From: Macrostomum lignano | Taxonomy: Eukaryota | Assembly (NCBI GenBank): GCA_002269645.1 | Contig: NIVC01001811.1 | Coordinates: 372,001-436,000 of the forward strand | Length of the DNA stretch: 64,000 nt | Reading direction: 5' to 3' | Shown: positions 1 to 64,000 of the stretch, piece after piece | Layout: each line of letters opens with the position of its first letter | Position numbering within the stretch: position 1 is the stretch's first letter | The notes under the pieces: generated by a model | Told to the model about the DNA's origin: nothing | Database searches by the model: none | Seen by the model: only the letters and a program-made list of their open reading frames with translations | Made by a program: the position numbers and the translations under genes

Positions 1-65
1 AAAATATAGCCGCCCTTTACAAGCTTTCTTTCCAACCGTAGAGCCACTTGAATCATTCTGCTCTC

Positions 66-499
66 TCAAACCCCCAGCTCTTTCAGCAGTCTTCCTAATT
101 CTTTGCTTGGCGCGTGCAATGCAAAACCCACCCCACCCTCGACGTCCATTCCCAATCCCAACTTTGCCTTACTAAAAATAACAGCTTTAACTAGCTTCGA
201 GCGATCGATTCCTTCCACCCGCTGAAGCCCCTATATTGTCTAGTCTCCTAATGCATTTCTTTGTCCCAGCGATTCTTCTCTCAGGAAAATCTCTATATTT
301 AACGTCATGCCACATGCAGACAGAGTCTAGCTCATTCACAGGCTCATGCCCAGGATTTGGATAATTGTTTTTATCTAACTGTATTTCAAGTGGATTCAAA
401 GGCCGCAATATTTATAGCCGGGAAGTGTCCAGCCTTTGTTTGGACGAGGAAGCTTTTCTATCAGTCCATGTGAATCTATTTTACCACAGAGCGCTGCAT
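66..499 (-). pseudogene. Parvovirus-type phospholipase A2 domain protein (frameshifted)
   Basis: Joining frames on the minus strand gives MQRS..GKIDSHGLIEKLPRPNKGWTLPGYKYCG(P)LNPLEIQLDKNNYPNPGHEPVNELDSVCMWHDVKYRD...VKAVIFSKAKLGLG. This contains the YxGP Ca-loop and the HD catalytic motif. At least three frame changes. Confidence 0.85.
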
Positions 500-528
500 T
501 ATTTTATTTAAATTTTCTTTTTAAATAA

Positions 529-1555
529 ATGACAGATCAGAAACTTAAAAAACTCTACTACAGCGACAAAGGATTTTGTAGGCAAAATGCTGTTAGTAAA
601 CTCATGGAGCTGAGTAAAGCAGCCAATACCAGTAGAAAAATGGCTCTCTAAGCAGGCTGTCTTTCAAGTCTATTTCCCACCAGTAAAATTTGAAAGGCGC
701 CATTTCAGTATTTATAAAACCTAATGAAGCGCACCAAGCAGATCTTTGTTTCTCCCCAACGACTCAGGCTACAAGTATGCTCTACAATTATTGACATTGC
801 TTCCAGATATAAGGAAGCTCGCCCACTCAAGACGAAGAAGTCAGAGGTTGTTGCCAGCGCACTGCAAGATATTTTATAAAAACTCTCGCGCTCACATACC
901 CCCAAATCTTATGACCGACCCGGGTAAGGAATTCATGGGTGTAGTGAAATCCCTTATGGAAAAAAAAAACACAGAGATTCGCTATGGCAGAACAAACTTG
1001 CACAGAGACCAGGCTTTTGTGGAAAGATTCAATCTAACTCTAGCCAAGAGGCTATTCACTAAGCAGACAGCTGAAGAGCTGAAACTAAAAAGTGGTCAGT
1101 ACTATACCAAGTGGACAGACCGGTCCCCACTGTTATAGAGCAACTGAACAATGAAGTCACACGCATGACTGGATTGAAACCATCCCATGCAATTAAACAA
1201 GACACTGTCGAACTTAAGGCATCTCATAGAACAGACAACAACACGACAACCACACAACACACACAACACAAAACACACCTCGAACTACTAAAGCTTCCAG
1301 AGTTGAATCACCATACATACTGACAAACTCTGAGTTTCTACGCTTTTTATATCTACCTGGAGAGCTAGAGAAGACACCAAAAGAAGAGCTACAGATCCAT
1401 ACTTCAGCCTTGATGTACATAAAATAGACAGACATTTTACCTCCGACTCCGGTGACTATTACTTTTTATCTCAGGCCTTTAACCCTAAATCCCCCACGCG
1501 GTCATTCACTAGAGCTGAACTCCTAGTGATACCAGCTGACACAGAAATTAATTAA
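529..1555 (+). pseudogene. Retroviral-type (rve) integrase of the Polinton, frameshifted
   Basis: Fragments HQAD(L)FLPND..YKYAL..IDIASRYKEA, MTDPGKEFMG, QAFVERFN (D-D-E), and C-terminal YLPGELE..KRRATDPYFS..RSFTRAELLVIPADTE. Multiple single-base indels. Confidence 0.9.
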
Positions 1556-1571
1556 AATATTAAAATAAAAA

Positions 1572-2016
1572 ATGACAAAGATTGAAACCAGAACCATCAA
1601 TAAACTCAATAAAATCATTGAATCAAAGAAACCAGGTATTATATCAATTAAAGGTGTCAAAGTAAAAATCGATCCCACGCAGCAAATACTTCAGTGTAAT
1701 GAGCAAAGACACAGCATCACAGATGAAAAGTCAGGAGGAATCCTACCATTAGCAGCTCTTATTCCGAATCATTGCAGGCGCTGTAAGTGCCGCAGGTGGT
1801 GTAGCTGGAGGTGTAGCAACTGCTGTTAAAGCTGGAATGATAGAGCCCACCAGCTGAATTGCAAAAGATTGCAAGAGACAAAGGTATAACAATTAAGGCA
1901 GGAGAGGGCTGCCCGATCGTGATGATTGTGAGAATGAAAATTCTGTAAGCAAGTCTGACATTGTCAAAGCCATCATGACACTGCACAATGCTGGGTTTAC
2001 AATAATGCGGATGTGA
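1572..2016 (+). pseudogene. Small basic protein with an adenovirus protein X-like hydrophobic segment (frameshifted)
   Basis: Frame-joined KSGGILPLAALIP-IIAGAVSAAGGVAGGVATAVKAG..ELQKIARDKGITIKAGEG resembles the GGxLPxLIPxIAAA segment of adenovirus pX. Confidence 0.6.
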
Positions 2017-2136
2017 TGAGGTTTAAAACCCCACTTTATCCAGCTTCATAAACCTAACGCTACTTATAGGATGTAGAAACAGTTCAACTTTTCTATCAGG
2101 GTGGTCACCCTCAAAATTTTTTATTTATAGAAAAAA

Positions 2137-5100
2137 ATGCCAAAAGCTAATCCAGCAAGATTTAGTCAACAAATATTTTTCAAAAGGCGTCTCATTTCAA
2201 GACAAAAGTAATTCACTAAGAGAAGCATGCAAACAAAAGTTCAACACCGACCCTGGTCACCTGGGAAGCTATGAAAAACAGTTGGAAATCATCAATCAAT
2301 TAGAATCAAACCAGTATGCGCCTATAAAAATTCTGCAAAGGAACACCAAGAGAGGAGTCGCAACTTAGTTAACAAATACGAAACTCTCACTGGTGAAAAA
2401 GCAAAGTACCCACAAAATAAGCAGGAACAAGAGAAATTAGAGCAATTAATCCATTTAAAAGAGTCGGAGCTTGCCATGAAGAGATTAATTTTGCACAGAG
2501 GAAGTTTACAGAACATTACATAGAGTACACAATCCCAATAAACGGCACCACGGTACCACCGCAAACATCTACGACTATAAAGACAGCATCCAATCAGTTG
2601 TTGATCACACACTCAAAACACGCAAGACTTTAAACTACAGATATCATTCAAGATTGCGTTTTATATGCCTGCGAAACCCACTGAGCATCTCGAGTATTAC
2701 ATGACAACAAAGGCAAAGCCATTCACCCCACAGACACACTGGATCCTTTCCTTCAAGATGTCACTAAGAAAATTGAAGCGTTTCATCCAGAGGTTCCGGA
2801 TGGGTCGTGGGAGGGATTCAAAGAGCGACTGTCATGGTCATGAAATATGACCCACTTAAAGCCTCCTCTTATATAGAGCTCCCGCATAAGCTAGCCGGTA
2901 AAAAAGCTTGCATAAATGTTAAAAATAAAGACAATTGCTGTGCTCTATGGGCAGTTCTTTCTGCACTTCTTCATGATAGTGTCCCTCACCACCCGAAAGA
3001 ACCTCAAATTATCAAAATTATTTCAACTACTATCTCATCGAATGCGAAAAGAAGGGAATCAGGTTTGACAAAGGAGGCTTGGCGATCTCTCAGATCCCAA
3101 AGCTAGAAGAAGTGTTTAATAACAAAATTAGAATCACAGTCTTTGAGTGGAGTGAAAAAACTGAGAAAGTTCAACCGGTCAGATGTAGCAAAGACGTTTT
3201 AGATCCCGAGGGAAAAGGCGGACTGAAGTGGATCTTCTAGTGATTGGTAATTTACTAGAGGAGGCTCACTATGTTTGGATTAAAGATCTTTCAAGACTCA
3301 TTCACAAACAGTTGAATAATCATCACGAGGCTGTTGCCATCTGCCGCTTGTGCCTTAAGCATTACAGTGGACCTGAACGCTTTGAAAACTAGCAGAGCAT
3401 GAATTATCATGCGAGGATCACCCAACAAACTGCTCTCTTCCTTCAGCTGAAGAGAAGTAATCTCCGGTTTAAGAATTATCATAAGATGGAGAAGCTCCCA
3501 TTTGTTGTATATGCTGATTCGAATGCTCAATCGTGCCGGAAACACAAAACAAACTCAACTCAAAAACAAACTCCAACTCAAAAACAAACTCAAACTCAAA
3601 AACATATCCCCAATTCAGTAGCATATGCCTTTATTAATACAAAAGGACTTGTTGAGTATAATTATTTCTTTGGAGAGCAGTGTGTGGAGCAGTTATTGCC
3701 AGAATGTTAGAGTTGCAAAGTAATTAGCACCCTTCAACCTGTTCCAATAAGTATGTCTGAGGAGGATGAATTAATTTCCTATCAGCAACTCATTGCCACA
3801 TCTGCAGGAAACATTTAACTTGCACTAATATTAAAAACCCCACCGTTAGGGACCACTGCCACTTTACTGGGAAATTTAGAGGTGCAGCGCATAACACCTG
3901 TAATCTAAAGCTAAAATCGAACATTCATGATCTAACGATATTTTGTCACAACGCAAAGAACTATGACATGCATTTAATAGTTGAAAAAATCGGCATGATT
4001 CCAGACATACACCTTGATTGCATCGCAGAGAACAAGGAGAAGTTTAAGTGTGTTGATATTAAACAGGATAATTCGGGTACAGGTAAAATAAGACTGAAGG
4101 ATTCATATCAATTTCTAGCTGCCAGTCTAGACGAACTAAGCAAGAATCTAAAAGATGAACAATGTACATATACAAAGATGTTTGCAAGTAAAATTAACAA
4201 CATGATGAATCATTTAAACTTTAAGAAAGAAAGGCTTCTACCCCTATGAAAATATTACTGGGTATCACGTATTTGAAGAAGGTTTACCACCACAGGAGAA
4301 GTTCTTTTCAAAGCTAACAGACTCTGGAATCTCTGACAAAGACTATGAGCACGCGAAGCATGTCTATAATTACTTTAATTGTCAAAACTTCTTCCAGTAT
4401 CACCTGCTTTACCTCTTCACAGAGTGTTTCTGCTGGCCGATGTGTTTGAAACCTTCAGATACACCTGGTACACAGCATATGGCCTCGATCCAGCACATTA
4501 TGTGTCTCTGCCTGCCACTAGCTGGGAATCTTTGCTTAAAATGAAATGGGATCAAGATCCAGATTGGTACATTGAACTTCTTACAGACATTGACATGTAC
4601 AATTTTGTCGAATCGTCAAAGCGAGGGGGAATCTCAATTTGCACCCATAGATATGCAAAAGCAAACAATCCCTACATTGAATCTTACAATAAGGAGCAGC
4701 CCTCAAACTACATTACTTACTTGGACGCTAATAATCTCTACGGTTGGGCGATGAGTCAAGATCTTCCAGTTAGAGATTTTCGATGGCTACCCTCATCAGA
4801 ATTCAAATGGGACTTTTCATTGGCTGCCATCTATGAGGTTGATGTTTACATTCCACCAGAGCTTCACGACTATTTCTCTGACTTTCCACCCTTCCAGAGA
4901 ACATCAAGTGCCCGAAAATAATCGAAACTCCCAATGATAATAATGGAACTTGGCACCTGTCAGGAACAGAAAAAGAACATACAGAGAAACTAACACAGAA
5001 TCTAAACAACAAGACACGTTACAAAATCATTACAAACTGCTTCAGTATTTTATCTCACTTGGTTGCAGGGTCACCAAAGTTCACAGGGCTCTTACATTTA

Positions 5101-6002
5101 CAGAGGAAGCGTGGATGAAACCCTACATTGATAAGAACACCCAGTTTAGGACCAAAGCAACCAACGACTTTGACAAGAACCTCTTTAAGTTGGCCAACAA
5201 CTCTGTCTATGGCAAGACTCTTGAGAATGAGCGGAAAAGAACAAACCTGAAACTTGTTACCTCATCAGAGCCTGTTGTTATTCAGGCAAATATGTCAAAG
5301 CCAACATTCAAAGAACTTCATATCTTTAATAGCTACTTAGGTGTGATCATATTTTACAAAACCAAGGTGACGCTGCGCAAGCCGATCTATACAGGTGTCA
5401 CTGTTCTCGACGAATCAAAACGTCTGATGTACCAGTTCTTCTATGGCATGAAGCAGCAGTACAAGGATAAAATGAAACTCTTGTACACTGACACAGACAG
5501 TTTTATTATGGACATTCAAACAGAAGACATTTATCAGGACATGCTGCAGCAAAAAGATTTGTTTGACTTGTCTGAGTATGATAAATCTTTCAGGACGCTG
5601 AATGGTGATCAAGTGTTTGACGCCACTAACAAGAAAGTGATTGGGAAAATGAAGGACGAGATTGCTGGTGATATAATCACTGAATTCATTGGGTTGAGAG
5701 CAAAGTCCTATTTTGTAAAATGTGAGTCGTCAGACCCAATTAAAAAATCAAAGGGAATTCCGAAACGTGTGGTTAGGAAGGAAATTAATGAAGCTGAATA
5801 CAGAGACGCCTTGAATTGCAACAAAAAGACATCACATGAGTTCTCAAAGCTACAATCTAAAAACCATATTATTCACACAATTCAGCAAAAGAAGATTGGA
5901 CTGTCAGGTGCAGATAACAAGAGATTCATTTTTGATGACAATATCAACAGTCTACCGTTCGGGCATTGGAGATTAGGTTTAGGAGGTGGATATTGGGTTT
6001 AG
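2137..6002 (+). pseudogene. Protein-primed family B DNA polymerase (pPolB); 5' two-thirds frameshifted, 4950-6002 open
   Basis: Motifs GSGW, YDPLKASSYIELP, RDHCHFTGKFRGAAHNTCNL, RGGIS, YLDANNLYGWAM, KLANNSVYGKT, YTDTDS, IGKMKDE, FIGLRAKSY. At least eight frame changes before ~4950. The start at 2137 is inferred. Confidence 0.93.
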
Positions 6003-6035
6003 GTTTAAGAGAAAGTTTAATAAACCTCATAAAAA

Positions 6036-6437
6036 ATGACAACAAATAACTTTCTTGAAGATTTGGCTAACGAACTGGAAATCCCAAACTTTAGAGGAAT
6101 ATTTATGAGGGACACTCTGCCTGATTTTCCTCTAAGAAAAGAATGCGGCATCATGAACTTTGACACCACCGATAAGCCAGGATCTCATTGGGTTTGCTGG
6201 GTGATTGATCCCGATCGCAAGCACAAGTGTTATTACTTCGATAGCTATGGGACGGCAGTACCAGAAGAGCTAAGAAATTATATGAAGGGAAAAAATAATA
6301 AAAAAATTTATCGCTCAGACTTTATTCTCCAAGGTCTTAGCAGTGATATTTGCGGTGAGCTGTGCATGACTGTTTTGTATGCAATGACCAAAACACGAAA
6401 GACCTACAAGGAAATTATTCTTGGCTGTGTTTCATAG
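6036..6437 (+). CDS. Adenain-like cysteine protease (virion maturation protease)
   Basis: Open 133-aa ORF with catalytic motifs GSHWV, YFDSYG and Q..SDICGELC. Confidence 0.92.
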   Translation: MTTNNFLEDLANELEIPNFRGIFMRDTLPDFPLRKECGIMNFDTTDKPGSHWVCWVIDPDRKHKCYYFDSYGTAVPEELRNYMKGKNNKKIYRSDFILQGLSSDICGELCMTVLYAMTKTRKTYKEIILGCVS

Positions 6438-6441
6438 GGGT

Positions 6442-7083
6442 TCATTGTGCATTCCTCGTTGTACTTCTCGTTGTCCTTCTTTCCACATAATGTTGAAGAA
6501 CTTTCTCGAGTTCATTTCTCAGCTGACTCATGTCATCAATACCGACCATGTTCAAGTTCATTCGAATTGATTGTTCATAAAGATCCTGAATGGTTTTGAA
6601 CTCATCCTCTGAAATGAACTTATCATCGATTGCCCTTGAAATGTACCCTATGATTGAAGTGTGCACCCCTTTCTCTTTTACTTGCTTCTCCTGTAGCTGC
6701 TTTAGTTTTTTTCGCCTGTTTCGCGCTAATGCTCCAGTAATTGCTGAAATAAGTCCACATGCAGCACCCACAGAGCCGAGCGGGATTGCAATTGGGGCTG
6801 TGATGACTGGCAACACTGAGACAGCCGCAGCAGATCCAGATAGAACAGACACAGATCCTAGAATCATATTGCTGTAGTCGAAAAATTTACAGTGGTTTTC
6901 ATAGCGCTTAATTTTCTTTCTGTTGTGGAAAATATTTTTTTCAAGATCATCGCGCATTTTTTGAATCTCCACCAGTCGAAACTGTTGAGAGTTACAAGTA
7001 ATGACGGGGTAGAGTTTTTGTTGCTCATATTGGGGTGCATTCAGATTCGGTGCCAGGTTTTGTGTGTTCGAATTCGGTGCCAT
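6442..7083 (-). CDS. Conserved Polinton protein with a central hydrophobic hairpin (putative membrane-active protein)
   Basis: 213-aa ORF: LYPVI..FRLVEIQKMR, hydrophobic ILGSVSVL...ISAITGAL, then RAIDDKFISEDEF. The frame stays open upstream to an ATA at 7155. Confidence 0.75.
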   Translation of the reverse strand: MAPNSNTQNLAPNLNAPQYEQQKLYPVITCNSQQFRLVEIQKMRDDLEKNIFHNRKKIKRYENHCKFFDYSNMILGSVSVLSGSAAAVSVLPVITAPIAIPLGSVGAACGLISAITGALARNRRKKLKQLQEKQVKEKGVHTSIIGYISRAIDDKFISEDEFKTIQDLYEQSIRMNLNMVGIDDMSQLRNELEKVLQHYVERRTTRSTTRNAQ

Positions 7084-7245
7084 TGAGTTTGGTGCTGTCG
7101 GTATTTTAGGTTCAACGTATTGAGACTGATCGTATAGAGAATTTTGTTGGGCTATTTTTTCTCTAGAAAAAATAAAAAAATTATAAAACTATCCGGTTGA
7201 AAGATCTGTTTTCTTTTTGATAATTCCATCTGCACCGCCGGTTGT

Positions 7246-8064
7246 CTAGGCGGCTCTCGTGACGCCGGAGGATCGCGAGTCCAGCAGGCAGCGGCTGGGC
7301 GGCTGACGTTTGAGAGCGTGCCGGATTACTCCGGCGGGGTCCAGAGCTCCTTCTACTCGATCTGTAGACATGACCGGACGAGCAGCAGATTCTGCTTCAT
7401 CAATAGCAATGTCACGAAGATTGAGTGTTCTCTCCAGACGATCAAGCCTCCTTATTATTTTACCCCAAGAGCTATACATTCCGTTTAGATAGCTACTGTG
7501 TGATACATCCTTTCTCTTTAATGCTTCAAGTCTTTCTTTAATTCTATCATGCAACGATGTTGACTGGTTCATGAACTCTTCTAAATTATTGACTTTAACT
7601 GTGTTGGTTGCGACGTTTTCTTTAATTCTATCATGCAATGCTGTTGACTGGTTCATGAACTCTTCTAAATTATTCACTTTAGCTGTGTTTGTGAAAACTC
7701 CTCCTTCAAGAATACGCATCCGTCTATCAGTGGAATTTCCCAGAAGATTAACTGATGATCTCAAGCCGTTGATTAGCGAGACTATCGAAGTTATTTCTGA
7801 CCTTAGTTCATTAGTTGCGTTTAACAACGGCACATAAAGCTTATCACTTTCAAACTTCTGCCTAGCTACTTTAAGCCTGAGATCTTCCATGTTTATTTGC
7901 AACTGGTGCATGGAGCGCTCTAGGGCTTTCAGTCTGTTTTTATTCAGTTTGATCTCTGGGATCTTTTCGTCGCTGTTGATATATCGCCTGTCAAGGATGG
8001 ATATCTGAGCTGATGTAAGAGCGCTGTTGCCAGAAATGGATTCACCTGCAAAGTTTATCGACAT
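7246..8064 (-). CDS. Coiled-coil protein with an internal 28-aa duplication (fibre/spike candidate)
   Basis: Open 272-aa ORF with heptad character; TNTxKVNNLEEFMNQSTxLHDRIKE occurs twice. Confidence 0.7.
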   Translation of the reverse strand: MSINFAGESISGNSALTSAQISILDRRYINSDEKIPEIKLNKNRLKALERSMHQLQINMEDLRLKVARQKFESDKLYVPLLNATNELRSEITSIVSLINGLRSSVNLLGNSTDRRMRILEGGVFTNTAKVNNLEEFMNQSTALHDRIKENVATNTVKVNNLEEFMNQSTSLHDRIKERLEALKRKDVSHSSYLNGMYSSWGKIIRRLDRLERTLNLRDIAIDEAESAARPVMSTDRVEGALDPAGVIRHALKRQPPSRCLLDSRSSGVTRAA

Positions 8065-8080
8065 CTTTTAATAGCAAATT

Positions 8081-8881
8081 TTAAATTACAGTTCTTTTTT
8101 CTTTGCTGATAATCACAAACTGGTAAGGCTGATTCCACTTGTCATAGCAAAGATTAACGAATTCCTCTTGTGAAATCTTTCTGCTTGAGTTTTTTGTTGG
8201 ATTTATGAAATAGGCAGGCGCAATGACCTCATTGTAAAATCTTTTTAACCTGTCCTGTGGAATGGTTGGAAACAGGAGAATCAGATTGCAGTTCCCACGA
8301 ATTGTTTTGTTCGGGAGCTCGAACCAATTCTGTGCAATGTAAATTACATTACAATTGTTATGTCGCCCTCTTGTAAAATAGTTTTCTATCTGCTTCTGTG
8401 GGCCTGTCATACAATCATCAAAGACGATCAAATGCTTTCTCCCCTTTTCTAGCTCATCTGGTTGGGGTAGAAGTTTGGTCTTTGGATCAGCCTGTGGATC
8501 TCCATAGGTGAACACTTTAATGTTCTGCCATTTTTCATTGTCTTTGAGGTGCTTTGCATATTCAGCAGCTACAATTTCTGGGTTACTGGGAAGGATTTGT
8601 TGGTTATTAAAACATTGAATAATGTCCTCTTTGTTCAGTTTGTTTTGCAATCCAGAAATCAGCATTTTATACTCATCTTGATACAGTGTGGGAGAGTAGA
8701 TGTGCAGAGTGTCATAGTCGATAAAGCCAGGTCTAAGAAGCATGTTAAAGACTCTGAATGTTTTACCTGAACCTGATGAACCAACAACAATGCATCTGAA
8801 GTGACTCGGGATTGACTCATGATGAGAAAACTTAATCTGATTACGCGTCCAGTGAGGATTGAAGTCGTTTGAAAAGTCCAT
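8081..8881 (-). CDS. A32/FtsK-like DNA packaging ATPase
   Basis: Walker A GSSGSGKT, Walker B LIVFDD, FTRGRHNN arginine motif and YIAQNWF; open 266-aa ORF. Confidence 0.95.
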   Translation of the reverse strand: MDFSNDFNPHWTRNQIKFSHHESIPSHFRCIVVGSSGSGKTFRVFNMLLRPGFIDYDTLHIYSPTLYQDEYKMLISGLQNKLNKEDIIQCFNNQQILPSNPEIVAAEYAKHLKDNEKWQNIKVFTYGDPQADPKTKLLPQPDELEKGRKHLIVFDDCMTGPQKQIENYFTRGRHNNCNVIYIAQNWFELPNKTIRGNCNLILLFPTIPQDRLKRFYNEVIAPAYFINPTKNSSRKISQEEFVNLCYDKWNQPYQFVIISKEKRTVI

Positions 8882-8923
8882 TTTTTTTTCTATGATGAAA
8901 AAAATAATTAAATAATAAATAAT

Positions 8924-9090
8924 TTAGATGTGTCATTTCGGGACTTAGATGTGTCATTTTGGGACTTAGATGTGTCATTTTGGGACTTAGATGTGTCATT
9001 TTGGGACTTAGATGTGTCATTTGGGACTTAGATGTGTCATTTTGGTACTTAATTGTGTCATTTTGGGACTTAGATGTGTCATTTTGAGAC
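8924..9090. repeat. Eight copies of a 21-bp tandem repeat (TTAGATGTGTCATTTTGGGAC) inside the Polinton
   Basis: Read directly; intergenic between the 9117 stop codon and the ATPase start (8881). Confidence 0.95.
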
Positions 9091-9116
9091 TAGTCTTGTA
9101 CCCTCGGAAAGTACCT

Positions 9117-9496
9117 TTAGTCAAATTTGAAACCACTTCCTTTTTTAATGCTTGCTCTCATCTTCTCATAGACTGCAGGGTCCACACTGTCTGGGTTTGG
9201 GGCCAGCGGGGCCAGTGGAGGTTGAATCTCTTGTTTAGGTGTTACAGTATCCTTTATCTTTTTGGCTGCTGTGGCTACACTGCCAGCCGCTTCGGCAACG
9301 TTCTTGATGTTCTCTTTGTTCTCTCCAATGACCTTAAAAATCTTGGCCCCTGAGCGATCAAATCAGCAAGACCGTTCCCTGAGCGTTCTTTTCTTGGATA
9401 GTGGCCTGCAGGGAAAAGTCCAGATCCGCGTTTAATAAGATTAAGTTCCTCTTTGTCATAGTATTTGTCCACGTCTTTCTCAAAAATAATCGGCAT
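9117..9496 (-). pseudogene. Basic core-like protein with repeated G-S/N-G-hydrophobic motifs (one frameshift)
   Basis: ORF 9275..9496 continues after a frameshift as VAEAAGSVATAAKKIK..IKKGSGFKFD*. Motifs are IKRGSGLF, RSGNGLAD and IKKGSGFK. Confidence 0.6.
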
Positions 9497-9512
9497 CTTT
9501 TTAAATAGAAAT

Positions 9513-10749
9513 TTATTTTTTGTTAAACCGTGAAAGCAAAAGTTCTCTTGCTCTTTTATCGATATACTTCTTTTCCATCATTTTGTCCAGGATGTTGACA
9601 AATTCTTTTCTATTTTCATCTTTCATTCCGGTCTTTGCCGCTCCTAGAAGAACCGCTACTCGCTTGTAGATTTCAGAAATTCCTTTTCCTGTTGAGGGCG
9701 GTTGGTCTTGGGGTTGTGGAGTTGGTTGGGCTTGTAGCTGCTGGGGAGGTGATGCAAAAGACTGCTCACTTTCAGAGATGGAACTGTCATGCGGTGCCTG
9801 TCTTTGTTGAGGTGTGAAAACTCTTTGCTTGATTCTTTCATTCGATCTGGAGAGTGTTGTTCTAAGTGTTGCCAGGCATCTGGGTGATCATTTTTATATT
9901 TAGCTACATGAGTCGGATCTGCATTTTCCAGTTGCCTGAGTACTTCTGTAAAATGTTGTTGCTGTGGTTGTGGTTGTTGCTGTGGTTGTGGTTGTTGTTG
10001 TTGCTGTTGTTGTTGTTCTAGATATTTTATGACTTCCGCCTGATCTGGCAAATCGAACCATTGTTTAAAGTGGTTGTACTTTTTGAATTTAGTCAGGTTG
10101 ACACCGCTATCGTACATGTGTTTCAGAACTTCTGGGACCTTTAGTATTTCTATATCTCTAACAAGAGAAAAGTCACTAGATTTCTGTAGTTCTTTAGCTG
10201 CTTCTCGGAGATTTTCTCTTGGTTCTTGGTCATAAAAGTCAGTAAGGTGTCTGTGAAAGGAATTTTCATAGTTTCTGAGCCTTTGACAACAGAAATATTT
10301 TCCTTATTTATGTCGATATAATATTCCACTGGTTCATTATAAATGTTTCTTCTCCACATACTTATTCCAAATACATATTTCCCATCATGTTCGACACGCT
10401 CTACTGGTCCAAAAATGTTATCTGTCACTTTTAGTTGCTGTTGTGGTTGTGATTGTTGTTGTGATTGTTGTGGTTGCGGTTGTGTCTGTGGTTGCGGCTG
10501 TATCTGTGGTGCTTCTGGAATTTTGCCCAAAGCCTTTTGCACCTGGGTTTCCTGTATGTCGTCGATAGTTTCTTTGACCTGATCAATATTTTTCTTAGCT
10601 TCTCCATACCCGGGCTTATGAAACTCTGTGGCTGCTTGGACAAACTCATTGTAGGATTGCTGCTCCTTATTTATTAGCCCGGTAACTCGTTTCTCTGCTT
10701 GTGCTAGCTTCTCCAATTCAGATATCTGCTGTGTACTTTTTCGCTTCAT
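9513..10749 (-). pseudogene. Gln/Pro-rich Polinton protein split by at least two frameshifts
   Basis: ORFs 10150..10749 and 9656..10117 join, then continue as STGKGISEIYKRVAVLLGAAKTG..KEFVNILDKMM..*. This C-terminus resembles a motif I recall from Maverick proteins. Confidence 0.6.
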
Positions 10750-10779
10750 TTCTTATTTTATTTTATTTTTAGTTAAAAA

Positions 10780-12066
10780 ATGAACGACCCACTGACACCA
10801 GTTTTCTACAAAATTAACAAGCCTATTTTGAGTGATGATAGCACAATCAAAGCGACTCAGGTAAGAGTTCCCAGTCAGGAAAATCAGAATGAAACTAATC
10901 TTGGTCCTGGCCAAACACTGACATTTACATACAATGGATGTTCGTCTCTGGTTAGTGTGCACAGTCTTAAGAGCGGCTTCCATATGACATTTCAATTCAA
11001 GACAAAAGGTGGTGCGGATGCGGCTCGTGCTAACGTTGACAAGCATGATGCGGATGTGGCTCTGATCAGTAACTTTTGGGCGTACATGTTCAAGGAGTTT
11101 AGTGTATCGAATGGGAGCACAGAGTTGGAGCGAATCGCCAACTTTGGAATTGTCTATGACGCTCATTGTTTGATCGAGAATCCTGATTTTATTCAGTTGG
11201 GAAGTGGTGCGGGTTTTATTGCAGATGAAAAAGAAGGAGACATCAATGACAGTGGCTATAAAAAGAGGAAGAAGAGATACAACTATGCATTGCAAGGTGC
11301 AGATGATGCTGCTAAGAACCCGCAGTATCGGTCTGTTGATGTATTTGTACCATTGAGATTCATGAGTGGATTCTGTAATACATTTAATCGACTGACTAGT
11401 AACTTTAGCTACACCTTTAGGATGACTAGAGATGATCGCAGTAGAGTGTTGTGGACTGGGGCGGACCACACAAGGATGGAGGTGAAGCTAACCGGAATCG
11501 AGCTGTATTTGGAAGTCATTGAGCCAAAGACTGCACTAAAAGCGGATTATCTCAAGGCAATAGAGAAGGACATTGATGTTGCATACACAGCCTACATGTG
11601 TCGAGATGAGCGAAACGAAACTAGAACAAACATCTGCATTAAAGAGGGATCATGCAGCAATCCAAGGTATATCATTATTAATATGAGAAACCCAAATAGC
11701 ATTATACGCTACATGCATGGAGACGTGCGGTCCATTCAGCATGAAATCAGTGATAATCTTTACCCTGCACTGCCACAAAATGGAGATTTCAGTCAGAACA
11801 AGATTAGCAAATTTTACAGCGAGTTAGTCGACTTGGCTGTGAAAGAGAACAATGGAATTGCTATCACTGCTCTTCAATATGGAACTCTATATCCGATGTT
11901 TGGCGCTGATGTGTCTGCCAGACAAATGCCTACTGATAACAGCCCTGTGAATATCGTGACTAACATTGAAAGGACTGTCGCAACACCCGTGGACCTGTAC
12001 ATTATCTATGCATTTGAGAGGAAGGTGAAGCTTAACATGATCAACAATTCATCCAGTAAAGTTTAA
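10780..12066 (+). CDS. Major capsid protein (double jelly-roll, hexon-like)
   Basis: Open 428-aa beta-rich ORF directly upstream of the penton-like gene, with an N-terminal D-x-[ST]-I motif and C-terminal LYPMFGADVS. Size and position are typical of Polinton MCP. Confidence 0.85.
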   Translation: MNDPLTPVFYKINKPILSDDSTIKATQVRVPSQENQNETNLGPGQTLTFTYNGCSSLVSVHSLKSGFHMTFQFKTKGGADAARANVDKHDADVALISNFWAYMFKEFSVSNGSTELERIANFGIVYDAHCLIENPDFIQLGSGAGFIADEKEGDINDSGYKKRKKRYNYALQGADDAAKNPQYRSVDVFVPLRFMSGFCNTFNRLTSNFSYTFRMTRDDRSRVLWTGADHTRMEVKLTGIELYLEVIEPKTALKADYLKAIEKDIDVAYTAYMCRDERNETRTNICIKEGSCSNPRYIIINMRNPNSIIRYMHGDVRSIQHEISDNLYPALPQNGDFSQNKISKFYSELVDLAVKENNGIAITALQYGTLYPMFGADVSARQMPTDNSPVNIVTNIERTVATPVDLYIIYAFERKVKLNMINNSSSKV

Positions 12067-12091
12067 ATATTTTTTTTTGTGGGTGAAAAAA

Positions 12092-12955
12092 ATGGAAGCT
12101 ATAGCCGAAAGACTAAATAACATTGTTTCACACTCTAAGGAGAGCATTCCTATTACAATAACTGGTCGAATTAATGACTCAAACGGGATGTTTGTTGAAA
12201 AATTAGAGCAGGCGATTCGCCTGGATCCAGGTGCTAATTACCATGTCTATCTTAACGACTTCACCGGTTGGTCAAACGTTCCTAATGTGATGGCAGCAAA
12301 TAATAAGTTTTATTACAAATGGAAAGGTGCAGCAGCAGACCCTGTGGTATTCCATGTGAGCACGCAAAGTGTGGATACCTACAATAACTTTCTAGAAAAT
12401 GTCTTTACTAAGAGAGGCCATTTTGAGACACCTGATGCGAGTAAGCCAGAGAAGAAACTGTTCCCTGTCAAACTAACCTATGATCTCACTGTAATGAGAG
12501 TGGTCATGCAAGTTCACAAAAATGCGGAGGTTGAGTTTAAAGATGACACTTGGTATAGGGAACTAGGATTCGAGAAGAAAGTTTATAAGGCAGAATCCGC
12601 GGCGCAGACCGCCACTCAAGCATCGGGGACTGTTAGAATGGTCCGGGAAAGTGTAAGCGGTTTGTTCTTAGCACCCAATATTGCAGACATTGTAAAGGGT
12701 TTGAATATTCTAATCAGAAGCAATCTCAGTCTTGATTGGGTATTTAAGGGAAAGCGAACGAATATTTTGTACAACATCTCCAACTCTGTTGCTGGAGGAC
12801 AGATGGTGGTAGAGAAACCAAATCCAGTGAAAAGAGTTGTATTGAGTAATAAGGAGATTCACGAGATTGTGCTACAGTTTGAGACTGAAGATGGGATGGG
12901 CGTTGATTTTAATGGGGAAGAGTTTGTATTGACGTTGATCATTGAGAGAATGTAA
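12092..12955 (+). CDS. Minor capsid protein (penton-like)
   Basis: ATG after an A-run at 12092 (the ORF track starts at a non-ATG). Motifs W.NVPNV...NNKFYY, ELGF and VDFNGEE..LTL.I. Confidence 0.85.
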   Translation: MEAIAERLNNIVSHSKESIPITITGRINDSNGMFVEKLEQAIRLDPGANYHVYLNDFTGWSNVPNVMAANNKFYYKWKGAAADPVVFHVSTQSVDTYNNFLENVFTKRGHFETPDASKPEKKLFPVKLTYDLTVMRVVMQVHKNAEVEFKDDTWYRELGFEKKVYKAESAAQTATQASGTVRMVRESVSGLFLAPNIADIVKGLNILIRSNLSLDWVFKGKRTNILYNISNSVAGGQMVVEKPNPVKRVVLSNKEIHEIVLQFETEDGMGVDFNGEEFVLTLIIERM

Positions 12956-12959
12956 GAAA

Positions 12960-13199
12960 TCACAATTGCCTAATGATTTCTGCAAAGTTATAGTAGCTAT
13001 CGTAATCTTTTACATAGGTTACTCCATACTTATGAAACTAATGTCTTTGGAGAGCTAGATTAATATTAGGGACATTGATATCAACGTTGGGCCAATATTT
13101 TCTCATGTACTCGCTGCATTCCTTCTTGCATCGGTACTTACTCTTGTAATTAGGCTCGTGCGCTTTGTAATAAGAACCCGGAGAGACAACTGGAAACAT
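12960..13199 (-). pseudogene. Small Tyr/Lys-rich ORF (79 codons) with one internal stop
   Basis: Manual translation MFPVVSPGSYYKAHEPNYKSKYRCKKEC...LQRH*FHKYGVTYVKDYDSYYNFAEIIRQL*. It has an A-run before the ATG and its stop lies 4 bp from the penton stop. Confidence 0.55.
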
Positions 13200-13339
13200 T
13201 TTTAGAGAAAATTTAATTTTTTTTTCAAAGGGTAAGGACCCTGGGTTAGGGGATTCAAAGTCTTTGGGATGCGTAGCGAATTGCGAATTGAATGTGTGGA
13301 GAAGAATACAGATTGTTTTCTGATTGTTTCGAAGATGCT

Positions 13340-13670
13340 ATGGGTGGATGTCAGTGGATTATGTAGGACACCTGCTATGCTCTGATTCTGTCGTGGAGGA
13401 AGGAGGATAGGTTAGGAGGATTATGTTCGAAGTTTTGTAAGCGAGTGCGACACCTGTTATGCTCTGATTCAGGGATAATATGGATGGATTTAATGGGATT
13501 ATGTTCGAAGTTTTCGGAGCAACTAGGACACCTGTTATGCTCTGATTCTGTCAGGGATAATATGGATGGATTTAATGGGATTATGGAGGATGTTTTGTGA
13601 GCGAGTGCGACCCCCCTTTTTTTCTGATTCTGTCGGGGATAATATGGATGGATTTAGGTGGATTATGGAG
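13340..13670. repeat. Imperfect ~80-bp subterminal repeats (probable Polinton TIR region)
   Basis: Three to four copies of GACACCTGYTATGCTCTGATTC and three of GGGATAATATGGATGGATTTA. Confidence 0.7.
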
Positions 13671-14303
13671 GAGGTGAAAAATTTTGTCCCAGAAGCCCCC
13701 TCATGCCTTCTACTTAAGCTATTTCCACCAAATTTAATCTGCATGTACGGCATGCAGGCGCATTGAGATGTATGACAGCTTGAGTAAAAATGTTTCTTTG
13801 GAGAGCCGCTGTGCTCATCTAAAACATTGGCCTCATGTGGTAAAATAGTTTTGACTTTTATTTCTTCGCTACCACTCCAGATGCTACTTATATAACTCCT
13901 TTTTGCTTGTTCTCAGGCCTCTCGTCTTCGCCTTGGCTTGATAAAAACGCATCCTCAGACTTTATTTTCCATAGAACGATTTATTATCGCGTGTGATACT
14001 ATACTTCATCGGCTGAATTCCAACGGTGTTTGACAACCCTCAAACAACGCTTAACCAACGCTTTATTGATTTATTTTCGATACAATACTCTTACAAGTAA
14101 AAAAGAAGCCCGAAACAAAACGGGCTGGGATAATATTTTTGCATGGTACTACTAACCCCAACTAAACATATAGGCTTAATTCAATTTTATTAGTTGTAAA
14201 ATATGTTTCTTGATGATTCAACAATTCAAGCAATCACTTTAATCTCGTTTTGTGATGGCACTGATGACAGATGAATGAACGAATGTGTCCTTGGCTTGGG
14301 TGC

Positions 14304-14533
14304 TGTTGTGTATTTGCTTTGCTAACTAATTATGGTCATTCATAGACGGACTTTTGATTTAGATATTAGTCTATGGTTCATAGGGATTAAGTTCGACTGT
14401 ACACATTTATTTGCTTCAAGTCTCGATACTTTTCGTTTAAATATAAACAAGCTACAAGCACGCTACCGCTAAGACACTTCAACTTCTAACTTCCCAAAAG
14501 TTTTACCGCCTTCGCGGTATTCAAAACGTAACA
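14304..14533 (+). repeat. 5' LTR
   Basis: TGTTGTG...CGTAACA; three mismatches against the 3' LTR. Confidence 0.96.
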
Positions 14534-14544
14534 TGGCGACGAGG
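14534..14544 (+). promoter_or_regulatory. Primer-binding site TGGCGACGAGG, complementary to the tRNA-Ser(GCU) 3' end
   Basis: Immediately follows the 5' LTR; matches the recalled ...CCUCGUCGCCA 3' end of metazoan tRNA-Ser(GCU). Confidence 0.8.
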
Positions 14545-14606
14545 TAAACACGCTGGAGGTCTTGAGCAAGTGGTATAAAACTGACTACTTCAGACCAGCA
14601 ATTTCA

Positions 14607-17600
14607 ATGGCTCAGTCGTCGCTAGATTTCCGACTCGGAGAACTACCGCTTTCTTATCCTGAGATCGAGCAGTACTTCAAGAGACTGCAGTTTTACCTGG
14701 TGGCTTCACTTCAGGCAAGCGGGAACAATCCAAAGCTGTACTTTTGGCAACGTGCGGAGACGCAGCTTTCACTCTAATAGAGGAGCTTTTAAAGCCAAAA
14801 GACATCGCTAAGGATGAGGTGACTTACGAAAATATTCAGACATCGCTAACGGCACACTTCAAGCCCAAAACGTTACTTCACTACGAGAGGCATGTGCTTC
14901 ATTCAATGGTGCAGAAGGAGGGCGAGTTGATTTCTACCTTCGTTGAAATTCTGAAGCGTCAGGCCAATAAATGCCAGTTCGGCGATCTCCAAGAAGAACT
15001 CATTCCGTCGCAGTTCATATTCGGCCTACGCAATCAAGCACTGAAGCAGAAGCTCCTTTCGAAAGAGGATCTCGCTTTGGCCGCTGCAATTCAAGATGGC
15101 TTGCTGGCCGAATCAATTAATGTGGCTACGAATCCGTCGAACGCAATCGCTGCGGTGCAGAACAAAGTCCATACCGGACTTTTTAAGCAAGAGAAGAAGG
15201 CCCCGGCTTACAATAAACAGCATTACAATTCGGACAATCGCAAGAGACATTCGAAGCCTCATGAAACTGGACAATGCCACACCTGCAGAAAGGTAGGACA
15301 CGTCAGATCAAAGTGCCGCTTTAGGGACGCGCAATGTCGAAAGTGTGGAAAAGTTGGACATCTTGCAGCAGTTTGTCGTTCGAAGACTGTGAATGCAGTG
15401 CAAAACGTAGTAAGATCAGAAGATGCTAGCCATGAGCATGTGGGAGCAGTCTACACAGCAGCTGGCATCGGAGACCCAACGGATCAGTGGTTTGCTACCT
15501 GCAAGATCGGAGATGCGAGCGTTAAGATGCTAGTGGATACTGGGAGTCAAGTTACCATTATACCCAAGAATGTTGCCGATATTTCCAATCTACCATCCAA
15601 ACCGATTTCGAAAATGCTCAGGTCCTACGGTGGCTTTCAGCCCACCATATATTCAGTCATTCCGGATGCAACCATTACTCTGTCTGACAGAAGATACGCT
15701 ATTGGACATGTCTATGTTGGAAACGATTCGATGGCCATTCTCGGCATGGATTTCCTATCGCGCCTAAACCTATTGCACTTCGATAGTAGCATTTCTAAAG
15801 ACGTCCTTTGCCTACCAGTTGTGCGCGATGCAAACGACCGATTTCTTGCGAGTTTCCGCCTTCGCTCGGATGCTAAAATGGAAGGTATGCGGTACCCTGC
15901 CAGATCTCTGCCTTTTTCAATGAAGTCTATGGTAGAGACCGAGCTCAAGAGACTACTGGGTGCGGGAATAATTTACCCAGTTGAAAATCCAACAGTGTCA
16001 GCGCCAATAGTTCCGGTTTTAAAGCAGCAAGGCTCAGCTAGACCAATAAGGCTATGCGGTGACTACTCACTCACTCTGAATCGCATAATTGATGCTGATC
16101 GATACAAGTTTCCGAAGTTAGAAGAAATTCTTTCTAAAATTCCCAATGCGAAGTTCTACTCTGTCCTGGATTTAGAGGAAGCATTTCTACAAGTTGCACT
16201 GTCTCCGGAGAGTCAAGAACTTACCTGCATATCGACTCATATGGGTTATTTTGCATTCAGGAACCTCCAATTCGGAATCTCTGCAGCGCCTCTTATTTTC
16301 CAAGAGGTCATGGACGACGTACTAAGAGACATAGAATGTACAGCGTCATATCAAGATGACATATTAATCGGAACATCCTGTGACCAACAGCAACACATGC
16401 AGGTGCTGAACATGGTAAAGCAACGCTTAGCCGACCATGGGTTCAAGATTAACACGCGCAAGTCTCAGGAGTGTCAACAAAAGGTCAAGTTTCTTGGTTT
16501 CATTCTCCACAACGGAAGGCTCGAACCAGATCCTGCCAGATTAAAGTCGTGGGACAACATGCCAGAACCCGCTGACAAAGACCAATTGAGAAGCGTCTTG
16601 TGCACTCTTCGCCACTATGGCTTATTCTGCAGAAATTTCTCCATCATTGCTCGACCGCTGTACTCGTTGCTGAAGAAGGGACAGCACTGGTACTGGAACA
16701 ACGAACTATCAAAGGCCATCGGGAGACTAAAGCAAAGCATCCGCCAAGGAGCAATCACTGCGTACGATCTGTCAAAACCATTATTCTTGACCTGTGATGC
16801 ATCTAAAAAGGGACTAGGATTCGTGCTCTCTCATGACAGAGAACAGATGCAGATTGTCTGGCTCGGAAGCAGAGTGCTCACGCCCGCAGAGTGCAATTAC
16901 GCTAACATTGAAAGAGAAGCATTGGCAATCGTGGAAGGAGTGAAGTATTTCCATCAGTTTTTAGCTGGAAGAAGATTCACTATTTTATCAGATCACAGAC
17001 CGCTACAGTTCATCTTCAATCACAGCAAATCGTCTGAACGTGTTTCAGCCAGATTGCAACGCTGGTCTCTCATTCTGCGAGCATATGAATACAGCATTGA
17101 ATACGCCAAAGGTAGTACAATGTTTGCTGCCGATACGCTTTCGCGACTTCCGAGTGGTGAATTACTGCCCAATGAATCTGTGAACTTATTGTCGATCAAT
17201 GCGTTGGACAGTTTTGCGAACTCTGATGATTTATTGCATCGCATTGCTACGTCTAACGACCACAACCTTCGGACACTAAAGCAGGTGCGCCCAGTGTCAG
17301 CTTCACGCGAGGAAGAGAACAAATGCGAATTTATCGTCCTGGGAGGATGCGCAGACGTTCTTTGAAAGAGTCCACGCAGACATAGCTATGTTCAAAGGAC
17401 ACAAGTTCCTAGTGCTAGTAGACGCGTTCTCCAAGTGGGTGGATGTTCGACACGTTGATTCACTTAAGTCACAATCAGTGGCTCGGGCGTTTCGACATAC
17501 TTTCAAGTACATGGGTATACCGAAGACGCTGGTGACTGATAATGGTACAAACTTCACTTCAGCTGAATTCGCTACGTTCCTCAAAGAGAACTTTGTGCAG

Positions 17601-18149
17601 CACGTTCTGACTCCACCGGGTCATCATCAGTCGAATGGGCAAGTGGAGCGAGCAATCGAAGAGTTCAAGTTTTACTTGAAAAAGAACAACGCTAGTTCTG
17701 ATACAGCTGAACTAGAGCGACTCATTGTCAGGTTCTGTCTGTTTCAGAATACTACACCGCAATGCAACGGTTCTATTCCTGCTGGTTTGGTGCTTCATCA
17801 ACTTCCTAGAACTCGCCTGTCAAGTGTGTGCACTGACTGGACCAAGCCAAGACAGCAGCCTGACCCAGTTTACATTCGTGTGGAACACAAGGAAGAGAAG
17901 GTTCCGTCCACAGTTACTACTTCTGTCGGGACAAATACATTTCGTGACAACAAAGGTCGTCTGGTTCATCAATCGGACATTACTCCTAGACTACCAACTG
18001 AGACTGACGAATTCAATGCCGACGAAAGTTCAGATCCTATTCCTGAGGACAAGGCTAGCGAGGAGACAGCTGGCAAAGCAACGGCCCCTGCTGAAAACGT
18101 ACGCAGGAGTTCGCGTCAACGACGACCTCCAGATCGTTTCGGTTATTGA
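14607..18149 (+). pseudogene. gag-pol polyprotein, with a frameshift in gag (~14700) and a deletion plus frameshift in the integrase (~17285)
   Basis: CHTCRKVGHVRSKC and CRKCGKVGHLAAVC; LVDTGS; YQDDILI; CDASKKGLG..EREALAI..SDHRPL; VHADI..TDNG..SNGQVER. Confidence 0.93.
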
Positions 18150-18171
18150 CGAATATCAGCATCGGTGGGGG

Positions 18172-18401
18172 TGTTGTGTATTTGCTTTGCTAACTAATTA
18201 TAGTCATTCATAGACGGACTTTTGATTTAGATATTAGTCTATGGTTCATAGGGATTAAGTTCGACTGTACACATTTATTTGCTTCAAGTCTCGATACTTT
18301 TCGTTTAAATATAAACAAGCTACAAGCGCGCTACCGCTAAGACACTTCAACTTCTAACTTCCCAAAAGTTTTACCGCCTTCGCGTTATTCAAAACGTAAC
18401 A
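18172..18401 (+). repeat. 3' LTR
   Basis: 227/230 identical to the 5' LTR. Confidence 0.96.
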
Positions 18402-19159
18402 TAGATTATGTAACAATGCGCCTTAATTTATTTCATATATATTTGTATCTGAACAAATCTATGTAATCAAAGTAATTAAGATACATTCTAAATAATGATT
18501 GACTAAATCTACTATTGAATTAAAACTGGATCGACTGGAACTCTGGAACGGCTATGCAACCCTACAACTACTACAACTACTACGGCGCCTACTACGGAGA
18601 CCTAACACCTGTGACAGTGTGATTCGTAGAAGCGCGTGTATCGTATTTCTTTATTTTCATATGCATACCGTGCTACTACTGTATTCTTCCATTTATTTTA
18701 ACAATATTCGTACGTATTATTATCGCGCTATTTTTACTGTTAATTGCTTTGTTTTTGTAGCCTCGTATGTATTTATTCTATTATTTGTATTTCATTCATA
18801 TCGTTATTATTTATCGTAAAGTAGTTCTACCTATGTACATGTACTGACGTATGTTATTCTTGCATGATATATTTATCGATTGATTTGTACATGTACATTG
18901 CGCGCCGCGTGGGGGGTTTGTCTGGGTTTTGGATTAGGGTCGCTGTTGTTTGTTATCTGTTTACCTTACCAATTAAATATACGCTTGCAGCCAGCCGCCG
19001 CTCTCCCCCTGCTCTCCTGAGTTTTCGCTCCGCTTCTCGCGGGCCCCTTAGCCGTCGCATTCAATTGCTTTAGTCGCACTAAAATTAAGCAGCTACCAAT
19101 CAAAACCTAACCTTCAATTCAACATACCAAATCTGAATCTGCAATTTACGCTCAGTCAG

Positions 19160-19564
19160 TACCGCGAAGGCCACTGGGTTCTGGGTATGGTGCAGCGAGG
19201 AACGAACCGCTGCATGATGGTCGTTGTCCCGGACCGCCGTGCGGAGACCCTCATGCCCATTATTGCCCAGTACATACTGCCTGGCACCAGCATAATCACT
19301 GACGGCTGGTTGGCCTACCAGCAGCTGCCCAATCATGCTGTCGTCAATCATCGACTGAACTTCGTGAACCCGGTGGACCCAACTGTCCACACTAACACCA
19401 TCGAGGGCACATGGGCTCACGTGAAGGCCAAATTCCGCCAGATGCACGGTACATCCGATGGACTGTTTGAGTCACACTTACAGGAGTACCTCTGGCGGCG
19501 CCTCTTCCCGAACAAGACCTTCGGGAACTTCCTCTACTGGGTGTCACATTATTATCCATTGTAA
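19160..19564 (+). mobile_element. Merlin/IS1595-family transposase, 5'-truncated
   Basis: HWVLGMVQR, ILPGTSIITDGW, VNHRLNFVNP and HTNTIEGTW. The first catalytic Asp segment and the TIRs were not found. Confidence 0.85.
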
Positions 19565-21559
19565 TCCATTTCAATTGCAGACTAACAAATTTAGACAGTT
19601 GCTTCCATGTTTATCTTACTCCCTGTTACCCCTTATTATCTATTCTGTCACTTACTAAGCTTAAAGTTACTTAAAAGATATAAAAAAATTAATTTAACTT
19701 GCGAAACTACAGGATAGCCCATTAAACAATATAATATAATTATCTTTTTGACATATGAGCTAAGGCCAAAGGGAGACAGAAGAGGGTTCAAAATTTTTGT
19801 TGTTTACATATAAGGTGGGGGCGGAGAAAGAAAATAAAAATTTGAAATGGGGTTGTTCAGGTTTTCTTCAAAAGCATTGCGTTCGCACAAATCAAGCCGG
19901 AAATCGCACAGACGAATCGCAACAAAATTCTTCTCCTGTTTTACTCCGACAGCCGGGGTCCTCAAGTTCCGGGGCGAGGGTAGTCGTAGGCCCTAATCAT
20001 AGCAGAGCGGTCATGTAGCGGCAAGGTCGTTCAAATCAATGAAACACCATAGTTGAGGTTCCTGACTCTGTAAAATAATGCGTCAAATAGCTGAGTTTGT
20101 TACTTTCAGTAGGGTAGTTGCTACCACCACTGTAATTTACGTAAGGAACAGATAAGTCTCAGAGCTATCTTTGAGATGAGAACTTGGTTATTTTATGCCC
20201 CACGGGCAAATGACTCAAGAAATACTATGGCTGAATGTTAACAAATGAAATTAATGGCTAATTTAATAATGCCAGTTATTATTGAGCTTGGTTTAAGATA
20301 AACAGCAGGCAAGCATGGGATAAGAGATGGATTCGCTTGCTGCGGCGCTGGTACGCTAGGTTGAACTTAATAAACGGAACAGTTAATTAATGAAAACAAC
20401 TATTAAATTGAAGGAGGCGGGGATTCAACAAAATAAGAAGAACAAATGGGTTGGACAAAAATAAAAGGAAAGGGAGAGGTGGTCGTGGTGGTGAAGAGTG
20501 TTTAAGGAAAACAGGGCACAAAAAAGCGGCATAAATAATCAAAAGGGGATGCTGACAAACATTGGAAACAGACGTTGGGCAACAAAATTCACGGGATGGA
20601 ATAGGCTCAAATACATTGGGACACTGCGCGGATAAACAAAATTCAACATAGGGAACGACGAAAAACAGTGAAAGGACATGACTAGGCCACGGAAAGGAAG
20701 GGGAGGTGGGCAAACGATGGACAAAAAAATTGGGGTGAAAAGACAGCAGATGGGACGGTATATTATAGTTTTGATTGCGCTTTAAATTATTAAAAATTAG
20801 GTTCAATCAATTACTTGTGGCATCCCGCCTACCTACCACAACATAGTTAGAGCAAAAATTTTAGCAATGGTATATATTAAATGGTACATTATTTTTTAAC
20901 AGAGTCCTCATTTCATGGCAATCAATGCACTTTTATTATTGGTCATATAAATGCCTAGACTAGATTCTTAGATAGAACTTGGTTGGTTGGTCATCTAGCA
21001 ACTAGGACTGGTTAGGCCTAACAAGGGTAATTACCTTTATTGGACTTAAAATAGTATCTACCTATAGAGTGGCTGCTTGAGCTAGGCCTAACAAAATAGA
21101 TAGTAATCTAAGGTGCTATCAATAGGTCTAAGAATACCTATTAATTTAAGCAAGTTGAAAGCTTCAACATGATAGCTCTTCAAATAAGACCATATGCCTT
21201 AGTAGCCTTCAATCATTAGGGATACCAACTAAACTGTGGAAACTGTGCAGATAGGCCTATGGAATGGATTACAATCATTTCGGTGACAAGACGATTCGGT
21301 AACAGTTGTTTTGGTGACAAGCAAAAGTTATTTCAGTGACAAACAATAGTCATTTTGGTGACAGGGCTAATTGTTACATTGGGTAGCAGATTTAGAAACA
21401 TTTATTTAAAAATAAACCTTATAAGTTTTTTTCCTTATTTGAGGCCTTACTAAAATGGTTTATCAGTTTTGTATTTCATTTTGTTTTTTACTCCAATGCA
21501 GTTTGGTCAATATTTCGTATATGATATATACCGCATATTATACCCCTTCTGCACCTTGG

Positions 21560-22121
21560 TTGGATAGTCATTGCTAGAAAAGCACTAGACTGTCAACTGA
21601 CGCTTTGTCTCTGGGTCATACTGGTACACCTAGGTCTCATCCCGACTAACAATGTCAAAAACTTTCTTTGATGCTCTGCCGACAAATTCTTTTAGCATTT
21701 TCTTGCACCAGTCCACCCTGACCCATCTCTGCTCCTGAGACAGCATATGAGGCACCCATTGAATGCACAGCTTCTGCACTGCAGACCCAGGTGTTCATAT
21801 AGGATAAAGTGCACCTGCCTCGATCCAATGCCTAGTTGCAACTGACTTGTCGTAGGTTATGTGCCTATTCTGGTTTACCAGTTGCTCAGCTTCATTGATG
21901 TTGTGCTGGGTTATAGCTGTTAAGGGCCAACCACTGCGACCTTCATCATTCAGGCAGGTGCACTGCAAATGAAACTCGCGATGCCAGTTATACATAGTTG
22001 CTTGAGATGGAAACTCATTAGGGAAGGTGGTTGCAAGCCAAGAAAAACATTTTGCTAGCATCAGGTTGCACTTGAAGTCATAGTATATCATTGCACAAAA
22101 ATTGCGATTTTCAAGCTCCAC
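21560..22121 (-). mobile_element. Decayed mariner transposase, N-terminal half
   Basis: MELENRNFCAMIYYDF..YNWHREF..DEGRSGWP, followed by frameshifted ..DET*VYQYDPETKRQ. Confidence 0.85.
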
Positions 22122-24353
22122 ATGACTTTTAGCATAGGGTGCCTGCTTAATCAGACTTTAACTCAGAGTTAGCTAAGTGAATGACAACGAGACTTAACAT
22201 GCAATAATGGCAAATAATTTAGTCTATAGGTGAATGCTAGCAAACAAAAAGTTTTACTTCTTCCTTTCCATTCTAAAGACTTTTGGAGTGACCCTCATAT
22301 AAAACCAAGAAACTAGTCAATCTAGACTTGAACTATCTAGTTGAACTATTTAGAATCCAAATTTAAACTTTACACACTTGTGGTCTCTAGAAGTACACAT
22401 GTATATTTCTTTTATATCTAGCAACAAAAATAACTTCAGACCTATTCAAATTTCTTGTTTTCTACTATCAGTAGAGTATTTCAAAGCAGCTTTACTTTTG
22501 AAAACAGAGAAAATGATTTTCTATCATACCTATAGGAAAAAGTTGTAAAACTGTGGACGGCGTCTGGTATGCTTTCGAAATTTTTCCTAAAGTGAAGTGC
22601 ATGGATAGGTATGCAGCACTTGTGCGCACACTGCTCTATCTTGCTGGCTGCTGCTCTAGCAAATAAATATATATGTAAGATGGTCTAATACCTTTGTGGA
22701 AAAGTCTACACACTCATAATTTCTCATATAATGTTTAGAATTTGGAATTTATAAGAAGTAAATTTCAATTTCAAAAAAAAATTGGAAATCAAAATTTTGG
22801 AATTGTGTAAGAGTAACTAAAAATAAACTAATTTTTGCTATATAAAATGTATTTGTTTTGCATAAGTAGTAAATCAAGAATAAAAAAGTGAGTTTTGGTC
22901 ATATTAAACTTTGCTTTTCTGAATTTTGATTTTGGAAAATTTCAATTATGATTTTGAAAATTTAGTGAATTTTTATTTTGATAGAAAATGATTTCTAATA
23001 ATCCTAAAGTGCAGTAAAATAATTTGACTTTCTAAAGTGCGCGTCTGCAGGTTTTTAGCACTTATTCCAATATTTAAATGAGAACAATTTATTTGAAAAT
23101 AGGGCCTAAACAGAAACAGAAATAAAGCAGAAAATAAATCCATGTTATAACAGAACTAAATCTAGAGATTTTTTGCAGATCTGTTATTTATATTCACATT
23201 GATTCCACAAAATAGTAATCCATATCTATATCCACATAGTATGCAAATCCATTCTGCATCCATTTCCACAGTTTAGTTTGTACTAATCATTAGGTGCCAT
23301 GGCTAATTATAGCACATTTTCAATAGTGCAAATGACCTTTAAATAGTCACCATCAAATATTCTAAAATAGTTCCACAATCTAGACTTTGACTTATAAGGA
23401 ACTGGATGCTTTTTCTTAGCATTGCCTTTTACTTCTACTTCCATAATGTCAGCATAAAAGATATTTTCTTTTTAAGACTCATAATCTAGAGTAACTTCTT
23501 ATGTTTTAAAAGCTATAGAGTTGGATGCCATGTTGGTATTATTTTCTAATGATTTTGAGTTGCTTAGAATTAGACAAGAAATAAAGCAAGGGAATGTACC
23601 TGAAAAAAAAAAAAAGAAATAAATAAAAAACAAGAAACATCATGTTAGAATTCTGCAGTCTTTTTACTAAATAACCAAACTAAAACTTTATTTTTGTTTT
23701 TCTAGTCATGATCCCTATTGGAATACAATTTCAAATCCTACAGACACATGGCACAGGTTTATAAACATTATGCTTAGGTATGGTAAATGTTATATATAAA
23801 TATAACTAATTTTGCAGTAGTGCAACATGGCACCAAAATTTAACAACTTTGTGTTGCAGATAGTTGTGCACTATGTGCAGTTATTCCAATAGAGGTCATG
23901 ATAAGAAAAGAACTAGAATAGTGTTTAAATATAATTTTTTAATGTTAAAATTTAAGAATAAAATCAACATCATACATGCAAGTTTGATAAAGCAATGCTA
24001 ATATCAAATAGGTTATCCAAAAAACAAAATGCAAAAGGGTAATTCCACGATAGGGTCCCATCATGTTTTTGAACTTTAAGCACTTGTTACTTTTGAATCA
24101 TAATAGATAGAACATAGCTGCTTATGAATTCTAAAACAACTGAACACATAGCAGAGCATAAACTATGCTGATGGTCGTTTGGTAACTTTTTACATGTTAG
24201 TAATGGCACTAATAACATTAAGAAACATCATCACAATGTTATGATTCAGAAGAGTTGGCATAACATTTTCAGTGCAAAACTCTCACCCAAACAGATTAAG
24301 TGAAAGAAATCATCAGTTTTTATCTAGCCCCAGGGTAAGCAATCAAAGTAGCT

Positions 24354-27300
24354 ATGCGTCGAACTCGCTGTTCAGTGCGTTTCTGCGAAGAGCGAGCCAA
24401 CTGTGACACTGACCAAGCCATCGCTAGCGTGCGCTGCGACCAGTGCGGCTCCGACCAATGCGTCAGATGTGACGAGGCCATACACAGCGCAACCAGGTTG
24501 TCCCAACACGATCGGGTAGCCATACCCGAACCGGACAGCGCCGAATTGTGCCAACACGTTGGCTGCCGACGTGCTGTTAACTATGCCGACGTCTACTGTA
24601 CTATTTGTCAGAGAAATTTCTGCTACGATTGCGACGCTAAAGAGCACAAGCAGGCTGGCCGGTCGCATTCTAGGAAATCGTTTGCTCAGCGCCGTGCCGA
24701 TTTAGCCCTGCTAGAGACCGACAATATTGGCGTTGTTGCTGCGCCTACTGCTACTAATAGTAATAGGTTCAGTAGCAACAGTCCACCGAGTAGACTGGGC
24801 ACCGAGCCAGAGCCAGATGATGACGAATTTAGTGACGCTGGGGAAATGAATTCAACTAATGCTGATGGTGTCGATAAATTCTATAGTTTGTCAGCCCCTG
24901 TTGCTGGGACTATTATTACTGATCAGCCTGCTAGGTAAGGCTTGCACCGTTTTCCTATGGGCCTGCATTTATGTCTTCCGGAATTGCCCTGCCTCTCCCT
25001 TCAGATTCCAAAAATCACCCCATCACATCCCCAGAATCACCCCTCACATCCCCAGAACCACCCCTCAGATACCCAGATTCGCCACCCCTCACATCCCCAG
25101 AACCACCCCTCAGATACCCAGAATCGACACCCCCAGATCCCCAGATTCGCCACCCCTCACATCCCCAGAACCACCCCTCAGATACCCAGAATCGACACCC
25201 CCAGATCCCCAGATTCGCCACCCCTCACATCCCCAGAATCACCCCTCAGATCCCCAGAATCCCGCTCTAAGATCCCCAGAATCCCGCTCTGAGATCCCCA
25301 GAATCCCGCTCTGAGATCCAAAGAATGGCCCCATAAATCTCCAGAATCGCCCCATTAAATCCCCAGCATTGCCCCATCAAATCTCCAAAATTGCCCTATC
25401 AAATCCCCAGAATCGCCCCATCAAATCATTAGAATCCCTTTCTCGCTTCACAAGAACCCCCGAGCTCTAGATAATATTTTTTAAAGAAATTAAACCTCTT
25501 CAAAATTTTGAACGCAACGCAGAACGTCTTGGTCGCGCCAGTCGCCGCCCCAACATGACACCACCCCGTCGCCGCCGCCGCTCCCGGCTCCGATCGCCGC
25601 TCGACTGATCGACTCTCGCGAGCGCCTCCTAGTTGATAGCGGCGCCAAGCTGTGCGACCTGCTCGACTGTCCCGAGGTCAATTTCCGACGCTTGCCTGTC
25701 GTGTCAATTGTTGGCAAAACTGGAGACGGCAAATCGCACACGCTTAACTTTGCCTTCTTCAACGGGTCCAGCGTGTTTCACACATCGGACGATCCGCTGT
25801 CCTGCACTGTGGGCGTCTGGGCCGCGCTGGGACGGAATAGGCAGTGTCTACTGTTGGATACAGAGGGCCTGCAGGGTGCCGCTACCTCCGTGGCTTGCAG
25901 GTGAATTGTTGGATTCAATGTACATTAATGACTAGAATGGGTCACCCTCCTAGAGTCCCAGATGCTCAGTTGCTGGGCCAGCCTCCCAGATTCTCAGTTG
26001 CTGGGCCAGCCTCCCAGATTCTCAGTTGCTGGGCCAGCCTCCAAGATTCTCAGTTGCTGGGCCAGTCTCCCACAGTGTCAGTTGCTGGGCCAGCCTCCCA
26101 GATTCTCAGTTGGTGGGCCAGCCTCCCAGATTCTCAGTTGCTGGGCCAGCCTCCCAGATTCTCAGTTGCTGGGCCAGCCTCCCAGATCCTCAGTTGCTGG
26201 GCCAGCCTCCAAGATTCTCAGTTGCTGGGCCAGTCTCCCACAGTGTCAGTTGCTGGGCCAGCCTCCCAGATTCTCAGTTGCTGGGCCAGCCTCCCAGATT
26301 CTCAGTTGCTGGGCCAGCCTCCCAGATCCTCAGTTGCTGGGCCAGCCTCCCAGATTCTCAGTTGCTGGGCCAGTCTCCCACAGTGTCAGTTGCTGGGCCA
26401 GCCTCCCAGATTCTCAGTTGGTGGGCCAGCCTCCCAGATCCTCAGTTGCTGGGCCAGCCTCCCAGATCCTCTGTTGCTGGGCCAGCCTCCCAGATCCTCA
26501 GTTGCTGGGCCAGCCTCCCAGAGTGTCAGTTGCTGGGCCAGCCTCCCAGATCCTCAGTTGCTGGGCCAGCCTCCCACAGTGTCAGTTGCTGGGCCAGCCT
26601 CCCACAGTGTCAGTTGCTGGGCCAGCCTCCCAGATCCTCAGTTGCTTGGTCATTCACCTCTCTCCATCCCTAACAAAAATCCCGCAGACAAGTGTCGCTG
26701 CTCCTAAAGGTGCTGGCCATCAGCGACATAGTGATCTACCGGGCCCGCTGCGAGCGCCTTCAAGACGACGCTTTCGCCTTTCTAAGCGATGCCAGCCGCG
26801 CATTTGTCGACGTTCTTCGCCCGGCGTTGATAGAAAAATCTGGCAATCGTTCCGGCGCCTACGACGACTGCGAGGCCGAAGGAGAAGAAGTTGACGAAGA
26901 GGACACCCGACCGGCCTTGCTGGTGTTTCACGAGACTCGGCACACTCGCACACTTGGCGCTGACCGCGGCGACGGCAAGGAAGACGAGGATGACAGCGGC
27001 GGAGAGGCTTTTCGGTGAGGCTTCAATAAAGTTTAGAATGCTCTAAACTTGTTAATAATCCCCAAATTTCGTTTTGGTTAATGGTTAGGAGTCAGGACGT
27101 AATCTAAGGATAATTCCTAACCTGGAGATGATCTCCAACCTAGAGATAATCCCAATCTACAGATAATACCAACCTAGAGATAATCCCAACCTAGCGATAA
27201 TCATAACCTAGAGATAATCCTTAACCTAGAGATAATCCCAACCTAGAGATAATCCCTAACCTAGAGATAATCCTAACCTAGAGATAATCCCAACCTAGAG

Positions 27301-30300
27301 ATAATCCCAACCTAGAGATAATCCCTAACCTAGAAATAATCCCAACCTAGAGATAATCCCAACCTAGAGATAATCCCTAACCTAGAAATAATCCCAACCT
27401 AGAGATAATCCCAACCTAGAGATAATCCCTAACCTAGAAATAATCCCAACCTAGAGATAATCCTAACCTAGAGATAATCTCAACCTACAGATTATCCAAA
27501 CCTTGAGATTAACCTTACGATAATCCTTAATCTTAAGATGATTCTTAATCTACGTTTAGATAAAATCATTTATCTGGAGTTAGCCCTAATCCGAGAATAA
27601 TTCCATCGCTATTCGCTAATCACACCCAAAATACAATCCTCAACCTGGACGTAATCCCTTTATTAAAGAGAATCCCCAGGAATCTCCATCCTCATTTTGA
27701 ATAAATCCCATGAATTCATTTTTATCCAGCCGCCGCTACGCCGAACTCGGCTGCCATTCGGACGGTTTTAGTCGACTTGACTATGTCGGCGTTCGCTCCT
27801 CGGACAGCGGTGCCGGCGGCACCAATTTCGAGCCGCTGCGTCATCGAATCGACCGCCTCCTGGCCAGCAGGCGCGGCCGGAAACCCGACGGAGTTGTCAA
27901 GCGTCTTCGCCTGCTGTCCGAGCGGTTCAAAGCTGATGCTAGTCGAGCCAGCCTGCCCGACACTGCCGATGTCGATATGGACGAGTCGGTCGACTCGGCT
28001 GCTGAAGAATACGCCGACGCTGAGAATTTTGTAGCCGCGCCCGGGCCCCAGCCTGCCGAGTATTTCACCTGCCAGGTTGGTTGGCTAGCATCTCTCTGTA
28101 CTGCCTTGCTCTCCCTGCCGTAATAATGTAGAATTCCAATTATAGGCGCTAGGCGGCACCGGTTGCTGAGTTCTCACTTGTTTGTCAACTGGTCCTAACC
28201 TCACCTGGACCTCACCTGTAGATATACACGTAGACACGAAGCTCTATTTCTTGGTCATTAAGTAGCCAGGTTATGTTCTGGTCATTAAGTAGCCAGGCTA
28301 CCATCTGGTCATTAGTAGCCTGGTCATTAGGTAGCCAGGTTATGTTCTGTTCATTAAGTAGCCAGGCTACCATCTGGTCATTAAGTAGCCAGGTTATGTT
28401 CTGGTCATTAAGTAGCCAGGCTACCTTCTGGTCATTAGTAGCGTGGTCATTACATGTAAGTAGCCAGGTTATGTTCTGTTCATAGCCAGGCTACCATCTG
28501 GTCATTAGTAGCCTGGTAATTAAGTGGCCAGGTTATGTTCTGGTCATTAAGTAGCCAGGCTACCATCTGGTCATTAGTAGCCTGGTCATTAAGTAGCCAG
28601 GTTGGTTATGTTCTGGTCATTAGTAGCCTGGTCATTAAGTAGCCAGGTTATGTTCTGATCATTAGTAGCCTGGTCATTTAGTAGCCAGGTTAGGGAGTAC
28701 GAGATTTGCTAGCCGAGGTTTGCTAGCCGAAATCTGCTAGCCGAAATCTGCTAGCCGAAATTTGCTGACCGAACTTCTTGCCACCGGTGTCAGAAGATTG
28801 CTTGTTTTCTGGCAATGGTAATGCATGGTTTTAGTTAAAAAAAATCCAGAGAAGTGGGTCAAATTCCCAAATATTCTATATAACTAAAAGCATCAGCATC
28901 AGTTCAAGTGCTTGGAAAGTCAGTTTGCCATTGTGGGGGGATAGAATTCCTTACTAAACTGTCATGGCTAAACATTAGCAGAGAAGGCTATAAAAAGTCT
29001 CTAGCTAATAAAACTTCCTGAGTTCGGCTAGCCAAATTGCTGCTTAATTACCGGTTTTGGTTGGATTCTCACTAGCAGATTTCGGCAAGCTAAATCCTCG
29101 CTAGCAAAATTCCTGCTAGCAAACTTCGGCTAGCAGATTTCGGCTAGCAAACCTCGGCTAGCAAACCTCGGCTAGCAAACTTCGGCTAGCAGATTTCGGC
29201 TAGCATATTTCGGCTAGCAAACCTCGGCTAGCAGATTTCCTGCTAGCAAATTTCATCGACCCGCCAGGTAATGTTCTGATCATTAGTATATAGAATGGTT
29301 TCTGGTCATTAACCATGGTGACTCTGTAATGTTAGTAGTCAGCCTGTTCAATATTTTAGTCATTTTTAAGGTCATTGAGGTATTCCTGTTTTGTGTCCAT
29401 GAACTGCTTGCGTATTACCGGGTATTTTGTTTGCTCATCAAAGAAAAAACCTTACCCCATCTCGCAGACCCGCTGCCTGAGCTGTCAGGCAAAGTGCAGC
29501 CAAGCCCAAGGTCACGCTGGAGGTCACGCGATTCGTTCGGCCGGTCCAGGCGCCGCCGCCACAGCCGAATGCCGGCAATATGCCCAGCTAGATAACCGTC
29601 AGTACATCTGTTTGAGCTGCGAACGGACCCGGGGCAAACGCAGCGTAGCCGCCTACATCCTGGAGTCCGGTTTGACCAGCTACGCTTTGCATGGCTACGC
29701 TTTGACCTGTTCTCTATGCGGCGTATTGCAGCGCAGTCGGCAGTATTGGTACGGCAATCAGGATCCGGTTGAGGCTGGCCTGGTGCGAGCCGAGTTCGTT
29801 CACGTCTGGCCTAACGGAGAAGCGGTTAGTGTGTTGTTTGTATTAGCTTTTGGGCTGATTAGTACCGCTCTTAAAGTACATTTTGTGATTGTTTTAAAGT
29901 ATATTTAGTGAGCGTTTAAAAGTATATAAAGTATTTAAAGTACATTTGGCAAGTGTTTCAAAGTACATTTGGCAAGCATTTTAAAGCACATTTGGCAAGT
30001 ATTTTAAAGTACATTTGGCAATTATTTCAAAGTACATTTGGCAAGTATTTTAAAGTACATTTGGCAAGTATTTTAAAGTTACATTTAACAAGTAATTAAA
30101 AGTAACATTCAGTGTACATTTAGACATTTGATGTAACCGCCCTTGTCGCCTGTCCGCTCCTATTGAGAGACGAACGCTTGGCTAGAGGGGGCAATGACCG
30201 TAGGCTGCCTATGACCGGGCAATGACCTGACGGACCTCCAGCACCAGACTGTCCCGCCCACATGATTAGTAGCTTTGGTAGCGCTTCGTGACCAGAGGGC

Positions 30301-31085
30301 CAAGGACCCACATGGACCCCACCTGTAGCCAAGGTGCAATAGTTGGTCACTCGGTCATGGTATGACCGAGTGGCTGCCACCACTCTATGTGACCTGGCGC
30401 ACCTGGATCTTTCTACCAGACCTCTCGAGGCTAGAGCCCCGCCTGGATTGGTTACCAGGGGATTTAGGCTAACAGGGGAGACGCATGCAGCCGAGTACAG
30501 GGACTCTGCTTGGGGCATGATCGGGAACTCTGGGCTCAATCCTGGAGGATTTCTCAGCAGGGGATCCTTTGTGGCTGTGAGCGAGGCTGACTTGCGACTT
30601 TGATTACTAAGAGTAGTATGAGGCGAACATGTACTGTCTATAGTTTAGATTGCTCAGGGCGAAGGGACGCGTTAGCATGGGGTTGCAACCTTCCTACTGC
30701 CATTCTGTGCCAAGACTCGCTAATCCATCGACTGCACGCACACACGGCCCCGCAGCACGCACTCACAGGCGGGCGTTGCGCGGGGAGAGGCCATTAGCTT
30801 ACCCAGACTTCCTTATGCTTTGCCACCCCGGGAGAAAGGCTTAGCAAGCCATGAGTGAAATGAGGGGGAAAGAGTGAATAATGAAGGAGTTAGTTAATAG
30901 TTAATAATTAGGCCCTTAGGCGAATAATCAGGCAATTAGGCGGCTTCACTATTGAGTAAAATACAGCAAAAAGTTACGGTATCACAATTGGCTCAGCTCT
31001 CTAATCAGACAATGGGAAATAGGCAAACCCCGGATAAGCAAAGGCAATTAGAGCACAAATTAGTAACAGGAACTTACCGGCAGCT

Positions 31086-31140
<55 letters not shown>

Positions 31141-34100
31141 GAGTGACCGAGGGCGGCTGTAGGCTGCAGTCAGGCAGACGGTGAAGCGGCGATGCGCTGG
31201 AGCGACGAGGCGCTGATGTAGATCAGGCGATGCTGATGATGCTGGGCGGTATCAGACCGCTGGCCGATAGGCGAGCTCACTTGGGGGAGCTAAGGATGAC
31301 TTGGCGGTAACAGACCGCGGACCGGCAGGGATTCGTCTACTAGACGAATGGGTCAGAACTCAGTCTGACGGCAAGTCTAAAGAAAGACTAGGAGCCCGAA
31401 GGTGGGCAAAAGTTGAGGATTCTCATGCCGAAATCGCTTCCTTTTATAGACCTCACAGCCGCCTCCTCAAGGTCGTTACCATGGCTCCCTCTCTCTGATT
31501 GGCTGCCGGCAGAATGACGTCAGAATGAGTCATGATGAGAAGCATGAGACCGGCATAGCAACATGAGAAATCGGGAAATTGCGCAATCCGGAGGTGGGGT
31601 GGGGGATAATTGGCGCAGCGGGTGGTCGCGAAAGTGTTGCGCAAGCAAACATTGAGAACAATAGGGCTGGGGTCGAGAACAAAGGAATTGGAAATCGGGG
31701 ATAATTGGGGAAAACTGAGAACAATGGAAAAGTAAACATTGGAGAAAAGGTGATAATTAGGTGCGAAAACGAGAACAAAAGAAAGAGAAAATCGGAGAAA
31801 ATGTGATAATTGGTGGGGGTCGAGAGAACAAAAGAATCAAAAACGAGAACAATAGAAGCGGAGGTGGGGTGGGTGTCGCATGAGAAATTTGGGGAGGAGA
31901 ACAATGGCATGAGAAAAGGTTGCGCAAGAGAGGGGGATGAGTCAACGATGAGTCATCGGGGGGAAGAAGGGGTCACACGACTTGCGTCACCGTTTGGGAG
32001 TTTGAGAGGGGATGGGGAGACGGTGAGCACACCAAATACTGTAAGTAGACACAGAGAAGGAGGGGACAGCGCAGGAAAAGAGTGCAGAGAGAGACAAAAA
32101 GAGGGGGGAAAGGGAAAGTACAAGAAGAATAGGGTGGAGTGCAGGGGAGATAAGGTAGAGGGGAGGGTACAGAGAGGGACAGGGAGTTCCGGAAAGGCAG
32201 GTGTGGCGGCAGGGGAGACGGAACCAAGGCAGTAGGAGGGGGGGCAGCAGAGCGGGAGTCTCCAGGCCTGGGCGGAGACCTGGCCGAGTCTCGACAGCTC
32301 TGTGCAGAGGGTACACGGGATAGGAGGCACTTTCGAAAAAGTTCCCATGCCCTATCCCGCGACCAGAGCGTGGTTACATCACATTTACTAATAGTACACT
32401 TGGCTTATATAATTTTACGCACTCCTTAAAGTACATTGAAGCACACCCTTTAAATTACATTTAATTTTATCTCTTTTTACTCCATTATGCAATCCAACTT
32501 CTGAATTATTTCTTAACCACCTTCAAAAGTACACTATATCAATACGCATTTCTAAATTAGTTTAGCTTCATGTTTAAGGTGAGATTTGCATCAGTAACAA
32601 CTGGAAAAAAGACAAACATTTATTTATTAAAATAGTATTTGACAGAGCTTATATTTCATTTGTTTTGTGATTACTATCCCACTTACAGACTGAGGCATCG
32701 GTAACCCTTTATTTTTAGCCTGCTTTGCATTTGCGTTGCTTTTAGCGCACAAATTTTGGTTTGAAATTTTTTACGTGGAGCAGTTTGATTTGAATTTAAA
32801 AACTTTTTCTGCGCTTAAAATAATAAATAACAACAGATTAAGCGATTTTATTCCGCAACTAATTGGTTAGTTTTAATGAAACAGATTGATGCATTATTGA
32901 CATTTTCAATATCATTATAATTGCTGCGTTTTTTCTGTTTTGTTGAAGTTATGTTCGCTTTTTAATTCTACACTTTTGTGCTCTGCTCATGCAGCCTGTT
33001 TTTACCATCCTTTTTAATGCCCTGCCCCTCTCCTCAGATCTAGCCACTCCAATCTACAGATCTAGCCACTCCAATCCACATATCTATCTACTCCAATCTA
33101 CAGATCTAGCCACTCCAATCTACAGATCTAGCCACTCCAATCCACAGATCTATCCACTCCAATCTACAGATCTAGCCACTCCAATCTACAGATCTAGCCA
33201 CTCCAATCTACAGATCTATCCACTCCAATCTACAGATCTAGCCACTGCAATCTACAGATCTAGCCACTGCAATCTACAGATCTAGCCACTTCAATCCACA
33301 TATCTATCTACTCCAATCTACAGATCTAGCCACTGCAATCTACAGATCTAGCCACTCCAATCCACAGATCTATCCACTCCAATCTACAGATCTAGCCACT
33401 GCAATCTACAGATCTAGCCACTTCAATCCACATATCTATCTACTCCAATCTACAGATCTAGCCACTGCAATCTACAGATCTAGCCACTCCAATCCACAGA
33501 TCTATCCACTCCAATCTACAGATCTAGCCACTGCAATCTACAGATCTAGCCACTCCAATCCACATATCTATCCACTCCAATCTACAGATCTAGCCACTGC
33601 AATCTACAAATCCAGCCACTCCAATCTACAGATCTAGCCACTCCAATCCACAGATCTATCCACTCCAATCTACAGATCTAGCCACTGCAATCTACAGATC
33701 TAGCCACTGCAATCTACAGATCTAGCCACTCCAATCCACAGATCTATCCACTCCAATCTATAGATCTAGCCACTCCAATCTACAGATCTAGCCACTCCAA
33801 TCCACAGATCTAGCCACTCCAATCTACAGATCTAGCCACTGCAATCTACAGATCTAGCCACTGCAATCTACAGATCCAGCCACTCCAATCCACAGATCTA
33901 GCCACTCCAATCCACAGATCCAGCCACTCTAATCTACAGATCTAGCCACTCCAATCTACAGATCTAGCCACTCCAATCCACAGATCTATCCACTCCAATC
34001 TACAGATCTAGCCACTGCAATCTACAGATCTAGCCACTGCAATCTACAGATCTAGCCACTCCAATCCACAGATCTATCCACTCCAATCTATAGATCTAGC

Positions 34101-35800
34101 CACTCCAATCTACAGATCTAGCCACTCCAATCCACAGATCTATCCACTCCAATCTACAGATCTAGCCACTCCAATCTACAGATCTAGCCACTCCAATCCA
34201 CAGATCTATCCACTCCAATCTACAGATCTAGCCACTCCAATCCACAGATCTATCCACTCCAATCCACAGATCCATCCGCTCCAATGTAGCCACTTAAGTA
34301 CCCAGATATAGCCTGATGATTGCTTCACTGTTTCAAACCATCATAAAACTGTCCGTCACCAGGCCACGCCGGATCTGCAGAGCTCGCTAAACGCTGGTCA
34401 GCGCTTACTAGAAGGCGTCTCTTACGCATTCGGCACAGTTAGCGCCGTAGCTGGCGCCGCTCTCCCCACCCGAGCGGTGGCCGACTACATTTCCGACAGC
34501 ATCGCTCCGGCTAAATGGGTGCCCAATTCTAGCATTAAGGAGTGCAAAAGATGCCAAACTGATTTGGCTGGCATTGGGGCTCCTAGTAAGCACCACTGCA
34601 GAGCTTGCGGCCAGGTGAGTGCGTTGCTTTGAAACTGTCATATTAGTAATATAAATAATCATATAATTGATGATACCTGTCCCAATAGGGCCAGGTGTGC
34701 AACCGACAGCTCAGCCGCAGCTATTGCGCGGCGCATCTGAAGGCTGCGTACGGCTGTTCAATCCAAGGACTGGGGGGGGGGGGTCGCCACACACACCCTC
34801 AATTACCCCAGCTAATGCTGACACCCATTTTACAGCTAGGTGAACTGAAGCAATGCGGAGTTAAGTGTCTTGCTCAAGGGTACAAATTGTTCCGAGTGAT
34901 TAGGCTACGACTCATGTGTGAATTTCATTCAAACTTACTGGTACCTGCAATATCAAGTGACTCCGACCCAATTCAAATCTACACAACACACTCGCTCCAA
35001 CACACATTTAATTTTGTTTGTTTGCTACATAAGTTACAACTTTTAAACTGGGGGCTGTGTGCACCCTGGCGCACTTTAAGCGACATTGTCAGGCATTACT
35101 GCCAATTCTGCCGACTCCCCTGAGCAGGCACACACTCACAGGAGTGCACAGCGGCCCTGACGTTAGGCATGTACACCTCACTGTGCCTTAGAAGTTGGCC
35201 TTCAAGGCCGTTAATTGCGCGAGCAGAGCCAAACCGAGGTTCCAATTTAGAACCAAAGTTAATGTGACTGCACTTGGAATGGAGCCTGGGCCATCAGGCT
35301 AAGCCCCAAAGACCACTAGCAGACCGTCCAGAAATCAGGTATACCGGTGTTTTCTGCATCCGCAGGGATTCTGTGACCCGTGCAGCAGCCGCCGAGTCCC
35401 GGTGATTGGCTACGGGCCGGATCCAGTTCGAGTTTGCATCGACTGTGCTGATAGATCGCCTGACCAGGGCCCGCTGGTGGCTCCGGACGACGGCACCCGC
35501 CTCAGACAGTACAGCGAGCTCGTGTCCACCGCCTGCACAGCCGTCATCACCGGGGCTGCTGGGGCTATAAAAAGCTACGCCAGGCCGAGCTATTGGCAGC
35601 CGGATCACCTGGCTGTACGCTGCGCTGTCTGCCGGACTGAATTCAATCCGCCAACTGGCTTGCCGGTGCCTCTGCATCATTGCCGGCTCTGCGGTCTTGG
35701 CGTTTGCGACGCCTGCTCGCGCGGCCGCGCCCCAGTGCCATCCAGAGGCTGGGAGAGCAGCGTCCGAGTGTGCGATAAATGCGTCCAATCGGCTGCCTGA
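24354..35800 (+). CDS. ZFYVE1: ZFYVE1/DFCP1 orthologue (B-box-like zinc fingers, GBP-like NTPase, two FYVE domains), 891 aa
   Basis: Exons 24354-24934, 25523-25900, 26688-27014, 27730-28075, 29468-29824, 34363-34614 and 35366-35800; all GT-AG, 2676 nt in frame. Motifs GKTGDGKSHTLN, DTEGL, LLLKVLAISD, RSRQYWYGNQDP and KHHCRACGQGFC. Confidence 0.95.
25012..25438. repeat. C-rich minisatellite in ZFYVE1 intron 1
   Basis: Recurring CCCCTCACATCCCCAGAA and CCCCTCAGATACCCAGA blocks that degenerate towards the 3' end. Confidence 0.9.
25957..26646. repeat. 28-bp minisatellite in ZFYVE1 intron 2 (CTCAGTTGCTGGGCCAGCCTCCCAGATY)
   Basis: About 24 tandem copies. Confidence 0.95.
27110..27500. repeat. 17-18-bp minisatellite in ZFYVE1 intron 3 (AACCTAGAGATAATCCC)
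   Basis: About 20 copies. Confidence 0.95.
28251..28692. repeat. Composite minisatellite in ZFYVE1 intron 4 (GGTCATTAAGTAGCCAGG + TTATGTTCT or CTACCATCT)
   Basis: Alternating unit variants; resumes briefly after the insert at 29263. Confidence 0.9.
28693..29262. mobile_element. Non-autonomous foldback element, MULE-like (570 bp)
   Basis: GGG...CCC ends, inverted arrays of ~15-bp TTTGCTAGCCGAAAT units at both ends, and a 9-bp TSD GCCAGGTTA / GCCAGGTAA. Confidence 0.75.
29915..30128. repeat. ~24-bp minisatellite (AAAGTACATTTGGCAAGTATTTT) at the start of ZFYVE1 intron 5
   Basis: About eight copies, interrupted by the 30129 insert. Confidence 0.85.
30129..32381 (-). mobile_element. 2253-bp solo-LTR-like insertion
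   Basis: Ends TGATGTAACC...GGTTACATCA with a 4-bp TSD CATT on both sides, a minus-strand promoter cluster, internal (GA)23 and no coding domains. Confidence 0.8.
31441..31522 (-). promoter_or_regulatory. CRE-CCAAT-TATA promoter cluster inside the solo-LTR-like insert
   Basis: Minus strand: TGACGTCA (31515-31522), CCAAT (31498-31502) and TATAAAAG (31441-31448), in canonical order. Confidence 0.55.
33036..34285. repeat. 22-bp minisatellite in ZFYVE1 intron 5 (GATCTAGCCACTCCAATCTACA)
   Basis: More than 50 tandem copies. Confidence 0.97.
34800..34885 (+). mobile_element. CORE-SINE-like fragment in ZFYVE1 intron 6
   Basis: CCCATTTTACAGCTAGGTGAACTGAAGCAATGCGGAGTTAAGTGTCTTGCTCAAGG resembles the recalled MIR CORE CCCATTTTACAGATGAGGAAACTGAGGC..GTTAAGTGACTTGCCCAAGG. 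Confidence 0.6.
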
Positions 35801-36039
35801 TTTTGTTTGTTTTGAAAAAAAATTGAACGATAAAGGAGTTTTTTTTAACTAAAGATAAAGATAATCTTTCGACTGTATTGGAAATATTGATAAAAATGTA
35901 TACTCTTGATACTACTTACTTTAGTTAGTAGTTTACTAGTTTTACTAAATGACGACTAATTCTTACTTAATTATTTTTTTTATGATGCACAGATTTTTTT
36001 AGAATAACTAGATGTGTCAATCACATACAAGATTGAAAA

Positions 36040-36650
36040 TAGTAGAGCGTCTACTCATTTTCAGTAGTTTGTCTGCACTATGTAACTTGAATTTAATGAG
36101 GTAGCTAAAATTTCCTTTCCTTTCTCCTGGGTTTGCGGTTTCAAGAGCATACAAACTTAAGAAATGACAAGCATTTAATTCGATGTACACAAGTGAACGC
36201 TAGACGGACGAAATTCGGCCTAGGGGGTGGGGGCAGGCCCAATCTAGCTCAGCCAATAAGCGAGCAGTGAGGAGAGAGGTCAAAGTCAGACGGACGAAGC
36301 CTGGGAAAGGCCCAATCTAGCTCAGCCAATGAGCGAGCAGTGAGGAGAGAGGTCAAAGTCAGACGGACGAAGCCTGGGGAAAGGCCCAATCTAGCTCAGC
36401 CAATGAGCGAGCAGTGAGGAGAGAGGTCAAAGTCAGACGGACGAAGCCTGGGGAAAGGCCCAATCTAGCTCAGCCAATGAGCGAGCACTAAGGAGAGATG
36501 TTAAAGTTGAGCACAAGCGGGCAAGAAGACAGCCAAACTGTTTATCGGTATGGCGGGGGGGGCTGGTGCGCCACCCCTTTTCTCTCTTTCTTGCTGCTGG
36601 ACTAGGGTTTTTCAAGTTTTGCTGCAATCTTCAGTCTTAGAGTCGGTAAA
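36040..36650. repeat. Dispersed repeat, copy 1, with four internal 73-74-bp CCAAT-containing units
   Basis: Collinear homology with 53283-53830, e.g. AAGCATTTAATTCGATGTACACAA and CTAGCTCAGCCAAT. Confidence 0.85.
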
Positions 36651-37349
36651 CCATAATTTAGCTCGTAACTATCATAGATTAGCGCATGTTTGCGATTTAC
36701 ATATCTCGTTAGTCTATTATCTGTGCTATGATGCAACAATCCCAAGCAATTGTATAAAAAATGAGTTTACTATTACAAAATGCGTCTTTCGCCGTGGCTT
36801 GAAAATGTAAATTCAAAAGGCCCGTATTCAAGCAACCTGAGTACATAAAAAATTGTTGAATCACGTCCTGATATAGTCAGTAGCTTAAAGCTCTTTGATT
36901 TCTCTGGAATTTTTGGTTTGTTCAAATCTATCACGCTTTAAATCCTCACTGCACTACTAAACCGATTCCAGTGGTATTGTCTCCGTTTTTCATCTATTAC
37001 TCGTATTATCCTGTATTATTATTATCCAGATCAAAGCGCGCGCTTTCAATGAGAAAAGAATATTTTTAGGAAGTTTTCTATCTGCTATCTGTGTGTAGGC
37101 TGGTGTGCAGGTGATGTACAAAATATTTGTTTTTTGTATTGCAGTGATTTACTGGCCCACTCAAAAATATTCTCTGTTTTCAAATGGCCTTTTTCATCTT
37201 TATAAGTTATCCATTTGTATCGAAAGGATCAAGTTTGTAAGAATTTTTGTTGCCCTTTATTCAGCAAAACATCATTCTCATCTGTTTTTTAATGCGATTC
37301 TATCGCTAATTAACTTTGAAAATGTGTGTGCTTAAACTATACTAGTGTA

Positions 37350-37567
37350 TCAGGTCATCCGGAAAGTTCTTGGCTCAAGTTGCTCATAATTTTGGCTGTG
37401 TTTCTCTTAATATTTAGAAATTTATTTAGACATTTAGCTGGGCTGGGAGGTGCTTGGTTTTATCCCAAAGCAACTTCTTGCCAACTAAAAAAGTTCTTCA
37501 ACAAAAGGAGTTAAAATAAAGTTGATCGTTGTGATTTCTTTTGCAGGAACTTTCCGGTTTGCCCTGA
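37350..37567. mobile_element. Mariner-type MITE (218 bp)
   Basis: TA-flanked imperfect TIRs TCAGGTCATCCGGAAAGTTC / GAACTTTCCGGTTTGCCCTGA. Confidence 0.8.
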
Positions 37568-40500
37568 TAGCAATGTTTACTATATTGTGTTTACTATATC
37601 ATACCGTGTTTGTATAGTTTGTGATCAAACTGTATTTTTCATCTGTGACTGTAAAGTTTGCATGTAGTTTTCTAGCTACTTTATTATTTTAAAAATATCA
37701 CTGCTTAACTCTCATTGAGATTTATCTGTTAACCTCAGGATTTTACTACGTATAGATAATTGATTCTGCAAGTTTTTGTGACGAATAACTGAAGCCGTAC
37801 TCATGACAACAGGCACTAATTAGCAATATAGTATCAGATGCACTACTGCTCGTGATTCGAGTAGTTATATATATATTCCTCTTGAGCTGCGCAGATTATA
37901 GTTCTAGAAGAGTAGTATGAAAAAAACTGAGGAATGAATGTACAGATAGCTCAACCTTATGGGACATTATGGGAGTTATTCGCAACTCAAAACTCCTGTC
38001 GAGGCAAAGCAACTTTTGCCTTCTGTAAACAACCTGGATCCCGCGGTACCAGTTAAGACAGGACTATGAAATAAGGGAGGAGTGTGGTGTCCAGGGCCTA
38101 GATGTTGCCTTATAGACCTTAAACTATACGTTGCGTTCATTCTTCCCGCTCTTCAATTCCCCAGCTGTAAAACAGGGTGAGGCTAGCTTACACGCTGTTA
38201 AAGCAACTATTACGTTTGCAAGGCTTTGTGCACTTTTGAGTCATGTATCTAAATGAAAAAGCTGTGACTTAGCTTAGATAAAATAGTGATATGCTGTACA
38301 AGTGCTACTTACTAAAATACTATAATCTTTTCGGTCCCCATGAAGAATTGTGCAACCTATTTACTGTAAGTGCTGTAAAAGTAGCACATGTTTTGATTTT
38401 AACAAATTGAAAATCTATATATATGCGTTACTAAATGTGTTTGTTATAACCGCGACAACTATCTGTAGTTTATGTTACCATTTGTACACTTGAATCAGCT
38501 GAAATATATTTTAAAGTGTGCAATATAAAAAATGAAAGCGCATGTTCTTAGTAAACTCAAAATTGTATCGCCTACTAGTTTAGGTAACTTAAAAAATTGC
38601 TCGCGAAAGTTTGCGTTTAAGTTTTTTACCCTGCACAGGCATAACGATAAGCAGCTTATGCTGGAGTGGGAACTGAGGAATTTTAGACGCTGGAATGTGT
38701 TGATAATTCGTACAGTGGGTGCCTTGCTCTCTGCGAGTACTACTCGATTGCAGGTACCATGGATGAAAAAAAAAAAGGAAAAGAGACATGCAGCTTGTTA
38801 CGTGTATACATGTATGTCTAAACCTTGAATATCAGCTGGGATTTACGTGGATTTGAATGGAACTCTATTCAAATATTATACAATAGCTGCTGCTTGTAAC
38901 AGTTACAAGCAATTTCTTATCTCAAATTTTTGCCAGAAAATGGCACCGAATTTAACAAAACTATACGAGCGTAGCATAGTACTCTGCATGTACACCATTT
39001 TATATGCTACAGCTAGAGTACACATACACATGAGACTATAAACGGTATTAAAGAAATAGACAAAAGAAATATAGCAATAAATTTGGCATTTAAGAATATG
39101 AAGTAAGAAAATAAGTAAAAATACAACTTTGTCAGACGATTAATTGAGGGTGAGATGTACATGTAGAGAGTAATCTTACGATAATTAAGATTGGGGGTGA
39201 GATTGCATGAGTAAAGCCAATTAGACAGCTATGCGCATGCCAAATGTTGAGAAAAAATTAAGGATTTTAGAGGCATGTATTAGTAAAGTCGGAAAGTTAA
39301 TTTACATTACGATCCGATGTAATATGATCGGAAAACATGTATAATGTCATATTTTCCGATCCGGAGTTTGCCGTCAGTATAGTAGGTAGTAGCCCATCAA
39401 ACTCAATGGATCGATTTACATTTGTCAGATTGTCGATTTGTCCCAGCCAGAATCTCACGGATAGATTATCCTTAAATTGTGCAAATACCCTCTTGTTTTT
39501 GTTTTTCACTGCGTGAGCTAAAATAAAGACTGCACGAGTAAAGATTCCAATTTTTAAACATTATAGTGGAATTTTAGAGTTACATGTAGTTTGGAGTTGT
39601 GACAGAAATTAATTGCCTCTCTCCTGCAATGGTTTTTCTCGAAAGAATTGAAAACAAAATTTCATTGACAAACCGTAGAGTAAAAGTTTAAGTAGTCTCA
39701 ATAATACTAATTGGTGTTGGCGATAACTAGCATGACAAAATAGAGATCGCGTATGATCGGCGGCCACGCTGTACGGCAAACTGCCGTTTAAATAAATTTG
39801 ATTATATTTTAACGTACGTACAGCGGTGTCTGCTACAAAGTTTCATGAACGTCTCAAAAAAACCAGGTAGAGTTAAATAGGCAGTCAACTTTTTTGATGG
39901 TATTTGATTCAGTAGTTTGTTTTATACATGATTTTTGCGCAACTTTTTAAACTGTCTTGCTCTTTCATATTATCGAACCAGAATCGGTTCGAAGCTTTTC
40001 ATATTGTCTGTCCTTTTTTCAGAATCTGTTCCAGAACCCTGGGGCCCGTGCTATAGAATACTCTTTAACTCCTAAATTCTTAAGAGTGTCCTAGCTCCTA
40101 GCTGGCTTTTCTGTGCTATAGAATCAAGAGTAAATTTTAAGAGCTAGGAGGCTCAGGCTCCTTAACTTAGAAATGACAAAATCCTAGTCTTACCAATCCT
40201 AGGATTATCAATATCTAATTGGGATATCCTAGTCAAAGATAATCCCAAGACCTGGAATTATTAATCCTAATAATATCCTAAGTATTGTAAAGCCTAATCC
40301 CTTGATTCCAAAAATTTTTTTCTCAATCCTGGGAATCTCAATAGAGATTTAATAATTACTAACTACATTAAGACAAAATACTAAATCAATAGCAAATGAT
40401 TTCATGAGCTAACTATACTTGTTGACCTTGTAATGTTCTAACTTTCTTGTGTACTTAACCTAATATTATTTTTTCTTTTGTATAGTTTAATAGTTATATG

Positions 40501-41033
40501 TTGCTACAAAAAGTCACCTAATGGATTCTGAAAAGTAGGCCCCTAACAAAGATATATATAAGTATAATTTTATACTAGCATGAAAAAATGCTTTTTAGTT
40601 TAGGCCTAGGTCTATAAATTTGTGCTAAATCAAAGAAAAATAGAGAATAAGAAGATGAGACTAAGAGGTTTGACTAGAAAGAAAGATTGCTAAAGTAGAA
40701 AAAACAGACAAAAAGGAATGAATAAGAGGAGAAAAAGAAAAATATATAAAAAGGAAAAGACACAAGAGTCAAGACAAAACAATAGTCAATTTGTTAATAG
40801 TTGATAGTCAATTTGTCATAGTGCTCTTAAATTTTGCTGAAGGGCTAAATAGCCACATTAGTTAACTACTTTTGTTCATAATCATATTGCAGCTAAGAAT
40901 TAGGCATAGGCCTAAAAGTCAAGGCATTTAGAAAAAATAGAACAAATATTCAAATTGGATAAGCCTATTTGATATTTGAAAAAAAATATGAGTCATATAT
41001 ATAGAAGTTTTTATGCATGTCTGCTTAAAGACA

Positions 41034-41218
41034 CCTTAGACCATGCTTGGGCGCAACCTAGGGATTCACCCGGCCGTTTCTATTGGCAACACACACATGT
41101 AAGTCGCTATTGGACGGAATAGTAGTCACGTGACTGCTCTCAGCCAATAGCGACTTACATGTGTGTGTTGCCAATAGAAACGGCCGAGTGATTCCCAAGG
41201 TTGCGCATGTGTCTAAGG
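41034..41218. mobile_element. Hairpin MITE-like element
   Basis: ~63-bp near-perfect inverted arms (41051-41113 and 41144-41206), outer CCTTAGAC/GTCTAAGG, and a loop carrying the palindrome AGTCACGTGACT. Confidence 0.75.
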
Positions 41219-41689
41219 CTTAGACACACAAAGAAAGATGCTTTATAAGCTGAGATATTCTATAGCAAATGTTATTACAACATTTCCCAATATACCAAAT
41301 ACAATATATAATCATTTTTTAGAAGCCACTACATTGTCACACTTTGCTCTTTCTAAATGAAAATTGCACAACTGTTTTACACAGTTTTCCTAAGATCATG
41401 AGTTCTCTGGATTGCAAACCTTATTTTTACTTAGTTAGCCTAGGCTTAGCTATATTTTAACTATTGTTTTTGATTTTTTGTAATTATAATCTTCATTATT
41501 TTAGATGCAATTTTTTGTATTGTATGGATATATAGACACTTTAGAGTTAAATAAAACTCGTGTTTCTAATTTCTAACTATAATGAAAAGAATATATGAAA
41601 ATTGGCATAGCCATACTATAAGGGAAAGTAAAAAAGTAATTTGATAATTTTGTTCTCATGGGTGTCAAACTTCAAATGGGAATCTACTT

Positions 41690-42880
41690 TTCTATAGAGT
41701 CCCCCTTCAAGGTTAGGCACTTCTCCAAGTGGTATCGCCATCTTTCTAGACCATACGCGACGTACGCGTAGAACTCAGGAGGCTATGCAGCAAGCCACTA
41801 TATAGTTATTATAGTAGCCTTTTTGGCAGCCTCTTTGTCCTCATGTTGGACTCCTTTAATTGCTTCCTTCAGTTTGGGAAACAATAAAAAGTCCGAAAGA
41901 GCCAAATCAGGGCTAAATAAAGGATGCTGGAGGATTTCTTAGTGGAAATATTGCAGGGCTTCACATCAGAGCCAAGAAGTGTGAGCTGGTGCATTGTTAT
42001 GGTGAAAGAGAATCATATGGTGCAGCTTGCCAAGTCACTTTTTGGCTAGTTTGGAGTGGAGCTTTTGCAAAATCAACTCATATTAGGTGGCATTGATGGT
42101 CTTCTGGCTTTCCAAGAAGTCCACCATCACCACTCCCTCAATATCCCAAAAGATGGTCATCAAGACCTTCACTGCAGACCATTCTGCATAGAACTTCTTG
42201 GGGCCCGCTGAACCTCGTAGCAGCCACTCCTTAGATTGGACCTTGGACTTTAGATTGTACTACTTAAATATCAATGTTTCATCCTTGATCACTAAGCACA
42301 GGTAAAAGTTTTCTGAATCAGCATTTAAGCAGTTCAGCAGGTTGATGGCGCATTCAGTGTGCTGAACCCAGTGTTCAAGCTGCAATAGCTGCGGGACCCA
42401 GCAGGCACTCAGCTTGCTTAGACCAAGACAGTCCATCACAATGGAGTGAGCACTGCCATGAAAGATGCCCACTTGGTCAGCGATATTGTCTATGGTCAAG
42501 TGCCAATCCTGCTTAAGTACGAAGGGTATTGCAAAAGTCTCCGGACTAATGCTAATCCTGGTGACAATTTGTGTTTGATTTCACTGAAAATTGATGTCTA
42601 TGGTATTCAGCCATAGAAAAAAAACTTTTCATAAAATTTTTTGCAACTTAGTCAATCACAGCAATATGCAATGTGGACTTTCCAGACTGCTAGGCATCTT
42701 TTATGGACCCTTGGCCTTTCTTGAAAGCCTAAATCCAGCAATAAATGGTCATATCTAATGGAGCAGTGTCCCCATAGACCTTCTTCAAAGCGTCATTGAT
42801 TTTGGCTGGCTTCCAACCAAGTTTTACAAAAAACTTCACATTTTATGCAAGCTTCAATTTTTTTAATTTTCCATTGCTAA
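41690..42880 (-). mobile_element. Old, heavily decayed mariner transposase
   Basis: Fragments VKFFVKLGWKP..KVYGD, LSACWVPQLL..DET and terminal LEKCLTLKGDSIEK*. Confidence 0.8.
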
Positions 42881-43923
42881 AAGGGTATACTGTGATTAGT
42901 GTCATCATGCAGACAGATATCAATCACTTTAGAAGAACCAAAACTTTGTCAAATAAAGAACAAAATAGTTTTTTTTTCAAATGAAACCAGTTGTAGTTCA
43001 ATTCAATACCTCTTATATTTTAGGCATTACAACAAAATTATTGAATATCATTACTTTTTGACTTCCCCTCATATAAGTAAATTTATTCTTGTATAAAAAA
43101 TTCTTACTACTTATTTTACTTTTTCAATATTTTGCTTTTTTACTTCCAATTAAGAAACAACTTGAAATATAAAGTTATGTCTAGGCCTACCATAAAAAAT
43201 CAAAGACACTGATATTGACAAAAGCTAAAATTGGCAAATGCATTTGTTTTATAAATTATTTTATGCAATTTAATGTTTACATTTTTTCAAAGAGTGGGGG
43301 GACCAAGCACATTTTGCCACAATACAGATCTGCACCTTTCATCCCCCTTGGGTCTTTACCCTTTAGAATCTGCCCCTCAACAGATTTTTGGTTGTATTGT
43401 ACTAGGCCTACTAATAGGCCCAAATATTTGATACTGAAGAACCAGTTAAAAAAACAAGTTCATTATAATTTGATGCATTCTTAGAAAGTCCAATTCCACT
43501 GTACAGTCAGCCCTATCAATGTACAATTGTACCCCTGTTGTTGGCCAGCTCTACCACCCCACCTTCACCACTAGTTGCCTAGATTCAAATGCCCTTTTTC
43601 TAGTCTATTTAAAGTTTGGACTGATGTGCTCTCTGTCTAAACCTTGTAAAAAGCCATTCAAACTCAGTTTGTGTCTCATTACTCTTCTTATTTGTCATTA
43701 AAATTGACACCTAAGGGAGGGAATTCTCCCTTAAATTTTTGTTGCTTTTTGACTTATTATATTTGTAAAAATAAAGTATACAATGCAAATAGTACATTAT
43801 AGTTGGCATAGTTCTATTTAATGCATATTGAACTTTTTAGTAACCATTCCTAGACCTGTCTAAATAATAAATGTTGACAATGTTTACCACCATCATTATT
43901 TAAATTGTTATTGAAATAGACTT

Positions 43924-45516
43924 TGAGGGTCACTCAGAAAGTTCTTAGCCTGAACAAGAAAACAGCAACAAATGAACTAAAAAACGACTACAAGTGCTCA
44001 AAATACTCTCCACCGGCATTGATACAGGCTTGAATCCTGTGAAACCAGCTGTCGAAGCACTGCCGCCAATCCTCATCCCGAAGCTCCTCGATGATGTTTT
44101 TGAACTCATTTACAGCTTCTTCCAGTGAAGAAAAGACCTGGCCCTTCAGAATCTCCTTGCATTTCGGAAACAGAAAAAAGTCGCACGGTGCCAGGTCTGG
44201 ACTGTAAGCAGGGTGAGTCATCAGCTGGACCCAACAGTCAGCCAGAAACTCGAGAGTCTGAGCCGCCGTGTGCGCACTGGCGTTGTCGTTGTCGACGCGA
44301 TTTTGTCGCGTCGTTTAATAAGAGTTCAACTGAGCAACACGATGATTTGGTATTGTAAATAAACGATGTCTCAGTCTCGATATATATTAATCATAAACGA
44401 TGCTAACACAAACGAAGCTCAATATATAATTATTAACGCATTGGGGTGGCGGGGCGCACGGGGTACGAAATCGGGGTGGTGGGTACACTGGATGTACAGT
44501 CAATATTTCAATAGTCAATCAGCTAGTCACTTAGTCATAAGTACAGCGGTAGAATCCAGCGCTGCCTCAGTCGTGGTGCAGAAGCACCCGCGCATTCCGC
44601 ACCTTGGGCGCCTCTGGCTCACAGCAGAAAAGACTTTAGGTAGGCAAACCGTTGTGTACCAGTCAGCGGTGACTGTCTGGCGAACTTCAAGTGAAACGGA
44701 AGCCACATGCCTAGTGCGCATGAAGAAACAGGCCACCATCTGCTTGCCAACACTCCGGCTGCGTCGAAACTTGGTGGGGCTGTCCTCGTCTCCAAAAGTC
44801 CACATGGCTGACTGGCGCTTGCTTTCGGGGTCGTATTGATAAATCCAGGTCTCATCGCCCGTGAGGATGTCCCAGATACGCCGGCTGGTCCCAGATTCGA
44901 ATTTCTGCAGCATGAATCGGCACCAAGCCACCCTGGTGTCCTTCAGCTTCTGCACGTCAGACAGCTGATGGGGGATCCACCGGGAAGCCAGTTCCGCACT
45001 CCAAGGTGTTCATGCAGAATGGCGTGCGCACTCCCCGATCCAATACCGATCTCCTGCTGGATCTGCTGGTAGGTCACTCGCCGGTCAGCGGCAATCATGC
45101 TGGACACAGCGCAGATATTTTCTAGAGTCACTGCGTCACAGGGTCTCCTGGATCGATGTTCATCTTTGAGGCTTTCTCGACCTCAGCAAAACTCAGCAAA
45201 CCAGTTTTTGACGGTTGCGTATGAAGGACATAGATGGGTAAAAACGTTCTGTAAAGTTTGATACGAATCGGCCGGCGACTTGCCTTGCTTGAAGTGCAAG
45301 TACATCATTGCTCTGAAGTCGCGATTTTCCAGCTTCATTGTTGAATTGAAGAACTCAGGGGGTGAACTGACTTTAACTCGCTGCAGTGGACTCAAAAGTG
45401 GCTGCTTCTGTTTGAAAATTTTGCTGCGATACTTTTAAAAGTTAGTCTTTACCATAGACAAATTTCATGCTTCTACGTCTCGTGGATCCTACTCAGGCTA
45501 AAGACTTTCTGAGTGA
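43924..45516 (-). mobile_element. Mariner (DD34D) element, near full-length, disrupted
   Basis: TIR core TCACTCAGAAAGT..TTAGCCTGA at both ends. Motifs MKLENRDFR, TGDETWIYQYDPE, HHD/N, YSPDLAPCDFFLF and GGEYFE. Confidence 0.92.
44290..44569 (-). mobile_element. 280-bp solo LTR inserted in the mariner
   Basis: TG...CA ends, 5-bp TSD GTCGT on both sides, and a minus-strand ATTAAA near its 3' end. Confidence 0.8.
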
Positions 45517-46041
45517 ATATAAGAAAGCTTATACTTAGATTATTGCATATTAGCTAGACTTAAATTTTCATCTAGGTTTGTTTATATGTTAGTTGGTTAA
45601 ACAGTCGACAGTTACTGACAACAATGACCCCCATAAATGCTCCCCTTCCAGTACCAACTGGACTCAGCATCCAGCTGTGCAACCTGTCAATCTCGACAAT
45701 TACACAATCGCATGCCGTTTATCTCCGCAACAGCAGCCATCACGACGCGCCGACACAGCCGACGTAAAGGACTCCATGCAATTCAAGCCGCCTGGTTCTG
45801 TAGGAAGAAAGCGTTAAAATTCGCGGATTATGCGCTTAGCTGAAAACGGCGACCGGATCAACGTTGTACACACTGTCGAATACGCTACTAGCCAGCGCAA
45901 CTGCTAATTCAACTATTTACTTTCAGTTTTATTATAATTATATAATTATTAAAGACAGCTTAAGCCTCTTTAACACAACTACTAATAACTAAACAAATTT
46001 AAAACTTGAACAGTTGGGAACTAAAATAACAATTTAAAACA

Positions 46042-49000
46042 ATGGCTCTTAACGTGAATCGCGAAATTAGCGACGACTTTTATCGCTACAAAATGCCCCG
46101 CCTGATTGCGAAAGTCGAAGGCAAAGGCAACGGCATTAAGACTGTCATTGTCAACATGCACGAGGTTGGCAAAGCGCTCTGCAGGCCGCCAATTTATCCA
46201 ACTAAATATTTCGGCGCCGAGCTGGGCGCCCAGACCCAGTTCGACCAGAAGAATGATCGCTATATTGTTAATGGGGCCCACGATGCCGAGAAGCTGCAGA
46301 CTATTCTAGATGGCTTTATTAAACGGTTTGTTGATTTTAATTATTGTTCTTGTTCAGGGAGGGGTTGTAACTATTTTGGTTATCCTACTAAATCGGCCTT
46401 CACATTTTTATTCCCTAATAGTACAACCAATAGCATTTTTTGACTAGCACGCGTGTAATTCCTTTTGATTCTTAATTAGCATCTCAGTAATTCCCCTAGT
46501 CTTAATTAGCACCTCAGTAATTCCCCTTGAGTCTTAATTAGCACCTCAGTAATTCCCCTTGAGTCTTAATTAGCACCTCAGTAATTCCCCTTGAGTCTTA
46601 ATTAGCACCTCAGTAATTCCCCTTGAGTCTTAATTAGCATCTCAGTAATCCCCCTTGAAGACCTAATTAGCATCTCAGTAATTCCCCTTGAGTCTTAATT
46701 AGCACCTCAGTAATTCCCCTTGAGTCTTAATTAGCACCTCAGTAATTCCCCTTGAGTCTTAATTAGCACCTCAGTAATTCCCCTTGAGTCTTAATTAGCA
46801 CCTCAGTAATTCCCCTTGAAGACCTAATTAGCATCTCAGTAATCCCCCTTGAAGACCTAATTAGCATCTCAGTAATCCCCCTTGAAGACCTAATTAGCAT
46901 CTCAGTAATCCCCCTTGAAGACCTAATTAGCATCTCAGTAATCCTCCTTGAGACCTAATTAGCATCTCAGTAATCCCCCTTGAAGACCTAATTAGCATCT
47001 CAGTAATCCCCCTTGAGATCTAATTAGCATCTCAGTAATTCCCCTTGAAGACCTAATTAGCATCTCAGTAATCCCCCTTGAGTCTTAATTAGCACCTCAG
47101 TAATTCCCCTTGAGTCTTAATTAGCATCTCAGTAATTCCCCTTGAAGACCTAATTAGCATCTCAGTAATCCCCCTTGAGACCTAATTAGCATCTCAGTAA
47201 TCCCCCTTGAAGACATAATTAGCATCTCAGTAATCCCCCTTGAGACCTAATTAGCATCTCAGTAATTCCCCTTGAGACCTAATTAGTATCTCAGTAATTC
47301 CCATTGAAACCTAATTAGTATCTCAGTAATTCCCCTTGAGACCTAATTAGCATCTCAGTAATTCCCCAAGAGCCTATAAGCCTCATTATCTGCAACACTA
47401 AACGCTCCGTCCCCCCCGCCGCATCAAACAGCTACGTACTGTGCTCGGAGTGCGAGAACCCCGAGACCGATCTGATTGTGAAGAGCCGCGGCAAGCAGGG
47501 CGAGCTGTACGCCAAATGCAAGGCCTGCGGCAGCACTGGCACCGTCGTGGACAACAGCCGCACCACCCAGTTCATTATTAAGAATCCGCCAGACGAGACT
47601 GGACTGGCCCTGGCCTCTAGCACCAAGTCCGGCGCCGGCGGCGGTAAAAAACAGCGCCGCGGAGGCGCCGGCGCCGACAAGCAGGCCGACCGCAGCCCGG
47701 AAGCCGGCAACAGCGACGAGAACGACGAGCAGCAGCAGAAGTTGATGGACGAAGAAGATGGCAATGAGATTGGCGGCGACGGATTCGATAGCGACAACGG
47801 CGAGTGGGAAGACGGCCCCGTCGGCGTTGAAGAACGAGTCGAAGAGCTGCCGGAATCGATCCGGCGCCTGATTGTCACCGAGGATCTGCTGCAGCTGACG
47901 CCGCAGGATAGGGCTGATCGGTGAGCGCCGCTTCTGCTATTTTTTTTCTAACTGTGCCTGATTTTCGACATTCTAAAATCCCAATTTGACAAACCTAAAT
48001 CCTAAAACTACAGTCGGGAAATCCCTATTCCATAATCCGAGAAATCCCAATTCCACCAACCGGGAAATCCCAATTCCACCATCCAGGAAATCCCAATTCC
48101 ACCATCCAGGAAATCCCAATTCCACCATCCGGGAAATCCCAATTCCACCATCCGGGAAATCCCAATTCCACCATCCGGGAAATCCCAATTCCACCATCCG
48201 GGAAATCCAAATTCCACCACCCGGGAAATCCCAATTCCACCACCCGGGAAATCCCAATTCCACCATCCGGGAAATCCCAATTCCACTACCCGGGAATTCC
48301 CAATTCCACTACCCGGGAAATCCCACTTCCACAATCCGGAAATTCCCAATTTCACAATCTAAAAAATCCCAATTCAACCATGCGGAAATCCTCAAAAAAT
48401 CAAATTTCAGCCAGGTAGCGAATGCTTTTAACTACTAAGCTTGATAATTTCAACTAAACCATAGGAAGCAATTGTTACTAGTTGCTATCCGGAAGTGTTG
48501 TCCAATAAAACAGATTTAAATAATCTTAATATTTCTGTGTTGCGTCAGTTAACTGTGCCTTTTTGCCATTCGGAGCAAGCTTTTAGCTGACTGTATGATT
48601 GACTGTCTCGACAAGAGACAAGACACTTCAGCAGTATTCGACTCCATGATTTATTACTTGGCTGGCTTTATTACTGATATTACCCTCAGCTTTTTTCTGC
48701 AGTTAAGATTTCCTATTATGGTTGTGTAGCTGCTGTTATCTGACAGTTGAGATTGTTCATTAATTTATATTGGAATATAGCTTGAGCAGGGTTTCAACTG
48801 TTAAATTGCGTATGCATAGTAGGGACTCAAACTATCAAATGTTAGGTAGGATAAATTAAGCACCTATCTGATGGCGCCAGAATACAAGGTAAGCATCTGA
48901 TGGCGCCAGAATGAGTCTCCGATGGCGCCAAAATGAGTCTCTGATGGCGCAAGACTTAGTATTCGATGGCGCCAAAATGAGTCTCCGATGGCGCCAGATT

Positions 49001-51362
49001 GAGCATCTGATGGCGCCAGAATGAGCATCTGATGACGCCAGAATGAGCATCTGATGACGCCAGAATGAGCATCTGATGACGCCAGAATGAGCATCTGATG
49101 ACGCCAGAATGAGCATCTGATGACGCCAGAATGAGCATCTGATGACGCCAGAATGAGCATCTGATGACGCCAGAATGAGCATCTGATGACGCCAGAATGA
49201 GCATCTGATGACGCCAGAATGAGCATCTGATGACGCCAGAATGAGCATCTGATGACGCCAGAATGAGCATCTGATGACGCCAGAATGAGCATCTGATGAC
49301 GCCAGAATGAGCATCTGATGGCGCCAGAATAAGTATTTGATGGCGCCAGAATCTAAGAGGTCACAATATCGCCGATTAGAGCTAGGCTACATTTCAATGC
49401 TTACACAGAGAATTCCTCTCGTTCAGATATCCCATTTTCCGGCTCCTACCCCCTCCCAGATTCCACAAGATGCTGAGCGACAAGCTGGCCTCAGGATTCA
49501 CCAAGGACACACCGCAGGAGCTGCTTCAAGAGGCCGACAGGCTAGACATTCGCGACAAAGCTGTCGTTGTAGTCGCCGAAGTGCTGCTAAACAACCCCGG
49601 CACCCTGGCCGCCGACATCACCAAGAAGTACAGGTCCGTGTTCCTGGCCTTCACCAATGGCAATCCGCGCTCGCAGAAATATCTTATCGGGGCTGTGGAA
49701 TCGCTGGTCCAGCGCTACAAAGACGCTCTGCTGGATGCCAAGCGGATTCCTAATCTATTGAACGCTTTCTACAATGCCGACCTGCTGTCCGAGGAGACGC
49801 TGATCGAGTGGGCCGACAAAGGGGTAAAAGACAAGTTTGCGCTGTATTTCTCTGCTAATTTTTTTGCTAGTTAAAAAAATGAAAATAACCCAGTGCTTGT
49901 CTCTCTCTGCCTATTCTAGGTCAGAGATAAGCTTGGTGTTCTGTCTGTCCTCTTAGTGTAATTTTGCTGCGTTAAATTTAGAATCACGTGGTTTGTAGCC
50001 AAAACCTCGCTCTAGTGACGCACGCTCGCTATTTTTAAAAGCATTTTTAAGCAACTGCGAGTATACTGTAGACTAAAATGGAATTTTAGGCTCTGTGTAA
50101 TTGTAAAATATTCAGCAGTTTCTTCTAGGTAATTGACTTTCAGATATTTTTGCGTATTCTTTTTATTGCTGTTTCTTGGAAAAGCAGCTAGAGGTTTCTT
50201 TAGGTTTAATCTGGCAAGGCGGCCCAGCAACTGAGGATCTGGGAGGCTGGTGGCCCAACAACTGAGGATCTGGGAGGTTGGTGGCCCAACAACTGAGGAT
50301 CTGGGAGGCTGGTGGCCCAACAACTGAGGATCTGGGAGGCTGGTGGCCCAACAACTGAGGATCTGGGAGGCTGGTGGTCCAGCAACTGAGGATCTGGGAG
50401 GCTGGTGGCCCAACAACTGAGGATCTGGGAGGCTGGTGGCCCAACAACTGAGGATCTGGGAGGCTGGTGGCCCAACAACTGAGGATCTGGGAGGCTGGTG
50501 GTCCAGTAACTGAGGATCTGGGAGGCTGGTGGCCCAGCAGCTGAGGATCTGGGGGGCTGGCCCAGCAACTGAGGATCTGGGAGGCTGGTGGCCCAGCAGC
50601 TGAGGATCTGGGGGGCTGGCCCAGCAACTGAGGATCTGGGAGGCTGGTGGTCCAGTAACTGAGGATCTGGGAGGCTGGTGGCCCAGCAGCTGAGGATCTG
50701 GGGGGCTGGCCCAGCAACTGAGGATCTGGGAGGCTGGTGGTCCAGTAACTGAGGATCTGGGGGGCTGGCCCAGCAACTGAGGATCTGGGAGGCTGGCCCA
50801 GCAACTGAGAATCTGGGAGGCTGGCCCAGCAACTGAGGATCTGGGAGGCTGGCCCAGCAACTGAGGATCTGGGAGGCTGGGGTGGCAGATGGGGGAGTTT
50901 ATGCCAAGCATTCTCCATAGGATAATCGCAATGATGAAAGCATTACGCCAATTCAAGTGTCCAGGCCTATGAGTCTGCCATGATCTGTTTACACGAGTCC
51001 TGAGCTTATCCTATATAATCACCTCTGTTTGCCTTCATACGCTGCTAATCCTTCTAAATGTCTCCCTCTCTGCCTGCACATTTTGTTTTATTCAGCCAAC
51101 CAAGCGTCACACTGGCGACCGGAAGCTGAGCAAGCAGATCCACGAGCTGGCCAAGCCCTTCATCACCTGGCTGAAAACTGCCGACGTTGAGTCCAGCGAC
51201 GAGGATGAGGAGGAGGAGGAGGAGCAGCAGAAGCCGGAGCAGAAGCCAAAAGCTAACGGAGCCGCTGCTGGCAAGCCGGTGGAGAAGTCCCAGCAGCAGC
51301 AGGCCAAGCAGGCGGCAGTGGAAGAAGATAACGAATCCGATGTGGACATCGACAACATCTAA
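46042..51362 (+). CDS. EIF5: Eukaryotic translation initiation factor 5, 467 aa
   Basis: Exons 46042-46325, 47432-47920, 49460-49823 and 51096-51362 (1404 nt, in frame). Motifs [18 protein letters not shown]-x2-C..C-x2-C zinc ribbon, W2 domain PFITWLKTA and acidic tail DIDNI. Confidence 0.97.
46474..47368. repeat. 32-33-bp minisatellite in EIF5 intron 1 (TTAATTAGCACCTCAGTAATTCCCCTTGAGTC)
   Basis: About 27 copies in two unit variants. Confidence 0.96.
48014..48345. repeat. 23-bp minisatellite in EIF5 intron 2 (GGGAAATCCCAATTCCACCATCC)
   Basis: About 14 copies. Confidence 0.95.
48878..49350. repeat. 22-bp minisatellite in EIF5 intron 2 (GCATCTGATGACGCCAGAATGA)
   Basis: About 21 copies with a homogeneous core. 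Confidence 0.96.
50219..50880. repeat. 28/32-bp minisatellite in EIF5 intron 3, reverse complement of the ZFYVE1 intron 2 unit
   Basis: GGCCCAGCAACTGAGGATCTGGGAGGCT, with or without an extra GGT(G). Confidence 0.95.
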
Positions 51363-52347
51363 TTAATCATTAATAATATTAATATAAACAGTGATAATAT
51401 AACGATACTACTAATACTAAATAAGTAGTTCCTCCTAGCCGGACATTTTTGCTGGGGAATTTTTTTGGTGTCGGGTATCTACGATTATAATCAATAATAC
51501 TCCTTTGTTAAAAAACGATTTATATACATACTCGCTGCACTAACTCGCTATCTGTCTGTTTTTTTGTTATTTATTTACATCGTTTTTTGTGTTATTTTCT
51601 TTCGCCTCATAATTAATACGGCCCCGCCAACCCCAGTTAAGATAAATCAGTTAATTAGCTGTTGCGCTCCTAGTGTAGTGTTTGAACATCGCAGTGAGTT
51701 GAACATTTGCGTTTTTGCGTTGTCCGGTCTGATACATAAACTATCCTGCATAACGAGCTGTATTTATCTATGAGTACAGTTACCCTGGAAACTGATTTTC
51801 CAGCTTCTTTGTCATTTCATTCTGTATTTTTATTGGCTATTGATAATACTATAATTAAACTTTATCCAGACCAGAAAGCATCCGGGTAAAACTTTTGTTT
51901 TTGTTTTTACAATTTATTTAAATAACATGCCTACAGACTACTGTCAGTAGGACAGAAGAGAAAAATATTAATAAATGTTCAAAATATACTCGGTCGCTTT
52001 CTGAATTTGTTTCCCCAAAACCAACTCTGCACTGAATGCCTGTTATTTCTTTAATGTCGTTTAACTTGCACCGCCCGTTAATCCTCTAATTTTGTGTTGT
52101 GAGCGCTCGATTTTGAATTTCCAAACACTAGTTTGTCCGAATCATTCTGCTCTAAGTAGTAAGTAGGCTTTGCTGCCTAGGCAACTCTTGAACGAGCCCT
52201 GATGGCCTGAATACCCTCAAAAATTTATTTATCAATAAACTCTCAGTCTCCGTGTGATTTGAAAAAAAACATCTGCTTCTTTTTGTCAGCTAAAATTTAA
52301 AAACTTTATTGACTTGTTTAGTGTCTCATTTCATTTTTACTTTGACG

Positions 52348-52630
52348 TCACTAAGTTCACAAACCATTGGGTCAGCAAGTTCACAAACCATTGGGTCAGT
52401 GAGGTCACAAACCATTGGGTCAGCAAGTTCACAAACCATTGGGTCAACAAGTTCACAAACCATTGGGTCAGTGAGGTCACAAACCATTGGGTCAGCAAGT
52501 TCACAAACCATTGGGTCAACAAGTTCACAAACCATTGGGTCAGCAAGTTCACAAACCATTGGGTCAGTGAGGTCACAAACCATTGGGTCAGCAAGGTCAC
52601 AAACCATTGGGTCAGTAGGTTCACAAACCA
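52348..52630. repeat. 24-bp minisatellite (TCACAAACCATTGGGTCAGCAAGT) downstream of EIF5
   Basis: About 12 copies. Confidence 0.95.
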
Positions 52631-53282
52631 GAAATAAAATTTTATTTCTTAATTTTGAAATAGAAAATCAATAATCAAAATCAAGGACAAAAAATGAATT
52701 TTATTCTTTTGCGTGAGTTGCATTATCAAAGCCTATTATGACCTAACTTGTATGTATTGTACAGTAATTAATGATTAATTACATAGGTAGGGTTTTACAT
52801 CAATAGAAACAAACAGCATCAGAATACTGCAGGACCAGCCATTTTGCACAATGCGGAGATGCAGTTGTGAGCTGAGTTATACAGCAATTAAAAGAATCCA
52901 GTTTGGCACACGCTAATTAAAGATACGTTAAAAAACGAATGTTGAATAGTAATTAGCATAAGACCATAAGTAGTGGGGTCTATACGGCTTCAATTTGATT
53001 AATCGCATAAGAGTGAGTACTAAAAGCTGGCTAAGACCTGCTTAGCGTGTGGACACGAGGCTAAGGTATTTTACATGCAATTAGTACATTTAGTCTTGTA
53101 GAAATGTATCTACAGCCCTTAAAAGGGCCGCTTTACAACAGACATCAGTGTATTTTTGTTAGAAACTTGCGTAAAAATAATTCCTCATTGATTGATTTCT
53201 TATACTCGTATGGAAGCAGATCGTCTAGCAAAAATAACAGATACTAGTAGAATTACTGGATATACCACTCGCAATAGAAGGG

Positions 53283-53830
53283 AAAAATAGAGCGCCTACT
53301 GATCTTTCAGAAGTTGTCTTCTGCTCAGTGTAACTTACGAGCGTAATTTAAATGAAATGAAACAGCTAGAATTTCCTTTCTTTCCTCGGGGTTTTTTGTC
53401 GCCTCAGGAGCATATGGGGTTAAGAATGAGCAAGCATTTAATTCGATGTACACAAATGAACGCCAGACGGACGAAGCTCAGCCTTTGGGGAAGGCCCTAT
53501 CTAGCTCAGCCAATGAGAGAGAAGTAAGGAGAGAGATCAAAGTCAGACGAACGAAAATCAGCCTGGGAAAAGGCCCAATCTGGCTCAGCCAATGAGAGAG
53601 CAGTAAGGAGAGAGATCAAAGTCAGACGAACGAAAATCAGCCTGGGAAAAGGCCTAATCTGGCTCAGCCAATGAAAGAGCAGTAAGGAGAGAGGTCAAAG
53701 GCAGTTGTTTATCGGCCTGGCTGGGGGGCCACCCTTTTTCTCACTTGCCCACTGTGCACACGAACTAGATTTTGGGTTATTTAAGCTTTCCTGCTACAAT
53801 CTTCAGACTTCAGTCTGGAGTCGGTAGAAC
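53283..53830. repeat. Dispersed repeat, copy 2, with three internal 79-bp units
   Basis: Homologous to 36040-36650. Confidence 0.85.
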
Positions 53831-54158
53831 AGGATTTAATGAAATAAACTGTTATAAAGACAAACAACACTAATCTTGCTACTGAAAAGAGTAGACAAGC
53901 GCATTTTTGCGAATCACATATCTGGTTATTCTTCTAGGGTATCTGTAGCTCAACCCCTCAAACCGCGTCACTCTAACTGCATAGAGAAACCGTTATTAAA
54001 GCTTCATCTATTTACTATGGTACATGAAACGAAAATCGGTCTGAGATTTCCATTACTTTTCTATCTTTGATTGTTGATGCTGTAAATGTACACACAGAAT
54101 GTTAATTTATTAACTTCTGTTAATTCTTTAATTCTTAATTTATAATTCTTTAGAATCC

Positions 54159-54596
54159 TCACGAATCCCCTTCATCCTCTTCCCGATCGTGCTGCTGCTG
54201 TCCAAATCTGACGCCACGGCCTCCGCTAGCAACTCCCCGATTCATATAGTAAGCCAGCATGGAGTACAGCAGCGGCATGCCCTGGCAGCTGGGATCTTCG
54301 CGCAAGTTCAACTCTCTGGACAGCAGGCTGCGGCTCAGCCGGGCCTGCGGTTGTCCGCTCTCGGCCGCCAGCACCGATGCCGCATTGGAGTACTCGTAGA
54401 ACTCCAGGTATTCTCGAATTAATTCGTTAATCAGCAGGTTCTCGTTGGACAGTCCGGGTCGCTGCTGGCCAGACGGCCGCGGCTCCTCGAGAGAGCGATA
54501 GATCTCAGCCCTGAGACTGGCCCTGATGTCTTGCAGGACTCCACGCGATTCCAAATTCTCTTTCAATGCCGATTTCAATTCGTCAACGGATGCCAT
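54159..54596 (-). CDS. CEP20: CEP20/FOPNL (FOR20) LisH-domain centrosomal protein, intronless, 145 aa
   Basis: MASVDELKSALKENLESRGVL..RAEI..LSNENLLINELIREYLEF..SVLAAESGQP..PLLYSML matches the recalled FOPNL N-terminus and LisH domain. Confidence 0.92.
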   Translation of the reverse strand: MASVDELKSALKENLESRGVLQDIRASLRAEIYRSLEEPRPSGQQRPGLSNENLLINELIREYLEFYEYSNAASVLAAESGQPQARLSRSLLSRELNLREDPSCQGMPLLYSMLAYYMNRGVASGGRGVRFGQQQHDREEDEGDS

Positions 54597-55067
54597 TTGA
54601 TCAAGTGGGGGCTTTTTTGAGATTTTTATCTTTAAATAGCCTATTGCACTACAGAAACAAGTAGAAACGAGCGATTTTTATGGTCAAATTTGAAGATTTA
54701 AAAAAACTAAAACTTTAAAAAGTAGCCTAAATTAAAGAAAAAACTCATAAACACGGATGATGTTGTACAAATCTGAAATAATTTTTCTCTCAGGTAATCT
54801 TTATTCGAATTACATACTTACAAAACAAATTATTGTACAAATCAATTAGGCAATCTTTGCTAGACAGATATGCACGCATCATGGAATCATGCTTTGGCAG
54901 TGGCGCAGCTAAAAAGTATTTATTATTACTTATATAACTTTCAGAGAAAAAATATTTGTGTACATGATTTTTGTTTTGTGGCTCTCGAAACTTAAACTGG
55001 ATAGCTTATGCACTAACAGTAGTAACCTCACTCAATTTAAACGTGTACCTCTAATCAAAGAAGAGAA

Positions 55068-55585
<518 letters not shown>

Positions 55586-55903
55586 TTCCCAAGCTGCAAA
55601 TTACCCAATATACTGCCAGCACATGCCAGATCAAAGTGCAAAAAGACACGGTAGGCCCATTGTAAAAAAACAGAAAATATGGAATCTGTCAATAATAATG
55701 AGTACATTTAGACGCAACAGATGACTCGCAGTCAAACAGTGCCTATTATTATTGGAGGTAGTAATCAATGATTTCTATTCGCAAAATAAATCAGTACAGT
55801 ACTTTAAGTTTGAATTGCTTGTGATTTGCAAAACCAATGCTTGGTTTGAATTTGATTAATAGAAAAAATTCAGAGACCATAAGGTAATAAAATTATTAAT
55901 TAT

Positions 55904-56793
55904 TCATCTATTTAAGTTGGTGAATAGACTCAAGTCATGCTCAGTCATGCTCAGCGACACTGCCGGGCCCGTCGATGCCCAAGCTAACCTCGTATCCATC
56001 GTTGTCCTTGCCATCGATTTCAATGACCACTGCTTGGCGACCGTAGCGACGCTTGAAGTGCGAGTAGCAGCTGGTGGGGGGGTGGAGAGCAATGATGGTT
56101 TCTCTGATTTGTGGTAATTGATACGGTATTGATAAGAACGCACGTCTGAATCTTCAGATAGGTTCATTCTGAAACCCTACCTCAAGGGGTGCTGCTCTCC
56201 TGGGAACTTCGTGAGCTGAGAACCTCATGAGCTGGGAATCTCATGAGCTGGGAATCTCATGAGCTGGGAATTTCATGAGCTGGGAATTCCATGAGCTGGG
56301 AACCTCATGAGCTGGGAATTCCATGAGCTGGGAACCTCATGAGCTGGGAATTCCATGAGCTGGGAACCTCATGAGCTGGGAATTCCATGAGCTGGGAATC
56401 TCATGAGCTGGGACTTTCATGAGCTGGGAATCTCATGAGCTGGGAACTTCATAAGCTGGGAACTTCATGAACTTCATGAGCAGTTAGCTCAGAGGCCTGC
56501 ATCCCAAATTAGCTTCAATCCCACTCAGCTCACCCAACGCAAACGGCGCTCAGCACAATCCAGAGGGCCAGCACGAAGAACACGAAGCCTTGAAAGCTGG
56601 CCACGGTGCCCGCGTAGACTGCGTTGGTGACCGTGCCGGCGAACAGGGATGCGAATACCTGGATGAAGGCCACCGCCCCGAATGCCGCGCCTGTGGTGGG
56701 GTGGTGGGGTAGATGGTTAACAGGGACACTGGGACAGACAGACACACAGACAGACACACACACAGACAGACAGACAGACAGACACACAGACAC

Positions 56794-56824
<31 letters not shown>

Positions 56825-56825
56825 C

Positions 56826-56876
<51 letters not shown>

Positions 56877-56905
56877 CACAGACAGACAGACAGACAGACA
56901 GACAC

Positions 56906-56936
<31 letters not shown>

Positions 56937-56937
56937 C

Positions 56938-56992
<55 letters not shown>

Positions 56993-56998
56993 CACAGA

Positions 56999-57051
<53 letters not shown>

Positions 57052-60000
57052 CACAGAAGACAGACAGACAGACACACAGACACACAGACAGACAGACAGA
57101 CACACAGACTCACCCTGCTCAGTGGCGGTGACAGACTTGGACAGCATGGCCCGCAGCATGGTGGACGGCAGTTTGGACAGCAGGCCGGCAACTCGAGCTA
57201 CAAAATAGAAACAGAAAATCTAGTTGGTTTTCAATCGAACTCAGCCCTCAAAAGATTAAGATAAGCAGGTACACAAATCAGTGCTCACACAGGTACAGAG
57301 TGATGTCATCGAAGGGCGGCGGGAACAGGAAGGCCACCCCGAACACCGCGTTCTGAACAGCGCTGGATGCCAAACCAATCGAAGCCAAAAAAGTGTCCGT
57401 CACCCGGGACCTCAGCAGGCCCAGCACCAGGACGAAGACTATCTGATCGGCCACTGAGCTGGCAGCGATGAAGTAGCCCAGCTTCTCCGCATTCCAGCAG
57501 AACGGCAGGCCCAGCAGGTACAGCGTGTTGACGCCGAAAGCTAAGAACGACAACGACAAGAAAAAGAATGCAACAATGAGGGAGATGAGGATTTTTGCTC
57601 GCCGCCAGTTCGAGTTGAACAGGCGCATTGTGCCCGACAGCAGGTCGGTGAACCGACGCCAGGTCAGCGGCTCCGCCGACACGATGCCCAACTGGCGTCG
57701 GCGAAGGCTTCCAGGCGAAGTTTCCGGTACGAAGCAGAGGAACGGCACAATGCTGAGCGTCATGACGACGGCGAATGCGATGACGGGCTCGCGAAATCCC
57801 CGGGTTCGAATCCACACGCCGACGGTCAGCTCGGAGACGCTGATGCAGACGGTGAACACGGCTTCGGCGATGCCGATGTACAGCGCTCGGGAGCTTGGCG
57901 CTGTCATGTCCGCCACCATCGCGAACACGGAGGCCAGCATGGAGGCGAAGCTGCCGCCCAGGCCTCGGTGAGTGAGAAAAAGATGGGGATATGCGGCATT
58001 CTGCAGTGTGTTTTGGCACCCACTGAAGCTTCAGGAGGGAGGGGGCAGCGGCACCCACTGAACCTTCAGGAGTGAGGGGGCAGCGGCACCCACTGAACCT
58101 TCAGGAGGGAGGGGGCAGCGGCACCCACTGAACCTTCAGGAGTGAGGGGGCAGCGGCACCCACTGAACCTTCAGGAGGGAGGGGGCAGCGGCACCCACTG
58201 AACCTTCAGGAGGGAGGGGGCAGCGGCACCCACTGAACCTTCAGGAGGGAGGGGGCAGCGGCACCCACTGAACCTTCAGGAGGGAGGGGGCAGCGGCACC
58301 CACTGAACCTTCAGGAATGAGGGAGGGGCAGCGGCACCCACTGAAGCTTCAGGAATGAGGGAGGGGTAGCGGCACCCACTGAACCTTCAGGAATGAGGGA
58401 GGGGCAGCGGCACCCATTGAACCTTCAGGAGGGAGGGGGCAGCGGCACCCACTGAACCTTCAGGAGGGAGGGGGCAGCGGCACCCACTGAACCTTCAGGA
58501 ATGAGGGAGGGGTAGCGGCACCCACTGAACCTTCAGGAGGGAGGGGGCAGCGGCACCCACTGAACCTTCAGGAGGGAGGGGGCAGCGGCACCCACTGAAC
58601 CTTCAGGAGGGAGGGGCAGCGGCACCCACTGAAGCTTCAGGAATGAAGGAGGGGCAGCGGCACCCACTGAACCTTCAGGAGGGAGGGGCAGCGGCACCCA
58701 CTGAAGCTTCAGGAATGAGGGAGAGGCAGCGGCACCCACTGAAGCTTGAGGAGGAGAGGGGCAGCGGCACCCACTGAAGCTTCAGGAATGAAGGAGGGGC
58801 AGCGGCACCCACTGAACCTTCAGGAGGGAGGGGCAGCGGCACCCACTGAAGCTTCAGGAATGAAGGAGGGGCAGCGGCACCCACTGAAGCTTCAGGGATG
58901 GAGGGGCAGCGGCACCCACTGAAGCTTCAGGAGGGGAGGGGCAGCGGCACCCACTGAAGCTTCAGGAAGTCACTGTAGCTTCAGGAAGGCACTGTAGCTT
59001 CAGGAAGGCACTGTAGCTTCAGGACAAGGGAGCATTGGCAATCACTGAAGCTTCAGGAAGGCACTGTAGCTTCAGGAAGGCACTGAAGCTTCAGGACAAG
59101 GGAGCATTGGCAATCACTGAAGCTTCAGGAAGGCACTGTAGCTTCAGGAAGGCACTGAAGCTTCAGGACAAGGGAGCATTGGCAATCACTGAAGCTTCAG
59201 GAAGGGATAGCGGCATCCACTGAAGGCATAGAAGACAGCTAAAAGCACTCACCAGACACAAGCGACGACAGGATCAGCCACTCCAGCGGCAGATCCAGCA
59301 GCACCACAAGCACGTGAATAACAAAGGACACAAAAGTGGTGCACCAGGGCACAAACATGGAAGTTTTGCGGCCCCATCTATCGGAGAAAGCGCTTAATAG
59401 AAAGACAGAGAACAGGCTTGGAATGCCCTGCGCCAGTGAAGTGTACAGACTGAGCTTGGCGCTGCGCTCTTGCGCAATGGCTGCCCGTCTGCGAAGGTCT
59501 TGAGTTGCGTTCGACACGCCTTTGCACTGCGATGAGTCCGTGTTCCTACCAGCGTCCTCGATGCCCACCTCCGCGGCATATCTGTTTGTTTGAGAATTTT
59601 ATTAATAATTATTGTTATTAAAATGCGAAATCCCACAAACAGGAATAGGAATCTCACGGTCTGGGTTTGGAATCTCATAGTCTGGGTTTGGAATCTCATA
59701 GTCTAGAGTTGGAATCTCATTGTCTGGAATTGGAATCTCATGGTTTCGGATTGAAATCTCATTGTCTGGAATTGGAATCTCATGGTTTCGGATTGAAATC
59801 TCATTGTCTGGAATTGGAATCTCATGGTTTCGGATTGAAATCTCATTGTCTGGAATTGGAATCTCATGGTTTCGGATTGAAATCTCATTGTCTGGAATTG
59901 GAATCTCATGGTTTCGGATTGAAATCTCATTGTCTGGAATTGGAATCTCATAGTCTGGAGTTGGAATCTCATAGTGTGGAGTTGGAATCTTATGGTTTCG

Positions 60001-60669
60001 GATTGAAATCTCACGGTCTGGAATTAGAATCTCATTTTCTGGGATTGGAATCTCATAGTGTGGAGTTGGAATCTCATAGTCTGGAGTTGGAATCTCATAG
60101 TCTGGAGTTGGAATCTCATAGTCTGGAGTTGGAATCTCACGGTCTGGAATTGGAATCTCATAGTCTGGAGTTGGAATCTCATGGCTTCAGATTAGAATCT
60201 CATGGTCTGGAGTTAGAATCTCATGGTCTGGGATAGGAATCTCATGGATTTGTAACCTACGAGTCACTAAATGCAATTTTTCGGGATTACTGAGAATTTA
60301 TTAAAATTCAACTAATCAGGAAACTGTTTGAATTTCTAAAAAAACTACTAAACATTTTTTTTCGCAGAAAACCCATTCACACCTGGCATAGATGTACTGG
60401 CTAGTGGCCAATGCTATGGCAATAACTCCAGTGTAAAACAGTAATGCAAAAATCAGTAAGCTGGCAAAGTGCAGTCGAGTCCCAGGAAACGATGCAGGTT
60501 GGGAATTCTCGTTTTGACTCTGAGCATCCTCAGCAATGTCGTCAGGCAAGTCCGAGCTGGATGGTAAGTTCACTGAGCCTCGGTGAGTCAAAGAACGATT
60601 GGAACCGTAACTGTTAATGCTGCCAGTTGCTACTACAACTTCGCTTGCATCGTTCGGTTTACCAGACAT
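55904..60669 (-). CDS. SLC46-family MFS transporter (PCFT/HCP1-like), 598 aa
   Basis: Exons 60669-60383, 59581-59253, 57963-57289, 57197-57114, 56690-56534 and 56168-55904 (1797 nt, in frame). Motifs [23 protein letters not shown] and [14 protein letters not shown]. The paralogue cannot be resolved by eye. Confidence 0.88.
56205..56480. repeat. 16-bp minisatellite in SLC46 intron 5 (CATGAGCTGGGAATCT)
   Basis: About 16 copies. Confidence 0.95.
56733..57109. repeat. (CAGA/CACA)n microsatellite filling SLC46 intron 4
   Basis: Read directly. Confidence 0.97.
58010..59230. repeat. ~35-bp minisatellite in SLC46 intron 2 (GCAGCGGCACCCACTGAACCTTCAGGAGGGAGGGG), with derived shorter units at one end
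   Basis: About 30 copies. Confidence 0.95.
59640..60250. repeat. 21-bp minisatellite in SLC46 intron 1 (TGGAATCTCATAGTCTGGAGT), with a 42-bp higher-order block
   Basis: About 28 copies. Confidence 0.95.
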
Positions 60670-60939
60670 TTCTTTGCCTAGGTTGTATTTCTCTAGAGGA
60701 CCCTCAGACTCGCTGGTTTCCTATTGAAGATTTCTCCGGCTGTAAAAACAGAAGTTGAAAAAAGACACTCATTTTAACCCTAAATACAGCAAATAGCGAA
60801 GTCAAATTTAGCTGACATGTCAGCTTCTATAAATACAGATTATTGATAAAGCTTATTTAGTATTTATTGAACAGCATTGATAAGTGGTAAGTGGAAAAAA
60901 GATAACAAAAAGATGATTTTATAATCAGTTTTTTTACTG

Positions 60940-61140
60940 TAGCACAACTCTAGCTAGGACCCCTGGTTTGAATCCGTGAGTGGCCAAATTCATTTGGGGC
61001 TTGTGCTGCACGAAAATTGGGTTAATAGGGAGTTGCTATGTGATGTACGCGCATGAGAGCCAGTCCCCCCTAGGCACAGAAAGTGTACGTGCCTGACGAT
61101 TAGAAAGTCAAGGGCTGCTGTGCACCTTGTGTGATCATGT
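60940..61140 (+). mobile_element. Possible degenerate tRNA-derived SINE
   Basis: Only a B-box-like GGTTTGAATCC near 60965; no clear A box. Confidence 0.3.
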
Positions 61141-61467
61141 ATGAGTGCCTGCCTATGTACAGTATTGGAGCACTTGTGTGTACTCAGAAGTCAGCAGAAG
61201 CAGAATGATGCAAGATAGCTAAGCCGATATTCTAGAATTAACTAACTAGGCCTAGTGGCTTCAGCTTTGAGTATTTTAAGAAATTTATGACTGATAAAAT
61301 ATGCATCAGAATTTTTAAAGACCCACCCCTTTATTGAATTTCTTATTTTTTATATGGAAAATACACATAATTTATATACATACACATGTACCTTAGTAAT
61401 ATGTACCCTCCATTCAAAATTTTCTAGATCTATACGTGAAGTCAATATTATATGAGTTTAGACCTTA

Positions 61468-62347
61468 TGTAGTGAGCCACTAGTTTTTGGTTAGGCGTCG
61501 CCCTTGTCAGCTGTTCCCTCGCCTTCGCCCAGGGTTGCTGTCTGCCGCTGGTCAGCTTCCCGCCCCCGTTTTGTTTGTCTGTTGTTGCTCTTGGCCTGTT
61601 CTGAGCCCTCGGTGTCTCTGCTGTGGGCTGTCTCTGTTTCGTTCCCGTCCCGTTTTCCTCTGTCATGTGAGCAAGTCACATGATGCTAAAAATCATGTTG
61701 CTCATGTTGCTAAAAATAGCAACTGAGTCACAGCCGCGTGTACTCTGGCGTCACTTGTACTCAAGTGACGTCAGTTCTAAAAATAGAACCAGTCACGAGG
61801 TCCTGCGCGCACTGAGACCCTGCCCCGAGACCTCAAGTGAAGTCAGTTCTAAAAATAGAACAAGTCACGAGGTCTTGTGCGTGGGTGTTTCCCGGCTATA
61901 AATAGGACCCCACCCCTCTCCCCCTTGTTTCCGTCAAGGAGTCTTTGCCTGAGTCTGTTGTTCCTCGAGTTCTAAGTTCTGGAGCTCCCGAGACTGAGTG
62001 TCAGCCCATCTGTGTGCGTTAAGTTCTCCTCTATTGGTCTGACTGAGACCCTATTAAAACAAACCCCAAGTCTACGAGAGGCTAACTCAGCCCTCCCTGT
62101 ACCAACCAAGCCCGGCAGGTGCTGCTGACGAGACGCCTTGTACGTTGAACTGCAAATCTGCACCCGGTGCTGAGTTCGTTGACTTCGTTATTTCGTTCCA
62201 ACGGGAAGCTCACCTCATCGAAGGCCGAGACCTGAAGGAACTGGTGGCAGCACTACCTACGCTACTAAGAGTTAAGAAGGCTCCTGAGTGAGAAGACGGA
62301 GAGCCCAAGTCACTGTGCTAGACAGCCGGAGAAGCACAGGTACAACA
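61468..62347 (+). mobile_element. 880-bp solo LTR (Gypsy-like)
   Basis: TGTAGTG...TACAACA with a 4-bp TSD CTTA on both sides, duplicated ~70-bp enhancer-like blocks, TATAAATA at 61897 and ATTAAA at 62053. Confidence 0.85.
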
Positions 62348-62359
62348 CTTAATTAACTC

Positions 62360-63712
62360 TCACTGCTTATCATAGGCATCGTTTATTTTAATTTTCGATT
62401 TTGGAGAAAAGATTTTATAATATCGGAAAACCAAACTTATCTTCAAGCGAATCAAACGAAATTTTATGAACTTATTCCTTCAGATATTGGCACCTTTCAC
62501 ACAAATTTTCAGCCAGTTTGGCCAAAATGTTGCGACGCAGTGGCCGAAGAAGTGATGAAACCCCCGCTCCAGTGCTGCGCCTGACTGAGCGCGACAGGCG
62601 AGTCGCAATTCTGGTCCAATTCCGGCTTGGCCTGTCTGCCTCCGAATGCTTGCAGACGCTTCAAAAGGCCCTTGAGAGTGAAGCCCCATCCCAGACGATG
62701 GTGTAGAAGTGGTTTGGTCGATTCCGCTCCGGCTGTCTGGAGCTGGACGATGATGAACGTGAAGGCCGTCCAAATTCGTCCATCTCGGACACGACTGTGG
62801 CCAGTGTCCGAAAGCTGCTCGATGCAGACCGCCGAGTGACGATTCGGGAAATCGAAAAACATGTCGGGATTTCGGATTCAAGCGTCATTACTATCTTGCA
62901 CGATCACCTCGGCATGAGGAAGGGGTCAGCTCGCTGGGTCCCTCATCAACTGAAGCCGGCTCAGATGCAGGCCCGCGTGGATTTTGCGAACTTCATGCTC
63001 GACAAGTTCGACGCAGGCGCCTCAAATTTGGTGGACGGCATCCTCACAGGTGATGAAACGTGGGTGTACTTTTATGATCCCGAGACAAAAGTACAGAGCA
63101 AGCAGTGGGTCGCCTTTGAGGAGGATTCGCCCTTGAAATTTCGTCGCGAGCGAAGCGTCGGCAAAGTGAGGGCTGCGGTGTTTTTCCGTCGGTGCGGAAT
63201 TCTGCCGCCCGTTCTGCTCGAGGAGGGAGCCACAGCGACTGGCAGCTGGTACTCCAGTGTCTGCCTGCCGCAGGTGCTGGAATTCCTGCGTCGAGAGCGG
63301 CCAAAGACCAGAGATCGCGGCATTTTCCTGCACCACGATCCAACGCGCCCGCTCACAGAGCCAGTGTCACGCAGCAGTTCTTGGCATCAACTGAGCTGAC
63401 TCTGCTGCCGCATCCGGCCTACTCGCCCGACCTCGACTTCTTTCTCTTTCCGAAGATCAAGAAAAATCTGAAGGGGAAGCGCTTCGACACTCGTGAGGAG
63501 CTGGAACAGGCGTTGAATGTGGAGCTGGAAGCTGTCACAAAGGCGGAATTGAGGGACTGCTTTGCGGCGTGGTTTCATCGGATGAAGAAATGCATTGATC
63601 TGGCTGGGGACTATGTTGAGAAGTGCCATTAGGTTGGGCTAAGTGTGTGTAAATTTCACGACTGTGCGATAACTATAAGTATGTTTTTCCGCGAACTTAT
63701 TAAGCAGCCTGG
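62360..63712 (+). mobile_element. Mariner element with a nonsense codon (62704), a frameshift (~63340) and a 9-bp deletion in YSPDLAPxD
   Basis: RWVPHQL, TGDETWVYFYDP, HHD, PAYSPDL-DFFLF and GDYVEK. The right TIR ends ..AAGCAGCCTGG|TA; the left TIR is not clearly recognisable. Confidence 0.9.
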
Positions 63713-64000
63713 TATGTGCAGCCTATTTAATTTTTATAGTAGCTGTACAAATTATTTTTACTAAAAATTTGTCTTACTTGACTTCAATAGTCCCAGTTGC
63801 AATTTTTGTTTTTGTTTTCTTTTTAGTTTTTTCACATTGTATTTATTCTATTTTTGTTTCCTTTTACTTTTGTGGCAGCAGGATTGCTACTAGTGAAAGC
63901 TTTTTTTCCATGTTCAAACTAGCATTAATTTTGTGAGCATTGATTGCTTTGATTCACTTCTTTCCCTATCTTTTGTAACTTTCTGCTGCGCCTATTAATG

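Follow-up and report, generated by a model that had tools for sequence, protein, structure and literature searches.

An integrated Polinton/Maverick copy with open virion genes in Macrostomum lignano, likely one member of a young and numerous family

Introduction

The first 13.7 kb of the 64-kb stretch of Macrostomum lignano DNA analysed here (the window) hold a set of virus-like genes, some open and some broken, which raises the question of whether they belong to a recently mobile lineage or to a decayed one. The genes invite comparison with two groups. Polintons/Mavericks (polintoviruses, Polintoviricetes) have in common with this locus a protein-primed B-family DNA polymerase (pPolB), an integrase-like gene, a packaging ATPase, an adenain, a major capsid protein (MCP) and a penton (PMC4028283, bioRxiv 2024.03.18.585575). 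Adintoviruses share with it an animal host, phospholipase A2 (PLA2) and pX-like genes, and further small genes for membrane and amphipathic proteins (Starrett et al. 2021, PMC8502044).

The element and its ends

Positions 1 to 13714 are one integrated Polinton/Maverick (adintovirus-like) copy (Table 1), at least 13.7 kb long, its left end lying beyond the window. The earlier note had read the locus as an adintovirus-like Polinton spanning 1..13714. The reading holds, with true jelly-roll capsid genes, and so does the right end at 13714, but the left end and the left terminal repeat fall outside the window. At the right boundary, in two contigs from sequencing runs (X1 record 6 and X4 record 14), the alignment starts precisely at 13715 and is preceded by unlike sequence; these contigs appear to represent sites without the insertion. 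Polintons/Mavericks have terminal inverted repeats at both ends and a 6-bp target-site duplication. The right terminal region is likely one such inverted repeat, and no partner for it occurs within the 64-kb window, the left element end lying outside. The host is an animal: the element adjoins host DNA, with a 153-aa M. lignano protein 99% identical and the next match 53%.

A PLV reading was rejected, as the protease, pPolB and integrase-like genes and the animal host fit a Polinton. Adenoviruses, for their part, are without integrase, unlike this element with its integrase-like gene.

Table 1. Features of the element (positions in the window)
Feature	Position	Strand	Remarks
Polinton/Maverick element	1..13714	.	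cut at window start; right end 13714 in CT
Parvovirus-type phospholipase A2 (PLA2X-like)	1..499	-	frameshifted; likely runs off left edge
Retroviral-type (rve-like) integrase, candidate	529..1555	+	several frames; motifs by eye only
Small pX-like gene	1572..1857	+	frameshifted
pPolB with endonuclease VII-like insert	2137..6002	+	~13 overlapping pieces
Adenain-like cysteine protease	6036..6437	+	133 aa, open
Membrane protein	6442..7083	-	213 aa from first Met; frame open from 7188
Coiled-coil protein (likely)	7246..8064	-	272 aa, open; 28-residue repeat (84-nt repeat D8)
A32/FtsK-type packaging ATPase	8081..8881	-	266 aa, open
Intergenic tandem repeat	8922..9090	.	8 copies of ~21 nt, families D2, D3
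Small basic gene, GxG sites and amphipathic stretch	9117..9496	-	two frames
Glutamine/proline-rich gene, likely one gene	9513..10749	-	three overlapping frames
Double jelly-roll MCP	10780..12066	+	428 aa, open; predicted fold
Penton (single jelly-roll minor capsid protein)	12092..12955	+	287 aa, open; starts 25 nt after MCP
Short hydrophobic frame, possible small membrane protein gene	12954..13205	+	in-frame stop
Right terminal region	13209..13714	.	~80-nt sub-repeats, families D4, D6, D7

Gene complement

As assembled, 6 of the 13 genes are open and 7 are broken; the open ones group in the virion module and the broken ones include those of the left 5 kb. The virion, entry and maturation toolkit that the earlier note had described is thus open in part: MCP, penton, ATPase and adenain are open reading frames where it had placed them, whereas PLA2 and the pX-like gene exist only as frameshifted pieces. 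Likewise, stretches of pPolB and of a candidate integrase are present among the element genes, but neither is open and both are split over frames.

In the polymerase region, motifs that we take to be polymerase motifs A, B and C are visible in the frames. Two separate pieces match phrog_1907 DNA polymerase, and piece 3770-4246 matches PF03175 (E 1.2e-4) and PF02945 (E 7.7e-4), below cut-off. Pieces 2777-3103 and 3189-3389 bear Cys- and His-containing motifs, presumably vOTU-like; profile searches (Pfam, PHROG) gave no match to an OTU domain at the pPolB N-terminus. The nuclease insert in pPolB, reported for other Polinton polymerases, is present here too. The candidate integrase has D, D and E-type motifs by eye in separate frames, a pattern that we assume to be the retroviral one, and its pieces matched nothing in Pfam, PHROG or PDB. 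The adenain matches PF00770 just over the cut-off (21.9 against 21.3 bits) and adenovirus proteinase 1avp at E 0.003, and the ATPase matches PF04665 with 27.4 bits (cut-off 22.8). PDB searches with the PLA2 piece, an integrase piece, the pPolB end and the ATPase yielded no meaningful match.

Among the accessory genes, PLA2 piece 190-411 matches PF08398 (E 3.5e-4; 21.2 bits, under the cut-off of 23.9), and the C-terminal part of the gene, where PLA2X has a pX-like domain, reaches the window edge. Piece 1753-1854 of the small pX-like gene matches Adeno_PX (PF05829, E 0.0032, below cut-off). The membrane protein had been called a late-domain protein. It has a long hydrophobic stretch (19-residue windows starting at residues 73-102) and an LYPVI at residue 24; its PTAP, in the same open frame, lies upstream of the first Met, and shuffling would give one PTAP/PSAP in 2,678 residues with a chance of 0.044. 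Its look-alikes in the atlas score 0.94 and are all 'hypothetical protein', with a recognition value of 2268, slightly under the 2300 mark. The coiled-coil frame matches no family in Pfam or PHROG, and its best atlas score, 0.79, is a lead only. The small basic gene at 9117-9496, also with no family match in Pfam or PHROG, is presumably cupiennin-like, and the glutamine/proline-rich gene has no credible match in either. For these last two, proposed as core proteins cut by the protease, the assignment relies on short GxG motifs, and both candidates are frame-split; an adenovirus-type cleavage motif occurs in only 1 of the 11 pieces scanned, so that a role as protease substrate has no support beyond GxG.

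In adintoviruses PLA2X goes with Alpha-type virion modules and GasderminX/cupiennin with Beta-type ones (PMC8502044). The element combines a PLA2 gene with putative look-alikes of the Beta-type genes: 6442-7083 and 9117-9496 fit GasderminX and cupiennin-like proteins in size and hydropathy only, with no family match.

Capsid proteins

The earlier note had made its capsid assignments depend on fold, and in a check set beforehand 10780-12066 and 12092-12955 both come out as jelly-rolls. The predicted MCP structure (pLDDT 92.8, pTM 0.90) matches Sputnik at E 1.6e-18 and PBCV-1 with Z 24.4 (rmsd 4.8, 362 residues aligned), and the top 16 of the 50 structure matches listed are double jelly-roll virus proteins; adenovirus hexon is a weaker match (Z 11.2). 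The penton prediction (pLDDT 75.6, pTM 0.54) matches the mavirus penton at E 8.1e-10 (Z 12.7, rmsd 7.3, 239 aligned). In structure, MCP and penton come closest to capsid proteins of the virophages Sputnik and mavirus and of PBCV-1, at 8-13% identity. All 4 MCP relatives tested pass the PF21738 cut-off, and a PDB sequence search with the MCP profile gave 0 matches.

In an MCP tree (FastTree) the MCP falls in a well-supported group of 10 rows (SH-like 100; 43-78% identity), and relatives outside it are at most 27% identical. Neither MCP nor penton is truncated, and the nearest relatives of the two in other assemblies share 56-78% identity with them. Relatives of the locus were absent from the viral contigs scanned with the MCP alignment, the pPolB end and the membrane protein, and from the metagenome contigs scanned with the MCP and penton alignments.

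Relation to described Polintons

A second assembly, GCA_001188465.1, is presumably also of M. lignano. It has 175 rows in the supplement of Jeong et al. (2023; Supplementary Tables 2 and 3, PMC10748475), which records 78 integrase-linked long pPolB genes for M. lignano assembly Mlig_3_7, GCA_002269645.1. With these 78 rows in Supplementary Table 3, the suggestion that such elements are undescribed for the taxon falls. The pPolB1 Polintons tabulated there come from the same species and have integrase-linked pPolB genes that are long and open, and their link to the present family is one of spacing only, the integrase-to-pPolB distance seen here recurring in 3 of the 30 table rows compared. The table gives places of pPolB and integrase only; capsid and accessory genes are not described in it. 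No description of a Macrostomum or flatworm Polinton/Maverick capsid was found in the papers searched; Repbase, subscription papers or bioRxiv supplements may hold one. The term 'Macrostomum' and flatworm terms do not occur in the supplement text of PMC8502044, in a possibly incomplete version, nor do 'Maverick' or 'Polinton' in the supplements of PMC5730564 and the text of PMC11410931.

The inventory, too, is no unusual one but the standard set for Polintons (PMC4028283, PMC8502044): MCP, ATPase and protease are found in 74-83% of 72 Polintons (PMC4028283), PLA2X, pX, GasderminX and cupiennin-like genes have already been described (PMC8502044), and nothing sets the element categorically apart from Polintons/Mavericks.

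The broken genes

Neutral decay is expected to leave many more substitutions than indels. In the 16 contig pieces listed for runs X6 and X8, 3,528 nt of the left 5.1 kb carry 31 substitutions and 35 gaps, and 3,646 nt of the remaining part carry 47 substitutions and a single gap (Fisher p 6e-10). Over all runs 32 of 24,966 pieces were listed and 26 of them used, the 5.1-kb boundary was chosen after viewing them, and the right-side pieces lie in open genes and do not extend to the broken genes at 9.1-10.7 kb. Substitutions are no denser on the left (0.9%) than in the remainder (1.3%). The gap rows listed, 12 of 104, are single-base, fall in the left 5.1 kb and recur in 3 or 4 of the 4 runs; 10 of these 12 lie at single-base runs (chance 0.45 per row), a pattern that sequencing error and genuine slippage would both produce. 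Because gaps rival substitutions on the left and are nearly absent from the open genes, the left-side breaks are likely for the most part assembly or sequencing errors. Logan contigs, however, drop rare variants, derive mostly from other copies and cannot show that this copy lacks breaks.

Age and copy number

Substitutions relative to the run contigs amount to ~1%, and of the 16 listed for open frames 11 are silent (p 0.0003 for an expectation of 25%, 0.004 for one of 33%). Depth is high and even over all 29 element bins, the ratio of the median to the flank bin, which holds part of a Gypsy LTR, being 286 in X1 and 272 in X4, runs from different studies and years, of which X1 may stem from the very sample that was assembled. 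At one site, depth per contig is 57-108 times that of flank contigs; summed contig depth is not copy number. All four runs are in contig form, which carries no information on ends, strand or level, and the run contigs are very fragmented (13,990 and 9,271 pieces, with 326 substitution rows). In two runs guessed to be RNA, all 30 bins, spacers included, are evenly covered, with 10-fold and 74-fold the depth of the flank; DNA carry-over would give the same, and such cover says nothing on expression either way. Since the ~1% substitutions are mostly silent and depth is high, this is likely a young, high-copy family with roughly a hundred members.

Origin and life cycle of the family

The reading that we consider probable is that the locus is an integrated Polinton/Maverick copy with open virion genes, likely one of about a hundred in a young family, and that the frameshifts of its left genes are likely for the most part sequencing errors. 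We infer recent activity of this family. By established Polinton biology, intact members would have their linear DNA copied by the protein-primed polymerase and inserted by the integrase. If particles form, their shell would consist of MCP and penton, the ATPase would pack it and adenain would carry out maturation; on entry, PLA2 and pX-like peptides would breach membranes.

An intact family may also live as a self-synthesizing transposon of the germ line only, its capsid genes a recent inheritance and no particles now being made; this shares the anatomy of the preferred reading, differs on life cycle, and is a real possibility, if somewhat the less probable side of the question. The near-equal depth ratios in two studies are more in keeping with stable genomic copies than with an infection of changing level, whereas the full-length MCP and penton and their identity to relatives suggest selection on particle genes in the lineage.

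That the breaks are real, the replication and integration genes having been lost by indels to leave a copy that is dead or non-autonomous and movable only by sister copies, is rather unlikely. In its favour, 7 of the 13 genes are broken in the assembly, indels private to this copy could escape the contigs, and internally deleted forms do occur in the runs, where joint rows skip 10,858 and 1,128 nt. Yet the left has roughly one gap in every 100 nt with no excess of substitutions, long pieces of the open genes have none (35 against 0), and a long neutral decay is hard to reconcile with substitutions that are mostly silent.

Free linear virus genomes replicating in the laboratory cultures would account for depth some two orders above the flank, and a cavefish adintovirus with such excess DNA has been reported (PMC8502044). 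The fragmented contigs and many variant sites are, however, those expected of many diverged integrated copies, and the ratio is similar in two studies, so that this source for much of the depth is improbable.

Host domestication of the capsid module during decay of polymerase and integrase, suggested by the clustering of open genes there and of broken genes in the leftmost 5 kb, was rejected as highly improbable: depth is high and even across the whole element and not over the capsid genes alone, the apparently insertion-free contigs imply that this copy is not fixed at every paralogous or allelic site, and gap-only differences explain the asymmetry. The look of an intact capsid beside a dead polymerase is likely an assembly artefact and is not to be read as domestication.

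In its boldest form the proposal is that the family is a currently active polintovirus, one that forms particles in laboratory M. lignano and exits cells non-lytically by way of the PTAP/LYPx membrane protein (ESCRT). We regard this as unlikely. A Polinton late domain or ESCRT link was not found in the papers searched. If the proposal is true, a transgenic, piRNA-tractable worm would be a ready host in which to follow the assembly and spread of an animal Polinton and its return to the germ line. Finding an actively reproducing Polinton has been called an important challenge (PMC4028283), and for particles in animals there is unpublished evidence from insect cells and a proposal for tetra fish (PMC8502044). 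For infectious animal Polinton particles, a likely young and numerous family in a cultured, transgenic flatworm offers one more place to look, not the only one.

Gene content and gene state

The Polinton/Maverick element at the start of the window is real and was correctly named as adintovirus-like in the earlier note. Six of its genes are open and seven are broken as assembled; the frames claimed to be open, for adenain, the A32/FtsK-type ATPase, the major capsid protein (MCP) and penton, are all four open in the window. No partner of the element's right end was found within the window. Eight of the ten A4[AG]ATG sites in the element (1-13714) are gene starts, and the motif occurs at 7.3 per 10 kb there versus 2.8 elsewhere in the window. 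Three gene starts (2137, 8881 and 10780) are closely preceded by a T-rich tract and AG, which could be trans-splice acceptors in the host.

Coordinates, strand and state of the element, its genes and the neighboring retrotransposon
Feature	Position	Strand	State or remark
Element	1-13714		left end beyond window start
PLA2 (phospholipase A2) gene	1-499	-	broken as assembled
Integrase	529-1555	+	broken as assembled; identity from motifs read by eye
pX-like gene	1572-1857	+	broken as assembled
pPolB (protein-primed B-family DNA polymerase)	2137-6002	+	broken as assembled, about 13 pieces (judged by eye)
Adenain	6036-6437	+	open ORF
Membrane protein	6442-7083	-	open ORF
Likely coiled-coil protein	7246-8064	-	open ORF
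ATPase	8081-8881	-	open ORF
Gene	9117-9496	-	broken as assembled
Gene	9513-10749	-	broken as assembled
MCP	10780-12066	+	open ORF
Penton	12092-12955	+	open ORF
Short hydrophobic frame	12954-13205	+	broken as assembled
Gypsy/Ty3 LTR retrotransposon	14297-18402		right of element

Capsid proteins and other products

A failure of MCP and penton to fold as jelly-rolls had been named in advance as refuting, and this outcome did not occur: both match jelly-roll capsid proteins. Nine MCP homologues (43-78% identity) were found among 4,355 candidates, and a profile search gave 497 proteins with E <= 0.001. All four MCP relatives tested pass the cut-off of PF21738, a double jelly-roll family; the window MCP itself scores 23.4 against a cut-off of 27. 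The MCP model, from an 83-row alignment (pLDDT 92.8), matches PBCV-1 (Z 24.4, rmsd 4.8, 362 aligned), Sputnik (E 1.6e-18; Z 21.5) and mavirus (Z 20.1); its match to adenovirus hexon is weaker (Z 11.2). In the tree MCP falls in one group of 10 rows (SH-like 100), the other rows being assembly proteins. Penton has 13 homologues among 491 candidates (38-64% identity), and its model (pLDDT 75.6, pTM 0.54) best matches the mavirus penton (E 8.1e-10; Z 12.7, rmsd 7.3, 239 aligned), followed by adenovirus penton bases. An insertion of ~22 residues around residues 166-187, modeled with low confidence, is shorter or absent in penton relatives.

ATPase and adenain both score above Pfam cut-offs. Pieces of the reported pPolB match PF03175, endonuclease VII and phrog_1907, with scores that fall short of the cut-off or have none to pass, and the reported integrase is a putative one, named from motifs seen by eye; both genes are broken as assembled. 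Likewise, pieces of the reported PLA2 and pX-like genes match PF08398 and PF05829, but below cut-off and in broken genes. Putative labels for the element's motifs are DDE, polymerase A/B/C, vOTU, late domains and cupiennin-like; the tentative "core protein" labels come from GxG. In the membrane protein, a long hydrophobic stretch is accompanied by LYPVI at residue 24 and by an in-frame PTAP upstream of the first Met; shuffling gives a probability of 0.044 for a single PTAP/PSAP across the pieces scanned. These two motifs make a late-domain role a possible lead. In a protein atlas the look-alikes are hypothetical proteins of ~200 aa, with a score of 0.94 and a recognition value that falls slightly short of the threshold.

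Copy number, age and insertion site

The ratio of median element bin to flank bin is 286 in sequencing run X1 and 272 in X4, and per contig at one site the element is 57-108 times as deep as flank contigs. Because summed contig depth is no copy number, these values are read as an order of magnitude, a hundred copies or so, the likely family size; free genomes driving the depth are an improbable alternative. Divergence of about 1% points to recent spread. In X1 and in X4, the alignment of one contig begins exactly at 13715 and leaves the contig partly unaligned, which fixes the element's right end. These contigs likely represent a site without the insertion and suggest that insertion postdates the divergence of alleles or subgenomes; PMC10733133 gives about 85% of the M. 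lignano genome as present in three copies.

Joint rows skip 10,858 nt (1614-12473) in two runs and 1,128 nt (11105-12234) in three; internally deleted members exist. Depth is several-fold higher over the terminal region 13069-13714, most in two runs guessed to be RNA, which could reflect both terminal repeats and short non-autonomous elements.

Consensus errors or decay

Twenty listed runs, from one organism and 7 studies, each contain 57-72% of sampled words; contigs of four runs were aligned to 1-14500. For X6 and X8, 16 listed pieces (aligned contig parts) were compared with the window: they show 31 substitutions and 35 gaps over 3,528 nt in the left 5.1 kb, versus 47 substitutions and a single gap over 3,646 nt in the rest (p 6e-10, the boundary being chosen after the data were seen and the right-side pieces lying outside the broken genes at 9.1-10.7 kb, a region in which depth dips too). 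All 26 pieces give 47 substitutions and 41 gaps on the left, and 119 and 6 in the rest. The 12 listed of 104 gap rows are all single-base, all in the left part and each in 3 or 4 runs. At 11 of these 12 in X8 and at 8 in X6, no contig has the window's form; contigs in general mostly stand for other copies of the family, and rare variants are dropped from them. Of 16 listed open-frame substitutions 11 are silent, the listing covering 32 of 24,966 pieces and 40 of 326 substitution rows.

Because the indels come without extra substitutions, they fit long-read consensus errors better than decay. A young, numerous family with breaks that are mostly artefact is the probable reading, and breaks real in this copy are unlikely.

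The rest of the window

The Gypsy/Ty3 element has LTRs identical at 233/237 positions with one gap, and gag-pol and integrase in different frames. A 28/31-nt minisatellite is common to 25950-26650 and 50150-50880; its two occurrences, separated by 24 kb, are inverted relative to each other and 90-94% complementary. Putative DNA transposase fragments lie at 19052-19564, 44527-45009 and 62707-63632, presumably ISXO2-like once and mariner-like twice. Host genes (24339-35800, 46030-49874, 54159-54677, 57278-58030) lie amid many minisatellites, and presumably include a FYVE-domain gene, eIF5-like exons and an MFS-like transporter. For the gene at 54159-54677 (minus strand; CEP20/FOPNL), the best match is a protein of Macrostomum lignano at 99% identity, against 53% for the second; the window is therefore assigned to this free-living flatworm.

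Proposed life cycle

The analysis shows the inventory, folds and boundary of the element, and we infer every mechanism step for this family from known Polinton/adintovirus functions (PMC4028283, bioRxiv 2024.03.18.585575, PMC8502044). Element DNA would be copied by protein-primed replication and integrated by the rve integrase; the shell would be built from MCP and penton, filled by the ATPase and matured by adenain, and PLA2 and pX-like peptides may breach the membrane. Germ-line transposition alone is a serious contender, if somewhat short of an even chance. An active family, with particles in laboratory M. lignano leaving non-lytically via the PTAP/LYPx-bearing membrane protein (a candidate ESCRT route), is doubtful.

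Relation to known Polintons

We take GCA_001188465.1 to be an earlier M. lignano assembly. It has 175 rows, and GCA_002269645.1 (Mlig_3_7 in PMC10733133) 78, in a table of PMC10748475, which reports 748 integrase-linked pPolB1 genes in 8/73 flatworm assemblies and requires a pPolB frame of at least 900 aa. Polintons with long open polymerases are thus already catalogued for M. lignano, contrary to the suggestion that such elements were possibly undescribed for the taxon. Among 30 rows compared (of 253), 3 share the element's layout, an integrase of about 1.03 kb ending 0.5-0.6 kb upstream of pPolB (PMC10748475). Nor is the inventory noteworthy in itself: among 72 Polintons MCP occurs in >80%, ATPase in 83% and protease in 74% (PMC4028283), and PLA2X, pX-like, GasderminX and cupiennin-like genes are regular accessories of adintoviruses, which are reported from all eumetazoan phyla (PMC8502044). 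No published description of this family or its capsid genes was found in the literature searched.

The gene set is standard and M. lignano already appears in a published catalogue; the present analysis adds support for the family being young and numerous, and cautions that the breaks in the element's left half are probably an artefact.
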